Assembly: GCA_963770895.1 (NCBI GenBank)
Contig: CAVYRF010000002.1
Coordinates: forward strand, 2,112,001-2,176,000
Direction of reading: 5' to 3'
DNA length: 64,000 nt
DNA from: an uncultured Acidobacteriota bacterium
Lineage (GTDB): Bacteria > Acidobacteriota > Thermoanaerobaculia > Multivoradales > UBA5704
Positions 1 through 64,000 of the stretch are shown here, in pieces. Within the stretch, counting starts at the first letter, position 1. Every line of letters starts with the position of its first letter. The position numbers and the translations under genes were made by a program. The notes beneath the pieces are model-generated. The model searched no databases and was not told where the DNA came from. It worked only from the letters and a program-made list of their open reading frames with translations.

Positions 1-940
1 TCAGCCTGGCGGTCGCGGGCCGCAGGATCTGCGCCTGACCGAAGCGGCCGTCCTGCAGGTGCGCGATCATGAATCGCGCCATGTCCGCACCGGTCGAGGA
101 CAGCGAGCCCGCCGGCGCAAAACCCGTTCTTTCGAAACCGCCCGGAGCGCCGGAGCCGGTCAGGTATCCCCTGGACAGGTCCGCCAGCAGCGCCGGGGGC
201 GGCGGCTGAGCGAACGTCGAGCGGGTCATGCCCAGCGGTAGCAGGATGTGGCGCGCGATATAGCTATCGAAGGGTTCGCCCGCGACGCGCTGGACGATGT
301 AGCCGGCCAGCGTCGCGCCGTAGTTGGAGTAGGCGGCGACCGTGCCCGGCGCAAAGATGCGCTCCGGCACTTCGGCCTTGACCACCTGCCCCAGGGTGGG
401 CGTGGGCGCCGCGTCCGGCACCGAGAGCCCTTTGAAAATGTTTTCGAAGCCGGCGGTGTGGGTCAACAGCTGGCGCAGCGTGACCGGCCGGCCGTCGCGC
501 GGCGGGATGCGGAAGTCCAGATAGGCGTTCACGTCCCGGTCCAGGTCCAGCCTGCCCCGTTCGGCCAGCTGCAACACCGCCGTCCAGGTGAACAGCTTCG
601 AGATCGACCCTTGGCGAAAGAGGGTCCGCTGCGCATCGACCGGTCTGGCGGCCGCGACGTCGGCGAAGCCGTAGCCGCGCTGCGCCAGCACCTGGCCGTC
701 CTTGACCACCACGACGACCGCGCCGGCGATATCGCCGGTCTCGATCGCGTAGGGCACGAGCCCGTCCAACCAGGCGTTCAGATCCGCGGCGTCGAGCGCG
801 TGCGGCGCCGGCGCCTGCGCCGCCGCCGGTGCGGCCGCCAGCAGCGCCAAAGCCACCAGCCACGCGGCGCGACGTCCCGGACACGGCCGGCGATGGCCGC
901 TCCGTCTGTCTGCCGGCGCGGTCGCCGCCGCCCGCCTCAT
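1..940 (-). CDS. Serine hydrolase (beta-lactamase/class C PBP family), secreted; runs off the left window edge
   Basis: Read manually on the minus strand. ATG at 940 overlaps the tetR stop (ATGA). Signal-like WLVALALLAAA, then DIAGAVVVVVKDG, FRQGSISKLF (SxxK), LLTHTAG, YSNYG motifs. Confidence 0.9.
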   Translation of the reverse strand, partial: MRRAAATAPADRRSGHRRPCPGRRAAWLVALALLAAAPAAAQAPAPHALDAADLNAWLDGLVPYAIETGDIAGAVVVVVKDGQVLAQRGYGFADVAAARPVDAQRTLFRQGSISKLFTWTAVLQLAERGRLDLDRDVNAYLDFRIPPRDGRPVTLRQLLTHTAGFENIFKGLSVPDAAPTPTLGQVVKAEVPERIFAPGTVAAYSNYGATLAGYIVQRVAGEPFDSYIARHILLPLGMTRSTFAQPPPPALLADLSRGYLTGSGAPGGFERTGFAPAGSLSSTGADMARFMIAHLQDGRFGQAQILRPATARL

Positions 941-1491
941 GGGGCGTTCTTTGGCATCGTCGAAAGCAGCGCCACCAGGGCCTGGGCGATCTGCGGGAAC
1001 CGCCGGCGCGAGGCGGGCAAGCGCTGGCCGCGGGCGACGAAGCCGAGCCAGGTGAGGTAGAGCACTTCGCCGCGCATCGGGTCGCCGGTCAGGCGCGCCA
1101 GCACTTCAAGCCGCTCCTGCTCGGCGCGATTGACCCGGCGCGCCACCGGCGGCGACGTCGATGCCCAGGCGAAGATCGCCGCGTCCGAGGGGACGTCACC
1201 GGTTTCGCTTTGCGCCGCGTGGGTGACCACCACCTGCAGCAGCCTGGCCAGCGCGTCGGCGCCCGCGGCGCCCTCCATCTCGGCAAGGATCTGCTGCAGC
1301 TCGTCTTCCCATTCGCGCAGCAGGGCGTCGAGCAGCTCGCCGCGGTCCTTGAAGTGCCAGTAAAAGCTCCCCTTGGTCACGCGCAGCACGCTTGCCAGGC
1401 GCGTCACGCGCACCGCGTCCACCCCGCCCTTGAGCAGGGCGCGGCGTGCGGCGCGCAGCCAGTCGGCCTTACTCAGGCTGCGTTCGGTCAC
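937..1491 (-). CDS. TetR/AcrR family transcriptional regulator
   Basis: N-terminal HTH ARRALLKGGVDAVRVTRLA...VTKGSFYWHF. Confidence 0.93.
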   Translation of the reverse strand: MTERSLSKADWLRAARRALLKGGVDAVRVTRLASVLRVTKGSFYWHFKDRGELLDALLREWEDELQQILAEMEGAAGADALARLLQVVVTHAAQSETGDVPSDAAIFAWASTSPPVARRVNRAEQERLEVLARLTGDPMRGEVLYLTWLGFVARGQRLPASRRRFPQIAQALVALLSTMPKNAP

Positions 1492-1515
1492 GTCCGTACC
1501 AGGGAGTATTGATGT

Positions 1516-1533
1516 CCATACCCAAGGGTATGG
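1516..1533. promoter_or_regulatory. Probable TetR operator
   Basis: Perfect inverted repeat CCATACCC-AA-GGGTATGG 25 bp upstream of the tetR start. Confidence 0.65.
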
Positions 1534-1742
1534 TAAAGAGAAAGGCAGCCAGGGTCAATCCGCGCCCGCCGGCTGGGGTGTCCTCACTCGTCGTTGGTGT
1601 TGGCCGGGCCTCGTCAGGCCAGCCCTCCCGCGAGGAGGACTGCGCGCCGCTGCTGCGTGGCGTTGTTCCACTCCTGCAGTGATCCGCCGACGCGGGCCGC
1701 CGGCCTCAACCGTTCAGTCTGTGGAGAGCGGAACTGGCAGGC

Positions 1743-2807
1743 CTACGGTTTGTCTTCCACTTCGTTCTCGCTGGCGGCAGCAGGCGGCCGTTTCGACGAC
1801 CGCCGAGTTAGCCAGTAAGTAAGAATCTGAAGAGCTAGAACCAGGATTACAAGCGGCGCCAACGCGCCCCAGCCATAGTGAACTCCAGCAGCGACTCCGC
1901 CGAGCACAAGCAGGAGTTCCATAATGGTGAAGGCGGCCCACTGCCAAATAACCGATAGCTTGCGGTAACGTGCATAGACCCAGCCAGCGATGGTTGGTAT
2001 AGCCAATACCAGCTCCCACCAAAGATGATCTCGAAACCAGGCCCAAAAGTCTTCGGGAATGGGGCTTCTAACGGGTCTATTCGACTTGGATTGGAGCGCC
2101 CAAGCCAGAGCAGGGTGATCTTCGGCAGGTTGTTCGACCTGAAAGTAGATGGCGTCTATCTTCGAGAGTTCATCCTTGACGTCCGCCTCTGTCCGTGCGC
2201 CACCCGCCAGTGTGACGTCGGCTATGGCGGCTGCCTTCAGATAGTGAGTGCGGTTGACATCCCATGAGGGTGCCTTGGCTATCCAGTCGTAGAGCGCTGC
2301 CGCCCCTTTCTTATCGTGTTGGTAATCGTCGGTTATTGCTCGCATTAAGTCCAGGGCCTTGTCGAACTCGTTGATGGCTGCCATGGCATATTCGGATTGC
2401 TGCGTGTTCGTTTGTGGCTTCGCGCCATATGTATCGGCCGCCATCAAGAATGCCCAGCCTCCATACTCGTACTTGAGTATCAGCTTGGACTTCTCAAGCT
2501 GGGTGTCATCGATTCTGCCCATCGAATTGGCAAGATTGATTGCGTTATTCCGAACGTCCGATTCCCAGCCGGGAGTGGCCACTTTCTTGTCACGCTCATG
2601 TTCAACATTGCCTCGCAACACCAGCACTTCACTCTTGTATTTGGTTACCAGCTCATTGGCGTTTTGGTCGGCACCGTAAAGCAGCGTCGCGACACACACG
2701 ATGGACGCTGCCGCGCAGATCACCCTCCCCGCCGCCGAGGCAAGGCTCCGCCATCCCGCAATGCGTGCGTTGATTTTCGCCTGAACAGGCGCGCGACGTC
2801 CTCTCAT
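1743..2807 (-). CDS. Hypothetical membrane-anchored protein (signal peptide, helical soluble domain, ~3 C-terminal TM helices)
   Basis: 354-aa ORF with natural composition, in visibly lower-GC DNA; start uncertain. Confidence 0.75.
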   Translation of the reverse strand: MRGRRAPVQAKINARIAGWRSLASAAGRVICAAASIVCVATLLYGADQNANELVTKYKSEVLVLRGNVEHERDKKVATPGWESDVRNNAINLANSMGRIDDTQLEKSKLILKYEYGGWAFLMAADTYGAKPQTNTQQSEYAMAAINEFDKALDLMRAITDDYQHDKKGAAALYDWIAKAPSWDVNRTHYLKAAAIADVTLAGGARTEADVKDELSKIDAIYFQVEQPAEDHPALAWALQSKSNRPVRSPIPEDFWAWFRDHLWWELVLAIPTIAGWVYARYRKLSVIWQWAAFTIMELLLVLGGVAAGVHYGWGALAPLVILVLALQILTYWLTRRSSKRPPAAASENEVEDKP

Positions 2808-3021
2808 GCGGAGTAGAGCTTCCTTCGATGCCCGTGGCTATTGCGAAAGGACGGTGGGAGAAAATGCATCAGATTTGTATCGACGGCAAAGCTGCACACT
2901 CTCGGCCCTAGATAAATCGATTGCCCGAGGTGCGGCTTGGAGGCAAGAGCTGAACCTCTAGTCCACATCATGGCCTAGAGGGCACAACCCCGAGGTTCCA
3001 ATTGCCGATGTGCTGGTGCTC

Positions 3022-3195
3022 TTATTGATTGCCCGACGGCCCGTTGGTCCCGCCGTTCGGATAGATGGTCACGTGTTGCTGAGGTGACCTGACGTGACTT
3101 TGTGCTCTGTCGCTTGCTGCACCACGAGAGGCAAAAAAGAGCGCTGCTGCCATACCAAACAGACCTAGAAAAGCCACCTTCAGGCCATAGGACAT
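3022..3195 (-). CDS. Small secreted peptide, 57 aa (MSYGLKVAFLGLFGMAAALFFASRGAAS...NGGTNGPSGNQ)
   Basis: GGAGG RBS upstream of ATG 3195; Sec-type signal followed by a ~30-aa polar tail. Confidence 0.6.
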   Translation of the reverse strand: MSYGLKVAFLGLFGMAAALFFASRGAASDRAQSHVRSPQQHVTIYPNGGTNGPSGNQ

Positions 3196-3933
3196 CTCGC
3201 TTTCCCCTCCAATTGGGTTCAAAGTTCCGCTAACATACCTCCTGTCGGAGGATAGTGTCAACAAGAGCCCTTAAATGCTCATGGCAATTCTGCAATGTGG
3301 TGAATTGCAAGATGGACCTGCCCTGGACGTTCGCGCAGACGTTCAGCGGGGATTCAAGGTGGCGGCAGGCTGAGCGCGTCAGCAGCGAGCTCCTCGAGCA
3401 GAGCTCCTAAGCGACCAAGAACCATCACGTGCCCGCAGCGGATTGCAGCGACGACAGGTACGCGGTGCAGGTTTGCCTTCGTGCACACACACCAACGCTT
3501 GGATAGCTAGAGTTTGGCTGTACCTGGCAGCCCTGCTCGGTCTGTGGATATCTTGGCGAAGGGTTCCGCCTACCCCTAGCCCCCGAGGGTCACCCTATTT
3601 GTCCGATGGGCCATCACTGCCGCCATTGGGGTAGATGGTGTGCTGTACCCCAGGCGCATTAAGAGGCTGAGCGTGAAGTGCTGCACGAGAGACGATAGCG
3701 AAAGTTGCGGCGGCGGCCAGGAGGCAGAACACCGCAAGCTTGAGTATTTTCGTCATTTCATATATCCCTATGGTTAGATTTCGCGCATTGGGTGATGCTA
3801 CTGGCTGGGCTGCCCCCTTGTCAAGACATCTCCTTAACGTAGGTGCGTGCCGGAGTCGAGATGTGCCTCGCCGGCTGGTGCGGGTCCTGCGTGCCCGGCT
3901 CGGCGGGCGGCGCCCGGCCCTGCCGGCGGGGCG

Positions 3934-4767
3934 CTACGCGGGCGGCGTGATCGCCGCGCTTTGCGGGGCCGGGCGGGCCAAGCCCCAGGGGCAGTGCTGG
4001 AGCGATCCGGCGACGGCCCAGGCGGCTCCGGTGAGCGCCGCGGAAACAAAGAATGCCGTCCACGGCAAACGCGTTGCTGGTGCGTCGGCGATGCTCGGCA
4101 CCCAGACCAGGAGGGTGAACAGGCTGAGCATCACCGCTTCGGCGGCGGCCGCCAGGCGCGGCAGCACCGCGACCAGGATGGCCAGGCCGGCGGCAACATG
4201 GCCCGCGCCGGTCAGCCAGGCGAAGCCCTCGTGCCAGGGCAGCCACGCGGGAACCATCGCCGCCGTGCCATTGAGATAGACGAAGTGGGACAGCCCGACC
4301 AGCGGCAGCGCGGCCGCGTACAGCAGGCGCGGCAGGCGCATCGCGCGGCCACCGGTCGCCAGCGCGCCGAGGCCGGCGCCGGACCTGACGTCCCCTCCGT
4401 CGCCGGTGGGGAGGGAGGCAAACAGGATCCAGCCGCCGGTCACCAGCATGAGGGTTTCGCCGAATCCCAGCCACAGGCTGGCACTGCCCGGCTTTGCCAG
4501 CAGGGGAGGGAGCCGGAGCAGCAGCAGCCACAGCACCAGGTTCCCGGTCAGGGCGAGCGTCGCCCACCGGGCCGCGCGCGGCATCAGCATTCCCAGGCCG
4601 CAGGTGAGCAGCAGGGTCCCCGAGGCATGGGCCAGCGGCGCCCGCCAGGGTACCCACTCCGGGACGGGCTGCCATACCAGGGCAAAGTCGCCGGACAGCA
4701 GGCTCAGCAAACCGATCGCCGCAAAGCTCACCGCAAACACCACGCGTCCCAGCCGCATCGAGTCCAT
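3934..4767 (-). CDS. DoxX-like membrane protein
   Basis: Two repeated hydrophobic halves (VPEWVPWR / VPAWLPWH, GLSHFVY); GGAGG RBS. Confidence 0.85.
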   Translation of the reverse strand: MDSMRLGRVVFAVSFAAIGLLSLLSGDFALVWQPVPEWVPWRAPLAHASGTLLLTCGLGMLMPRAARWATLALTGNLVLWLLLLRLPPLLAKPGSASLWLGFGETLMLVTGGWILFASLPTGDGGDVRSGAGLGALATGGRAMRLPRLLYAAALPLVGLSHFVYLNGTAAMVPAWLPWHEGFAWLTGAGHVAAGLAILVAVLPRLAAAAEAVMLSLFTLLVWVPSIADAPATRLPWTAFFVSAALTGAAWAVAGSLQHCPWGLARPAPQSAAITPPA

Positions 4768-4921
4768 CGGGCCGACCTCCTTGTCGCTCTCGCCAGATTG
4801 TCAGTTCGCTCCCCGGAGATGACAAGAACCAGTTTGGCGGCAAGAGGTGATGCCACTACGATGAAGGCATGCGCAAGGCGCCGCCGTTCGCCGGCGCGCA
4901 CCATCTCCCGGATCGAAAGGA

Positions 4922-5485
4922 ATGTCCATGGCACTCACGCAAATTGACGACGTCGCTGCGCTGGTCGTGATCGATCTGCAAAAGGGCGTCGTCGCCCTGC
5001 CGACCGTACACCCGATGAGCGAAATCACCGATCGCGTCGCCCGCCTGGCGCGCGCCTTCCGCGCCCACGGCCTGCCGGTCGTGCTGGTCAACGTGACCGG
5101 CCGCGCTCCGGGACGCACCGAACACACGTTCAACTTTTCACCACCGGTCGACTGGAGCGAGCTGGTGCCCGAGCTGGACCGGCAGCCGACCGACCACACG
5201 GTGACCAAGCAGACGGTCGGCGCCTTCTACGGCACCGCCCTGGAGCAGATCCTGCGCCGGCGCGGCGTCACCCAGGTCTTTCTGGCCGGCGTCGCGACCG
5301 CCAGCGGCGTCGAAGCGACGGCGCGCAACGCTTACGACCACGGCTATCACGTCGCCCTGGTGGTGGACGCCATGACGGATCGGGACGCCGACGCCCACCG
5401 CAACAGCGTCGAAAAAATCTTTCCGCGCATCGGCGAAACCGCCACCACCGACCAGGTGCTGGCGCTCTTGCAGCAGCGGGCCTGA
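4922..5485 (+). CDS. Isochorismatase (cysteine hydrolase) family protein
   Basis: ALVVIDLQKG, VTKQTVGAFYGT, GVATASGVEATAR motifs. Confidence 0.92.
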   Translation: MSMALTQIDDVAALVVIDLQKGVVALPTVHPMSEITDRVARLARAFRAHGLPVVLVNVTGRAPGRTEHTFNFSPPVDWSELVPELDRQPTDHTVTKQTVGAFYGTALEQILRRRGVTQVFLAGVATASGVEATARNAYDHGYHVALVVDAMTDRDADAHRNSVEKIFPRIGETATTDQVLALLQQRA

Positions 5486-5524
5486 TGGGCAGGTTCCCGC
5501 TCCGCCGCGGCCGCCCGCTGGCAT

Positions 5525-7030
5525 ATGCTGGCCGGGCGCCGGCTGGAGCGGTGCCCCTGGCGGTGGGCAAGGAGGCGGACAAGCATGGCAGCGGAATGCA
5601 GGAGCGCTTGCGCGGAGCAGCTATTCAATCGGCTGCATGACCGGCCGGTGGATGCGGCCGCGATTGCCGGTTGCGAAGGGGACAAGGGATCCAAGAACTG
5701 GCCTTGGACCTGGGCGGCGGCGATGGCTTCGGCGCGGCGGTTTGGGGAGCTGGCAAGGAAGTTCACCGACGAGGGCTTCTACTCGACCGAGTTCGGCTCG
5801 GAGCTGTATTGGCCGGACGTGATCGCGGCGCAGATCCAAGGCCTGCGGCAGGCGGTCGCAGCCGGCGACCGCGCGACCGCCGATCTGCTGGCCCCGATCC
5901 TGGGCGGGACGTTCGCCTACCTGGCGGTGACCGCGGTGCCCGGTCCCCGCACGCACACGCTGCTGCGCATGGCAGGTGCTGAGGATGCCACGACGGATGG
6001 CGACGCGCGCCGCTATTCCGGCGGTGTGAGCGTGGCCACTCCGGGTCACCGGTTTCACCCGTCGGTGGTCGCCCAGGGACTGCTGGGGCCGATCCTGGCC
6101 TGGGCGCTGGGATACGCGTCCCGCCTCAGCTTGAAGATCACCGAGGACACGGCCACCAATTTCTGGCCGCTGGCAGCGCTGCAGCTGTCGCTTGGCGCTC
6201 CCTATGGGATGCCGACGCCGGCCGCCGCCTGGGGATTGAGCGACCAGGACCGCACGCTGCTGCGCGGGCTGATCGATGCGAACGACCTGGGCGGGCTCAC
6301 CCACGCGGTCAGCCTGCTGCGCGGATTTCCCCTGGCGGGAGAGCTTGCCATCGAAGTGTGGGGCGCCCAACAAGGCCGCACCTCGCGGCTCAACCATGCG
6401 GTGTCAGGGCTCAAGCCGCAGATCGCGGCGGCGAGCATCGACCGGCAGGGGCAGTACGCGGCCTACGTTCCTGCCGCATTTTTGCGCCTGCAGGCGCCGC
6501 GCGCCCAGTCGGAGGACCTGGGCGATCGCTTCCGGGTTTTCACGCCGCAGGCGTCCTTCGACGTGCCCAAGGTCGGCGGCACGGCGCTCTTCCGCTTCCT
6601 GTGGGACGCGCAGGGCGGCGCGCGCTGGCTCGCACCGAATGCGGCCGACGACGCCGCGCCGCCGCCGGAGCGGCCCCTGCAACCTCAACCCGCACTGCCA
6701 GATCCGCTGCCGCCCGAGCCCGCCCCGCCCGATCCGGCTCTGCCCCAACCCGTCCCGCCGGAGCCGGCGGCGCCCCAGCCCTCCCCGCCGGAGCCGCCGC
6801 CGATGGACCGATCGGCGCTCGGCGCGATTGCGGACGATGTGGCAAAGCTCGGGCTGGCGCGTTCCCAGATCGCGTTGCAGAGCCAGATCGTCAATGAGTT
6901 GCGCGCCGGTCCCAGCCGCCCTCTCAGCCAGATCGCCGATGCCGTGGCGGCGTTCGCAATCGGCGAAGGCCAGGTCCAGGCGCCGCTTTGGCACAGCATC
7001 GTCGATCGCCTCCGGCGCCTTTCCGCATAG
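5525..7030 (+). CDS. Hypothetical protein with Pro-rich linker and small C-terminal helical domain
   Basis: 501-aa ORF with natural composition; PPEP/PQP linker near 6655-6805; start uncertain. Confidence 0.7.
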   Translation: MLAGRRLERCPWRWARRRTSMAAECRSACAEQLFNRLHDRPVDAAAIAGCEGDKGSKNWPWTWAAAMASARRFGELARKFTDEGFYSTEFGSELYWPDVIAAQIQGLRQAVAAGDRATADLLAPILGGTFAYLAVTAVPGPRTHTLLRMAGAEDATTDGDARRYSGGVSVATPGHRFHPSVVAQGLLGPILAWALGYASRLSLKITEDTATNFWPLAALQLSLGAPYGMPTPAAAWGLSDQDRTLLRGLIDANDLGGLTHAVSLLRGFPLAGELAIEVWGAQQGRTSRLNHAVSGLKPQIAAASIDRQGQYAAYVPAAFLRLQAPRAQSEDLGDRFRVFTPQASFDVPKVGGTALFRFLWDAQGGARWLAPNAADDAAPPPERPLQPQPALPDPLPPEPAPPDPALPQPVPPEPAAPQPSPPEPPPMDRSALGAIADDVAKLGLARSQIALQSQIVNELRAGPSRPLSQIADAVAAFAIGEGQVQAPLWHSIVDRLRRLSA

Positions 7031-7147
7031 ATCCGCGACGGAAGCAGCCGGGCTGGCGGGCTCGGGTTGCGTGCTGAATATTGGCGTAATTATTGCAACG
7101 ATAATGATGTGAAGCTCACCCTTCTTTCTTACTGATCGGAGACAGAA

Positions 7148-7591
7148 ATGAAGCGACAAATGGCTTTGGGCCTTGTGGTACTGGCTTGCTTGCTGATGGG
7201 CGCGGCGCCCGCCCCCGCCGCCGAAAAGACGGCAGTTTGTACGATGGACTTCACTCTCGAAGGCTGGTCGGTGGGTTACAAGACCGCCAAGGGCGCGGGC
7301 ACGATCACCTGTGACAACGGCCAGACGGCACAGGTGAAGCTCCATGCGGTCGGCGGCGGCCTGACCGCCGGAAAGTACGCGGTCCGCGACGGTCGGGGCA
7401 AATTCACTCAGGTCGCGGACATCGATGAACTGTTCGGCGACTACGCCAGCGCCGGCGCCGCCGCGGGCGCGGGCGAATCTGCCGAAGCGCAGGCCCTCAC
7501 CAAGGGCGAGGTCTCGCTGGCGCTGACCGGCAAGGGGACGGGCGTGCAGCTCGGCGTCAGCGTTGGCAAGTTTACGATTCACAAGATCTAG
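7148..7591 (+). CDS. Secreted Gly-rich beta-type hypothetical protein
   Basis: GGAG RBS, signal peptide ending APA-AE, Cys pair, GxGVQLGVSVG C-terminus. Confidence 0.8.
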   Translation: MKRQMALGLVVLACLLMGAAPAPAAEKTAVCTMDFTLEGWSVGYKTAKGAGTITCDNGQTAQVKLHAVGGGLTAGKYAVRDGRGKFTQVADIDELFGDYASAGAAAGAGESAEAQALTKGEVSLALTGKGTGVQLGVSVGKFTIHKI

Positions 7592-7822
7592 AAGAATCAA
7601 TCACAAAGCGAACTGATCAAAAGATGGGGCGTGCCGCTGCTGACCGTGATCGGCAGCCGCGCGCCTCGCGCGATTTGATAGCAGTCTTGGCCGGCGATCG
7701 CCGCTATCGAAATCCCGTGGCTCGAACATTGCAGATTAAGGCTGGGAGCGGAGTAGGGGCCTGCGCCCGCAGGCGACGCTTCCGCGCAAGCCAAGTAGGC
7801 TCTTGAGGAAAGAAGGGAAACC

Positions 7823-7903
7823 ATGGAGCTGATTCTGATCGTGGTCATCGTCGTACTGCTGTTGGGCGGTGGTGGCTGGGGATATAGAAGGTGGCGACGT
7901 TGA
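7823..7903 (+). CDS. Small membrane peptide, 26 aa (MELILIVVIVVLLLGGGGWGYRRWRR), DUF3309-like
   Basis: Purine-rich RBS; hydrophobic helix plus GGGGWGY plus basic tail. Confidence 0.7.
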   Translation: MELILIVVIVVLLLGGGGWGYRRWRR

Positions 7904-8157
7904 TCCTCGCCTGAAGAGAACCGACCCGCTTGCGCCTCGTCCACGACGCGGCGCAGGGCGTTAGGCAGCGATTTCGCTGACGCGGAATCGCTGCTCCTGC
8001 CACGACCGGCCGCATCCTGATCTTGAGCCTTACGTTGTTCCAGAAAGCGCTTTGCGCGATTCGCTACGATTGCGCCTGCGTGCGGTATCCGTCCGTCCCT
8101 CCGCCGGCACCTTGCACTACAGTATTGGGCGCGTTTCATCTCACGGGAGAGCCTGTG

Positions 8158-11100
8158 TTGGCGGAAACAACCGACCAGAGTACGGACCGGCGGCGCGAAG
8201 CCCTGTCGGGGGCGCTGCGCCGCCAGGTGGCGCAGATCCTGGACACCGATCCCGCGGGTCTTCCGCTGGACCGTCCGCTGGTGGCGCTGGGGGTTGATTC
8301 GCTGGCAGCGGCCGAGCTTGCGGAAGCGATCGAGTCCACCTTTGGCGTGCGGCTGGAGCTTGCCGAGCTGTTCGCCGGCCTGACGCTGGACGAGCTGGCG
8401 GAGCGCATCTGGACGGCCGGCCCGCTGTCTGGCGCCGGGGCGGCAGCTGGGGCGGCGCCGCAGGGCGCTTCGGCTCACCAAGCGTCGCCCGCGGCGGCGG
8501 CCGAGCGGCTGTCGTGGGGACAGCGGGCACTCTGGCTGGTGGACCGGCTGGCGCCGGGCAACCCCGCCTACGTCATAGCCGGTGCGGCGCGGGTGCGCGG
8601 GGCGCTGGACGTGCCGCGCTTCCGCCGGGCGGTCGAGCAGCTGGTGGCGCGGCATGCGGCGCTGCGCGCCAACCTTGTGGAGTCCGGCGAAGGCGCCGAC
8701 GCGGTGGCGCTGGTGACGCGCGCCGAGCCGACCTGCGACTTTCGCGAGGTGGATGCCGACGGCGACAGCGACCAGGACGTGGCCGCGACGCTGGCGCGCC
8801 TGGCATACGCGCCGTTCGACCTGGCGGCGGAGCCGCTGCTGCGCGTGGTGCTCTGCCACCGCGGCGCGGATGATCCCTGGCTGGCGATCGCGGTGCATCA
8901 CGTGGTGGCCGACTTCGCGTCGATGGGCATCCTGGTGGACCAACTGGGCGCGCTGTATCGCGGCGAGCGATTGGCGCCGCTCGCCGCCACCTACCAGGAC
9001 TTCGTGCGCGCCGAAGCGGAGCTCCTGGCATCGCCGGAAGGCGAGCGCCTTGCGGAGCACTGGCGGCAGGCGTTGCCGCCGGGGCTGCCGGCGCTGGACC
9101 TGCCGACCGATCGGCCGCGGCCGGCGCTGCAGACGTTCCGCGGCGCGACGCGCGAGATGCGGCTGCCGGCCGCGGTTTCGGCGCGGCTGCGGTCGCTCGC
9201 CGCGGAGCTGGGCGCGACGCCGTTCATGGCGCTGCTGGCGGTGTTCCTGGTGCTGATGGAGCGCCAGACCGGCCAGGAGCAGGTGCTGGTGGGCACGCCG
9301 ACGTCGGGCCGGCCGGGGGCGGCGTTCACCGGGGTCGTGGGCTACTTCGTCAATCCGGTGGTGGTGCGGGGCGACCTGTCCGGCGACCCGGCGTTTGCCA
9401 CGGTGCTGGCCCGCGTGCGGGAATCCGTGCTGGCGGCCCTGGCGCATCAACGGTTGCCGTTCCCGCTCATCGCCGAGCGGCTGGCGGCGGAGCGCGACCC
9501 CAGCCGGCCGCCGGTGTTCCAGGCGATGTTCGGGCTCTACCGGGAGCGCCACGGCGCCGATGCCGGTCTCACCGGCCTGGCGCTGGGCGCCAGCGGCATC
9601 GGCCTGGACCTGGGCGGCCTCGACCTCGCATCGGAGGCGCTGGCACGGCCGGGAGCGCAGTTCGAGCTCAACCTGGCGATGGGGGACACCGGCGGCGCGT
9701 TCGCCGGCGCTCTGGAGTACAACGCCGACCTGTTCGATGCGGCGACCGCGTTGCGCTTGCTCGGCCAGCTGACGGTGCTGGCGACGGCGGTCGCCGGCGA
9801 CGGCGAAGGCGCCGGCATCCCCGGCGCGGCCGGCGCCGCTGGCGTCGCCGATCGACGGATCTCACAGCTGCCGCTGCTGAGCGCCGCCGAGGCGCAACAG
9901 CTGCGCGAGTGGAACGACACGTCGGCGGCGTTTCCCGGCGAGCCCTGCCTGCACGAGCTGATCGCGGCGCAGGCGGCGCGGACGCCCGGCGTCAAGGCGG
10001 TCGAGGCGGCAGGGGCGGACGGCAGGTGGGCGAGCCTCACCTACCGCGAGCTGGAGGCGCGCGCCTCGCACCTCGCCGGCCGGCTGCGCCGCCTCGGGGT
10101 GGGGCCGGACACGGTGGTGGCGATCACGGCGGAGCGGTCGCTGGGCCTGATGGTGGGACTGCTCGGCATTCTCAAGGCGGGCGGCGCCTACCTGCCGCTC
10201 GACCCGGAGTACCCGCGCGACCGCCTCGACTACATGCTGCGCGACTCCGGCGCGCGGGTGCTGCTGGTCCAGGGCGCGATGGCGCGGCCGCCGGCGGAGG
10301 GGCCGGCGGTGACCCTGCTGCTGGACGACCCGGCGGCGCCGGCGCCCGGCCGGGGCGGCGATCCGCCGCGGGCGCCCGGCGCCGCGCCGGCGGCCCGGCC
10401 CGACAACCTGGCCTACGTGATCTATACCTCGGGTTCGAGCGGGCGGCCGAAGGGGACGATGAACTCCCACCGGGGGATCGTCAACCGCCTGACCTGGATG
10501 CGCCAGCAGTTCCCGCTAGGCCCCGGCGATCGGGTGCTGCAGAAGACGCCGGCGGGCTTCGACGTGTCGGTGTGGGAACTGTTCTGGCCACTGCTGACCG
10601 GCGCTCGGCTGGTGATGGCGGCTCCCGGTGGCCATCGCGACAGTGCCTACCTGCTGCGCACCCTCGCCGAGCGGCAGATCACCTACGCCCACTTCGTGCC
10701 GGCGATGCTGCGAGTGTTCCTGGACCATCTCGAAGGCGACCCGCCCCCGACGGCCGCCCGCTCGCGGTTGCGGCGGCCGCTGCCGCGGCTCCAATGCATC
10801 CTGGCGAGCGGCGAGGCGCTGCCTTACGACGTCCAGCAGCGGTGCCACGCGCTGCTCGGCGTGCCGCTGCACAATCTCTACGGCCCGACCGAAGCGGCGG
10901 TCGAGGTCACACGGTGGGCGTGCGTGCCGACCGGTGCGCCGGCCGACCCGGAGGCGCCACGGCCGGTGGTGCCCATCGGGCGGCCGTTGGCCAACACCTC
11001 GATCCACCTGCTGGACCGGTGGGGTGGCAAGGTGCCGGCCGGCGTGCCCGGTGAGCTGCACATCGGCGGCGTGCAGCTGGCGCGCGGCTACCTGGGGCGC

Positions 11101-14100
11101 CCCGAGCTGACCGCCGAGAAGTTCGTGCCCGACCCGTACGCCCAGCTGGGCGGACAGCGCCTGTACCGCAGCGGCGACGTGGCGCGCCACCGGACCGACG
11201 GCGCCATCGAGTTCCTCGGCCGCGCCGACAACCAGGTGAAGATCCGCGGCGTCCGCACCGAGCTCGGCGAGATCGAGGCCGCGCTGGCGCGCCATCCGGC
11301 GGTGGCGGAGGCGTTGGCGGTCGCCGTTGCCGCCGCCGGCGACGCCGACGGTCCGCGTCTTGCGGCCTACCTGGTGCTCACCGGGGCGCCGCCGGGCGAC
11401 CCGGAGGTGGTTGCCGGGAGCGGCGGCAGCGGCCCCGAGGCGCTCATCGCCGAGCTGCGCCGGAGCCTGCGGGAAAGCCTGCCGGAGCCCATGGTGCCGG
11501 CGGCCTTCATGGTCCTGGCGGCGCTGCCGTTGTCGGCCAACGGCAAGCTCGACCGCAAGGCGCTGCCGGCGCCGGATTGGGGCACGGCCGCGGCTGCCGC
11601 GTCCCGGCGTCCCGGCGCGCTCACGCCCACCGAAACGATCCTGGCCGGCATCTGGGCCGAGCTGCTCGGCCGCGAGGAGGTCGCCGCCGAAGACAGCTTC
11701 TTCGACCTGGGGGGCCACTCGCTGCTGGCCACCCGCCTGGTGTCGCGGGTACGGCGAGCGTTCGGCATCGAGCTGCCGCTGGGCCGCGTGTTTGCCCGCC
11801 CGACGCTGGGGGCGCTGGCCGGCGACATCGCCGCGCGCATCGCCGACGGCGCTGCCGCGGGCTCCGGCGACTCGCTCGGCGCCCGCGGCTCCGCCGGCGG
11901 CGGCACCACCACCGCCGCTCCCACCGCCCGCCGGGCGCGCCGCGCCGCCCTGGCCCGGCGCGCCGATGCCGCCACCGGCGCCACCGGTGCCGCCGCCGCG
12001 CGTGCCGCGCTCCTGGAGGATCGCGTCGCCGCCATCGGGCGGGGAGCCGACCCGGCCCAGGCCGCGGCGACCCTGGCCGGCATCTGGGCCGAGCTGCTGG
12101 AGCACGCAGAGATCGCCGCCCAGGACAACTTCTTCGACCTGGGGGGCCATTCGCTGTTGGCCAACCGCCTGGTGTCGCGGGTACGGCAGACGTTCGGCGT
12201 CGAGCTGCCGCTCAACAGCGCCTTCGCCAACCCGACGCTGGCGGCGATGGCAGGCGAGATCGTGGCCCGGATGTCCGGCGGCGGCGATGCCGCCGCCGAT
12301 TCCTCGCTTCCGGCGGCGTTGGCGGACGGTTCCGCCGCAACCGTCCTGTCGTTCGCCCAGGAGCGCATCTGGTTCGTCTCCCAGCTGGCGCCGGACTCCG
12401 CCGGGTACAACATGCCCGGCACCCTGCGGCTGCGCGGCAGGCTCGCAGCGCCGGAATACAAAGCGCTGGCCGGCGCCCTGCAGGAGATCGTCCGCCGCCA
12501 CGAGGTCCTGCGCTCGACCTACCCTGCCGGCGCCGACGACTCGGGGCTGCCCCTGCAGGTGGTGTCGCCCGACTGCGGCGTCGCCCTGCCGCTGATTGAC
12601 CTGACGGGACTGGTGCAGGCCGCCGCCGCGACCGGCGAGGCCGTGGCGGCGGCGCTTGGCCGCCAGCCCTTCTTGCTGGCGACCGGACCGCTGCTGCGCA
12701 CCGCCCTGCTGCGGCTGGCCGCCGACGATCACCTGCTGGTGGTCGTCTTGCACCACATCGTCGGCGACGGCTGGTCGGTCGGGATCTTCCTGCGCGAGCT
12801 GGCACAGCTGCACGCCGCCTTCGCCGCCGGCGAGCCGTCGCCGCTGCCCGAGCTGGCGCTGCAGTACGCGGACTTCGCCCGCTGGCAGCGCCGCTGGCTG
12901 AACGACGCGGCGCTGGCCGCGCCGCTCGCCTTCTGGCGGCAGGCGCTGGCCGGCGCCCCGGCCCGTCTGGCGCTGCCCACCGACCGGCCGCGGCCGGCGA
13001 CGCAGAGCTCGCGCGGCGCGCGGCTGACGCTGCCCGTCCCGGAAGCGATGGAGTCGGAGCTGCGGCGCGTGGCGCGCCGCGACGGCGCCACCCTGTTCAT
13101 GGTGCTGCTGGCGGCCTTCGACCTGCTCCTCTGGCGGTGGTCCGGCGAAGCGGACCTGGTGGTGGGCGTGCCGGTGGCCAACCGCGACCGCCTGGAGATC
13201 GAAGGCCTGATCGGTTGCTTCGTCAACACCCTGGCGCTGCGCGTCGACGTGGCCGGCAATCCCACCCTGGCGGAGGTCCTGGCGCGGGCGCGCCAGGCCA
13301 GCCTGGCAGCCTTCGCGCACCAGGAGATGCCCTTCGAGCAGCTGGTCGAAGCGCTGGCGCCGCGGCGCGATCCGAGCGCGACGCCGCTGTTCCAGGTGGC
13401 GCTCGCGGTGCAGGGCCGCTGGGAGGGCATGACGCCTGCCGGGATCGGGCACTGGCTGCGCCTGGAGCCGCGTCCGGTCGACATCGGCGTCGCCAAGTTC
13501 GACCTCACCGTGGAGGCGGAGGAAGCTCCAGGCTACCTGTCCCTGGCGTTCGAGTACTGTCGCGACCTTTTCGACCCGGCCACGATGCTGCGCCTCGCGT
13601 CGAGGTTCGGCAGGATGCTCGACGTCCTGACGTCGGGCGACGTGCAGCGCGGCAGCGCCGATCTGGACCTGCTCGCCGAGGCCGAGCGCCATCAGCTGCT
13701 GGTCGAATGGGCCGGCGGCGCCGCCGCCTGGTCGCCGCCGACCACCTTGCACGAGGCGTTCGCGATGCAGGCGCGGCGGCAGCCGGCGGCGGTGGCGCTG
13801 ACCTGCGGCGGTGCCTCGCTGACCTGGGGTGAGCTCGACCGGCGCTCAACTCGGCTGGCGCGCCGCCTGCGCCGGATGGGGGTGGGGCCGGAGGTGTGCG
13901 TGGCGGTGTGGCTGGATCGCTCGCCGGAGATGGTGGTGGCCCTGCTCGGCGTGCTCAAAAGCGGCGGTGCCTATGTGCCTTTCGACGCGAGCTTCCCGCG
14001 CCGGCGGTGGGAACGCATCCTGATCGAGACCGGCGCGACGGTCCTGCTGACCCGCGAGGGTCGGCGCGAGTCGCTGCCGCTCGACCCGGCGGCGTACGGT

Positions 14101-17100
14101 GTCAGCGTGCTCTGCCTCGACGGAGCCGACCCGGCCGCGAGCGCCGATCCGGACAGCGCAGGCAATGAGATGGACGGGAACGCCGGCGCCGATCGCGACA
14201 TCGCTCGTCTGGCGGCCGGACCCGACAACCTGGCGTACGTGATGTACACCTCCGGTTCGAGCGGCGAGCCCAAGGGCGTTGGCGTGGTGCATCGCGGCGT
14301 GGTTCGCCTGGTACGGGACAACCGGCTTTTCGATTTCGGCCCCGGCCAGGTGTTCCTCCAGGTGTTGCCGCTCGCTTTCGACGCCTCGACGCTGGAGATC
14401 TGGGGGCCGCTGCTCAACGGCAACCGTCTGGTGCTCTTCCCGCCAGGGCTGCCCGACCGCGACGGCCTGCGCGAGGTGGTCGAGCGCCAGGGCGTCACCG
14501 CCATCGTGCTGACCACCAGCCTTTTCCACCAGCTGGCCGAGGGCGGCCTCGGCGCTTTGCGGTCGCTGTGCCAACTGGTGACCGGCGGCGAAGCGCTGTC
14601 GCCACCGCTCGCGCATCGGGCCTGGCGTGAGCTGCCCGCCACCGTCCTGATCAACGCCTATGGCCCGACCGAGGGCACCGTGGCCGCGGCCTGCTACCCG
14701 ATGCGCGGTGCGGCCTTGCCGGCCGGCGACGGCCCGCGGGCGCCGGCGGCGAGCGGTGGCGCGGTCCCCATCGGCAGGCCCATCGCCGACACGACAATCC
14801 GTGTCTGCGACCGCTCCGGCCAGCCGGTCCCTGCCGGCGTCGCGGGCGAGATCCTGATCGGCGGCGGCGGCCTGGCGCGCGGTTATCTCGGGAGGCCGGA
14901 CCTTACCGCTGAGCGTTTTGTCCCCGACCCCTGGAGCGGCCACGGCGCCGCGGCAGCGGCAGGCGCCGGCTGGCGGCTCTATCGCACCGGCGATCTCGCC
15001 CGCTGGTTGCCCGACGGCAACCTGGAATTCCTCGGCCGCATCGACCATCAGGTCAAGCTGCGCGGTTTCCGCATCGAGCCCGGCGAGATCGAGGCCTGCC
15101 TGGTGCGCCATCCGGATGTCGAGCGCGGCGTGGTGCAGGTCCGCGAGGCGGCGCCCGGCGACCGGCGCCTGGTGGCGTACGTGGTGCCCAAAGCCGGTGC
15201 GGCGGCCTCGCCCGAGTTCGTTGGCGCCTTGCGCACCGCCCTCGCCCATGAGCTGCCCGCCTTCATGGTGCCCGCGGCCTTCGTTTTTCTGGCGGCGCTG
15301 CCGCTGACGATGAGCGGCAAGCTCGATGCCAGGGCGCTGCCGCCGCCGGTCTGGGGCGCGCCGGCGGGCGCCGCCTCCTTCATCGCCCCGCGCACTCCGA
15401 CCGAACAGCTGGTCGCCGACCTGTGGGCCGAGCTGCTGGCCGTCCCTGCGGTGGGCGCCGGCGACGATTTCTTCGCTCTCGGCGGCCACTCGCTGTTGGC
15501 GGTCCGCGCCGTCGCCCGGTTGCGCGAGGTGCTGGGCGTCGAGATCCCCTTGGCCCGGCACTTCGAGCTGCCGCGGCTGGCGGACCTGGCTCGGGAGCTC
15601 GATGCCCTGGGCCGGCAGGCGCTGGCTGTCCCGCTGGTCCGCCTGCGGCAGCGGGCGGCGCTGCCGCTGTCCTTTGGCCAGGAGCGGCTCTGGTTCCTGG
15701 ACCGTCTGGCGCCCGGAAGTCCGGCCTACAACGTCCCGGCCGCGCTCGGTCTGCGCGGGTGCCTCCATCGCGCCGCCCTGGCGGCGAGCCTGGGCGCCAT
15801 CCGCCAGCGGCACGAGGTGCTGCGCACCACCTTTGTCGAGCGCGACGGCGGCGTCGTGGCGGTGGTTGCCGGCGACGCGACGCCGTGCGCCATGGCGCTG
15901 CCCTTGATCGACCTGCGGGCGCTTCCCGCCGATCTGCGCGCCCGCGTGGCGAGCGAGCTGGCCGCCGGCGAGGCCCGGCGTGCCTTCGACCTGGCCGCCG
16001 GACCGTTGCTGCGGGCCGTCCTGTTGCGTCTGGCCGGCGTCGGCGACGACGCGGAGCACTGGCTGCTGCTGACGCTGCATCACATCGTCAGCGACGGCTG
16101 GTCGGTCGACATCCTGGCCCGCGAGCTGAGCTTCCTGTACCGCGGTGCCCTGGCTGCCCCAGGGGTCAGCGGCGGCGCGGCCCAGGGGTTGCTGCCGTCG
16201 CTGCCCATTCAGTATGCCGACTTCGCGGCCTGGCAACGCGCCTGGCTGACCGGCGAGACGCTGGCCGTCGAGCTGCGCTTCTGGCGGCGGCAGCTCGCCG
16301 GCGAGCGCGGCCTGCCGCCGGCGCTGGTGGTGCCGCTCGACCGGCCGCGCCCGGCGGGACCGACCGAGCGCGGCGCCCGGCGCGCCTGGTCCGTGCCGCA
16401 GTCCTGCCTGGACGGGCTGTCGGCGGCGGCGCGCCGCCACGGCGCCACGCTCTTCATGCTGCTGCTGGCGGCGTTCGACACCCTGCTGCTGCGCCACGGC
16501 GGCGAAAGCGACCTGGCGGTCGGCACGCCGGTCGCCAACCGCGACCGGTTGGAGACGCAGGACCTGGTCGGCCTGTTCGTCAACACGCTGGTGCTGCGTG
16601 TCGACGCCGGGGGCGATCCCAGCTTCGCCGAGCTCGTGGGGCGCGCCCGCCGCACCGCCATGGATGCGTATGCCCACCAGGATCTGCCATTCGACAAGCT
16701 GGTCGGCGAGCTGGCGCCGCAGCGTCGCGCCGGGGCGCCGGACACGCCGTTCTTCCAGGTCGCCCTGGCGCTGCAGACCAGCCCGCCGGCGCTCACTCTC
16801 CCCGGCCTGCGCGCTCAGGCGCTGGACTTCGACAGCGGCACGGCCAAGTTCGATCTGTCGCTGTCGATCTTCGGCCGCGATGGGGACGGCCTGGCCGGGA
16901 CGTGGACCTATCGCAGCGAGCTGTTCGATGCGGCGACCGTCGCGCGGCTGGGTGGCCAGCTGGGACATCTGCTGGCCGCTGTCGCCGGCAACGCCGGCGG
17001 TGCCACCGGCGCCGGCGGGTGGCACCGCCGGCTCGCCGATCTGCCGCTGCTGGGCACCGGTGAGCGCCACCAAGTGCTGGTGGAGTGGAACGTCGCCGAC

Positions 17101-20100
17101 TGGCGGGGTTGGCAGGACTGGCCGGGCGACGGCGACGAGCTGCTGCATACGCCGTTCGAACGCCAGGCGGCGCTGCGGCCGGCGGCCGCGGCGGTGGTGG
17201 ACAGCCCGCCGGGCGACGCGGACGCCGAGCGCGTCCTGTCCTACGGCCAGCTGGCGGTCATGGCGGACCGCCTGGCGGCGATCCTCGCCGGCGCCGGGGT
17301 GGGTCCCGAAACGATCGTCGGCCTGTATGCCGCGCCGTCGCCGGCGCTCATCGCCGGCATGCTCGCCGTCCTCAAGGTGGGCGGCGCCTTTCTGCCCCTG
17401 GACGCCACCGCGCCGCGCGCCCGGATCGCCGAGCTGCTCGCCGACGCGGGAGCCGTGGCGGTGCTGACCGACGCCGCCGCCGACGGCGCCGGGGGCCTCA
17501 CCGCGCCGGCCGCGGACGTCTCGTGGGTCTCCCTGGCGGCTGTCGACGCCGGCGTGGCGGCGACCGTACTGCCGCCGCCGGCTGCCGCGGCGCGCCGCCT
17601 GGATCCCGACCTTGCGGCGTACGTGATCTATACCTCGGGGTCGAGCGGCCGGCCCAAGGGGGTCGTCGTCTCGCACCGGTCGATCGCCAACCGCATGCGC
17701 TTTCAGGTCGCCGCGGACCTGACTCCCGGCTCGCGCGTGCTGCAACGCTCCCGGCTGGCGTTCGACGTCTCGGTCGTCGAGGTCTTCGGGCCGCTGTGGG
17801 CCGGCGCCACGCTGGTGCTGACCGACGCGCAGCGCCTGCAGGACCCCGTCGCCTTGGCGCGGTCGATCGCCCGCGGCCGCATCACCAACGCCAACGTGCC
17901 GCCGGCGCTGCTGCCCGAGCTGCTCGCGCAGGAGGCCTTTCGCGCCGGCGGCTCGCTGCGGCGCGTCGTCGCCGGCGGCGACCGCATCCCGGGAGCGCTG
18001 CCGGGGCGCTTCTACGAGGCGATGGCGGCGCCGGCGCCGCTGCTCGTCGCGCGCTACGGCCCGACCGAGGCCACGGTCTCGATCACCGAGTGGGTCTGCG
18101 GGTGCGATCCGGAAGCGGCGACCGTGCCGCTCGGCCGGCCGATCGCCGGCACCCGCCTGTACGTGCTGGACGCGCGCGGCAGCGAGATGGCGCCGGGCGC
18201 GGCGGGCGAGCTCTGCCTGGGCGGCGTCTGCCTGGCGCGCGGCTACCTAGCGCGGCCCGATCTGACCGCCGCCGCCTTCGTCCCCGACCCCTTCGCGGAC
18301 GGCGCCGCGGGAGCCGGGGGGCGGCTGTATCGGACCGGCGATCTGGTGCGGCAGCGCGGCGACGGCGTGATTGAATTTCTGGGGCGCATCGACCGCCAGG
18401 TGAAGCTGCGCGGCTTCCGCGTCGAGCTGGCGGAAGTGGAGGTCGCGCTGGCGCGGCACCCGGAGGTAGCGGCGGCCGCGGTCGTCGACCGCGAAGACCC
18501 GCAAGGCAGCGGCAAGCGGCTGGTCGCCTACGTGGTGATCGAAGGCACCAGCGGTGCCGACGGTGCCGGGAGTGCCGGCGTCGCCGGCCTGGACGCCGCG
18601 GGCGCGGCGGGCGTCGCCGGCGCCTGGAACCAGCGGTTGCGCGACTTTCTGGCCGGCACCCTGCCTCCGTACATGGTCCCCGCCGCCGTCGTCGTGCTGC
18701 CGCGGCTGCCGCGCACCGCCAACGGCAAGATCGACCGCGCCGCCCTGCCCGAGCCGCTGTGGGCGGCGGCGGGGGCCGGCGAGCCGGAGCACGGCGCCCC
18801 GCGCACCCCCGTCGAGGAGCTGCTGGCCGAGTGCTGGCGCGAGCTGCTGGCGGTGCCTGGAGTCGGCCCGGACGACAGCTTTTTCGAGCTCGGCGGCCAC
18901 TCCCTGCTCGCCACGCGCCTGGTGGCGCGGGTGCGCGACGCCCTGCAGGTCGAGCTGCCCCTGCGCCGGGTGTTCGAAAGCCCGACCCTGGCCGCCCAGG
19001 CGCGCGACGTCGAGGCGTTGCTGCGCGGCCCCGACCACGGCGCCGGCGGGGAGGCACCGGGCGCCGGCGCGTTCGCGCCGGCGCCGCGCCTGGAGCGCCG
19101 GCCGGCCGCCGCCGGGCTGGTGCTGTCGTATGCCCAGGAGCGCTTGTGGTTCCTGACCCAGCTGGAGGTGGACAGCGCCGCCTACAACATCCCGGGCATG
19201 CTGCGGCTGCGCGGCCCGCTCGATCGCCGGGCGCTGGCCGCCAGCCTGCGCGAGATCGTGCGCCGCCACCAGGTGCTGCGCTGCGTCTACCCGTCCGACG
19301 GCGGGCGGCCGGCGCAGGTCGACCTGGCGGACCTGGCGTTGGCGATGCCGTTCATCGATCTCTCGGGTCTGGCCGCGCCGGCGGACCCCAGAACCGAGGC
19401 GCGGCGGCTGGGCGAGCGGCTGGGCCGCCGCCCCTTCGATCTCGCGGCCGGCCCGGTGCTGGTCGTCGCCCTGTGCCGGCTGGGCGCGGACGAGCACCGG
19501 CTGCTGCTGGTGCTGCACCACATCGCCGCCGACGGCTGGTCGGTGGGGGTGTTCCTGCGCGAGCTGCGCGAGCTGTACGGCGTCTTTGCGGGCGGCGGCG
19601 GCCGGGGATCGGCGCCGCCGCTCCCGGCGCTGCCGGTGCAGTACGCCGACTACGCCCACTGGCAGCGCTCCTGGCTGGCGGGGGACGTCCTGGACGGTCA
19701 CCTGGCGTACTGGCGCCAGGCGCTGGCCGGCGCGCCGCCGCGTCTCGACCTGCCTGCCGACCGGCCGCGGCCCGCGGTGCGCAGCGATCGCGGCGCGCAG
19801 ACCGAGGTCGCCGTCGGCAGCCAGGTCCTGGAGCCGCTGCGCGGCTGGGGGCGGCGGCAGGGCGCGACGCTGTTCATGGTCCTGCTCGCCGCCTTCGACG
19901 TGCTGCTGCATCGCCTGACGGGCGAAGTCGACCTGGTGGTCGGAACACCCATCGCCAACCGCGAGCGCCGCGAGATCGAGGGCTTGATCGGCTGCTTCGT
20001 CAACACCTTGGCGCTGCGCGCGGACCTGTCGGGCGCGCCGGCCTTCGCCTCCCTGGTGGAGCAGGTCAAGCGCCGGACGCTGGCGGCCTTCGCGCATCAG

Positions 20101-23100
20101 GCGCTGCCCTTTGAGCGCCTGGTGGAGGCGCTGGCGCCGCGGCGCGACCAGGCCGACACGCCGCTCTTCCAGGTGATGTTGGTGCTGCAGAACATCGGTT
20201 CGGCGCCGCTTTGGACGCCGGGCGGCGCGGCGGGCCTGACCCTGGAACCTGCCGAGGTCGGCAGCGCCATCGCCAAGTTCGACCTCACCGTGGTGGCGAT
20301 CGAAAGCGGCGGCGGTCTGCGCCTGACCTTCGAGTACAGCACCGACCTGTTCGACGGCGCCACCGTCAAGCGGCTGGCGCGCCAGCTGGCGGCCCTGCTG
20401 ACCCACGCCGCCGATGGCGCCGCCGGCGTGCAGGACCCGGCGGTCGCGCCGGCGGTCGCCGACCTGCCGCTGCTCGGCGCCGCGGAACGCCAGCAGATCC
20501 GGGAGTGGAACTCGACCGCGGTGGACTGGCCGCGCGAGCTCTGCCTGCACCACCTGGTCGAGCGCCAGGCGCGCCGCACGCCGCGGGCCGTGGCGGTCAC
20601 CGCCGAGCCGCCCGCCGGCGCCGTCGCTGCCGCCGACGGCGCCGGCGGCGCTGCCCCCGGGGGGCGGGCGACCACGAGAGCCTCACCTACGCGGCTCTGG
20701 ATCGCCGCGCCGACCGCCTGGCGCGGCGGCTCGCAGCCCGCGGCGTGGGTCCGGACACCGTTGTGGCGATCTGCGTCGAGCGGTCGCTGGCGCTGGTCGT
20801 CGGCCTGCTCGCCATCCTGAAGGCGGGAGGAGCCTACCTGCCGCTCGACCCGGACTACCCGGCCGAGCGCCTGCGCTTCATGCTGCGCGACTCGGGCGCC
20901 CGCCTGCTGCTCACCACGGCGGCGCCGGCCGCGGGGCCCGCCTGGGCCGGCGGCGACGCGGGTGAGCCGGCGGTCGAAACCCTTTGCGTCGACGAGCCGG
21001 CCGTCGCGGGACCGGCACCCCGCGAGGCCGGTCGCCGGTTGCCGGGCCGGGCGCGAGCGCTGCCCGATCATCTGGCCTACGTGATCTACACCTCGGGTTC
21101 GACCGGCCGGCCGAAGGGGACGATGAACACCCACCGCGGCATCGTCAATCGGCTCCTCTGGATGCAGGACCAGTATCGGCTGCAGGCGGACGACCGGGTG
21201 CTGCAAAAGACGCCGGTCAGTTTCGACGTGTCGGTGTGGGAGCTGTTCTGGCCGCTCGCCACCGGCGCGCGGCTGGTCATGGCCCGCCCCGCCGGACACC
21301 GCGACGTCGCCTATCTGCGCCGCGTGCTGGTCGAGCAGGCCATCACCACCTTGCACTTCGTGCCATCGATGCTGCGCGCCTTCCTGGACGATTGGCGATC
21401 CCAGGAGGCGGACGCCGGCGGGGTGCCGCGTGGTGGCAGCCTGCGGCGGGTGATGGCCAGCGGCGAGGCGCTCGACGACGATTTGCAGGCCGCGTTCCAC
21501 GCCGCGCTCGACGCGCCGCTGCACAACCTGTACGGCCCGACCGAGGCCGCCGTGGACGTCACCTTCTGGGCCTGCGTCCGGCAGGACGACCCGCGGCGGG
21601 TAGTGCCCATCGGCAGGCCGGTCGCCAACACCGCGATTGCTCTGCTCGACCGCGCCGGCCGGGAGGTGCCGATCGGCGTCGCGGGGGAGCTGTATATCAG
21701 CGGCGTGCAGCTGGCGCGCGGCTACCTGCGGCGGCCGGCGCTGACCGCGGAGAGGTTCGTGCCCGCCGCCGTCGCGGCCGGCGGCGGCGAGGCGGACGGC
21801 GACCGCGCCTACCGCACCGGCGACGTGGCCCGCTGGCTGCCAGATGGCGCGATCGACTTCCTGGGCCGCGCCGACGCGCAGGTGAAGATTCGCGGCGTGC
21901 GCATCGAGCCGGCGGAGATCGCGGCGGCGATCGCGCGCCATCCCGCGGTGCGGCAGGCGGTGGTGGTCACGGCGCCGCATCCGGCGGCGGGCGACCACCG
22001 GCTGGTCGCCTACCTGGTCCCCGACCCGGTGTGCGCCGCGCCGCTGGCGGTCCGGGCGCCGGTCGCGGCCGTCGCGGAGCCGGTGGCGAGCGACCTGTAC
22101 GAGCTGCCCAACGGCCTGACGGTGGCCAGCCTGAACCGCGGCGAAACCGACTTTCTCTACCAGGAGATCTTCGCCGGGCAAGGGTACCTCCGGCACGGCA
22201 TCCGCCTGGCGGAGGGCGATTGCGTCTTCGACGTCGGCGCCAACATCGGGATGTTCACCCTGTTCGTCGGCCAGCGGCTGCGCGACGTGACGATCTTCGC
22301 CTTCGAGCCGATTCCGCCCGTGTACCAGACTCTGCGCGTCAATGCCGAGCGGTACGGCCTGCGGGCGCGGCTGTTCGAGTGCGCCCTGGCGGATGCGCCG
22401 GGGACCGCCGAGCTCACGTACTACCCGCACGCCACGTTGATCTCGGGCCGCCACGCCGACGCCGACGCCGAGCGGCGGGTGGTGCGCGGCTTCCTGCGCG
22501 GCCGGCCCGGCGGCAGCGACGAGCCGAACCTGGTCGAGGAGCTGCTGGACGAGCGGCTGCGGTCCGAGCGTGTCGCGGCCCGCCTGCGCACGCTCTCCGA
22601 GGTGATCGCCGAGCACGCGGTCGAGCGCATCGACCTGCTCAAGGTGGACGTCGAAAAGGCGGAGCTGGAGGTGTTGCGCGGTCTGCGCGACCAGGACTGG
22701 GCCAAGGTCCGGCAGGTCGTCGTCGAAGTCCACGACGTCGCCGGCCGGCTGCAGGAGATCGTCGCCCTGCTCGGCCGCCACGGTTTCCAGGTCGCCGTCG
22801 AGCAGGACACGGCGCTGGCCGAAACCGTGTTGTACAACCTGTACGCCCGGCGTCCCGACGCCGGTCCCGATGCTGCCGCGGCGGTGCCGGTGCCGCCGTC
22901 CGGCGCCGCCGGGCGCGTCTGGTCGAGCCGTCGCGAGCTGTTCGCGGAGCTGCGCGAGCAGCTGGCGGCGGCGCTGCCGGACGTCATGGTGCCGTCGGCG
23001 TTCGTGGTGGTGCCGGCGCTGCCGCTCACCCCCAGCGGCAAGGTCGACCGCCGGGCACTGCCGGCGCCGGATTGGGACGACGTCCAAGGCGTCGGTGGGA

Positions 23101-26100
23101 TGGCGAACGGCGGCGCGATGGGCCGCGTGGCGCCGGGCGATGCGCGCCAGGAGCTGCTGGCCGGCATGTTCGCGGAGCTGCTGGGGCTGGCCCCGGAGCG
23201 CTTTGGCATCCACGACAGTTTCTTTGCCCTGGGCGGCCACTCGCTGCTGGCGACGCAGCTGGTGTCGCGGGTGCGGCGGGCGTTCGGCGTGGAGCTGCCG
23301 GTGCGGATCGTCTTCCAGCATCCGACCGTCGCCGGCCTGGGCGGCGCCATCGCCGGTCTGGACGCGCCAGCGGCGGCGCCGCCGCTCGGGCCGCGGCACG
23401 GTCCGGGGCCGGCGCCGCTGTCGTTTGCGCAGCAGCGGATCTGGTTTCTCGATCGCCTCGCCGGCGGCGCCGACCACTCCTACAACATCCCGGCGGGCCT
23501 GCGCCTGGAGGGGTACCTGGACGCGGCGGCCATGGCGCGAACGCTCGGCGCCATCGCCCGCCGTCACCAGGTGCTGCGCACGGTGTTCGTCGAGACCGCG
23601 GCCGGACCGCTGCAGGTGGTGCGCCCGGCGCCGGCGGCGGCGCTGCCCATCCCGCTGGTCGACCTGGCCGCCCTGGCGGCGCCGGCGGCAAGGGAGGGCG
23701 AGGCGGCGCGGCTGCTGGCTGCCGAGGCGCGGCGCCACTTCGACCTGGCGAGCGAGCCGCCGCTGCGCGCCTCGCTGCTGCGCCTGACGGCGCGGGAGCA
23801 CCACCTGCTGGTGACCCAGCACCACGTCGCGAGCGACGGCTGGTCGCTGGGGATCCTGGTGGGCGAGCTCGCCGCTATCTACGGCTCGCTGGTGGCCGGC
23901 AAGCGGGATGCCGTCGTCAGCGCCGCCCGCCTGCCGGCGCTGCCCATCCAATATGCCGACTTCGCGGTCTGGCAACGCGATTGGCTCGCCGGTCCGGTGC
24001 TGGAGCGCGAGCTGGCCTGGTGGCGGCGGCGACTGGCCGGCGCGCCGGCGCAGCTGGATCTGCCGGCGGATCGGCCGCGGCCGGCGGTCAAGAGCGGGCG
24101 TGGCGCGGCGTGCCCGGTCGAGCTTTCTCCGAGCGTGGGCGCGGCGCTCGCCGGCGCCGGCCGGCGCCAATCGGCGACGCTCGCCATGGGGCTCCTGGCC
24201 GGCTTCGCGGCGCTGCTGGGCCGTCACGGCAACCAGCGCGACCTGTCGCTCGGCATGCCGGTGGCGGGCCGCAACCGGCTGGAGATCGAAGGCCTGATCG
24301 GTTGCTTCGTCAACACCCTGGTGCTGCGCGTCGACCTCGCCGCGGCGGCGACCTTCGGCGGCTTGATGGCGCAGGTGCGGGAGTCGCTGCTGGACGCCCA
24401 GCTGCACCAGGATCTGCCGTTCGAAAAGCTGGTCGAAGAGCTGGAGCCGGGCCGCAGCCTGGCGGCGGCGCCGCTTTTCCAGGCGCTGCTCACCGTCCAG
24501 AACGCCCCCCTGCCGCCCCTGGTTCTGCCCGGTCTGACGGCGACGCCGCTGGCCTCCCCCGCGGTCACCGCCGCCAAGTTCGATCTCAGCTTGAACCTGG
24601 GCGAGACGGCCGCGGGAGGGGTGAGCGGCCTGCTCACCTACAGCACCGACCTGTTCGACGGCGCCACGGCGGTGCGGCTCGCCGCGCACCTGGCGGCGCT
24701 GCTGGCGGCGGCGGCGGCGGCGCCGGCGGCACCGCTGGGCGAGCTGCCACTGCTGTCTGCCGCGGAGCGCCACCAGCTGCTGGCCGAGTGGAACGACACC
24801 CCGACCGCGCAACCGGCCATGGCGGCGGGCTGCCTGCACGAGTTGGCGGCGTCGTGGGCGGCGGCGGAGCCGGACGCGGTGGCGGTGGTCTGCGAGCGCG
24901 AGGCGCTCAGCCGCGGCGAGCTGGACCGCCGCGCCGGGCGGCTGGCGCGCCGGCTGCGCGCGGTGGGCGTCGGCCCGGAAGAGGTGGTGGCCATCCGGCT
25001 GGACCTGGGGCTGGATGCGATCGTCGCCGTCCTGGCGACGCTCAAGAGCGGCGGCGCCTACCTGGCGCTCGACGCCGATCTGCCGGCGCAGCGCTGCGCG
25101 GCGATCCTCGCCGACGCCCGCCCGCGCGCGCTGCTCTGCCGCGGAGCGGCGCCCGCGGGGTGCGCCGTCCCGGTGATCGATCCGGCCGCCGTCGATCCCG
25201 GCCCGGCCGCCGGCAGCGACGGCGACGGTGACGGCGATGCCGCCGGCGCCCGTCTGCCGGCGGTCGATCCGGCCAACCTGGCCTACGTGATCTACACCTC
25301 GGGTTCGACCGGCACCCCGAAGCGCGTCGGCATCGAGCACCGGCAGGTCACCGCCTACCTGCCGGCGGTCCTGGCGCGCCTGGGGCTGCCGCGGCAGGCG
25401 CTGCTGTCGCTCCACCAGACGCTGGCCGTGGACGCGCCGGCGACGCAGCTTTTCGCGGCGCTGTGCTACGGCGCGGCGTTGCAGCTGGTGGTGCGCGAGC
25501 GCGCGCTGGACCCCGAGCGGGCCGCCGACTACTTTGCCGCACAGCCGGTCGATTTCCTGAAGATCGCTCCCAGCCACCTGGGTGCCCTGCTGCTGGGAAC
25601 GCGGCCGCGGGACATCCTGCCGCGGCGGCTGACCATGGTGGGCGGCGAGGCGATCTTCTGGCCGCTGGCCGAGCAGATCGCGGCGCTCGCAGGCGGCGGC
25701 CGGCTGCTCAATCACTACGGTCCGACCGAGGCCACGGTGGGGGTGCTCACGCACTGGGTGGAGGTGCCGGAGGGCGCGCGGCCGGGCGTGGGCAGCGTCC
25801 CCATCGGGCGGCCGCTCGCCAGCGTCCGCGCCTACGTGCTGGACGCCCAGCTGCTGCCGGTCGCGGCAGGGCTCGCCGGCGAGCTCTTCATCGGCGGGCC
25901 GCAGGTGACGCGCGGCTACCTGGGCCGCGGCGACCTCACGGCGGAGCGCTTCCGCCCCGATCCGTGGGCGCCGGAGCCCGGCGGCCGCATGTATGGCACC
26001 GGCGACCAGGTGCGCGCCGGCCGCGACGGCGTCGTGACGTTTCTGGGCCGCACCGACTTCCAGGTCAAGATCCGCGGCTTCCGCATCGAGCTGGGAGAGA

Positions 26101-29100
26101 TCGAGGCGGCGCTGCAGGCGCTGCCGGAGGTGGCGGCGGCGGCGGTTGTGGCGCGGGGCGCGGCCGGCGGCGAGCCGCGCCTGGCGGCCTACGTGGTACC
26201 GCGCCCGGGGACGGCGCCGACAGCCCTGGCGCTGCGGCAGGCTCTGGCCGGGCGGCTGCCCGCGCCGATGGTGCCGCGCGACGTGGTGCTGCTCGCCGAC
26301 CTGCCGCGCACCGGCCACGGCAAGCTCGACCGCAAGGCCCTGCCGGAACCGGCGGCCGAGCCGGCAACCGACTTTGCCGCGGCGGCCGGCGGGCGGCTTG
26401 GGGCGACCGTGGCGACCGTAGGGATCGGGGTGGCGCTCGGCGACGCCGTGGAGCTGGCGCTGGCGGACGCCTGGAGCCTGCTGCTCGGCCAGGCGCCGGC
26501 CAGCCGCGAGCAGAGCTTCTTCGACGCCGGCGGCCACTCGCTGCTGGCGATGCAGCTCGCGGCGCACCTGCGGCGCAGCCTGGGCGTCGAGCTGCCGCTG
26601 CGGGCGCTCTTCGAGGCCCCGGCGTTCGGCGCCGTCGCCGAGCGGCTGCGTCAGGTGGCGGCCGCCGGGACGGGCGCCCAGCTGCCGCCGCTCGCGCCCG
26701 TCGCCGGCCGCGGCACCGAGCTGCCGCTGTCCTTTGCCCAGCAGCGGCTGTGGTTTCTCGACCAGCTGCAACCGGGCAGCGCGGTCTACAACATGCCCTA
26801 TGCGATCGAGCTGACCGGCGACCTCAAGCCGGCGGTTCTGGCGCGCTGCTTTGCGGAGCTGCGCCGCCGCCACGAGACGCTGCGCACGGTTTTTGCCGCC
26901 GCACCCGACGGGCCGCGGCAGGTCGTCCTGCCGGCGCCCCCGTCGGACGGTGGCGCGCTGCCGGTGGTGGACCTGGCGGCGTTGCCGGCAGACCTGCGGG
27001 AGCGCGCCGCGGCGGCGCTGCTTGCCGCCGAGGCCGGGCGCTGCTTCGACCTGGCGCGCGGAACGCGGGCTCCGGCGAGTGCCGGCTGGCCATCGTGGCC
27101 GGCCGGCCTGCTGCGCGTGACGCTGCTGCGCCGCGGCCCGCGCGACCACCTGCTGCTGGCGACCCTCCACCACATCGTCAGCGACGGCTGGTCGCGCGGC
27201 GTGCTGGTCGGCGAGATCGCGGCGCTCTACGGCGCCTTCGCGGCCGGTGCGCCGTCGCCGCTCCCCGAGCTGGCGCTGCAATACGGCGACTACACGCTCT
27301 GGCAGCGCGTCTGGCTGAGCGGCGCGACGTTCGAGCGCGAGCTCGTCTGGTGGCGCGAGCGCCTGCGCGGCGTGCCGCCGGTCGTCGACCTGCCGCTCGA
27401 CCGGGCGCGGCCGGCGGTGGCCGGCGCGCGCGGCAGCAGCCGGCTGCTGGCGCTGCCCGCCGGCTGGTCGGAGTGGCTGGGGCAGCTTGCCCGCGAGCGC
27501 GGCGTGACGCCCTTCATGGTGCTCTTCGCCGGCCTCGCCGGCCTGCTCGGCCGCCATGGGGCGCAGCAGCGGTTCGCCATCGGCAGCCCGATCGCCGGCC
27601 GCCGGCACGTCGAGCTGGAGCCGCTGATCGGCTTCTTCGTCAACACCCTGGTGCTGCCCGCTGACCTGTCCGGCCGGCCGACCTTCGCCGAGCTGCTCGA
27701 TCGCGCCCGCGACACCTGTCTGGGCGCCTATTCGCACCAGGATCTGCCGTTCGAAAAGCTGGTCGAAGAGCTGGCGCCGGAGCGCAGTCTGGCGCACTCG
27801 CCGCTGTTCCAGGTGCTGCTCGTGCTGCAAAACACCCCGCGCCAGGCGATCGACCTTCCCGGCCTGACGCTGCGCTCGCGGGAGGCGGAGACCACGGTCG
27901 CCAAGTTCGACCTCACCTTCGCCTTCGACCAGGCGGGCGAGCAGCTGACCGGTGCGGCGCAGTGGAACGCCGACCTGTTCGACGCCGCGACGATCACGCG
28001 CCTGGCCGGCCATCTCACCGCCTTTGTCGCCGCCGGCGCCGCTGCGCCCGACCGCTGGTTCGCGGAGCTGCCGCTGCTGGGCGCGGCGGAACGGCAGCAG
28101 GTGGAAGAGTGGAACGCCACGGCGTCGGCGCCGCGCGCCTCGGTGGGCCTGGCCGGACTGGTCGCCGCCCAGGCGGCGCGTACACCCGAAGCGGTGGCGG
28201 CGGTTTTCGGCGACCAGGCCCTCACCTACGGCGAGCTCGACCGCCGGGCGGCGGCGCTCGCGGCGGCGCTGGCGGCGCGCGGCGTCGGGCCGGACGTGGC
28301 GGTCGCGCTGTGCATCGCCCCGTCGCTCGACATGGCGGTCGCTGTGCTCGCGGTGCTCGCCGCGGGCGGCGCCTACCTGCCGCTCGATCCGGCCTACCCG
28401 CGCGAGCGGCTGGCGGCGATGCTCGAAGACGGGCGGCCGGCCGTGCTGCTGGCCGCGCCGGATCTGCTCGAGCGGCTGCCGGCGCAGCGGCCGCCCGAGC
28501 TGCCTTGGCAGGACATCGTGCGATCGCCGGCGGCGGCAGCCGCGGCTGCCGGCGGCCACGGACCGGCCCGGGCGCTGGCGACGGCGGCCGGCTTGGGCTA
28601 CGTGATCTTCACCTCAGGCTCGACCGGGCGGCCGAAGGCGATCGGTCTGCCGCAAGGCGCCCTGGTCAATCTGATCCAGTGGCACCTCGACACCCTGCTC
28701 TGCGGCGCGCGCACGCTGCAGTTCGCCTCCCTGAGCTTCGACGCCAGCTGCCACGAGATGTTCGCCTGCTGGTCGTCGGGCGGCACCCTGGTGCTGATTC
28801 CCGAAACCTTGCGGCGCGACGCGCGCGAGCTCGCCCGGCTCTGCGTCGTCGAGACGATCGAAAAGGCCATTCTGCCGGTCCTGGTGCTGCAGCAGCTGGC
28901 CGAGATCTACGCCGAGCCGGGCGCGCCGCTGCCGGTGTGGAAGGAGATGACCACGACCGGCGAGCAGATGCAGATCACCCCGGCGGTCGTCGAGCTGTTC
29001 GAGCGGCTGCCCGGCTGCCGGCTGCACAACCACTACGGTCCCTCCGAAAGCCACGTGGTCACCACCCACACCCTGGGGCGGGAGCCGCGCGAATGGGCCT

Positions 29101-30758
29101 TCCACCCGCCGATCGGCAAGCCCCTGGCCAACAGCCGCATCGAGCTGCTGGGTCCCGGCCTGGACCGGGTGCCGCAGGGCGCGCCCGGCGAGCTGTACAT
29201 CGGCGGCGTCTGTCTGGCACGCGGATACCTCGGCCGGCCCGACCTCACCGCCGAGCGCTTCGTGCCCGATCCCTGGAGCTGTCTGCCCGGAGAGCGTCTC
29301 TACAAGACCGGCGACCTGTCGCGGTACCGGCCCGGCGGCGACATCGAATACCTGGGGCGCCTGGACCACCAGGTCAAGATCCGCGGCTTCCGCGTCGAGC
29401 CCGCGGAGGTGGAGTCGGCGCTCGGCGCGCACCCGGCGCTGGTCGAAACCGTGGTGGTGGCGATGGACGCGCCCGAGGGCGGCAAGCGGCTGGTCGCCTA
29501 CCTGGTCGGCCCGCCTGGCGGCGACCGGCCCGCGGCCGCGGCGCTGCGCGCCTGGCTGGGCGAGCGGCTGCCGCACTACATGTTGCCGGCGGCATTCGTC
29601 TGGCTCGACACGATGCCGCTGTCGCCCAACGGCAAGGTGGATCGCCAGGCGCTGCCGCGGCCGGAAGCGGCAGGGCGCGCGCAGGAGGGACCGCCCGCCG
29701 CCGCGCCGCGCGACCTGGTCGAGCTGCGGCTGGCCGGGGTGTGGCAAGACCTGCTGGGCGCCGGGCCGATCGGTCCCGCCGACAGCTTCTTCGGGCTGGG
29801 CGGGCACTCGCTGCTGGCGGTGCGCCTGATGAACCGCATCGAAGCGGCGTTCGGCCAGCGCCTGCCGCTGGCGGCCCTGTTCGAGAGCCCGACCCTGGAA
29901 GCCCTGGCCGTGCGCCTGCGGCGGGGGGCGCCGCCGGCGCGCCGCGAGCCCCTGGTGCATCTGCATGGCGACGGGCAGAACCTGCCGCTGTTCCTGGTCC
30001 ACCCCGCGGGTGGCAACGTACTTTGCTATTGGCAGCTGGCGCGCGCCCTGGGCGACGACACCCCGGTCTACGGGCTGCAGCTCCCCGATGCCGTGGACGC
30101 CGCGGCCCCGGCGCCGACCGTCGAGGCGCTGGCGGCCCGCTACCTGGAAACGATCAGGACCGTGCAACCGGAAGGCCCCTGCCATCTGGCCGGCTGGTCG
30201 CTCGGCGGTGCGATCGCCTTCGAGATGGCGCGCCAGCTGGACCTGGCCGGCCGCCAGGTCGGCCTGCTGGCGCTGCTCGACAGCTTCGCCCCATCGGCTG
30301 CGACACCGCCGCCTGCCGGCGCCGACCTGGTGCGCCGCTTCGGCGCCGACCTGGCCGGCCTGCTCGGTCAGGGCCGCCCGAGCCAGGCTCCCTTCGACCT
30401 GCCCGACACCGAGGCCGAAGCCCTGGCCGCGCTCGATGCCTACGGCCGCGCCCAGGGCCTGCTGCCGCCGGACCTGGACCGCGGCTCGATCGCGCAGCTG
30501 TTCGCGCTGTTTCGCACCAGCACCGCGGCGCTCGCCGCCTACCGCCCCCGGCCCTACGGCGGCGAAGCTCTGCTCTTCGCCGCCGCCGATTCCAGCGCCG
30601 CATCGCCCGACCGCGGCTGGCAGCCCCTGATCCGCCAGCTGACCGTCCAACCCATCGCCGGCGACCACTACGCCCTGGTCCGCCACCCCGCCGCCGATGC
30701 CATCGCCGCGGCCCTCCGCCCGCTGCTCGCCGCGGTGCGTCAACCCGTCCCGCAATAG
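8158..30758 (+). CDS. Six-module NRPS: ACP-C-A-T-T-C-A-T-C-A-T-C-A(FkbM MT)-T-C-A-T-C-A-T-TE; frameshift at ~20654-20664
   Basis: ORFs 8023..20820 and 20211..30758 join within A4. GVDSL ACP; six HHxxxD C motifs; six (Y/F)TSG A3 motifs; seven GGHSLL T motifs; DVGANIG MT; GWSLGG TE. Start (8155 GTG or 8158 TTG) inferred from GGGAG RBS. Confidence 0.95.
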
Positions 30759-30929
30759 CTCACAGTGCTGGTCGCTGACCATGGTTGTAAGCGAGCTGCG
30801 CGATGAGCGGCCCGCCGGGAGGAGGTGGATATCAAGAAATGACGATGTTACGATAAGTGAGTTCAGGCTTGGCGCCGGGGGCCGGAATGGAAAGCCCCGG
30901 AGCGCCGTCAGGTTCTGACGCAAGGAGCA

Positions 30930-31207
30930 TCCTCATGCAGCATCGATTTGCCAAGGCCAATACACCGCACCGCCATGTCCCGGCGCTTCTTTCCGTCGGC
31001 GGCGCCAACGGCACGATCGCGGTCGGCGACTCGGCGGCGGCCAGCGCGTTCGCCACCAGCGTCGTCGCATCGATGAACCAGTACGGCTTCGACGGCGTGG
31101 ATATCGACCTGGAACACGGCATCAGTCCGGTGCCGCTGGGCCAGGCGCTGCAGGCGATCGCCGCTGCCGCGCCGGTCCAGGACACCTCCGCGCTCCCCTG
31201 TACCTAG
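30930..31207 (+). pseudogene. GH18 chitinase fragment
   Basis: LLSVGGANG and YGFDGVDIDLE (DxxDxDxE) motifs, but only ~90 aa; no N- or C-terminal barrel. Confidence 0.75.
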
Positions 31208-31259
31208 TCTCGCGCGCGCTCTTTCCAGCCTCCCTCGGCCCTGGCCGCTCGGCCGCCGG

Positions 31260-31289
31260 GCCTGCCCGCGGAGTCGTCCGCGGGCAGGC
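31260..31289. terminator. GC-rich stem-loop between converging ORFs
   Basis: GCCTGCCCGCGGA-GTCG-TCCGCGGGCAGGC; no clear U-tract on either strand. Confidence 0.5.
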
Positions 31290-31314
31290 AAAAGCGAGCG
31301 GGGGCCGGGACCTC

Positions 31315-31479
31315 CTAGTCGCGGATGCAGGGGGTGACGGTGTCGCAGTGGGGATGGGTCTTGGTGCAGAGGCTGCTGGCGGCGCCGGCGGCAACCTTGC
31401 TCAACTGGTCCTGCACGTCGAGCGAGCGGACGGTTTCGCGATGGAGGGAGAATTTCCTGTTCTGCTTGTGAACCTTCAT
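31315..31479 (-). CDS. Lanthipeptide-type RiPP precursor, 54 aa: MKVHKQNRKFSLHRETVRSLDVQDQLSKVAAG-AASSLCTKTHPHCDTVTPCIRD
   Basis: AAGGAG RBS; FxLxRx5L leader motif; Ser/Thr/Cys-rich core with 3 Cys. Confidence 0.8.
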   Translation of the reverse strand: MKVHKQNRKFSLHRETVRSLDVQDQLSKVAAGAASSLCTKTHPHCDTVTPCIRD

Positions 31480-31718
31480 TCACTTCTCCTTTCAAGTGCT
31501 CCGTCAGGGACGGCAACGGCTGCCGCCCGCGGCCGCACCATCGACACGATTCTACAACGATGTCGCGCATATGACAATGTGATTGCCAAGTAATGCCGCT
31601 TCCGTAGCATCGGAGTGCATCGACCATTCTCTGCCAGCACCTTCACTTCCGGCATTGAGCGCCCGGACCTGCGGTGGATCAACCTTGCGTTGCGTCACCG
31701 ATCTGGCACAATCGCCAT

Positions 31719-32339
31719 GTGACTGTCACGCGCTGGGTGCTGCTGCTGCTCCTGCTGCCGATGTGGCTGGTAGCACCGTTCTTCGGTCCGGTGCACTGGA
31801 TCTCTGGTGCCGCCATCGGCGTGGCGCTCGGGCTCTGCGCCTGGGGCAACCGCCGGGCAGGGGGCGGATGGGGGTTCCGCCGCGAAGCGTTGATGCCGGC
31901 GCTGGTCTGGGTCGCGGTGTTCACGGCGCCAGTCGTGGCGGCGGCGCTGCTGCTCGGGCACCAGCTGGGCACCCTGCATGCCAGAGACCAGCTGGCCGCG
32001 CGGTTCCTGCTCCTGCTGGTCTGGGCGTTGGTGCAGCAGTTCATCCTGCAGACCACGGTCCTGCGGGAGGTGCGCAGCGCCTGGGGAGAGCGCACGGCGC
32101 CGGTGGTGGCGGCGGCGCTCTTCGCCCTGCTTCACCTTCCCAATCCCTTCCTCACCCTGGTCACCTTTGTCGCCGGCCTGGGCTGGTGCCGCCTCTACGA
32201 GCGCCACCCCAACCTCATCCCTATCGCGCTCTCGCACGCCTGCGCCAGCCTGGCTGTCGCCCTCGCTCTCAGCCCGGCGATCACCGGCGGCATGCGCGTC
32301 GGCTACGGCTACTTCCTCCACCACGGCGTCTGGCTCTGA
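31719..32339 (+). CDS. CPBP (CAAX/Abi) family intramembrane protease-like protein
   Basis: Multi-TM; LFALLHLPN and ALSH motifs; QQ at the usual EE position. Confidence 0.8.
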   Translation: MTVTRWVLLLLLLPMWLVAPFFGPVHWISGAAIGVALGLCAWGNRRAGGGWGFRREALMPALVWVAVFTAPVVAAALLLGHQLGTLHARDQLAARFLLLLVWALVQQFILQTTVLREVRSAWGERTAPVVAAALFALLHLPNPFLTLVTFVAGLGWCRLYERHPNLIPIALSHACASLAVALALSPAITGGMRVGYGYFLHHGVWL

Positions 32340-32366
32340 GTCGGCGTGGAAGACGGGCGAAGGCGA

Positions 32367-32386
32367 ATTGATATCATGATATCAAT
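32367..32386. promoter_or_regulatory. Antitoxin operator palindrome
   Basis: Perfect 20-bp palindrome ATTGATATCATGATATCAAT ending 5 nt before the antitoxin ATG. Confidence 0.75.
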
Positions 32387-32391
32387 CGGCC

Positions 32392-32640
32392 ATGAGCCAG
32401 ATGGTGGTGCGCCGACTCGATGAGGACGTGAAGCTCAAGCTTCAGAAGCGCGCGCGCCTCAACGGCCGCAGCACCGAAGAAGAGGTGCGTGAGATCCTCC
32501 GTGCTGCGGTGAGGGATGAAAGTGGCATGGACGTGCCGCTCGGCTCCCGGGTTGCCGCCCGCTTCGCACGCCTGGGGCTCAGGGAAGTGATTCCCGAGCT
32601 ACGCGGCCAACCCGCGCAACCCGTTGTCTTCGAGCCGTGA
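32392..32640 (+). CDS. FitA-like ribbon-helix-helix antitoxin
   Basis: MSQMVVRRLDEDVKLKLQKRARLNGRSTEEEVREIL; GTGA overlap with the toxin. Confidence 0.9.
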   Translation: MSQMVVRRLDEDVKLKLQKRARLNGRSTEEEVREILRAAVRDESGMDVPLGSRVAARFARLGLREVIPELRGQPAQPVVFEP

Positions 32641-33056
32641 TCATCCTGGACACCAACGTGATCTCGGTGCTGATGCAGAGCGCACCGGATCCGGTCGTCG
32701 TCAGGTGGATCGATGCGCGACCTCCGGCGTCCCTATGGACGACGGCCATCACGGTCTTTGAGGTCCGCCTGGGACTGGAGGTTCTGGCGTCGGGGCGCCG
32801 GCGACGACTGCTGGAGGATGCCTTCGCCGCGACCCTCGAAGAGGACTTCGGAGGGCGAGTGCTCCCCTTCGACCAAGCTGCAGCGCATGCGGCTGGCCGC
32901 ATCGCCGCAGAACGACGACGCCCCGGCCGCACGGTGGAAATCCGTGACGTCCAGATCGCCGGTATCGCCAGTGCGCGAAGCTCTGCCGTCGCCACTCGCA
33001 ATGTGCGCCACTTCGAAGGCCTAGGCTTGGAAATCCTGGATCCCTGGTCAGCGTAA
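32637..33056 (+). CDS. vapC: PIN-domain toxin (VapC/FitB)
   Basis: MIILDTNVIS...DVQIAGIA...ATRNVRHF...LDPW. Confidence 0.93.
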   Translation: MIILDTNVISVLMQSAPDPVVVRWIDARPPASLWTTAITVFEVRLGLEVLASGRRRRLLEDAFAATLEEDFGGRVLPFDQAAAHAAGRIAAERRRPGRTVEIRDVQIAGIASARSSAVATRNVRHFEGLGLEILDPWSA

Positions 33057-33123
33057 TCGCGGCTCCGAGCGCGGCCGGCGGCGCCCGCGAGGGCGGGCGC
33101 CGCGCAAGGCCGGCTGGCTTTGA

Positions 33124-33759
33124 TCAGTGGCCCGGCGTGGGTGAGCCGGCTGGGCAGGCGGCGGCCGGTGGCGGTACGTCGACGCCCTGCTTCTTGAGGT
33201 GCTCGTAGAAGTAGCCGGCGGCGAACTTGTCGTTGGCCGGGGTGGCCGCGGACCAGACCTGGGAGCAGGCGGCCTGGTCGCACTTGCCGCCCAGGGTGCT
33301 CGCGGCGCCGGTGCAGACCGGGCAGGTGCAGGTCGCCCTGTCCCCCTTGGGTCCGTCGACCTTGCATGGCGCGCCGTAGCACCAGGCCCACTTGGTGGAA
33401 TCGCTGGCGCAGGTGAGCGTGCTGTCCTTGACGTCGAAGGCGTTCGAATACGTCGACATGATCGCCATGCCGGGCTTGGGCGGCGTCGTCTGGCTGCGGC
33501 CCTTCACCGTGCACGCCGCCGGCCCCATGGACCAGCCGTTCTCCACGTTGCAGGCGCATTCGACCCGCGTCGGGTCCGACGTCGGACGGCAGAGCGCCTT
33601 GATGCAGAGCGCGTAGTACCCCTGGCAGAATTGAGCGTCACTGGCTCCCATGCTCGCGTTGCACTGCGGCCGGTCCACCGGCCTGTCCGCCGCCAGCGCC
33701 GGTGCGGCCACCAGGCATCCGATCAGCAACGCCAACATACTTCCCTGTCGCATCGTCAT
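33124..33759 (-). CDS. Secreted Cys-rich protein (16 Cys in mature part)
   Basis: GAGG RBS before ATG 33759; signal peptide ending ALA-AD. Confidence 0.8.
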   Translation of the reverse strand: MTMRQGSMLALLIGCLVAAPALAADRPVDRPQCNASMGASDAQFCQGYYALCIKALCRPTSDPTRVECACNVENGWSMGPAACTVKGRSQTTPPKPGMAIMSTYSNAFDVKDSTLTCASDSTKWAWCYGAPCKVDGPKGDRATCTCPVCTGAASTLGGKCDQAACSQVWSAATPANDKFAAGYFYEHLKKQGVDVPPPAAACPAGSPTPGH

Positions 33760-33949
33760 CCTCCCCTCTGGAGAGCGAGGCGGTCGGTACCGCGCGGGGA
33801 TCGCGCGCCCCGGCCCCACTTCGCCTCCGATACAGGTTTTTGTGACGCTAGCATGGATGACACCGCCCGCGCCCGTCCTGCGTCGTGCGTTGCCTTCGTG
33901 CCGGGAGGCGATAGGATTGTCAAGTCGTACCCCACAAGCGGAGAGTCGC

Positions 33950-35650
33950 GTGGTCCCTGAGCAGTCCCTGTACCGCCTGTACGTCGTCCCCGCGGCCGGC
34001 GCTCCGTTCGAGCGGGCGCTCGACGGCGAATCGCTGGTCGTCGGGCGCGCCGCCTCCGCCGACCTGGTGATCGAGGACCTGTTCCTCTCGCGCCACCACT
34101 CGCGCTTCTTCCGCCGCGGCGACCGGCTGTTCGTCGAGGACCTGGGCTCGCGCAACGGTACCCTGGTCAACGGCCGCGCCATCGCCGAGCCTACCGAGGT
34201 GCGGCCCGGCGACGCGGTGCAGATCTCCGGCAGCGTCCTCACCGTGGCGCGTCCGCTGCCTGCCTCCGGCGCCGCCGGAGGCTTCGCGGGAAGCGACCTC
34301 GGCGGCGACTTTCCCGAGGGCGACGGCACGGTGATGATGGGACGCGACGCGGCGGCGATCTTCCGCCCGGCGGCCCAGCTCCTCGACAGCGCCCCGACGG
34401 CGGTGCACTACGCCGAGCAGCTCAAGATCCTCAACGAGGTCCATCACGCCCTGAGCCGGCCCATCCATCAGCGGGCGCTGCTCGACCTGATCCTGGACCG
34501 GGTGTTCGATCACCTGCGCCCGGAACAGGGGGTGATCTACCTGAAGGGCGCCGACGGCGGCCTCCACCCGCAGGCCAGCCGCTCGGTCGACGACGCCCAG
34601 GACCAGCTGCTGGCCTCGCGCAGCCTGGCGCGCGAGGTCGCCGGCCGCGGCCTGGCGGCGCTGGTGCTCGACGCCCAGACCGACGCCCGCTTCGCCGGCG
34701 CCCAGAGCATCACCCTCTCCGGCGTGCGCAGCCTGCTCGCCGCGCCGCTGCTCGAAAGCGGCGCCGGCGGCACCCTCGGCATGATCGTCCTGGGCTCCAA
34801 GATCACCGTGCGCCAGTTCACCGAGGCCGACATGGAGCTGCTCGTTTCGCTCGCCTCGGTCGCCGCCCTCTACCTGCGCAACCTCGCCTTGGCCGAGGAG
34901 GCCGCCGAGCGCCGCCGTCTGGCCGACGAGCTCGAGCTGGCGCGCCAGATCCAGCTGGCCCTGCTGCCGACGCAGCTCCCCACCCTGCCCGGCTACGACC
35001 TGCACGCCGGCAATCAGCCCTCGCGCGGCGTCTCGGGCGACTTCTACGCCGTCACGCCGCGCCGCGACGGCGCCGAGTGCGTCGTCGTCATCGCCGACGT
35101 CTCGGGCAAGGGCATGGCCGCCTCCCTGCTCACCGCCAGCCTGGAAGCGTTCGCCGCCGGCCCCATCGAGGACGGCCTGGGGGCCGAGGAGATCTGCGCC
35201 CGCCTTTCGCGGCTGCTCTTCCGCCGCACGCCGCCCGCCAAATACGCCACCGCCTTTGTCGGCGTCCTGGACCTGGCGACCGGTGCCTGCCGCTACGCCA
35301 ACGCCGGCCACAACCCGCCGCTGCTGGTCCGCGCCGGCGGCGACGTCGAGCCCCTGGCCGCCACCGGCGTCCCCATCGCTCTGCTCGCCACGGCCGACTA
35401 CACCGCCGCCACCGTCACCCTCGCCCCCGGCGACACGCTCGTCCTCTACACCGACGGCATCGTCGAGGCCACCGACCCCGACGACCAGGAGTACGGCGAC
35501 CAGCGTCTCACCGACCTGGTCCGCCGCCACCGCGCCGACGCCTGCCCCGCCCTCGCCGACGCTCTGGAAGCCGACCTGGAAGCCTTCGTCCGCGGCACCC
35601 CTTTCGCCGACGACCGCACCCTCATCTTGCTACGCCGCTTCCCTGGCTGA
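33950..35650 (+). CDS. FHA-GAF-SpoIIE (PP2C) protein phosphatase
   Basis: VGR...SRHHSR...DLGSRNGT FHA; GAF; SGDFY, ADVSGKG, NAGHNPP, YTDG, DDRT. Confidence 0.93.
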   Translation: MVPEQSLYRLYVVPAAGAPFERALDGESLVVGRAASADLVIEDLFLSRHHSRFFRRGDRLFVEDLGSRNGTLVNGRAIAEPTEVRPGDAVQISGSVLTVARPLPASGAAGGFAGSDLGGDFPEGDGTVMMGRDAAAIFRPAAQLLDSAPTAVHYAEQLKILNEVHHALSRPIHQRALLDLILDRVFDHLRPEQGVIYLKGADGGLHPQASRSVDDAQDQLLASRSLAREVAGRGLAALVLDAQTDARFAGAQSITLSGVRSLLAAPLLESGAGGTLGMIVLGSKITVRQFTEADMELLVSLASVAALYLRNLALAEEAAERRRLADELELARQIQLALLPTQLPTLPGYDLHAGNQPSRGVSGDFYAVTPRRDGAECVVVIADVSGKGMAASLLTASLEAFAAGPIEDGLGAEEICARLSRLLFRRTPPAKYATAFVGVLDLATGACRYANAGHNPPLLVRAGGDVEPLAATGVPIALLATADYTAATVTLAPGDTLVLYTDGIVEATDPDDQEYGDQRLTDLVRRHRADACPALADALEADLEAFVRGTPFADDRTLILLRRFPG

Positions 35651-35667
35651 GTGCCACCGGCGCCGCT

Positions 35668-36516
35668 TCATCGAGCCTCCTCTCCCGGCCAGCCGAAGCT
35701 GTAGCGCAGCACGTCGGCGACCGCGCGATAGCCGATCCGACGGTAGACCGAGTTCGACGTCGGGTTGATCAGCTCGGTGTAGAGGATGCAGCGAACACCC
35801 TGCGCTCTGAGGGCCTGCGACAGGTGCCCGACGCAGGCGCCCGCATAGCCCTGGCCGCGTGCGCCAGGCGGCGTGTAGACGAACTGAATGCGCACCGTCC
35901 CGGCGACCGGCGTGGAATGGGTGGCCATCGAAACCGGGGTGCCGTCGACGTCCCACATCCAGAAGCGGCCGTCCGAAAGCCTGCGATCGACCACCACTGC
36001 CGGCGCATCGCCCAACTCGTCGACCTCGAGGGCGAAGGCCTGGGTCCAGGCAACCAACCGGTCGCGGTCGTCCAGGCCTGCCCGCCGCAGGCATCCGGCC
36101 ACGCCGTCGCGCAGACGCACCGTGGGGCAGTGATAGAGGCGCAGGCCGCTCACCGGCCGCGCCGGCACCTTGCGGCGCTCCGCCCACTGGCCGGCGAAGC
36201 GGGCCGACGTCGCCGCATCGGCATTGACTCCGGGCACGGCGATCTTCGCCTCAGCGACTGCGTCGGCCAGCGCCTCCACCGATTCGTCATCCATCGGGGT
36301 GAGCAGCAGCGGAAAGTCGAGCGGCGACTGAAAGGCCACGCCGGTCACCATGGCGCCGTTGCGCACCACCCAATAGCGCCCCGGCTCGCTGCCTGCCGCG
36401 CGCTCCTGCAGCAGGCTCAGCACCAGGTTGTGCAGCACCGGCTCGGAGGTCAGGTAGCCGTCCGCCGCGGCCAGCACCTGACCGGCGTCCGCGCTCATCG
36501 TCACATTCAAGCTCAT
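35668..36516 (-). CDS. GNAT family acetyltransferase
   Basis: VYTPPGARGQGYA, LYTELINPTSNSVYRRIGY. Confidence 0.9.
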   Translation of the reverse strand: MSLNVTMSADAGQVLAAADGYLTSEPVLHNLVLSLLQERAAGSEPGRYWVVRNGAMVTGVAFQSPLDFPLLLTPMDDESVEALADAVAEAKIAVPGVNADAATSARFAGQWAERRKVPARPVSGLRLYHCPTVRLRDGVAGCLRRAGLDDRDRLVAWTQAFALEVDELGDAPAVVVDRRLSDGRFWMWDVDGTPVSMATHSTPVAGTVRIQFVYTPPGARGQGYAGACVGHLSQALRAQGVRCILYTELINPTSNSVYRRIGYRAVADVLRYSFGWPGEEAR

Positions 36517-36907
36517 CCCCTGATTCTAACGGCGGTCAGGCACCGGCCCAACTGCAGATCGAGCTCCAGCTCTTTGGTACGGCGTTCACGGGGACTGCCA
36601 ACCTGACGAGCGATTTCCTGCCCGCGGAAACGGTGGCGAGTGTCGCCTCGGAGAACCTGTCGGACGGCGGTGACGTTGCTCTTCGGGCAGACCTCCGTTG
36701 CCAGTGTGCATCTGTTTCTTCATGCCAGTGGTTACTTCGAATGTAGCGATGCAAAACGATTTTCTCGGCAAATCCGCGCCGTCGCGGCCTCGCCGATCTG
36801 CTCGGTGCGCCCGGCGCTCAGGAAGCGCATCGCACGAATGCCATAGGTCGATAAGCTTGTGACCTTCGTGGTGAACCTCTATGGTGGATGCAAAAGGAGG
36901 ATCACGC

Positions 36908-37747
36908 GTGCGAAAAATTATTGTTTTCCTGTCCGGAGTGTGTCTGTGTGCAGCGATTGCCGCCGATCGCGCGGCGGCATCTCCAGCCGAAGCCATCCGC
37001 CAGGCGGTGGCCGCAGCGCATCTCAAGCGCGACGGCGCCAAGCCGGAGGCTTGCAGCTTTCTGTCGATCGGCTGCAATCAAACAGTCAACGCGGCGCTTG
37101 GCTCGTCCGGCTGCGCTCTCAGCGACGGCCAGCTGTCGGACCTCTATGCCTTCAATGGCATCACCGGCACCACGGTGACCGCCACGCTCACCAGCGCCGA
37201 TTTCCCACCTTTCCTTGATCTGCTCGATCCGTCGGACAACAGCGCGGGCGACGATGGCGAACCCGTCGTGGCAACGGTGAGCGGAACCCTCTACGCCACT
37301 GGCCAGTGGGTGCTCGGCGTGACCAACTTCAACGAGTTTCTGCAGACGGGCAACTACACCCTGTCGTTGCAGTGCTCGAGCGGCGGAGGCGCCGGCGCCT
37401 GCTCGGCGGACGGCAACACCCTCTGCCTCAACTCCAACCGCTTCAAGGTGACCGCCACCTACAACGCCGGCGCGAGCGGCTCGGGCCAGGCGCATGCCGT
37501 GTCGATGACCGATGACACCGGCTACCTCTGGTTCTTCGCGTCGAACAACGTCGAAACCGTGATCAAGCTCATCGACGGCTGCGGCACCGGCGGCCACTAC
37601 TGGGTCTTCGCCGGCGGGCTCACCAACGTCAATGTCGTGATCACCGTCACCGACACCCAGACAGGCGCCATGAGGACTTACTCCAACCCTCAAGGCACGG
37701 TATTTCAGCCTATCCAGGACACCGCCGCCTTCGCCAGCTGTCCCTGA
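36908..37747 (+). CDS. Secreted protein with PPC-like domain and a LCLN..RF / WFF..NVE..K..DGC / YWVFAGGLTNV C-terminal domain
   Basis: AAGGAGG RBS, GTG start, signal peptide; C-terminal domain recalled as frequent in Thermoanaerobaculia secreted proteins. Confidence 0.82.
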   Translation: MRKIIVFLSGVCLCAAIAADRAAASPAEAIRQAVAAAHLKRDGAKPEACSFLSIGCNQTVNAALGSSGCALSDGQLSDLYAFNGITGTTVTATLTSADFPPFLDLLDPSDNSAGDDGEPVVATVSGTLYATGQWVLGVTNFNEFLQTGNYTLSLQCSSGGGAGACSADGNTLCLNSNRFKVTATYNAGASGSGQAHAVSMTDDTGYLWFFASNNVETVIKLIDGCGTGGHYWVFAGGLTNVNVVITVTDTQTGAMRTYSNPQGTVFQPIQDTAAFASCP

Positions 37748-37845
37748 AGCGGCAGCCGCAGCAGCGGCAGAGTCCGCGCCCGGCCGGCCCGCGTTCGCCG
37801 CGGACCGGCCGGGGCAGCCTCCGGCGTGCTAACTCTCAAGATCTA

Positions 37846-37982
37846 TATAATCTAGACAGCAATTGCTATAAGATAGACTTGTGGCTTAGGCGCAAGCTTT
37901 GGATGATGGCCGAGGTTTCTCCTAAAGGCAGCCGAAGCAACAAGGAAACGCAAGCGCCGTCACCTTCCTTGAAGGAGGGAAC
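37846..37982 (+). promoter_or_regulatory. -10 box and structured 5' leader of the GMC oxidoreductase (riboswitch candidate)
   Basis: TATAAT at 37846-37851; two stems; anti-SD CCTTCCTT adjacent to GAAGGAGG. Confidence 0.4.
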
Positions 37983-39482
37983 ATGACGACAAAGGGATAT
38001 GGGGTGATTGTCATTGGCGCCGGCTCGGCCGGCAGTGTGCTGGTGGGAGAGTTGGCGGCGGCCAGGGCCAGCGTCCTGTTGTTGGAGGCCGGCGGCCCGA
38101 TCGAGGCGTACCCGCAGATCTGGGACCCCAATCAGATCAACTGCCTCTACGACATCTCGGCGATTCACTGGGGATACAAGACCACTCCCCAGGTCAACCT
38201 GGACCAGCGTGTGCTCGACGAGTGGCGGGCCAAGGTGATGGGCGGCTGCAGCTCCCACAACGACATGGTCTATACGCGGGGCGCCCGCGGCGACTTCGAC
38301 GCCTGGGCAAACACCTACGGATGCCCAGGCTGGGACTACGATTCCGTGGCGCCTTCCTTCGACGCCGTCGAAAAGCGGCTCAGGCCCAGGACGACGCAGA
38401 TCAACGGCTTTGGCAAAGCGTTCATCGACACCTGCGTCGACCTGGGGATTCCGTTCAACCCCGACTACAACTCCGGCGGCAGCATGCGCGGAGTGAGCCT
38501 GCTCCAATCGACGATCGAATACAAAGAGGGCTATCAAGCCCCGCGCCGGGTGACCAGCTTCGATCGCTACGTCAAGCCGGTGATGGACGCGCCGAACGTC
38601 ACGGTCGTCGGCGGGGCGCTGGTGACCCGAGTGATCATCGACGCGAAAGGCCGCGCGACCGGCGTCGAGTACGTGGTCGATGGGCGCTCCGAGATTGCCT
38701 CGGCCGGCGAGGTCGTGCTGTGCGCTGGGGCGATCAACAGCCCCAAGATCCTGATGCTGTCCGGCGTCGGCGATCCCAAGGAGCTGGCTCGGACAGGGAT
38801 CCCCGTCGTTGCCGAGATCCCGGCCGTCGGGACCAACATGCAGAACGCGATCATCTTCCTGGCCAACTGGAAGTCCGCTCAGCCGATCAAGGGCCAGCCG
38901 GTCAACGAGGGATGCGCGATCGTGTGGGACAACATGATCGACGACGATCAGCCCATGACCTGCCTCGAAATGATGTGCGGCCAATATACCTGCGATCAGT
39001 CGCCCGCCGAGCTCGAAGGTTTCTATAGCGTCAGCGGCGGCGCCATGCGCCTTCTCAGCAAGGGTTCTGTCACCTTGGCTTCGAACGACCCTGCCGTGGC
39101 GCCGATCATCGATCCCCGTCTCCTCTCGGTGCAGGAAGACTACGATCAGTGCCTGGCCGCGTACTCCCTCATGCTCAAGGTCGGCAACGCTCCCGGCCTC
39201 GCGGACTGGCGCGCCGGGCAGGTCAATCCCGCGCCGGGGACCAAGCCCGCCGATTGGTTGCTGAGCAACATCTACAGCTACAGCCATCCGGTGGGGACCT
39301 GCGCCATGGGGTCGGGGCCGGCGGCGGTCGTCGATCCGGCGACCCTCACCGTGCACGGTCTATCTGGTTTGCGGGTCGCCGACGTTTCGATCATGCCCCG
39401 CATCACCTCCGGCCACACCCAGGGGCCGGCGTTCATGATCGGCCACCGGGCCGCCAGGATGATCCTGGGGCACTCGGGATAA
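37983..39482 (+). CDS. GMC family oxidoreductase (choline dehydrogenase-like)
   Basis: GAGSAG, GGCSSHN, GAINSPKILMLSGVG, HPVGTCAMG, ADVSIMP. Confidence 0.93.
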   Translation: MTTKGYGVIVIGAGSAGSVLVGELAAARASVLLLEAGGPIEAYPQIWDPNQINCLYDISAIHWGYKTTPQVNLDQRVLDEWRAKVMGGCSSHNDMVYTRGARGDFDAWANTYGCPGWDYDSVAPSFDAVEKRLRPRTTQINGFGKAFIDTCVDLGIPFNPDYNSGGSMRGVSLLQSTIEYKEGYQAPRRVTSFDRYVKPVMDAPNVTVVGGALVTRVIIDAKGRATGVEYVVDGRSEIASAGEVVLCAGAINSPKILMLSGVGDPKELARTGIPVVAEIPAVGTNMQNAIIFLANWKSAQPIKGQPVNEGCAIVWDNMIDDDQPMTCLEMMCGQYTCDQSPAELEGFYSVSGGAMRLLSKGSVTLASNDPAVAPIIDPRLLSVQEDYDQCLAAYSLMLKVGNAPGLADWRAGQVNPAPGTKPADWLLSNIYSYSHPVGTCAMGSGPAAVVDPATLTVHGLSGLRVADVSIMPRITSGHTQGPAFMIGHRAARMILGHSG

Positions 39483-39499
39483 GGCGCCGGGTCCTATGT

Positions 39500-41233
39500 T
39501 CACCTGCTGGCTGGAGGGTCGAGCCACTGCCCGGCAGGCAGATTCAAGGTGCAGACGTGGGACAGTCCGTGGGCGGCGGTCCAGCGGTCCACCAGATCGG
39601 GATATTGGGGGGCCTGGGGGTTTTCCAGGTGCCAGCCGGGAGGGGTGAAGCCGCTGTAGCCGTTGACCGTGGGCAGCGTCAGGCGCTCGGCGATCAGCAT
39701 GGCGTCAATCTGCAGCGCGATGGGGCTGGTCGGCCGGAGCGGCGAAGACTGGCGAATCGCAAAGCTCTGGCAGCGCGGGCCCGGGCTGGGAATCGACGCC
39801 AGGCGTGCCAGCTCCTGCTGGCGATGGACGCCATGGGTCCGGGTCAGGTTGACCTCCTCGAAGGCCAGCCAGGCGCTGACCGCGACGATCGCGGCAAGGG
39901 CCAGGCGCCGGCGCGGCTCGCTGCTCCAGGCTGCGCGCGCGGTGATTGTTTCCCAGGCCGTGGAGAGCGCGGCGATCACGACCACCACCATGGCCAGGCT
40001 CAGCTGATATTGAAAGCGGAAGGTCTGACGGATTGCGACGGCGCCGGGCACGATGCGCCAGACCAGGTACCAGAGCGAACCGCTCTGGGTTCGGCAGAGC
40101 AGAGCCCAGGCCGCGAAGATCGACGCCGCGGTCGAGGCCAGCAGCACCGCGCGCAGCTCGCCGCGCCGGCGCGCCAGCCGCTGAGCGCCGGAACAGAGCA
40201 GCACGCAGCTGGCGGCGAAGGCGATGAGCAGGCCGGGCGGCAGGCCGTAATCCCAGCCCACGTTGGCATACCTTGGGTCCAGGCGGCGCATCAGCCAACC
40301 CCAGGCGACGTTGCGAGTGCTGACGTTGAAAAGGTCGCCGAAGGTCATGGCGTTGCGTGTCACCTCGGCGTACGATCGCGCCTGGCCGGCGGCGATGGCC
40401 GGCCCGTAGGTGACGATGAAGGGCGCCAGCGCCAGCGCGGCCGCGGCTCCCAGGTAGAGAATCGATCGCCAGCTGCTGGCGACCAAGGCCAGGTAGCGTG
40501 AGGCCATCCGCCATTGGATCGACACGGCGATGGCTGCCGCGATGGCGGTGAAGAAGAGCAAGAACCAGCCGGTGTAGAAGTCGGAAAAGAGAATCAATGA
40601 AAAGAGGGCGCCGGCCGCGCTCAACCAGGCAGGCGCGCTTGCGGCGCGGCCCGCTCCGGCCTTGGCGCCCTTGACCAGGCACAATAAGAACAGGGGCACC
40701 AGCATGATGGTGTAGGCCTGCGGCAGCACCCGCGAATGCAGCAGGTTGGAAAAAACGCAGAGCAGGGCGCCGAGGATGGCGAAGCCGCGGCCAAAGCCGA
40801 AATTGCGGAGCAGCCCGATCGTCGAGGCATAGCCGACTTGCGTCAGCAGCCAGAGCGTCAGCTCGAACGCGACGTACGGATCGCAGCCAGTGAAGCGGAG
40901 CGCCGAGTACGGCAGCGATTGCAGGAAAAAAGTGGCGGAGTATGCCAGGACGTGCTGGACAGGAAAGAAGAAGGGCGGCGACAGCCAGTCGTCCAGGCCG
41001 CGATAGACGTTGTGCCAGTGTTCCAATAGCGCCAGGGTCAACCGGGCATCGCCGAAGTCGCCGGCGATGAGCTCGCCGCGGGAGACGATGAACTCGCCAA
41101 AACAGAGGCCGCTTGCCACCAGGCTGACAACCACTGCCGCGGCGTAGAAGCCGCCGGTGGACCACTCCCGGCCGCCGCGCTCGCCGCGAAGACACTGGCC
41201 GCCGCGGCCCTGTTCCGACCGACGCTTCGCCAT
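39500..41233 (-). CDS. Polytopic membrane protein, putative GT-C-type glycosyltransferase
   Basis: Many TM helices; GDFGDARL, PPFFFP, PTVNGYSGFTP; GAGGAG RBS. Confidence 0.75.
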   Translation of the reverse strand: MAKRRSEQGRGGQCLRGERGGREWSTGGFYAAAVVVSLVASGLCFGEFIVSRGELIAGDFGDARLTLALLEHWHNVYRGLDDWLSPPFFFPVQHVLAYSATFFLQSLPYSALRFTGCDPYVAFELTLWLLTQVGYASTIGLLRNFGFGRGFAILGALLCVFSNLLHSRVLPQAYTIMLVPLFLLCLVKGAKAGAGRAASAPAWLSAAGALFSLILFSDFYTGWFLLFFTAIAAAIAVSIQWRMASRYLALVASSWRSILYLGAAAALALAPFIVTYGPAIAAGQARSYAEVTRNAMTFGDLFNVSTRNVAWGWLMRRLDPRYANVGWDYGLPPGLLIAFAASCVLLCSGAQRLARRRGELRAVLLASTAASIFAAWALLCRTQSGSLWYLVWRIVPGAVAIRQTFRFQYQLSLAMVVVVIAALSTAWETITARAAWSSEPRRRLALAAIVAVSAWLAFEEVNLTRTHGVHRQQELARLASIPSPGPRCQSFAIRQSSPLRPTSPIALQIDAMLIAERLTLPTVNGYSGFTPPGWHLENPQAPQYPDLVDRWTAAHGLSHVCTLNLPAGQWLDPPASR

Positions 41234-41423
41234 CCAGGGTTCTCCTCAGTCCAGGTCCGCGCGAATCGCCAGGGGAGTATATTCGCGGCCGCTCTGGACG
41301 GCGCGCTTCTGGCGCGTTGATGGAGCCGCGAGGCACAGGTATAGAGGATGGACTGCCGCTGTGCCGCGCAGATCCGCGCGGCGGCGGGCGCCCTGAAAAC
41401 GGCCTCGACCATGGAGACGTGAG

Positions 41424-41597
41424 ATGAAAAAGAACGTCAGGAAGCTCCAGCTCAATCGCGAGACCCTGCACTTCCTCAGGTTCACGGACGTGACCGGCGG
41501 CGCCACCGCGACGGTCTGCTCCAGGATTTGCGGCGTCACCGACGGCGGCGGCGGCGTTTGCACAGGAGCCCATTGCACAGGAGCCGATTGCAACTAG
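41424..41597 (+). CDS. Lanthipeptide-type RiPP precursor, 57 aa: MKKNVRKLQLNRETLHFLRFTDVTGG-ATATVCSRICGVTDGGGGVCTGAHCTGADCN
   Basis: GGAG RBS; LxLxRx5L leader; double-Gly; core with 5 Cys and 6 Ser/Thr. Confidence 0.85.
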   Translation: MKKNVRKLQLNRETLHFLRFTDVTGGATATVCSRICGVTDGGGGVCTGAHCTGADCN

Positions 41598-41692
41598 CAG
41601 AGGATGTCGGGTGAACCACGGCGACGGCGGTGAAAGCCGCCGCCGCCGCGCCCCGAGGTCCCACCGCCGTTGCCCTGCAACGAGCGCCCGTC

Positions 41693-42094
41693 TCAGGGTT
41701 CCGCGGCGCGCTGCGCAGTCCCGAAGTCATGGAACACGCGGAACAGATTGCCGTCCAGATCTGCCGCGGTAAACTCGAACAAGCCCCACTGCTTCGGCTC
41801 CGGTGCGGATATCAATTTGACGCCGCTGGCGCTCCACGCGCGATACAGCTCATCCACGTCAGCGTTGCTCTCCAGATTCAGCCAGACCAGTGCCGGCCCG
41901 GCGTTGCCATATCCCTTGCGGTATTCCTGACTCGCCAGAAAGATCCGGCAGCTGCCCCTTGAAACACCTGCCAGTCCGAGCTCCTCGCCGCCCCAATCGA
42001 GCGTGAAGCCCAGGTTGGTTTGGTAGTAAGCCGCCGCTCGCTTCATGTCTTTGACCGGTATCTCGGGAACGGCGCTCGGAAACTCTGCGTTCAT
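41693..42094 (-). CDS. VOC/glyoxalase (bleomycin-resistance-like) protein
   Basis: AAGGAG RBS; VPEIPVKDM..A..YY..LGF, WGLFEF...DLDGN. Confidence 0.88.
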   Translation of the reverse strand: MNAEFPSAVPEIPVKDMKRAAAYYQTNLGFTLDWGGEELGLAGVSRGSCRIFLASQEYRKGYGNAGPALVWLNLESNADVDELYRAWSASGVKLISAPEPKQWGLFEFTAADLDGNLFRVFHDFGTAQRAAEP

Positions 42095-42096
42095 GG

Positions 42097-43117
42097 TCAC
42101 TCCTTGGTCGCCGGCACGGCAAGGGCGGCGCCGATGGTTGCCGGCTCGACCGGGGGCGCCGCCCTGGCGGAGCGATCGGTCGATGGCGTCCAGCAGGCGC
42201 ACGACGCGCAGGCCGGATGCGCCGTCCGAGATGGGGCGGTTGCCGGTCTTGATGGCGCGCACCAGGTCGGCGACGGCCAGGGCCAGGGGCTCGCACGCGT
42301 CGTTGCAGGGGAGGTCACGGCCGGCGTCGAAGACGCCGGCTCTCCAGGGCGGGGCGTCGAAGATGCGCAGCTTTTCCTGGGACGCGAGGTCGTCCCAGAG
42401 AACGGTGCGGCGGTCGCCTCCCAGGAGGATGCGCCGCTGTTTGAAGGGGGCGACCCAGCTGACGTGGAGGTGGGCCAGCAAGCCCGAGGGGTAGCGCAGG
42501 GTGATGAAGGCCAGGGCGGCGCTGCCGTCCGCCAGGTGGCCGGCGGCATGTGCCGAGATCGCCTCGGGCGACTCCTGCCGCAGCAGGCGGTCGAGCAGCG
42601 CCAGGTCGTGCACCGCGAGGTCCCAGGCCACGTTGACGTCGCTGCGCACCCGCCCCTGCGCGATGCGCGTCGAATCGTAGTAGGTCAGCGCGCCGAGGTC
42701 GCCGCGGTCCACCAGGTCGGCGAGGCGGGAAAACGCCGGCGCGAAGAGGTAGGTATGGTCCACCAGCAGGACCCGGCCGCGCCGGGCGGCTTCCGCGACC
42801 AGGCGCTCGGCGTCTTCGACCCGCGTCGCCAGGGGCTTTTCGACCCACACGTGGAGGCCCGCGGCCAGCGCCCTCCGCGCCAGCGGGAAATGGGAGCCGG
42901 CCGGCGTCGCGACGACGACGGCATCCAGGGTGCCATCGGTCAGGAGGTCCACGTCGCGCGCCACCACGCGCGTTTCTGGATGGTCGCGTGCGGCCAGCGC
43001 GCGCCGGGCGGCATCCGGGTCCCCCACGACCGCCAGGGTCACGGCCGGGTGCGCCCGGAGATTGCGGGCGATGAGGCTCCCCCAAAGGCCGAAGCCCAGC
43101 AGGCCGACGCGGATCAT
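42097..43117 (-). CDS. Gfo/Idh/MocA oxidoreductase (sugar-nucleotide dehydrogenase), probable 1-nt insertion near the C-terminus
   Basis: GFGLWG, HVWVEKP, WDLAVHD; natural end GAPVEP...TKE* lies in the adjacent frame. Confidence 0.85.
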
Positions 43118-43587
43118 CGCGCGTCGCCGGGCGGGTGCAGCCGCGCCGGCACTCCTGCCACGACGGCGCCGGGCGGCACGTCGCGGGTCACCACGGCGCC
43201 GGCGCCCACCAGCGCTCCGGCGCCGATCTCGACTCCGCACAGCACCACCGCGCCGCTGCCCAGCGAGGCGCCGCGGCCCACCCGGGTGGGCGTGAGCTTC
43301 CAGTCGTCAGCGGTCTGCAGGCGCCCGGCGGCCGTGGCGCGCGGATACCGGTCGTTGATGAACAGGACGCCGTGGCCGACGAACACCTCGTCCTCGAGCG
43401 TCACGCCGGAGCATAGGAAGCTGTGCGAGGAGACCTTGCAGCGCCGGCCGACGCGCGCGCCGCGCTGGATCTCGACGAAGGCGCCGATCCGGCTGCCGTC
43501 GCCGATCGTGCAACCATACAGATTCACCAGGCCGGGCTGGGGGATGTCCACCCCCTCGCCCAGGACCACGTCGGCGGCAATCGGCAC
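43114..43587 (-). CDS. Hexapeptide-repeat N-acetyltransferase (WbpD/FdtC-like)
   Basis: NLYGCTIG, SSHSFLC, FINDRYP, GAGAVVTRDVP. Confidence 0.92.
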   Translation of the reverse strand: MPIAADVVLGEGVDIPQPGLVNLYGCTIGDGSRIGAFVEIQRGARVGRRCKVSSHSFLCSGVTLEDEVFVGHGVLFINDRYPRATAAGRLQTADDWKLTPTRVGRGASLGSGAVVLCGVEIGAGALVGAGAVVTRDVPPGAVVAGVPARLHPPGDAR

Positions 43588-43641
43588 CTGGCTCCTCCCC
43601 TCTCCTGCGCCCGTGGCGCATCCGTCGCGTTGCAGCCGGCC

Positions 43642-44385
43642 TCACCCGCGCGCGGCCAGCGAGCGCACGGCGAACCGGACCTTCTTGCCCAGGGTCCAAC
43701 CCGAGCGGCCATGCCGTCGCGGCGCGCGCTCATAGACCACGGTGGCACAGGGCTCAGTCAGCTCCCGATCCAGGCGGCCGAGGGCCGCAAAGACGTCCAC
43801 CGGAGCCGGCTGGCGCGCCGCCAGGGCAGCCGCCACCGACCGGTCGACCAGGACGAACCCGGCGCCCCCGGGCGGCAGGCCCGCGGCGCCGCGCCACCGC
43901 CGCAGAAGGCCGTGATACAGCCGCCCCGGCGCGGCGGTCAGCGCCGCCCGCCGCGCCGCCGGCGAACCGAGCCCGCCGCGCCGCCGTACCGCCCAGACGA
44001 TGCGCGCGCCGCGGCGCCAGGCGTCCACCATCGCGGGACAGCTCTCGGGCGGATCCTGCAGGTCGGCCGCCAGCAGCAGCACGGCCGTGCCGCGCGCCGC
44101 GGCGAAACCGCGCAGGATCGCCGCATGCGAGCCGCCGTTGCGCGCCAGGCGCAGGCCGCGCACGCGGCCGTCCAGCGCCGCCAGCCGCGCCACCGCGGCG
44201 CTCGTGCCGTCCGTCGATCCGTCGTCCACCACGATCCACTCCCAGGTCGCAACCGCCTGGGCCAGCGCCGCCGCCAACCGCTCATGCAGAAGGGGAAGAT
44301 TCGCCTCCTCCTGGAATGCCGGGGTGACGATCGACAGAGCCGGGACGGCGGCGCCGGCCGGCGGCGGCAGCGGCGGTGGCGTCAC
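43642..44385 (-). CDS. Glycosyltransferase family 2
   Basis: SIVTPAFQEE, VDDGSTDGT, RNGGSH, ADLQDPP; lacks C-terminal TM helices. Confidence 0.9.
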   Translation of the reverse strand: MTPPPLPPPAGAAVPALSIVTPAFQEEANLPLLHERLAAALAQAVATWEWIVVDDGSTDGTSAAVARLAALDGRVRGLRLARNGGSHAAILRGFAAARGTAVLLLAADLQDPPESCPAMVDAWRRGARIVWAVRRRGGLGSPAARRAALTAAPGRLYHGLLRRWRGAAGLPPGGAGFVLVDRSVAAALAARQPAPVDVFAALGRLDRELTEPCATVVYERAPRRHGRSGWTLGKKVRFAVRSLAARG

Positions 44386-45632
44386 CGGCAGGCCTCCTCG
44401 AGCGCCGCGACGACGCGCGCCGGATCACCGTCATCCATCTCGGGGTAGAGCGGCAGCAGGATCGAATGGTCCTGCAGCTCCTCGCTGACCCGCAGGTGCG
44501 GGCACCCGCCCGCCGCGCAATCGTCGCCGCCGGCGCCGCCAGGGCCGCCAGCGTCGCCGGCGCCGCAGCGCCAGGTGCCGGGGGGGAACGCCGGCTCGCG
44601 GTGGGCGCACATCACGCCGCGCCGGGTGGCGATCCCGGCGTCGAGGAGACGCTGCATCACGCGCCGCGGATCGAGGTGCGGGGCAAGCCTCACCGCGTAG
44701 CTCTGCCAGTTGCTGCGCGCCCAGGCGGGTTCATGCGGCGGCGCGACGTCGTTCCTCCCGGCGAGCAGCTGGTGGTATCGCGCCGCCAGGTGGCGCCGGC
44801 GCGCGACCAGCGCCGGCAGCCGTTGCAGCTGGGCGCGCCCCACCGCCGCCTGGAGGTCGCTCATCCGGTAGTTGTAGCCGAGGTCGAGGTACGACTCGAT
44901 CTCGACCCGCGCCGAGGCGTGCCGCGCTTCGGCCGGCAGGCTCATGCCGTGCTGGCGCCAGCGCCGCACCTGCCGGTCGAGCGCGGCGTCGGCGGTGGTC
45001 AACATGCCGCCCTCGCCGGTGGTCAACACCTTGCGTCCGTGGAACGAAAAGCACGCCACGTCGCCGTGCGGGCGCCCGATCGGCTGCCAATCCTGGCCGG
45101 CATCCGAGTCCGCGCCTGAGCCGCGGATGGCACTGCCGATGGCGCAGGCCGCATCCTCGACCAGGGCCAGTCCGTGCCGGTCGGCGAGCCGGCGCAGCGC
45201 CGCCACGTCGCAGGGCATGCCCAGCTGGTGCACGCACAGGATGGCGCGCGTCGCCGCGCCGATCGCCGCCGCCGCCTGACCCGCGTCGATATTGCCGGTC
45301 CGCGGCTCGACGTCGACGAACACCGGCACGGCGCCGCAATAGCGGATGGATGCCGCGCTGGCGACGAACGACGAGCTGACCGTGACCACCTGGTCGCCCG
45401 GCTTTACGCCGACCGCACGCAGCGCCAGGTGCAGCGCCGCCGTGCCGCTCGCAACCGCGCAGGCGTGCGGCGCGCCCACCGCGGCAGCCATCTCGCGCTC
45501 GAATGCCGCCACCTCGGCGCCCTGGCTCACCCAGCCGGAGCGCAGCACGCGGCTCACCGCCGCCTCCTCGGCGGCGCCCAGGACCGGCCGCGCGAGGGGC
45601 AGCCGTCGCGCGATGTCCGGCTCGGTCGCCAT
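44382..45632 (-). CDS. DegT/DnrJ/EryC1/StrS aminotransferase
   Basis: SGTAALHLAL, VEDAACA, SFHGRKVLTTGEGG, GYNYRMSD. Confidence 0.93.
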   Translation of the reverse strand: MATEPDIARRLPLARPVLGAAEEAAVSRVLRSGWVSQGAEVAAFEREMAAAVGAPHACAVASGTAALHLALRAVGVKPGDQVVTVSSSFVASAASIRYCGAVPVFVDVEPRTGNIDAGQAAAAIGAATRAILCVHQLGMPCDVAALRRLADRHGLALVEDAACAIGSAIRGSGADSDAGQDWQPIGRPHGDVACFSFHGRKVLTTGEGGMLTTADAALDRQVRRWRQHGMSLPAEARHASARVEIESYLDLGYNYRMSDLQAAVGRAQLQRLPALVARRRHLAARYHQLLAGRNDVAPPHEPAWARSNWQSYAVRLAPHLDPRRVMQRLLDAGIATRRGVMCAHREPAFPPGTWRCGAGDAGGPGGAGGDDCAAGGCPHLRVSEELQDHSILLPLYPEMDDGDPARVVAALEEACR

Positions 45633-45728
45633 TGGACCTATCCTATGGGTCCAGGGCGGAAAAATCGACGGCGGCCAGCCGGTGGCCGGCGGTCGCGGCT
45701 CGCCGGACATCGGGCTATCCTGGTCTTC

Positions 45729-46439
45729 ATGTCGCCCTCCGATCCCAGCTCCTCCGGCCGCGTCGTGCCGGCGTTTTTCGCCCACCGCGCCATCGAACCC
45801 GACGCGCCCTTCGAGACGGCGCTTGCCGCCCATCTGCGCAGCAGCAGCACCGCCGCCGAGATCGAGGCCTTCTTCGACCAGTTCACCGCCGCGCACGGCG
45901 ACCTGGCTGCGCGCCTGCGGCGGACGGCCCTGCGCGCCCTGCTGGGCCGCCTCGGCGACGGCGCCCAGGTCGGGCTCGGCGTCACCGTCCGGCACCCCGA
46001 AACGTTCACCGTCGGCGCCGGCGTCTTCGTCGGCGATCGCGCCGTCCTCCAGGGGCGGCACGACGGCCGCTGCGTGATCGGCGACCGCACGTGGATCGGC
46101 CCGCAGGCCTTCCTGGACGCGCGCGACCTCGAGATCGGCGACCTGGTGGGCATCGGCCCCGGCGTGCGCATCGTCGGCTCGCGTCACAGCGGCGAGCCCG
46201 CCGCCCAGGCGGTCATCGCAACCGACTTGGAAATCCTGCCGGTGCGCATCGAAAGCGGCGCCGACCTCGGCGCCGGCGCCGTCGTCCTGCCCGGCGTGAC
46301 CATCGGCCGCGGTGCCGTCGTCGGCGCCGGTGCCGTCGTCACCCGCGACGTCCCGCCGCTCGCCGTCGTCGCCGGCGTTCCGGCGCGCCCGCTCCGGCGC
46401 CGCGGCGCGCGCACCGCCCGGCAGGCCGCCGCGGACTGA
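45729..46439 (+). CDS. Hexapeptide-repeat acyltransferase
   Basis: Left-handed beta-helix repeats, VLPGVTIGRGAVVGAGAVVTRDVP. Confidence 0.88.
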   Translation: MSPSDPSSSGRVVPAFFAHRAIEPDAPFETALAAHLRSSSTAAEIEAFFDQFTAAHGDLAARLRRTALRALLGRLGDGAQVGLGVTVRHPETFTVGAGVFVGDRAVLQGRHDGRCVIGDRTWIGPQAFLDARDLEIGDLVGIGPGVRIVGSRHSGEPAAQAVIATDLEILPVRIESGADLGAGAVVLPGVTIGRGAVVGAGAVVTRDVPPLAVVAGVPARPLRRRGARTARQAAAD

Positions 46440-46452
46440 CCGATGGGTGTGG

Positions 46453-47364
46453 TCAGTGCGCGGCCAGCGCGGCGAGCGCCGCCTCGATGCGCGCCGCGTC
46501 GCCCCGGCGGCCGGCGGCACGGTCGGCGAGCAGCGCCTGCGCCTGGCGATCGCGCTGGCTCGCCGCACGTCCCGTAAGACCCTGTTGCAGCAGCGATCCG
46601 GCGCGTGCATAGTCGCGCCGCGCGATGGCGCTCCAGGCGTCGCGATACGCTTCCCGGATCTGGAGGGCGGCCGGCGCGATCTGCCGCCGCAGCGGCCCCT
46701 CGGCCTGCTCCAGGACCGGCCATGCCGCCGCCAGGTCGCCCGCGGCGGTGGCGAAATCGAAGACCCGCAGCGCGGTGACGCCGTTGTGCAGGTGCGCCAG
46801 CCCGCCGTGCGGCGGCGGATCGGCCGCTTCCCCGGGCCGCTCGTCGCCGCGCCGCACGAACACCGCCGCGGTCGGGCCGTAGAAGATCGCGCGCCAGTCG
46901 GGCGAATCCAGGAAATTGCGCTCGCAGGCGGCCTGGCGGTGCTCGATCACCGCCAGCCGCGCCGGATAGCGGGTCTGGAAGTCGTCGAAGATGCCGCCGT
47001 AGGTGAAACGGGCCTGGTCCTGGAACCACGCACGCCACACGGCATCGAGAGCCAGCTCGCTCGCCCAGGAGCAGTAGATCGCCGTCCGCGAGGTCGGCGT
47101 CCACGAGTAGATCGTCGGATCGGGCACCAACGACCCGGTATCCCGGATCTGCTGCGCGTAGGCCAGGTGGAAGAACAGGTCCCCGTCGAGAACCGGGCCG
47201 GCGTAGCGCACCACGACCACCGCCGCCAGGCACCCCGCCAGCGCCGCCGTCACCAGCAACAGCGGCAGCGGAGCGCGGCCGCCGATGAGCCGCCCGCTCA
47301 GCCGTTGGAGGTTGGCGGCCGGCTGCGGCTTGGCGAGCTGCGGCGGGGGGTCCTCGATCGACAA
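46453..47364 (-). pseudogene. Membrane glycosyltransferase-like protein, apparently internally deleted
   Basis: N-terminal DGDLFFHLAY...WASE joins directly to C-terminal W...Y..TAAVFVR with only one TM helix. Confidence 0.55.
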
Positions 47365-47395
47365 GGCGTGCGCGTCGCGCGTCGCGCGCCGGGTG

Positions 47396-47827
47396 TCAGG
47401 GCTGGCGGGCGACCGCCGGCGCGCCGGCGGCCAGCCGCCGCAACGCCAGGGCGCCGAGCAGCACCGCCAGCGCACCCAGGCCCCACAGCGACAGGGTCGG
47501 GACCAGCACCGCGGCGGGCGTGATCGTGTCGACCTCGGTCAGGGTCACCTCGTCGCCATTCGGGACGGTGCACGATAGCGCCTTTTGCGCGCCGTAGCAG
47601 ATGGGGGCGGGGCCGATGATCGTCTGCACGGAGACGGTCGTCTGCGCCGTTGGCCCGGTGCAGGTCACTGTGGTTTCGAGCTGGATGTTCGCCGGCCCCT
47701 GGCTGCACGATTGGCCGCTCGGCACGCACGGTGGCGGCGTGTACACCTGGCAAGGGTTGGTGGTGGGCGTACAGGTCTGGGCGCGCGCCAGGGTGCCGCC
47801 GGCCGCGAGCGCCAGCATCGCCGCCAC
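47396..47827 (-). CDS. IPTL-CTERM sorted, Cys/Thr-rich surface protein
   Basis: Signal peptide; VPTLSLWGLGALAVLLGALALRRL tail. Confidence 0.85.
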   Translation of the reverse strand: MAAMLALAAGGTLARAQTCTPTTNPCQVYTPPPCVPSGQSCSQGPANIQLETTVTCTGPTAQTTVSVQTIIGPAPICYGAQKALSCTVPNGDEVTLTEVDTITPAAVLVPTLSLWGLGALAVLLGALALRRLAAGAPAVARQP

Positions 47828-48011
47828 TGCCAGGGCTCGCCCCAGAGGCAGGCGGCCGGCGGATCGCGCAGCGGCGGATTGCTTGGTTCCCTTCGCGCGG
47901 TCGGCGCCGGAGCGCAGGATACGCCGCCGAAATGCATGCTACCGTCCGGAATCTTGCCTCGTTCCCGTGTGGCGCGAGCATCCGCTAGGCGCGGAACGGG
48001 CTGGAGGGACT

Positions 48012-49031
48012 GTGGTGCACGGCACGATCGCACGGCCCATCCTGGTGACCGGCGGCGCCGGCTTCATCGGCTCCGAGCTGGTGCGCCAGCTGGCGGCCGC
48101 CGGTGACAGCGTCATCGTGCTCGACAACCTGAGCAACGGCAGCGCCAGCCGCCTGGAGGGCCTGCCCGCCGAGCGCGTCCGCCTGGTGGTGGGCGACGTG
48201 CGCGACACGCAGAGTGTCGCCGCGCTCCTGGCCGAGGCCGGCACCGTCTATCACCTGGCCTGCCTTGGGTTGCGCCACTCCCTCCATTCGCCGCAGGAGA
48301 ACCACGAGGTCAACGCCACCGCGACGCTCGCCCTGCTGGAGCTGGCGCGGCGGGCAGGCGTCGCGCGGTTCGTGCACGTGTCCAGCTCCGAGGTCTACGG
48401 ATCGGCCCGCGACGTGCCGATGTCCGAGGACCACCCGACGCGGCCCACCACCGTCTACGGCGCCGCCAAGCTGGCCGGCGAGAGCTACGCCCGCGCCTGC
48501 GGCGCGACGCACGGCCTGCCGGTCGTCGTGGTGCGCCCGTTCAACAGCTTCGGGGTGCACGGCCATCACGAGGGCGACAGCGGCGAGGCCATTCCGCGCT
48601 TCCTTCTGCGCGCGATGGCGGGGCGCCCGCTGACGGTCTTCGGCGACGGCACCCAGACCCGCGACTTCACCTACGTCACCGACACGGCGCGCGGCATCCG
48701 CCTGGCGGGAAGCGCCGCCGCCGCGGTCGGGCGCACGATCAACCTGGGCAGCGGCCGCGAAACCGCCATCGGCGATCTGGCCCGCCGCATCGCCGCGCGC
48801 TACGCCCCTCCCGGCACCCCGGCAGCAGTGGTGCGCCACGACCTCACCCGCCCCGGCGACGTGCAGCGCCAATGCGCCGGCATCGGCCTCGCAGCCAGCC
48901 TGCTCGGCTACCAGCCTGCAGTGACCATGGAGGAGGGACTCGACCGCCTCCACGCCTGGTATCGGGCGCAAGGCCTGGCCGCCGACCGCCTGCTGCAGGA
49001 CCAGGCCGGCGAGATCAACTGGATCTCCTAA
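48012..49031 (+). CDS. NAD-dependent epimerase/dehydratase
   Basis: VTGGAGFIGS, SSSEVYG, YGAAK, GDGTQTRDFTYV; GGAGG RBS. Confidence 0.93.
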   Translation: MVHGTIARPILVTGGAGFIGSELVRQLAAAGDSVIVLDNLSNGSASRLEGLPAERVRLVVGDVRDTQSVAALLAEAGTVYHLACLGLRHSLHSPQENHEVNATATLALLELARRAGVARFVHVSSSEVYGSARDVPMSEDHPTRPTTVYGAAKLAGESYARACGATHGLPVVVVRPFNSFGVHGHHEGDSGEAIPRFLLRAMAGRPLTVFGDGTQTRDFTYVTDTARGIRLAGSAAAAVGRTINLGSGRETAIGDLARRIAARYAPPGTPAAVVRHDLTRPGDVQRQCAGIGLAASLLGYQPAVTMEEGLDRLHAWYRAQGLAADRLLQDQAGEINWIS

Positions 49032-49136
49032 CCCGCCGGTTCTCGTTGAGGTCGCGCTAGTCTGGGTTTCCGGCCAGACCTTCGCGGATGGCGGAGGCGT
49101 AGGCGGCGACGTTGTCGTTGATCCGCCGCGGCGATG

Positions 49137-49316
49137 CTATTTGAACACGCCGGCGAAGACGAGCAGCAGGACCAGCACCAGAATGCCGAGGCAGATGCGG
49201 GCGGCGGTCATGAGGTGGGTGCGGCCAGCCGGGCGGCCGCCTTTGACCTTGACGCCGGATAGGGCCACCAGGCCGATGGCCACGACGACGAATCCGAGAA
49301 TGACGATCCAACTCAT
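49137..49316 (-). CDS. Small two-TM membrane protein, 59 aa
   Basis: AAGGAG RBS; MSWIVILGFVVVAIGLVALSG...ICLGILVLVLLLVFAGVFK. Confidence 0.72.
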   Translation of the reverse strand: MSWIVILGFVVVAIGLVALSGVKVKGGRPAGRTHLMTAARICLGILVLVLLLVFAGVFK

Positions 49317-49558
49317 GGCTCTCTCCTTGACCGCTCGTTTTTAAGCCCCTGTCGATATCGGAGCTCTTGCAATCTTGGGACCCGGCTGAAGCGCAGGACT
49401 TCGGCGACCCCGCGACAGCCGTTCTGGCGACCGGCTTGGCCGGGAGCCCGGCGGCGCGGCCGCGTGCCTCCCGATATTTGCCTGACGATAGATGTGTTGG
49501 GTATTCTTGATCCAGTGTCGCAGCGTTTCATCACCGTTACGATTATGAGGAGATCGCT

Positions 49559-50059
49559 ATGCATCGTACCTGGAACGGAGCAATTACGGTTGCGGCGGCG
49601 GCTCTCGCCGGCGCGCTCTCTCTATCCCCCGGAGCCGCGGCGCAGGTCGGCGGCGTCGGCGGCATGTCGCACGGCGGCCTCGACTCAGGCCGCAGCATGA
49701 ACCAGATCAAGGACCCGGCGCAGCAGGCGGCCGACGCCTACTCGCGCGGCGCCAAGTACATGCGCAAGGCGGAAAAGGAGAAGGACGCCAAGGACAAGGC
49801 GAAGCTCTACCAGAAGGCGAAGGACGAGCTCACCAAGTCGGTCGGCTATCAGCAGACCTACGATGCGCTGCTGGCGCTCGGCCAGGTAAGCCTGGCGCTC
49901 GACGACCGGTCGTCGGCCGCCACCTACTGTGCGCAGGCCGGCTCGCTCAAGCCCTCCGACGCGGCGGCTCAAGCGTGCGTGCAGACCGCGTCAGCGCCGG
50001 CGGCCGCGACCACCACCGCGACGGCGGCGCCGCCGCCGGCACCACCGCCCCTCCGATAG
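49559..50059 (+). CDS. Secreted TPR-like protein
   Basis: GAGGAG RBS, signal peptide, helical TPR-like segments. Confidence 0.8.
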   Translation: MHRTWNGAITVAAAALAGALSLSPGAAAQVGGVGGMSHGGLDSGRSMNQIKDPAQQAADAYSRGAKYMRKAEKEKDAKDKAKLYQKAKDELTKSVGYQQTYDALLALGQVSLALDDRSSAATYCAQAGSLKPSDAAAQACVQTASAPAAATTTATAAPPPAPPPLR

Positions 50060-50070
50060 GATTGCCGGGC

Positions 50071-50122
50071 GCCCCCCGGGCCCCGATCGCGAGCGCGCCG
50101 CCAGGCGCGTCGCGGTCGGGGC
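50071..50122 (+). repeat. REP-like hairpin, copy 1
   Basis: GCCCCGATCGCGAGCGCGCC-GCCA-GGCGCGTCGCGGTCGGGGC. Confidence 0.8.
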
Positions 50123-50133
50123 CTCTTGCCCCC

Positions 50134-50664
50134 ATGATCCTCCCCGGTTTTCTGATCACCCTGCTCACCTTGCCGGGTGTCGTGGTCCACGAGCTGGCCC
50201 ACCAGCTGTTCTGCCGCTGGACCGGCACCCGCGTCCTGCGCGTCTGCTATTTCCGCCTTGGCAACCCCGCCGGCTACGTCATCCACGAGCGCCCGACAAG
50301 CGTCTGGAAAAGCATCCTGATCGGCGTCGGTCCGCTCTTTATCAACACCGCGGGCGGCCTCGCCATCGCGCTCGTGGCCATCGCCCTGCACCGCTCCCGG
50401 CACCCCAATCCGTGGCTCTTCGCCGCCCTGATCTGGCTGGCCATCGCGGTGGCCATGCACTCCTTCCCCAGCACCGGCGACGCCAGGGCCATCTGGAGCG
50501 CCCTCTGGGCCAGGGATGCGCCGCTGACCGCCCGGCTTTTCGGCACCCCGCTTGTCGGCCTGATCTACCTGGGCGCGTTCGCCTCGATCTTCTGGCTCGA
50601 CCTGGCCTACGGCCTGGGAGTCGCCATCGGCATCCCCTACCTGCTCCACATCCTGCCCCGGTAG
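50134..50664 (+). CDS. Membrane metalloprotease-like protein (HExxH)
   Basis: PGVVVHELAH, AMHSFPSTGDA, several TMs. Confidence 0.85.
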   Translation: MILPGFLITLLTLPGVVVHELAHQLFCRWTGTRVLRVCYFRLGNPAGYVIHERPTSVWKSILIGVGPLFINTAGGLAIALVAIALHRSRHPNPWLFAALIWLAIAVAMHSFPSTGDARAIWSALWARDAPLTARLFGTPLVGLIYLGAFASIFWLDLAYGLGVAIGIPYLLHILPR

Positions 50665-50709
50665 GCTCCCAATCGGCCCTGGCGTGCCCGGCAGTCTATG
50701 GCGCTTCGC

Positions 50710-51357
50710 CTACTTGCGCAGCAGTTTGAAGGCGTGGTTGCGGGAGCCGGTGAGGATGCTCTCGAGCACCCAGACGACGCACATCGGCTCGAGCAGGCGG
50801 GCGCTCTCGATACCGCCGAGATCGACCACGCTCGGCCAGCCGAGCTGGCCGCAGATCTCGGTGACGGTGCGCTTCGCCCCTGCGTCGTTGCCGCAGAGGA
50901 ACATGTCCGGCGGGCCGCCGGGGAAATCGGGGTTGACCATATGGTCGACGCCGACGGCATTGAACGCCTTGACGACGTGCGATCCCGGCAGCCAGCGCTG
51001 CACCTGTTCGCCGGCCGAATCGGTGTGACCGAGCGCCAGGCCCGGTGGCTTGCCGGGCGCGAAGACCAGCGGGTTCATCACGTCGATCACCACCTTGCCG
51101 TCGAGGTTCTCGACCCCGGCGAGGTCGATAGCGCTCTGCGCGCCGTTCCAGGAGGCCGCGAGAAGCGCCAAATCGGCGAACTCCGCGGCCGCCGCGAACG
51201 TGCCGGCCGACGCCCGGGCGCCGCCCTTTTTGACCCACTCCTGCACTTCAGGCTTCTGCGGCTCGCGCGTACCAAGTTTCACCTCGTGCCCGGCGGCGAG
51301 GAACCCGCCGGCGAGCGTCTGCCCGACATTGCCCGAACCCAGGACGCCAATCTTCAT
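50710..51357 (-). CDS. F420-dependent NADP oxidoreductase family (dinucleotide-binding) protein
   Basis: GSGNVG, IDVMNPL, VVKAFN. Confidence 0.92.
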   Translation of the reverse strand: MKIGVLGSGNVGQTLAGGFLAAGHEVKLGTREPQKPEVQEWVKKGGARASAGTFAAAAEFADLALLAASWNGAQSAIDLAGVENLDGKVVIDVMNPLVFAPGKPPGLALGHTDSAGEQVQRWLPGSHVVKAFNAVGVDHMVNPDFPGGPPDMFLCGNDAGAKRTVTEICGQLGWPSVVDLGGIESARLLEPMCVVWVLESILTGSRNHAFKLLRK

Positions 51358-51507
51358 CGTCAGCTCCTTCAGAGGTCAAAGCGGTCCCGGCGGCGGGCGC
51401 ACCAGCGAACCCGCGCCCCAGGACAGACCGCCAGCCCATCATGGCATAGCGGCAGCCAGCCCCACGGCTGGTCGAATTCCGCGCGCTAAGCGGAGGGGCG
51501 CGTCGCT

Positions 51508-51906
51508 TCAGCAGGTGCTGTCGGGGCAGCCGAAGGTGGCGTAGCCCGAGACCTCGTAACCACCAGTCGACAATGGGTGGCAGGCGACGGTCGTGAAGAT
51601 GGTGACGTGGCACGCCAAGTTGCCGCAGTCCGACGAAGCAAAGGAGTGGAGCTGCTGGCTCAGGTCAGTGCTGGCGGTCGCGCAGGTGTCTCCGGCGGCG
51701 GGCACCGTCGGCGTCGTTCCGCCGCCTGCCATGTCGCAATAGGCACCGCACTTGGGCGCCACCGTCGCGGCGAGGGACGCAGCAAGGAAGAACTCCTTTA
51801 GCGAGTCTTGCTGGAAGCAGGCTCGAACCGGCTCGGCCGAAGCGGTGAAGATGGGAGCCAAACCGATGATGGCGGCGAGCGGCAGCAGCAGGCGAAGCTT
51901 AGACAT
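51508..51906 (-). CDS. Secreted Cys-rich protein, 132 aa
   Basis: GGAGG RBS before ATG 51906; signal peptide ending ASA-EP; 9 Cys. Confidence 0.78.
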   Translation of the reverse strand: MSKLRLLLPLAAIIGLAPIFTASAEPVRACFQQDSLKEFFLAASLAATVAPKCGAYCDMAGGGTTPTVPAAGDTCATASTDLSQQLHSFASSDCGNLACHVTIFTTVACHPLSTGGYEVSGYATFGCPDSTC

Positions 51907-52147
51907 TGGGCCTCCGATCTCCGGCACCGAGAGCCGGGACATATGTTTACTTCCACATGCGCGGCAGAAACTTATCAACTTATATCGTATCTCATGGTCA
52001 ACTCGATCGAGAAAAGGAGTGCCAACTGGCCACCAGGGGCGGGAGTAGGGCGGCGCCATCACACCCTGGTACGACAGCACCTGCGCTTCCGCGTGGGTAC
52101 TCGCGCCTGCCCATGGCGCTCCTCAGCCCGGCACGACGTTTCGGTCC

Positions 52148-52199
52148 GCCCCCCGGGGCCCAATCGCGGTCGCGCCGCCAGGCGCGCCGCGATTGGGGC
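52148..52199 (+). repeat. REP-like hairpin, copy 2
   Basis: Same unit as 50071-50122 with compensatory stem changes. Confidence 0.8.
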
Positions 52200-52253
52200 A
52201 ACCCAACGAGCCCGATCGGTGCGAGATGCGTGCGCGAGGGGCACGGCAGCCAT

Positions 52254-52440
52254 CATTGCGATCGGGGGTCGAAGCTGGCGATCGACGCGCGGGTCGTGGT
52301 CGAGCTGGTCAAGCAGTTCGCGGCGGATGGGTTGCCCCGACCGCGACGCGCCTGTCGGCGCGTGCGCGATCGGGCCGCGGGGGCGCGGGGGAGCGTCTTG
52401 CCAAACGCGATGCGCCGTAGCCGCGGGCACCGAAACCTGA
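52254..52440. repeat. ~190-bp element, copy A (contains inverted hairpin copy 3 at 52334-52384)
   Basis: Imperfect direct repeat of 53080-53267. Confidence 0.85.
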
Positions 52441-52465
52441 TCAGGTCACTGCAACCTTTCGCTTG

Positions 52466-52810
52466 TCACTGCTTCGGCTTCCACAAGCCAACGGTGTTGC
52501 CTTCGAGGTCCTGGAACCAGGCGAAAGTGCCCGTCGGAATATCCACCGGCGGGACAAGGGTCTTCGCGCCGAGCGCATTGGCCTTTTGCAGCGCGGCGGC
52601 GACGTCGTCGACGCCGACATAGAAAATCGTGTAGTGATGCGGTTCGTGGCCGAGCGCGGTGATGTGCCCCGTGATGCCGCCGGCTTCTGCCGCGATCATC
52701 GCCGCCGGACCCATGGCGTCGATCTTCCAGTCGAAGAGCTGCTGGTAGAATTCCTGCGTCTTCGCCAAATCCTTGCAACCGATCTCAAAATGCACCACCG
52801 CATGGGCCAT
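52466..52810 (-). CDS. VOC/glyoxalase family protein
   Basis: MAHAVVHFEI...FYQQLFDW...DLEGNTVGLW; AGGAG RBS. Confidence 0.9.
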   Translation of the reverse strand: MAHAVVHFEIGCKDLAKTQEFYQQLFDWKIDAMGPAAMIAAEAGGITGHITALGHEPHHYTIFYVGVDDVAAALQKANALGAKTLVPPVDIPTGTFAWFQDLEGNTVGLWKPKQ

Positions 52811-53079
52811 CTGGTTCTCCTGGTTCTTGCGCGTTGGAAGCCGAACACGACGCTGCCGCGGAAGCTGCTCATCGTAACCGACCTGGTATTCCATCACCAG
52901 GTCGTTTTAAATTACATGCGGCTGCGCTATATCGCTTGACTCGCGTCAAGCGTCGAGCCAGCGGCGGAGCTGCAGCGGCCGGAGCGCGCAAATGCAGTGC
53001 AGGCGGTGCGCACAGGCGTGGCCGCGGCAGCGCAGGCCGAGACGGCGGGCCGAAACCTTGTCGCTCGCGCGGTAGCTAC

Positions 53080-53267
53080 CATTGCGATCGAGAGGGCGAC
53101 GCTGGCGGTCGCTGCGCGGGCCGTGGTCGAGCTGGTCAAGCAGTGCGCGCCGGGTGGGTTGCCCCGACCGCGACGCGCCTGTCGGCGCGTGCGCGACCGG
53201 GCCCGGGGGGTGCGCGGGAGCGTCTTGCCAAGCGCGATGCGCCGTAGCCGTGGGCACTGAAACCCTA
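53080..53267. repeat. ~190-bp element, copy B (contains inverted hairpin copy 4 at 53161-53213)
   Basis: Imperfect direct repeat of 52254-52440. Confidence 0.85.
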
Positions 53268-53379
53268 ACGCAGCTGCGAGAAACTGTTCCTCGGCCATGA
53301 GACGCCCTGCGGGCAAAGGCATGGTCGCTTGTTCATGGGCTCTAGCCATGTCGAGGACTCCGCAGCCTGGAGTCGAACG

Positions 53380-53895
53380 CCTGAGGAAGCGGACGGACCG
53401 TTCGACTCGCCCCTTTTCGTTGCTGGCTCGGATGTGGCAGGGGCGGGCTTCGAAACCATACGTGCCGGCGAGCTCCAGGTAGCGCGGATGAAAGCGGATC
53501 TGGTCGCCATGGCGTTCGAGCACGACCGAGCGGAGATTGTCGCTGGCGACGGCACGCGGCACCCCGCCGAAGTGCTCGAAGGCGGCGATATGGCCGCAGA
53601 GGAATTGGGCGAGCGCCGGGTCGAAGAAAAACTCGACATAGAGCGCCCGCGAATAGACGAGCGTCAGGAGGAAGGCCGACAGTCGCCGCCGCGCCCGACC
53701 TACCAGGACGCCGCCGAAGTCGGCCCAATCGACCTGCGCCGCCTCGCCCGGCAGGCTCGACAACCGGGTAAAAACCCGCCGGGGCGGCGCCGGGCGCAGC
53801 TCGCGCACCACCCGTCGCAGCTGCGACACGCCGCCCCGGAAGCCGCGCTCGCGCAGCATGCGGTGCGCCACCGTGGCGCACAGCCGGGCGAGCTT
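53380..53895 (-). mobile_element. istA: IS21-family IstA transposase fragment (pseudogene)
   Basis: PGEAAQVDW, L.YSR, FGGVP...DNL, EKGRVERSVRFLR; both termini and istB missing. Confidence 0.88.
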
Positions 53896-53912
53896 CCTTT
53901 CGTGGCCTAGGT

Positions 53913-55187
53913 CTAAGGCGCCGTCGCCCTGAAGCCCTTCACGACGAACTGGGATTCGGGGCGGGTCCAGCTGGAGCCGTTCGACCAGTTGATGGTGCCG
54001 ACCTCGCCGATAGATTCGATGCGGTGGATGCCTGTGGACCCCGCCGGTCTCGCCAGCGTGCCCGTGTAGGTGGCGTCGTCGGGAAACGCCACGGTGATGG
54101 TGGAGCTGTCGAGAATGGTACCGATGGCGGTCGGACGGTTGTAGGCGGACATGTCGATCGAGAGGTTGACGCCGGCCACCGTGATGACGGGGCCGACGAC
54201 ACCCCCACCCTGCCATTGTCCAGCGAGGATGATGACCGTTGCGATGAACGGCCGCGGACGGAAACAGGTGAGGACGCCGTTCTTGGCGTCGTAGGCGCAG
54301 ATACTTTCGACGGTGACTTCTCCCAGCACGAGCGGCGTGCAGTCGCCGGCCGTGATGAACTGCCATGAGGTGCTCCAGGCGGTCCCGAGGCTGGCCTCCA
54401 ACAGGCTCATGCCGCCGGCGCCGTCGGTCGCGTAGAGCTCCGTGTACCCCGTGTCCGCCTCGTAGAAAAGCAGGTTCTCGGTGATGTTGTCGACGAGGAA
54501 ATTTCCCGCCACGATCTGCTGCCAGGTTGTCCTCAAGCCTTCCTGGCGCCGGAGCGGCGTCAGGACCCCGTTGGCGTCGCATTGATAGAAATCCCCGGTG
54601 CCGGCCTGTTGATCGTAGCAAAACAGGTCGTCGTTTCCCTGCGAGTGGAACATGCCCGGGACGATCGCCGTCCAGGTGTTGGGCAAGCCCGAGTTCGACT
54701 GGATCAGATCCATGCCCCCGGCGTAGACGCGATGGAATTCGACCACTCCGGCAGACGCGTCATAGAAGAGCACGTTCGCAAGCCCGAACTCGCCCGCCAC
54801 CATGAGCGTCCATTTCGGAGCCCAATCGGTGAACTGCTCCGCCGGTTGAAAGGCGCCGGTTGCCGCATCGATCACGTCGAGCTCGCCAGCGCCTGCGGCG
54901 GCATTGTAGCCAAGCGGCCCGGCGGGCAGAGCGGCGAACTGATTCCACACCTTCTGATAGAACCGGCTGGTGAAGAGTACCGCGGGGTTCGCCACCGGAA
55001 TATTGGCGTTCGCGGTGTTCAGCCTGATCTTGAACAGAGAAGCCGTAAGGTTTTGGCTGTCGTACAAGAGAAGGTCGTCGAGACCTGCGGTGTCCAGATC
55101 CGAGTCAAGATAGGGCCGCAAGGCTGCCTGCGTCCACGACCCTGTAAAGGGTTGCGATGTCCATTCGACGAGCTCGATTCCGGCCAT
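53913..55187 (-). CDS. Hypothetical beta-propeller-like repeat protein
   Basis: ~50-aa repeats W(T/Q)xIVxGxF...LFYD..G; GGAGG RBS; lower GC. Confidence 0.8.
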   Translation of the reverse strand: MAGIELVEWTSQPFTGSWTQAALRPYLDSDLDTAGLDDLLLYDSQNLTASLFKIRLNTANANIPVANPAVLFTSRFYQKVWNQFAALPAGPLGYNAAAGAGELDVIDAATGAFQPAEQFTDWAPKWTLMVAGEFGLANVLFYDASAGVVEFHRVYAGGMDLIQSNSGLPNTWTAIVPGMFHSQGNDDLFCYDQQAGTGDFYQCDANGVLTPLRRQEGLRTTWQQIVAGNFLVDNITENLLFYEADTGYTELYATDGAGGMSLLEASLGTAWSTSWQFITAGDCTPLVLGEVTVESICAYDAKNGVLTCFRPRPFIATVIILAGQWQGGGVVGPVITVAGVNLSIDMSAYNRPTAIGTILDSSTITVAFPDDATYTGTLARPAGSTGIHRIESIGEVGTINWSNGSSWTRPESQFVVKGFRATAP

Positions 55188-56538
55188 GATCGTTCCTCCC
55201 CCGGGGACTGTTCACTCCATGTCAGCCACGGAGCGCCATCACCTCATGCACAAGAGAACGACGCGAGGAGCGGAATCCTCTCTCCTCCTCGGGGAGCAGC
55301 CCGGCGGCGGGCTCGATCGTCGAGATCGTTTGGGATCACGTCGGAGACGGCCGGACGCGCGGCCACGCCCGCGACGGCTCTCCGAGACGAGCACCAATCT
55401 GGTCCACCGCCAGCAGGTAGTCGGCCAACACCGCCCGCTCCGTGGCGTGGTTCTGCGGATGGCGGCCAGCCGGGAGGCTCGGCTCGCGGAGAGAGCACGC
55501 CGCCCGTCGCCCAGGCCGCGGCAGCGGGAGAGGATGGGCAACCTTGAGCGGGTCCGCGAGGCAGTGTGCTGGCCGCGTCGCAGGAGGAGGGCGAGGAGCT
55601 GGGCATCGGTCAGAGTCGGGATGCGCGAGGCCCCTCGCTGACAAAGCTGTATGCGCCAGCGCACTTCGACCCCGTACTCAAGCGTCATGACCTGCCCCAA
55701 CACCAAAGCTCCCGACCATGGTAGGCTCTTCCACCCTAACGACAGCGAAGCGGCGCTTGCGTTCGGTCTCCGGCGCCGGATGACTGCAACGATGGTTGCG
55801 CAGGGGCTGCGTCCGCGGATTTGCTGCCCCTCACACCCGCACCCGCTATCGTTTGAAGGTCCAGAATTCTGGGAGTAGCCGAAAGGTGCGGCCGCGAAAG
55901 GCGGCGAGGAGGAGCGCGGTGGGCGCGGTGCGGCGGCAGGGCCGCGGAGACGCCGGTCGCCTCGGGGTGGTGGCGTCGTCGTCTAGCAAGGCGATTGGAC
56001 GACTGATGCCCGCCGCTGCGGACGCCGTGATCACCAGTCGGTCCAGGCGCCCTTCTGCCGCTGGGCCAATTGCCGCCTCCGCTCGGCCGGCGTGGCGTAC
56101 ACCCGCGGCGGCGTTTTCCGCGGACGCCTGTTGAAGTAGCCGTCGGCCGAGCGGCCCGCCGGCGCAGAGATCCGGGCCGGCCTGTTCGCCGTGGAGGCGC
56201 GCTCGCGCAGCGCATCAGCCTCATCTCATGAAACCAAAGGCACTTACGCGCGCCGGACCCCGTAATCGCCCGGAGCGTCGCACAGCAGCCAGCATCATCT
56301 TCCGCTCGGTCGGCTGCTGCGGTGGGCGTTGCCGCACCCGCAACACGGTCCAGGTGAGCACTCGCAAAGGGTCTGCTGTGCCGCCGCAGCGAACTCCTCT
56401 CCACCGCGCTCCTCGACCCTGCTGTTAGGCTATAGAATTGTGAACCGGAAAGCTTGAAGTCCCTGGCGCCGCTTCCATGGTGGCCAGCAGGGGTGCCGGG
56501 AAGGCCTGGCCCATTTCCGGGGAAGAGGCTTGAGAGCG

Positions 56539-57927
56539 ATGCTTACGCGACTGAGAGTCAACGGCTTCAAGAACCTCGTCGAGGTGGATCTGCGGTTTGG
56601 TCCCTTCACTTGCATCGCCGGCGTAAACGGCGTTGGAAAGTCCAATCTCTTCGACGTGATCGGCTTCCTGGCAGCACTATCTGAGAAGACCTTGCTCGAT
56701 GCGGCACTGTCCGTTCGCAGTGAGGGGAGTAAGACTTCGGACCTGCGTGGCATTTTTAATCGGGTGGGCGATCGCTATTCCGACGAGATCTCCCTGGATG
56801 CGGAGATGCTTGTATCAGATTCAGGCGTTGACGACCTTGGGCAGGAGGCCAGAGCCGCAATCACCTTCCTGAGCTACGGCTTGACAATCGGCCTTGAAGG
56901 CTCCGGCTTGGCAATTCGCAGGGAGGAGCTTAAGCACATCACCGTCGGCGAAGCCAAAAAGAACCTGCTATTCCCCCATACCCAAAGCTGGCGGAAGTCG
57001 GTTGTCACGGGGCGCCGCGCAAGCCCATTCATCTCGACGGAGCGCTCAGGAAGCTCGACGATCATCAAGCTTCACCAAGACGTGGGCAAGAATTACAAAG
57101 GAGGAGGACGTCCTCACACCTATGTAGCTGGACGCCTGCCTCGTACAGTATTATCTGAGGCGAATTCCTCGGATAGCGCGACTGCAGTCCTCGCTCGCCG
57201 CGAGATGCAATCGTGGAGACTGTTGCAGCTCGAGCCTTCTGGGCTACGTCAGCCTGACCGCTTCATCGCACCGCGGTCGATCGCCCGCAACGGCGCCCAC
57301 CTGCCGGCGACGCTAGCTCGTCTTGCTCACCTCAACATTGTTCCCGGCATAGCTTCGCCTGCCAGCTCTCACGGCGACTTGCCGGACCACGCGGCAACTG
57401 TCTATGCGCGAGTTGCCAATCGGCTTTCTGAGCTCATCGAGGACGCCCGATCGGTGCGGGTCGTAGTTGACGACCGACGTGAGCTATTAAGCCTATTGCT
57501 GACTGAGCGTAACGGGACCGAGCACGAGGCGCAATCTCTCTCCGACGGTACGCTCCGCTTTCTGGCATTGGCAATTCTTGAGACCGACTCTGATGCGAAA
57601 GGTGTTTTGTGCCTGGAAGAGCCAGAAAATGGGATTCATCCTCGCCGGGTACCGGCAATGCTGCGCTTGCTACAGGACTTGGCCGTCGATCCCCAAGTGC
57701 CGGTAAGCATGGAAAATCCACTGCGCCAAGTCATCGTCAATACCCATTCGCCGGCTGTGGCGGCACAAGTTCCCGAGGATTGCCTGCTCGTCGGCGTCCA
57801 GCATGCCGTCGAGAAGGAGGGCCGCCGCGCCAACACCGTCGCCTTTCATTCGTTGCCCGGCACCTGGCGGGCGCGAGAAGCTTCCGGGCTGGCACCGATT
57901 GCAATGGGAGAAGTCGCAATGGGCTGA
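56539..57927 (+). CDS. AAA_21/AbiEii-like ABC ATPase
   Basis: GFKNL, GVNGVGKSN Walker A, LSDGTLRFL, LEEPENGIHP, VNTHSP. Confidence 0.9.
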   Translation: MLTRLRVNGFKNLVEVDLRFGPFTCIAGVNGVGKSNLFDVIGFLAALSEKTLLDAALSVRSEGSKTSDLRGIFNRVGDRYSDEISLDAEMLVSDSGVDDLGQEARAAITFLSYGLTIGLEGSGLAIRREELKHITVGEAKKNLLFPHTQSWRKSVVTGRRASPFISTERSGSSTIIKLHQDVGKNYKGGGRPHTYVAGRLPRTVLSEANSSDSATAVLARREMQSWRLLQLEPSGLRQPDRFIAPRSIARNGAHLPATLARLAHLNIVPGIASPASSHGDLPDHAATVYARVANRLSELIEDARSVRVVVDDRRELLSLLLTERNGTEHEAQSLSDGTLRFLALAILETDSDAKGVLCLEEPENGIHPRRVPAMLRLLQDLAVDPQVPVSMENPLRQVIVNTHSPAVAAQVPEDCLLVGVQHAVEKEGRRANTVAFHSLPGTWRAREASGLAPIAMGEVAMG

Positions 57928-58432
57928 TCTGCGCGCCCTTCGGTCACCGCCAAGGAGCCTGCGAGACAGGGTGCAGACCGCGGTTCAATTGTATCCGTGC
58001 GACCTTCTGTTCATTCACCGAGATGCAGAGAGCATGTCCCTTGATTCGCGCAGGGCTGAAATACGCGGACAGTTGGATGAGCGGACGGGGCCGCCCGTGA
58101 TTTGCGTCATCCCCGTTCGCATGCAGGAGGCATGGTTTCTTTTTAATGAAAATGCGATTCGTGAGGCTGCGGGCAATCCCCGCGGAAGGGTGCCCCTCGA
58201 CTTGCCCAGGCTGGATGAAATCGAGTCGCATCCCGACCCTAAGGGGGTCATCCATGGTTGCCTGCGCAGCGCAAGCGGGTTGCCGCCCCGGCGCGGTTTC
58301 AAGGTGGCTACCGCGTTCCAGCGACTGGCAGGGTTGATTGACGATTTCACGCCGCTGCGCAGCTTGGCCGCTTTTCAGGTCTTGGAGGCAGCGGTCGAGC
58401 GCGTCCTCGATGAGCGATCCTGGCGGGACTGA
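57913..58432 (+). pseudogene. DUF4276-like (TOPRIM-like) partner protein lacking its N-terminus
   Basis: QWADLR...YPCDLLFIHRDAE...VIPVRMQEAW...DPK; no credible start codon. Confidence 0.65.
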
Positions 58433-58458
58433 TCTTCCAGGCAGTCGAAGGAATGCGC

Positions 58459-59247
58459 TCAGGTCCGTTCGAATGCCAGGTATGCCCAGGCGAGGTGCCG
58501 CGTCCAGTTCTGGCGGTGCGGGCAGAGGACGCGCAGGCGGAAGGCGCCGGCCGGAAATTGGCGTGCGACGCCCCAACTGGTCGCGTAGAGGTGGGCCACG
58601 TTGTAGTCTGCATGGCCGTAGACACGTTGGGCGACGAAGCGCTGCAGCGGGTCGGGCAGGAGGGCGAGCCCTGGGATTCCGTAGTGCGGATCGCGCTGCC
58701 GGGCGAACTTGAGGCGCGGCGGCGTCGAGACCAGGCAGACGCCGCCCGGCCGCAGCACCCGAGCGATCTCGCTTCCCGTCTGCCGGGGCTCTGCCAGATG
58801 CTCGATGACCTCCGCCATGATCACCACGTCCACGCTGCGTGGTGCGAGCGGCAGTGCCGCCCCATCGCCCAGCAGATGCAGCACCGAAAGGCCCGCCGCA
58901 CGCCGGAATGCCACCAAGTCGCGGTCGAGGTAGACATCGAGCGCCACGAGCCGCGCGCCGGCGCGCTCGCCGAACGGAAACAGCATGCCGCCGTTGCCGC
59001 TCCCCAGGTCCAGGACGGTCAGGTGGGGCCGCGCCATCAGCCGCGGAAACTCGCGCCCCAGGAGCGCCACGCTGCGCTCTCCTTCGTCGTAGCGCGACAA
59101 CGCAAAGCGCAGCCGGCTTGCCGCCAGATCGTCGGCCGTGCCGCGCCGGTCGCCGCCGCGGATGATGCTTTCGAACAGGTCCCGGTGCCGTGCCAATGCC
59201 ACCCCGTCAGGAGCGGCTGGAGTATATCCGCGGGCGGGCGGGCCCAT
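58459..59247 (-). CDS. Class I SAM-dependent methyltransferase
   Basis: VLDLGSGNG, LPLAPRSVD, EVIEHL, RVLRPGG; start uncertain (up to 59343). Confidence 0.88.
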   Translation of the reverse strand: MGPPARGYTPAAPDGVALARHRDLFESIIRGGDRRGTADDLAASRLRFALSRYDEGERSVALLGREFPRLMARPHLTVLDLGSGNGGMLFPFGERAGARLVALDVYLDRDLVAFRRAAGLSVLHLLGDGAALPLAPRSVDVVIMAEVIEHLAEPRQTGSEIARVLRPGGVCLVSTPPRLKFARQRDPHYGIPGLALLPDPLQRFVAQRVYGHADYNVAHLYATSWGVARQFPAGAFRLRVLCPHRQNWTRHLAWAYLAFERT

Positions 59248-59438
59248 GGACAGGCCCTGGTCGAACTGGTGGACTTTTGGCCCGCCGCGGCGTTTGGCGA
59301 CACTACTCTCTTGCGGCGTCTCCCAGGCGGCGCCGGGACGCACTCCGTCCTATACAGGACGCTCAGTGTACGCCGTGAAGAGCCAGCTTTAACTGAAGTT
59401 CAAATGCGCGCAGGTAGGGGCCGTGATTTTAGAATATC

Positions 59439-62400
59439 ATGATAAATGATCAATTCCCCGCGGGATCTGCGCGCGACGCGGCGGAGCCGCTCTCCCAGGG
59501 CCAGCGCTCACTCTGGTTTCTGCACCATCTCGCACCCGAAGGCGGCGCCTACAACATCGCGGCGGCGGCGCGCGTGCGCACGCCGATCGACGGCGCGGCG
59601 CTGGCGCGCGCGGCGCAGGCGCTGGTCGACCGCCATGCGGCGCTGCGCACCACCTTTCCGGCCGTCGACGGCGAGCCGCGGCAGCGCACGGCCGAGCGGC
59701 TGACCTTCACCCTCGGCCGCGAGGACACGACCGGCTGGAGCGCGGCGCGCCTCGCCGCGCGTCTGGCGGCGGAAGCCTGGGCCCCGTTCGACCTCGAGCG
59801 CGGGCCGCTGCTGCGCCTCACGCTGCTTGCGGGCGACGCGCCGGACCCGGTGCTGCTGCTGGTCATCCACCACATCGTGGCGGACTTCTGGTCGCTCGCC
59901 ATCCTGATGCGCGAGCTGCCGGCGCTCTACCGCGAGGCGGCGGGCGGCACGCCCGCGGGGCTCGCTCCCCCGGGGGCCGACTACGCTCTGCACGTGCGCC
60001 AGGAGCGCGAGTTTCTCGCCGGCCGCGACGGCGACGATCGGCTCTCCTACTGGCGGCAGCGGCTCGCGGGTCTGCCGACGCTCGAGCTTGCCACCGACCG
60101 GCCGCGCCCCGCGGTGCAGACCTATCGCGGCGACGCCCGCCGGCTGCGGCTGCCGGCTTCGCTCGCCGCCGACCTGCGCGCCGACAGCCGCCGGCGGCAC
60201 GGGACGCTGTTCATGACCCTGGTGGCCGGCTGGCAGGCGCTTCTCGGCCGCCACACCGGCCAGGAAGACCTGGCCATCGGCACTCAGCGCGCCGGGCGCG
60301 CGCAGTCGCAGTTCGCCGGCACGGTCGGCTACTTCGTCAACTCGGTGGTGCTGCGCGGCGACCTCGCCGGCGACCCGGGCTTCGGTGACCTCTTCGAGCG
60401 CGCCCGCGCCACGGTGCTCGCGGCGTTCGACCAGGAGTACCCGCTGCCGCTGCTGGCCGAGCACCTGTTGCCCGAGCGCGACTCGAGCCGCACGCCGTTT
60501 TTCCAGACGTCGCTGGTGCTGCAAAAGGAGTCGCGGGGTGTCGCGGGGCTCACCGCCTTTTCCTTGGGCGAAAAGGGCGTGGAGATCGACCTGGGCACGC
60601 TGCGGCTCGACTCGCTCTCCCTCGATCCGGCGCCCGCCCCCTTCGACCTGCTGTTGCACGCGGTCGAGCGCCAGGGAGAGCTCCACCTTTCCCTGCAATT
60701 CAACGCCGACCTCTTCGACGGCGCGACGGCGGTGCGCCTCCTGGCCCACTTCACCCATCTCCTGCGCTCGGCCGTCGCGAGCCCCGACCTGGCGCTCTCG
60801 GCCCTGCCGCTGCTGGCGCCGGCGGAGCGCCAGCAGCTGCTCGCCGAATGGAACGACACCGCGGGTGCCGGCGGCGAGCAGACCCTGTTCGACCTGTTCG
60901 CCGCCCAGGCGGCGCGGACGCCTGCGGCCGAGGCATTGGTGTTCGAAGGCGAGCGCCTCAGCTATGCCGAGCTCGCGGCACGCGTCGCGGCCCTCGCCGG
61001 CCGCTTGGCCGCCCTGGGAGTGGGGCCGGAAGTGCTGGTGGGGGTCGCGGCCGAGCGCTCGGTCGAGCTGGTCGTCGGTCTGCTCGGCGTCCTCGCGGCC
61101 GGCGGCGCCTACGTGCCGCTGGAGCCGGGCCTGCCGAGCCAGCGCCTGGCGGCGATCCTCGCCGACGCGCGCCCCGCCGTCGTCCTCGCCCGCCAGGCCG
61201 AGGCGGGCGCGCTGCCGCTCGACGCCTCCCCCGGCGCCCGCCTCGCCTGGCTCGACGAGCCCGCCGCTCCCGCCGGCCCCACTGCGCCCACCGATTCCGC
61301 CGCTGCCGCCGCACCCGCCGCTGCCGCCGGCATCGCGCCCGTCCGGGCGGCGACGGCCGACAACGCCGCCTACGTGATCTTCACCTCGGGCTCGACCGGG
61401 CGGCCGAAGGGGGTGGTGAACAGCCATCGCGGCATCGTCAACCGGCTGCTCTGGATGCAGGAGGCGTTTGCCTTAGGCCCCGGCGACCGGGTGCTGCAAA
61501 AGACGCCATTCGGCTTCGACGTCTCGGTCTGGGAGCTGTTCGCCCCGCTGGTGACCGGCGGCTGCCTGGTCGTCGCCCGTCCGGACGGCCACCGCGACGG
61601 CGCCTATCTCGCCGCCCTGGTCGAGCGCGAGGCCATCACCACGCTTCACTTCGTGCCCTCGATGCTGCCGTTCTTCCTCGCCGAGGACCTGGCTGGCTGC
61701 CGCGCGCTGCGCCGCGTCGTCGTCAGCGGCGAGGCGCTGCCGTGGGAGGTGGAGCAGCGCGCCCTCGCCCTCCTCCCGGCGCCGCTCTACAACCTCTATG
61801 GACCGACCGAGGCCGCCGTCGAGGTGACCGCCTGGGCCTGCGAGCCCGCAGCCCAGCCGCGCGCCGTGCCGATCGGCCGGCCGATCCGCAATACGCGCAT
61901 CCATCTGGTCGGCCCGCGCCTCGAGGCGATGCCGCTCGGGGCGGCAGGGGAGCTGGCGATCGGCGGCGTGCAGGTCGCCCGCGGCTATGTCGGCCGCCCC
62001 GACCTGACGGCCGAGCGCTTCGTCCCCGACCCTCACGGCGGCACTCCGGGCGGGCGCCTCTATCGCACCGGCGACCTCTGCCGGCACCTGCCGGGCGGCG
62101 AGATCGAGTACCTCGGGCGGCTCGACGACCAGGTCAAGATCCGCGGCTTCCGCATCGAGCCGCGCGAGATCGAGCTGGCGCTCGCCGCCCATCCGGCGGT
62201 GCGCGAGGCGGCGGTGGTGGCGCGCCAGGATGGCAGCGGCGAGCGGTCGCTCCTCGCCTGCGTGGTGACCTGGGAGGGCGAGGCGGCGGCCGCCGGCGCC
62301 TTGCAGCTGAGCGAATTCCTCGCCGCCCGGCTGCCGCCCTACATGGTGCCGGCCTTCGCCTTCGGCCAGGCGCTCGACCGCCTGCCCAACGGCAAGCTCG

Positions 62401-64000
62401 ATCGGCGGGCGCTCGCACGGTGGACGCCCGCCGCCGCGCCCGAGCGCGCCGCCGCCACCCGAGCCGCGCTCACGCCGCTCGCCGAGGTGCTCGCCGGCCT
62501 CTTCGCCGATGTCCTCGGCGTCGAACGGATCGGGGTGAACGACAGCTTCTTCGAGCACGGCGGCCACTCGCTCGCGGCGATGCGGCTGTCGGCGCGCGTG
62601 CGCGAGACCCTGGGCGTCGAGCTGTCGGTGCATCGGATCTTCGACCTGCCGACCGTCACCGCGCTCGTCCAGGCGATCGAGGGCGAGACCAGTAGCGGCG
62701 TCCCGCCGCTCGCTCCGGTGCCGCGCGACCAGCCGCTGCCGCTCTCCTTTGCCCAGCAGCGTCTCTGGTTTCTCCATCAGCTCGACCCGGCGAGCACGGT
62801 CTACAACGTGCCCGCCGCCGTCGGCCTGCGCGGCCGGCTGGACCACGCCGCGCTCGCCGCCGCCCTGGGCGAGGTGGCGCGCCGCCACGAGGTGCTGCGC
62901 ACCCGCCTCCTCGCCGTGCCCGGCGGGGCGGTGCAGGTCGTCGATCCGCCGGCGCCGGTGCCGCTGCCCGCCGTCGACCTCGCGGCCCTGCCCGGCGCCG
63001 CGCGGGAGGAGGAGGCGCGCCGCCTGACGCGCGAGGACGCGCTGCGGCCGTTCGACCTCGCCGCGGGGCCGCTGCTGAGGGCGGCGCTGCTGCGCCTCTC
63101 CGCCGGCGAGCACCTGCTGCTCCTCACCCTGCACCACGTGGTGAGCGACGCCTGGTCGCTGCGCCTGCTGGCGGGCGAGCTGGGGGAGATCTACGGCGCC
63201 GCGCTCGCCGGCCGTCCCTCGCCGCTGCCGGAGCTGCCGATCCAGTACGGCGACTACGCGGTCTGGCAGCGGCGCTGGCTGCAGGGCGAACGGCTGGCGG
63301 CCGAGCTCGCCCACTGGCGGGCGCGCCTCGCGGATGCGCCACCGGTGCTCGACCTGCCGCTCGATCGCCCCCGGCCGGCGCAGATCAGCCATCGCGGCGG
63401 CAGCCGCGCCCTGGCCGTGCCGCCCGCCCTGGCGGAGGCGCTGCGGGCGCTCGCCCGCGGCCAGGGGGTGACGCTTTTCATGGCGCTGATGGCGGGTTTT
63501 CAGGCGCTCCTCGCCCGCCTCTCCGGCACCGCCGACGTCAGCCTCGGCACGCCGGTCGCCGGCCGCGGCCACCTGCGCACCGAGGGGCTGATCGGCTTCT
63601 TCGTCAACACCTTGGTGATGCGCACCGACCTGTCCGGCGAGCCGTCGTTCGCGACCCTGCTGGCGCGGGCGCGGGAGGTCGCGCTCGCCGCCTACGCGCA
63701 CCAGGACCTGCCGTTTGAAAAGCTGGTTGAGGAGCTGCAGCCGCAGCGCGCGTTGAGCTACTCGCCGCTCTTCCAGGTCTCGTTCACCCTCGACGGCGAG
63801 CCGCCGCCGGCGCTGCGCCTGGCCGAGGTCGAGGCGACGCTGCGGGCGCCCGAGTCGGCCACCGAGAAGTTCGATCTCAGCCTCGCCCTGGAGCTGGACG
63901 GCGAGGGGCTTGCCGGCACCTTCGGCTACCGCGGCGACCTGTTCGATGCCGCCTCGGTCGAGCGCTTCGCCGGCGGCCTGGTGCTCCTTCTCGCCGGCGC
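59439..64000 (+). CDS. Second NRPS, C-A(Ser)-T-C...; runs off the right window edge
   Basis: ATG 59439 after an in-frame TAG; LSQGQRSLWFL, HHIVADFWS, FTSGSTGRPKG, FDVSVWE, GGHSL, HHVVSDAWS. Confidence 0.93.
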   Translation, partial: MINDQFPAGSARDAAEPLSQGQRSLWFLHHLAPEGGAYNIAAAARVRTPIDGAALARAAQALVDRHAALRTTFPAVDGEPRQRTAERLTFTLGREDTTGWSAARLAARLAAEAWAPFDLERGPLLRLTLLAGDAPDPVLLLVIHHIVADFWSLAILMRELPALYREAAGGTPAGLAPPGADYALHVRQEREFLAGRDGDDRLSYWRQRLAGLPTLELATDRPRPAVQTYRGDARRLRLPASLAADLRADSRRRHGTLFMTLVAGWQALLGRHTGQEDLAIGTQRAGRAQSQFAGTVGYFVNSVVLRGDLAGDPGFGDLFERARATVLAAFDQEYPLPLLAEHLLPERDSSRTPFFQTSLVLQKESRGVAGLTAFSLGEKGVEIDLGTLRLDSLSLDPAPAPFDLLLHAVERQGELHLSLQFNADLFDGATAVRLLAHFTHLLRSAVASPDLALSALPLLAPAERQQLLAEWNDTAGAGGEQTLFDLFAAQAARTPAAEALVFEGERLSYAELAARVAALAGRLAALGVGPEVLVGVAAERSVELVVGLLGVLAAGGAYVPLEPGLPSQRLAAILADARPAVVLARQAEAGALPLDASPGARLAWLDEPAAPAGPTAPTDSAAAAAPAAAAGIAPVRAATADNAAYVIFTSGSTGRPKGVVNSHRGIVNRLLWMQEAFALGPGDRVLQKTPFGFDVSVWELFAPLVTGGCLVVARPDGHRDGAYLAALVEREAITTLHFVPSMLPFFLAEDLAGCRALRRVVVSGEALPWEVEQRALALLPAPLYNLYGPTEAAVEVTAWACEPAAQPRAVPIGRPIRNTRIHLVGPRLEAMPLGAAGELAIGGVQVARGYVGRPDLTAERFVPDPHGGTPGGRLYRTGDLCRHLPGGEIEYLGRLDDQVKIRGFRIEPREIELALAAHPAVREAAVVARQDGSGERSLLACVVTWEGEAAAAGALQLSEFLAARLPPYMVPAFAFGQALDRLPNGKLDRRALARWTPAAAPERAAATRAALTPLAEVLAGLFADVLGVERIGVNDSFFEHGGHSLAAMRLSARVRETLGVELSVHRIFDLPTVTALVQAIEGETSSGVPPLAPVPRDQPLPLSFAQQRLWFLHQLDPASTVYNVPAAVGLRGRLDHAALAAALGEVARRHEVLRTRLLAVPGGAVQVVDPPAPVPLPAVDLAALPGAAREEEARRLTREDALRPFDLAAGPLLRAALLRLSAGEHLLLLTLHHVVSDAWSLRLLAGELGEIYGAALAGRPSPLPELPIQYGDYAVWQRRWLQGERLAAELAHWRARLADAPPVLDLPLDRPRPAQISHRGGSRALAVPPALAEALRALARGQGVTLFMALMAGFQALLARLSGTADVSLGTPVAGRGHLRTEGLIGFFVNTLVMRTDLSGEPSFATLLARAREVALAAYAHQDLPFEKLVEELQPQRALSYSPLFQVSFTLDGEPPPALRLAEVEATLRAPESATEKFDLSLALELDGEGLAGTFGYRGDLFDAASVERFAGGLVLLLAG

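What the first reader, a model, noticed from the sequence alone, without database searches (positions are those of the whole stretch)
31315..41597. Dispersed orphan RiPP precursor system: two genes with a shared leader, unrelated cores and no local enzyme
Seen: two sub-60-aa genes 10 kb apart on opposite strands, both absent from the ORF track. They share a basic N-terminus, (F/L)xLxRET(V/L)xxL and a V(A/T)(A/G)G leader end, followed by different Cys/Ser/Thr-rich cores. No LanB, LanC, LanM, LanKC, radical SAM or YcaO gene is recognisable in the 64 kb. Known: LxLxKx5L is a class I lanthipeptide leader motif, and prochlorosins show one enzyme serving scattered precursors. Inference: a genome-wide precursor library matured in trans by a remote promiscuous synthetase.
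Basis: partly seen in the sequence, partly recalled or inferred. Interest (0 to 1): 0.85.

Follow-up and report, generated by a model that had tools for sequence, protein, structure and literature searches.

The report
Scattered lanthipeptide precursor gene library
The two tiny genes are real and belong to a family of about ninety scattered genes for cysteine-rich peptides that share one leader sequence and are most likely all processed by a single distant enzyme pair, a layout so far known mainly from marine cyanobacteria with a different enzyme.

Summary
Observation confirmed. ORF A (31315-31479, -) and ORF B (41424-41597, +) have Shine-Dalgarno sites, coding-type GC3 and downstream hairpins. 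Both carry a KLxLxRETLxxL...(A/G)G leader and unrelated Cys/Ser/Thr-rich cores. No LanB, LanC, LanM, radical SAM or YcaO match falls in the window.

They are two of at least 89 such genes, in 80 loci, in this 8.16 Mb genome; a second model found 96 matches. By the named relatives of its LanB, the genome is an uncultured Thermoanaerobaculia (Acidobacteriota). Nearly every core is unique.

The genome has one full-length LanB. It sits beside a LanC among housekeeping genes, 3.0 Mb from the window, with no precursor within 16 kb. There are also about nine more stand-alone LanC genes and a C39-peptidase ABC exporter.

Four results point to LanB/LanC as the maturase:
- Both LanM genes have their own adjacent precursors with a different leader.
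- Across 41 related genomes the leader family tracks a strong LanB better than LanM.
- In 23 of 80 LanB loci from other genomes the same leader type lies within the fetched flanks.
- A fold of LanB with ORF A gave weak support.

No chemistry or expression data exist. I read this as a class I, LanB/LanC counterpart of the prochlorosin-type library: a new variant of a known kind.

The parts
31315..31479 (-). ORF A: 54-aa precursor, with a 32-aa leader ending in AG and a 22-aa core holding 3 Cys and 6 Ser/Thr
   Evidence: GC1/2/3 = 0.55/0.44/0.89. Leave-out leader HMM 42.2 bits. NF038153 15.3 bits, below the cut-off of 22. A 75%-identical protein, P0033, in another metagenome has a nearly identical core.
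31486..31490 (-). Shine-Dalgarno AGGAG, 6 nt before the ATG of ORF A
   Evidence: SD-like sites precede 78 of 89 family members, against 141 of 1408 random ATGs.
31549..31577 (-). sigma-70-like promoter match: TTGTCA, 17 nt, TAGAAT (10 of 12), about 70 nt upstream of ORF A
   Evidence: 2 sites found in the region against a mean of 0.0 in 50 shuffles. This is a consensus match only.
31261..31289 (-). G+C-rich stem-loop after the stop of ORF A, a likely terminator without a T-run
   Evidence: the 70 nt downstream fold at -44.6 kcal/mol with a stem of about 13 bp.
41424..41597 (+). ORF B: 57-aa precursor, with a 26-aa leader ending in GG and a 31-aa core holding 5 Cys and 6 Ser/Thr
   Evidence: GC1/2/3 = 0.52/0.53/0.83. 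Leave-out leader HMM 32.3 bits. NF038153 14.5 bits, below the cut-off.
41413..41416 (+). Shine-Dalgarno GGAG, 7 nt before the ATG of ORF B
41620..41647 (+). G+C-rich stem-loop after the stop of ORF B
   Evidence: the 70 nt downstream fold at -40.5 kcal/mol.

Best explanation
ORF A and ORF B are two stand-alone, single-gene units. They belong to a family of at least 89 dispersed genes that encode class I lanthipeptide precursors.

Each precursor has two parts. The first is a conserved leader of about 29 aa: MKK..(K/R)(K/R)LxLxRETLxxL....L..(A/V)A(G/A)(G/A). The second is a hypervariable core, median 24 aa, rich in Cys, Thr and Ser.

Inferred mechanism:
1. The one full-length LanB dehydratase (C2:5180050-5183583, 3.0 Mb from the window) recognises the shared leader. 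It dehydrates Ser/Thr in the core through glutamyl-tRNA-dependent glutamylation and elimination.
2. Its neighbour LanC, and possibly the roughly nine paralogous lone LanC cyclases, add Cys thiols to the dehydro residues to form thioether rings.
3. A C39-peptidase ABC exporter with HlyD partners (C2:2.970-2.976 Mb) cleaves after the GG/AG and exports the peptide.

The result would be one enzyme set producing about ninety different ring-containing peptides.

Shown here: the gene family, its coding signals, its dispersal, the enzyme inventory, the co-occurrence of leader and LanB across genomes, and their adjacency in other genomes.
Inferred: every biochemical step, and expression.
For: Family size and dispersal
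- 89 ORFs in 80 loci at E <= 1e-3 with an HMM built from this genome.
- 96 matches with alignment A1.
- 43 matches to the independent model NF038153, 3 of them over its cut-off.

Leader columns: E in 86 of 89, T in 82 of 89, G or A in 85 of 89 and in 78 of 89 at the last two positions.

Cores
- 84 of 89 have at least 2 Cys.
- 85 of 89 have at least 1 Cys and at least as many Ser+Thr as Cys.
- The median similarity to the nearest paralog's core is 0.25.
- Composition is 18% Cys, 15% Thr and 8% Ser.

Coding signals
- Mean GC3 is 0.83, against GC1 0.53 and GC2 0.53. Long genes have GC3 0.89.
- 84 of 89 start with ATG.
- 78 of 89 have an SD-like site, against 10% of random ATGs.
- Downstream hairpins are stronger than after other genes: mean -33.0 against -28.0 kcal/mol, Mann-Whitney P = 2.8e-8.

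Enzymes
- One LanB carries both Pfam domains, at 550 and 236 bits. It lies next to a LanC and among chorismate synthase, RNase II and a pilus ATPase. The nearest precursor is 16 kb away.

LanM is unlikely
- Both LanM genes have their own adjacent 68- and 70-aa precursors with a different leader of the IRAW(R/K)D type.

Pattern across 41 related genomes (my cross-tabulation)
- A strong LanB (E <= 1e-80) is in 23 of the 25 genomes with the leader family and in 1 of the 16 without it.
- LanM is in 18 of 25 and 3 of 16.
- G018 (37 copies, 100% complete), G022 (35) and G008 (29) show LanB but no LanM.

Adjacency elsewhere
- 23 of 80 LanB-homologue loci from named Acidobacteriota, Myxococcota, Actinomycetota and Verrucomicrobiota records hold at least one ORF with this leader in the fetched flanks of up to 8 kb. 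Several abut LanB directly, for example L107, L116 and L144.

Fold of LanB residues 1-800 with ORF A
- Weak support: score 0.52, best of 3 controls 0.01.
- In calibration the mark was reached by 58 of 80 solved complexes and 2 of 110 mismatched pairs. At 0.60 or under it was reached by only 7 of those 80 and by both mismatches.
- The runs agree in at least 36% of contacts, and the partner's pLDDT is at least 39.
- A NisB structure is in the PDB (4wd9). From recall it holds the nisin leader, so the pass may come from memory.

Export
- A 1195-aa protein with C39, ABC-membrane and ABC-ATPase domains lies beside two HlyD genes and a LanC.

Core conservation
- P0033, from another metagenome, is 75% identical to ORF A. 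Read by eye, 18 of the 22 core residues match while the second half of the leader differs.
Against: - No RNA, protein or mass-spectrometry evidence exists.
- A and B score below the curated NF038153 cut-off: 15.3 and 14.5 bits against 22.
- BLASTP of A against B finds nothing.
- In this genome no family member lies within 16 kb of LanB. Only 6 of 89 lie within 10 kb of any Lan enzyme. The link to LanB therefore rests on other genomes and on co-occurrence among related, non-independent genomes.
- G005 (68 copies, 84% complete) and G024 (27 copies, 96% complete) show only weaker or fragmented LanB matches.
- One family member lies 3.5 kb from a LanM.
- Three members have no Cys at all.
- Most close Thermoanaerobaculia LanB loci have no precursor in their flanks.
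- The complex prediction is only weak support.
Confidence: 0.65

Rival explanations
1. The peptides are double-glycine-leader bacteriocin-like peptides. A C39 ABC transporter exports and cleaves them, and they are stabilised by disulfides or left linear, with no lanthionine chemistry.
For: - 70 of 89 leaders end in GG, AG or GA.
- Nine Peptidase_C39 matches exist, including a full C39-ABC gene.
- The cores are Cys-rich.
- No enzyme is local for 83 of 89 copies, counting 10 kb either side.
Against: - The only curated family that hits is a class I lanthipeptide leader.
- The leader family tracks a strong LanB across genomes: 23 of 25 with the family, 1 of 16 without.
- It abuts LanB in other phyla.
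- Four copies lie within 320 nt of a LanC.
- Ser+Thr is at least equal to Cys in 88 of 89 cores.
Confidence: 0.12
2. A ProcM-like class II enzyme, one of the two LanM proteins, matures the library as in prochlorosins.
For: - Two LanM genes are present.
- One family member lies 3.5 kb from LanM C2:4307702-4310992, with an ABC transporter between them.
- LanM is present in 18 of the 25 genomes that have the family.
Against: - Each LanM has its own abutting precursor with an unrelated leader.
- G018, G022, G008, G027, G040, G002 and G017 have the family but no LanM match.
- G014, G034 and G036 have LanM but not the family.
- The leaders hit no Nif11 or NHLP model at E <= 10.
Confidence: 0.07
3. 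An unrecognised maturase matures them, either a family not searched here or a wholly unknown enzyme. The LanB association would then be indirect.
For: - There is no direct evidence for LanB action.
- 31 radical SAM genes and one YcaO gene exist in the genome.
- An extra LanB_N-only protein (925 aa) and a SpaB_C-only protein exist.
Against: - No neighbour family is clearly enriched within 4 kb of the 89 genes.
- By my count from the coordinates, three radical SAM genes lie within 5 kb of a precursor, about the number expected by chance.
- The leader's adjacency to LanB in other genomes is direct.
Confidence: 0.1
4. The ORFs are not expressed genes. They would be decayed copies or chance open frames.
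For: - No RNA data exist.
- A and B have no orthologue at E <= 1e-5 in the nine other species genomes of the genus. B has one 47% match.
Against: - SD-like site in 78 of 89, ATG start in 84 of 89, and coding-type GC3.
- Terminator-like hairpins.
- Conserved leader columns.
- The regex gives 76 hits against 4-5 under the null.
- A conserved core in P0033.
- The family is present in 20 of 24 other genomes of the taxonomic family.
Confidence: 0.03

Closest known systems
Prochlorosins and SyncA peptides (ProcM/SyncM, class II lanthipeptides of marine picocyanobacteria)
   Same: - One enzyme set serves dozens of precursor genes scattered over the genome.
- The leader is conserved and the cores are hypervariable and largely species-specific.
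[quoted passage not shown]
   Different: - The enzyme implied here is a separate LanB dehydratase plus LanC cyclases (class I), not a bifunctional LanM.
- The leader is the LxLxRETL...GG type (NF038153), not Nif11 or NHLP.
- The host is a soil Acidobacteriota lineage with an 8 Mb, 71% G+C genome.
- About nine extra LanC paralogues are present.
- There are 89-96 copies.
Bacteroidetes class I lanthipeptides with an LxLxKx5L / Gly-Gly leader (pinensin family; Pedobacter lusitanus PedA peptides)
   Same: - Same leader architecture: a basic N-terminus, LxLx(K/R)x5L, and a GG end.
- A C39 protease is often present (PMC7268733, passage).
- The enzymes are LanB plus LanC.
   Different: - Those precursors were found within seven genes of lanC, because RODEO searched only that far (PMC7268733). 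Here 83 of 89 are more than 10 kb from any Lan enzyme.
- The phylum differs.
- Copy number is an order of magnitude higher than what I recall for those clusters. That figure is recalled and was not checked; the Pedobacter paper was not held.
NisB/NisC and MibB (structurally characterised class I enzymes)
   Same: - The window genome's LanB has both Lant_dehydr_N and Lant_dehydr_C.
- It matches 5ehk (lantibiotic dehydratase, 163.7 bits) and NisB 4wd9 (89.1 bits).
- Its LanC matches 8byk and NisC 2g02.
   Different: - Nisin-type systems are compact operons with one or a few precursors and an FxLD-type leader (PMC7268733, passage).
- Here lanB and lanC sit among housekeeping genes with no precursor, transporter or protease beside them.

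Membership tests
NCBIfam NF038153 lant_leader_L1a (class I lanthipeptide leader domain) | Score at or above the curated cut-off of 22 bits | tested here: not met
   ORF A scores 15.3 bits (E 0.017) and ORF B 14.5 bits (E 0.03). It is the only family listed for either at E <= 10. Three paralogues in the genome pass, at 28.5, 28.3 and 27.5 bits.
This genome's own leader family (paralogues of the NF038153-positive genes) | Significant match to a leader profile built without the two ORFs | tested here: met
   A scores 42.2 bits (E 2.8e-10) and B 32.3 bits (E 3.5e-7), with Z = 108,811. Caveat: the seeds were chosen with a regex that A and B also satisfy.
Class I lanthipeptide precursor (LanA) | An N-terminal leader followed by a core holding Cys and at least as many Ser/Thr | tested here: met
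   The core of A has 3 Cys and 6 Ser/Thr. The core of B has 5 Cys and 6 Ser/Thr.
Class I lanthipeptide precursor (LanA) | LanB dehydratase and LanC cyclase encoded in the same genome | tested here: met
   One full-length LanB (1177 aa) lies next to a LanC (536 aa). There are 14 LANC_like matches in all.
Class I lanthipeptide precursor (LanA) | Precursor gene clustered with lanB/lanC | tested here: not met
   A and B are 3.0 Mb from LanB and about 0.55 Mb from the nearest LanC. The precursor nearest to LanB is 16 kb away. The same leader type does cluster with LanB in 23 of 80 loci from other genomes.
Class I lanthipeptide precursor (LanA) | Dehydrated Ser/Thr and (methyl)lanthionine rings in the product | not testable with these tools
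   This needs mass spectrometry or NMR of the produced peptide.
Prochlorosin-type library (ProcM with Nif11/NHLP-leader precursors) | Nif11 or NHLP leader, with a LanM as the cognate enzyme | tested here: not met
   No Nif11 or NHLP model hits at E <= 10. Both LanM genes have their own precursors with a different leader. Genomes with 29-37 copies show no LanM.
Double-glycine leader peptides processed by C39 peptidase ABC exporters | Leader ends in GG, GA or AG, and a C39-ABC transporter is encoded | tested here: met
   A ends in AG and B in GG. 70 of 89 end in GG, AG or GA. A C39 + ABC_membrane + ABC_tran protein of 1195 aa is present. Cleavage itself cannot be tested here.

The most novel reading that the evidence does not exclude
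A lineage of soil Thermoanaerobaculia runs a class I combinatorial lanthipeptide factory. One leader-guided, highly substrate-tolerant LanB, together with a panel of about ten LanC cyclases, turns 17-96 fast-evolving, species-specific, individually transcribed precursor genes per genome into a large repertoire of different polycyclic peptides. This would be the first LanB/LanC equivalent of the ProcM system. It would be at least as large, and it would include a division of labour among cyclase paralogues.
Probability: 0.45. Interest if true: 0.8.

Novelty: new variant of a known kind. Interest (0 to 1): 0.66.

Why it matters
Natural one-enzyme, many-substrate lanthipeptide libraries are the basis of ProcM/SyncM peptide engineering. 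All the well-studied cases are class II and cyanobacterial.

A class I system with about 90 natural substrates would show three things:
- A tRNA-dependent LanB can be equally permissive.
- A ready-made set of about 90 leader-compatible scaffolds and about ten cyclases would be available to test how ring topology is set.
- Genome mining that looks only a few genes either side of lanC misses almost all precursors in such lineages. Here 83 of 89 lie more than 10 kb from any Lan enzyme.

It also bears on what hypervariable peptide libraries do for slow-growing soil bacteria.

In eight searches of the held paper library I found no description of such a class I library. Subscription journals and supplementary tables were not visible. 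The supplements of Walker et al. 2020 may list related families.

Tried and rejected
- Expression: the look-up of sequencing runs listed 8 runs, 6 of them holding part of the stretch, and no RNA holder was listed.
- Pfam finds nothing meaningful for A, B or six other family members. PF28317, precomputed for one database relative, is not in the Pfam copy on hand.
- Shared promoter: I looked for sigma-54 and sigma-70 patterns and for enriched 8-mers upstream of the 89 genes. Only the SD-containing words AAAGGAGA and GAAAGGAG were enriched. ORF A alone has a sigma-70-like match and ORF B has none.
- Recurrent neighbours within 4 kb: ADOP-type MacB/FtsX permeases (7 of 53 near a precursor), NRPS (6 of 70), ABC transporters (1 of 15), HlyD and TPR proteins are at background. 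Sigma-54 activators (5 of 17, P = 0.02) and S15 peptidases (3 of 4, P = 0.004) are nominal only, uncorrected for 11 tests. I rejected the idea that the CPBP protease next to ORF A is a family-wide partner: it has no paralogue at all.
- Orthologues of A and B in the nine other species of the genus: none for A, and one 47% match for B.
- One near-identical paralogue pair differs at 7 synonymous and 6 non-synonymous codons. That is too few for a selection test.
- The Pedobacter lusitanus structure paper was not held.
Full report
**The observation**

ORF A (31315-31479, minus strand, 54 aa) and ORF B (41424-41597, plus strand, 57 aa) are present as described.
- Both start with ATG.
- A has AGGAG 6 nt upstream of the ATG and B has GGAG 7 nt upstream.
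- Both are followed by a G+C-rich stem-loop. The 70 nt downstream fold at -44.6 and -40.5 kcal/mol.
- Codon-position G+C is of the coding type. GC1/2/3 is 0.55/0.44/0.89 for A and 0.52/0.53/0.83 for B, against 0.73/0.53/0.89 in 2480 long genes.
- A has a sigma-70-like match upstream. B has none.

The leaders share K(F/L)xLxRET(V/L)xxL and a (A/G)G end, and the cores are unrelated. Taken as a pair the likeness is not significant, since BLASTP finds no alignment at E <= 100. What makes it real is the family described next.

**The family**

- The window is C2:2112001-2176000 of an 8.16 Mb, three-contig, 71% G+C genome.
- The regex [LFIVM]x[LFIVM]x[RK]E[TS][LIVM]xxL has 76 six-frame hits. The reversed motif gives 5 and the reversed genome gives 4. 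72 of the 76 lie within 20 residues of a start codon of a short ORF.
- An HMM built from those 72 finds 89 ORFs at E <= 1e-3, in 80 loci. Seven loci hold two or three copies.
- With A and B left out of the seeds they still score 42.2 and 32.3 bits.
- An alignment of 32 members (A1) finds 96 matches in the genome.
- The independent curated model NF038153 ('class I lanthipeptide' leader domain) finds 43 matches at E <= 10, three of them over its cut-off. It is the only NCBIfam family that hits A (15.3 bits) and B (14.5 bits), both below the cut-off of 22.

Conserved leader columns: E in 86 of 89, T in 82 of 89, the three Leu in 77, 82 and 70 of 89, and G or A at the last two positions in 85 and 78 of 89.

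Cores:
- The median length is 24 aa.
- 84 of 89 have at least two Cys.
- 85 of 89 have at least one Cys and at least as many Ser+Thr as Cys.
- Composition is 18% Cys, 15% Thr and 8% Ser.
- Nearly all are unique. The median similarity to the nearest paralogue is 0.25, and only two exceed 0.6.

Signals that these are independent genes:
- 78 of 89 have an SD-like site, against 141 of 1408 random ATGs. 84 of 89 start with ATG.
- Downstream hairpins are stronger than after other genes, P = 2.8e-8.
- Neighbouring genes are on the same strand only 40-46% of the time, with median gaps of 248 and 202 nt.

**No local enzyme**

- No LanB, LanC, LanM, YcaO or radical SAM match falls in the window.
- The genes around A and B are two NRPS genes (8023-20820 and roughly 20.8-30.8 kb), a CPBP/Rce1-like protease, a SpoIIE-type phosphatase, a GNAT acetyltransferase, a GMC oxidoreductase, a Gfo/Idh/MocA-glyoxalase fusion and sugar-modifying enzymes.
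- Genome-wide, only 4 of 89 precursors lie within 2 kb of any Lan enzyme and 6 of 89 within 10 kb. The median distance is 194 kb.
- No neighbour family is clearly enriched near the 89 genes.

**The enzymes**

The genome has the following:
- one full-length LanB of 1177 aa (Lant_dehydr_N 550 bits, Lant_dehydr_C 236 bits), divergent from a 536-aa LanC at C2:5.178-5.184 Mb;
- one LanB_N-only protein;
- one SpaB_C-only protein;
- two LanM;
- two kinase-LanC proteins;
- about nine lone LanC.

The lanB-lanC pair sits among chorismate synthase, RNase II, a type IV pilus ATPase and an M23 peptidase, with no precursor, transporter or protease beside it. The nearest family member is 16 kb away. The closest solved relatives are 5ehk and NisB for LanB, and 8byk and NisC for LanC. 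A 1195-aa C39-peptidase ABC transporter with two HlyD genes lies next to another LanC at C2:2.967-2.976 Mb. That fits the GG/AG leader ends.

**Which enzyme?**

1. Both LanM genes have their own abutting precursors of 68 and 70 aa with an unrelated leader.
2. Across 41 related genomes, 25 have the leader family.
   - That is 9 of 9 other species of the genus, with 1-68 copies each, and 20 of 24 other genomes of the family.
   - A strong LanB (E <= 1e-80) is found in 23 of those 25 and in 1 of the 16 without the family.
   - LanM is found in 18 of 25 and 3 of 16.
   - Genomes with 37, 35 and 29 copies show LanB but no LanM.
   - These genomes are kin, so this is a pattern and not a statistic.
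3. In 80 LanB-homologue loci from named public records, 23 hold at least one ORF with this leader in the flanks, several of them directly beside LanB. The records include Thermoanaerobaculia and other Acidobacteriota, Holophagales, Archangium, Cystobacter, Myxococcus, Kofleriaceae, Actinomycetota and Chthoniobacteraceae.
4. A fold of LanB residues 1-800 with ORF A gave weak support.
   - The score was 0.52 and the best control 0.01.
   - The mark was reached by 58 of 80 solved complexes and 2 of 110 mismatches. At 0.60 or under it was reached by only 7 of the 80 and by both mismatches.
   - Contact agreement was at least 36% and the partner's pLDDT at least 39.
   - A solved NisB structure exists, so the pass may be from memory.

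Results against this reading:
- G005 and G024 have many copies but only weaker or fragmented LanB matches.
- One copy lies 3.5 kb from a LanM.
- Three copies have no Cys.
- No chemistry or expression data exist, and no RNA holder was listed.

**Distribution and turnover**

One of the eight, G182, is an unpublished genome with a single match. Without it the count is 7 of 199.
- A has no orthologue, and B only a 47% match, in the nine other species of the genus.
- Both are singletons at 90% identity in a collection of 15 billion proteins.
- A profile search found 42 relatives at E <= 1e-5 among 976 candidates. Where a source names them, all are called 'hypothetical protein' except one 'natural product precursor'.
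- One of these, P0033, is 75% identical to A. Read by eye, 18 of 22 core residues match while the distal leader differs. That points to selection on the core.

**Verdict**

The remote enzyme is most likely LanB/LanC, which makes this a class I system. The kind is known: lanthipeptide precursors, GG-type class I leaders, and one-enzyme dispersed libraries. The combination is what I did not find in eight literature searches. That combination is about 90 dispersed class I precursors, one LanB and about ten LanC in a soil Thermoanaerobaculia lineage. Paper supplements were closed and could hold relevant tables.

Noticed in passing
window 8023-20820 (+) and about 20817-30758 (+): Two giant NRPS genes of 4265 aa and up to 3515 aa. 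They carry condensation, adenylation and PCP domains, an FkbM methyltransferase domain and a terminal thioesterase. The second ends about 560 nt from the stop of the convergent ORF A (30758 vs 31315). Genome-wide, NRPS genes are not enriched near precursors (6 of 70 near, 7.2 expected).
   Followed up: partly
window 31674-32339 (+): A CPBP/Rce1-like intramembrane protease gene (PF02517, 38 bits) lies divergent from ORF A, 195 nt away. From recall, such proteins often accompany bacteriocin loci. It has no paralogue in this genome, so it is not a family-wide partner.
   Followed up: partly
G000 C1:258203-260053, C1:653258-655249, C1:859132-861279: Three of the genome's four S15 X-Pro dipeptidyl-peptidase genes lie within about 300 nt of a family precursor and on the same strand. 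The uncorrected P is 0.004. They may be leader-trimming peptidases, or this may be chance.
   Followed up: partly
G000 C1:1579906-1581435, C2:2707932-2709301, and C2:5020187-5020345: A sub-group of precursors has the leader KK(L/M)RIxxETLLPL. Their cores lack Cys or have one Cys and end in His-rich tails. Two of them lie about 146 nt from a lone LanC, and these are among the best NF038153 matches. A LanC next to a Cys-free substrate is odd.
   Followed up: no
G000 C2:4307447-4307653 (-) and C2:276212-276424 (-): Each of the two LanM genes has an abutting precursor of 68 or 70 aa with an IRAW(R/K)D...LP.(N/H)PA leader and a Cys-containing C-terminus. These are ordinary class II clusters, separate from the dispersed family.
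   Followed up: partly
G000 C2:4507910-4510687 and C2:3339409-3340281: A 925-aa protein with only the LanB N-terminal (glutamylation) domain, and, elsewhere, a 358-aa protein with only the SpaB_C-type elimination domain. No precursor lies within 12 kb of either, and their substrates are unknown.
   Followed up: no
G000 genome-wide: There are 53 paralogues of duplicated MacB_PCD/FtsX permeases of about 800 aa. From recall this is the 'ADOP' type typical of Acidobacteria. There are also 70 NRPS-like gene calls, so the genome is very rich in secondary-metabolite genes.
   Followed up: no
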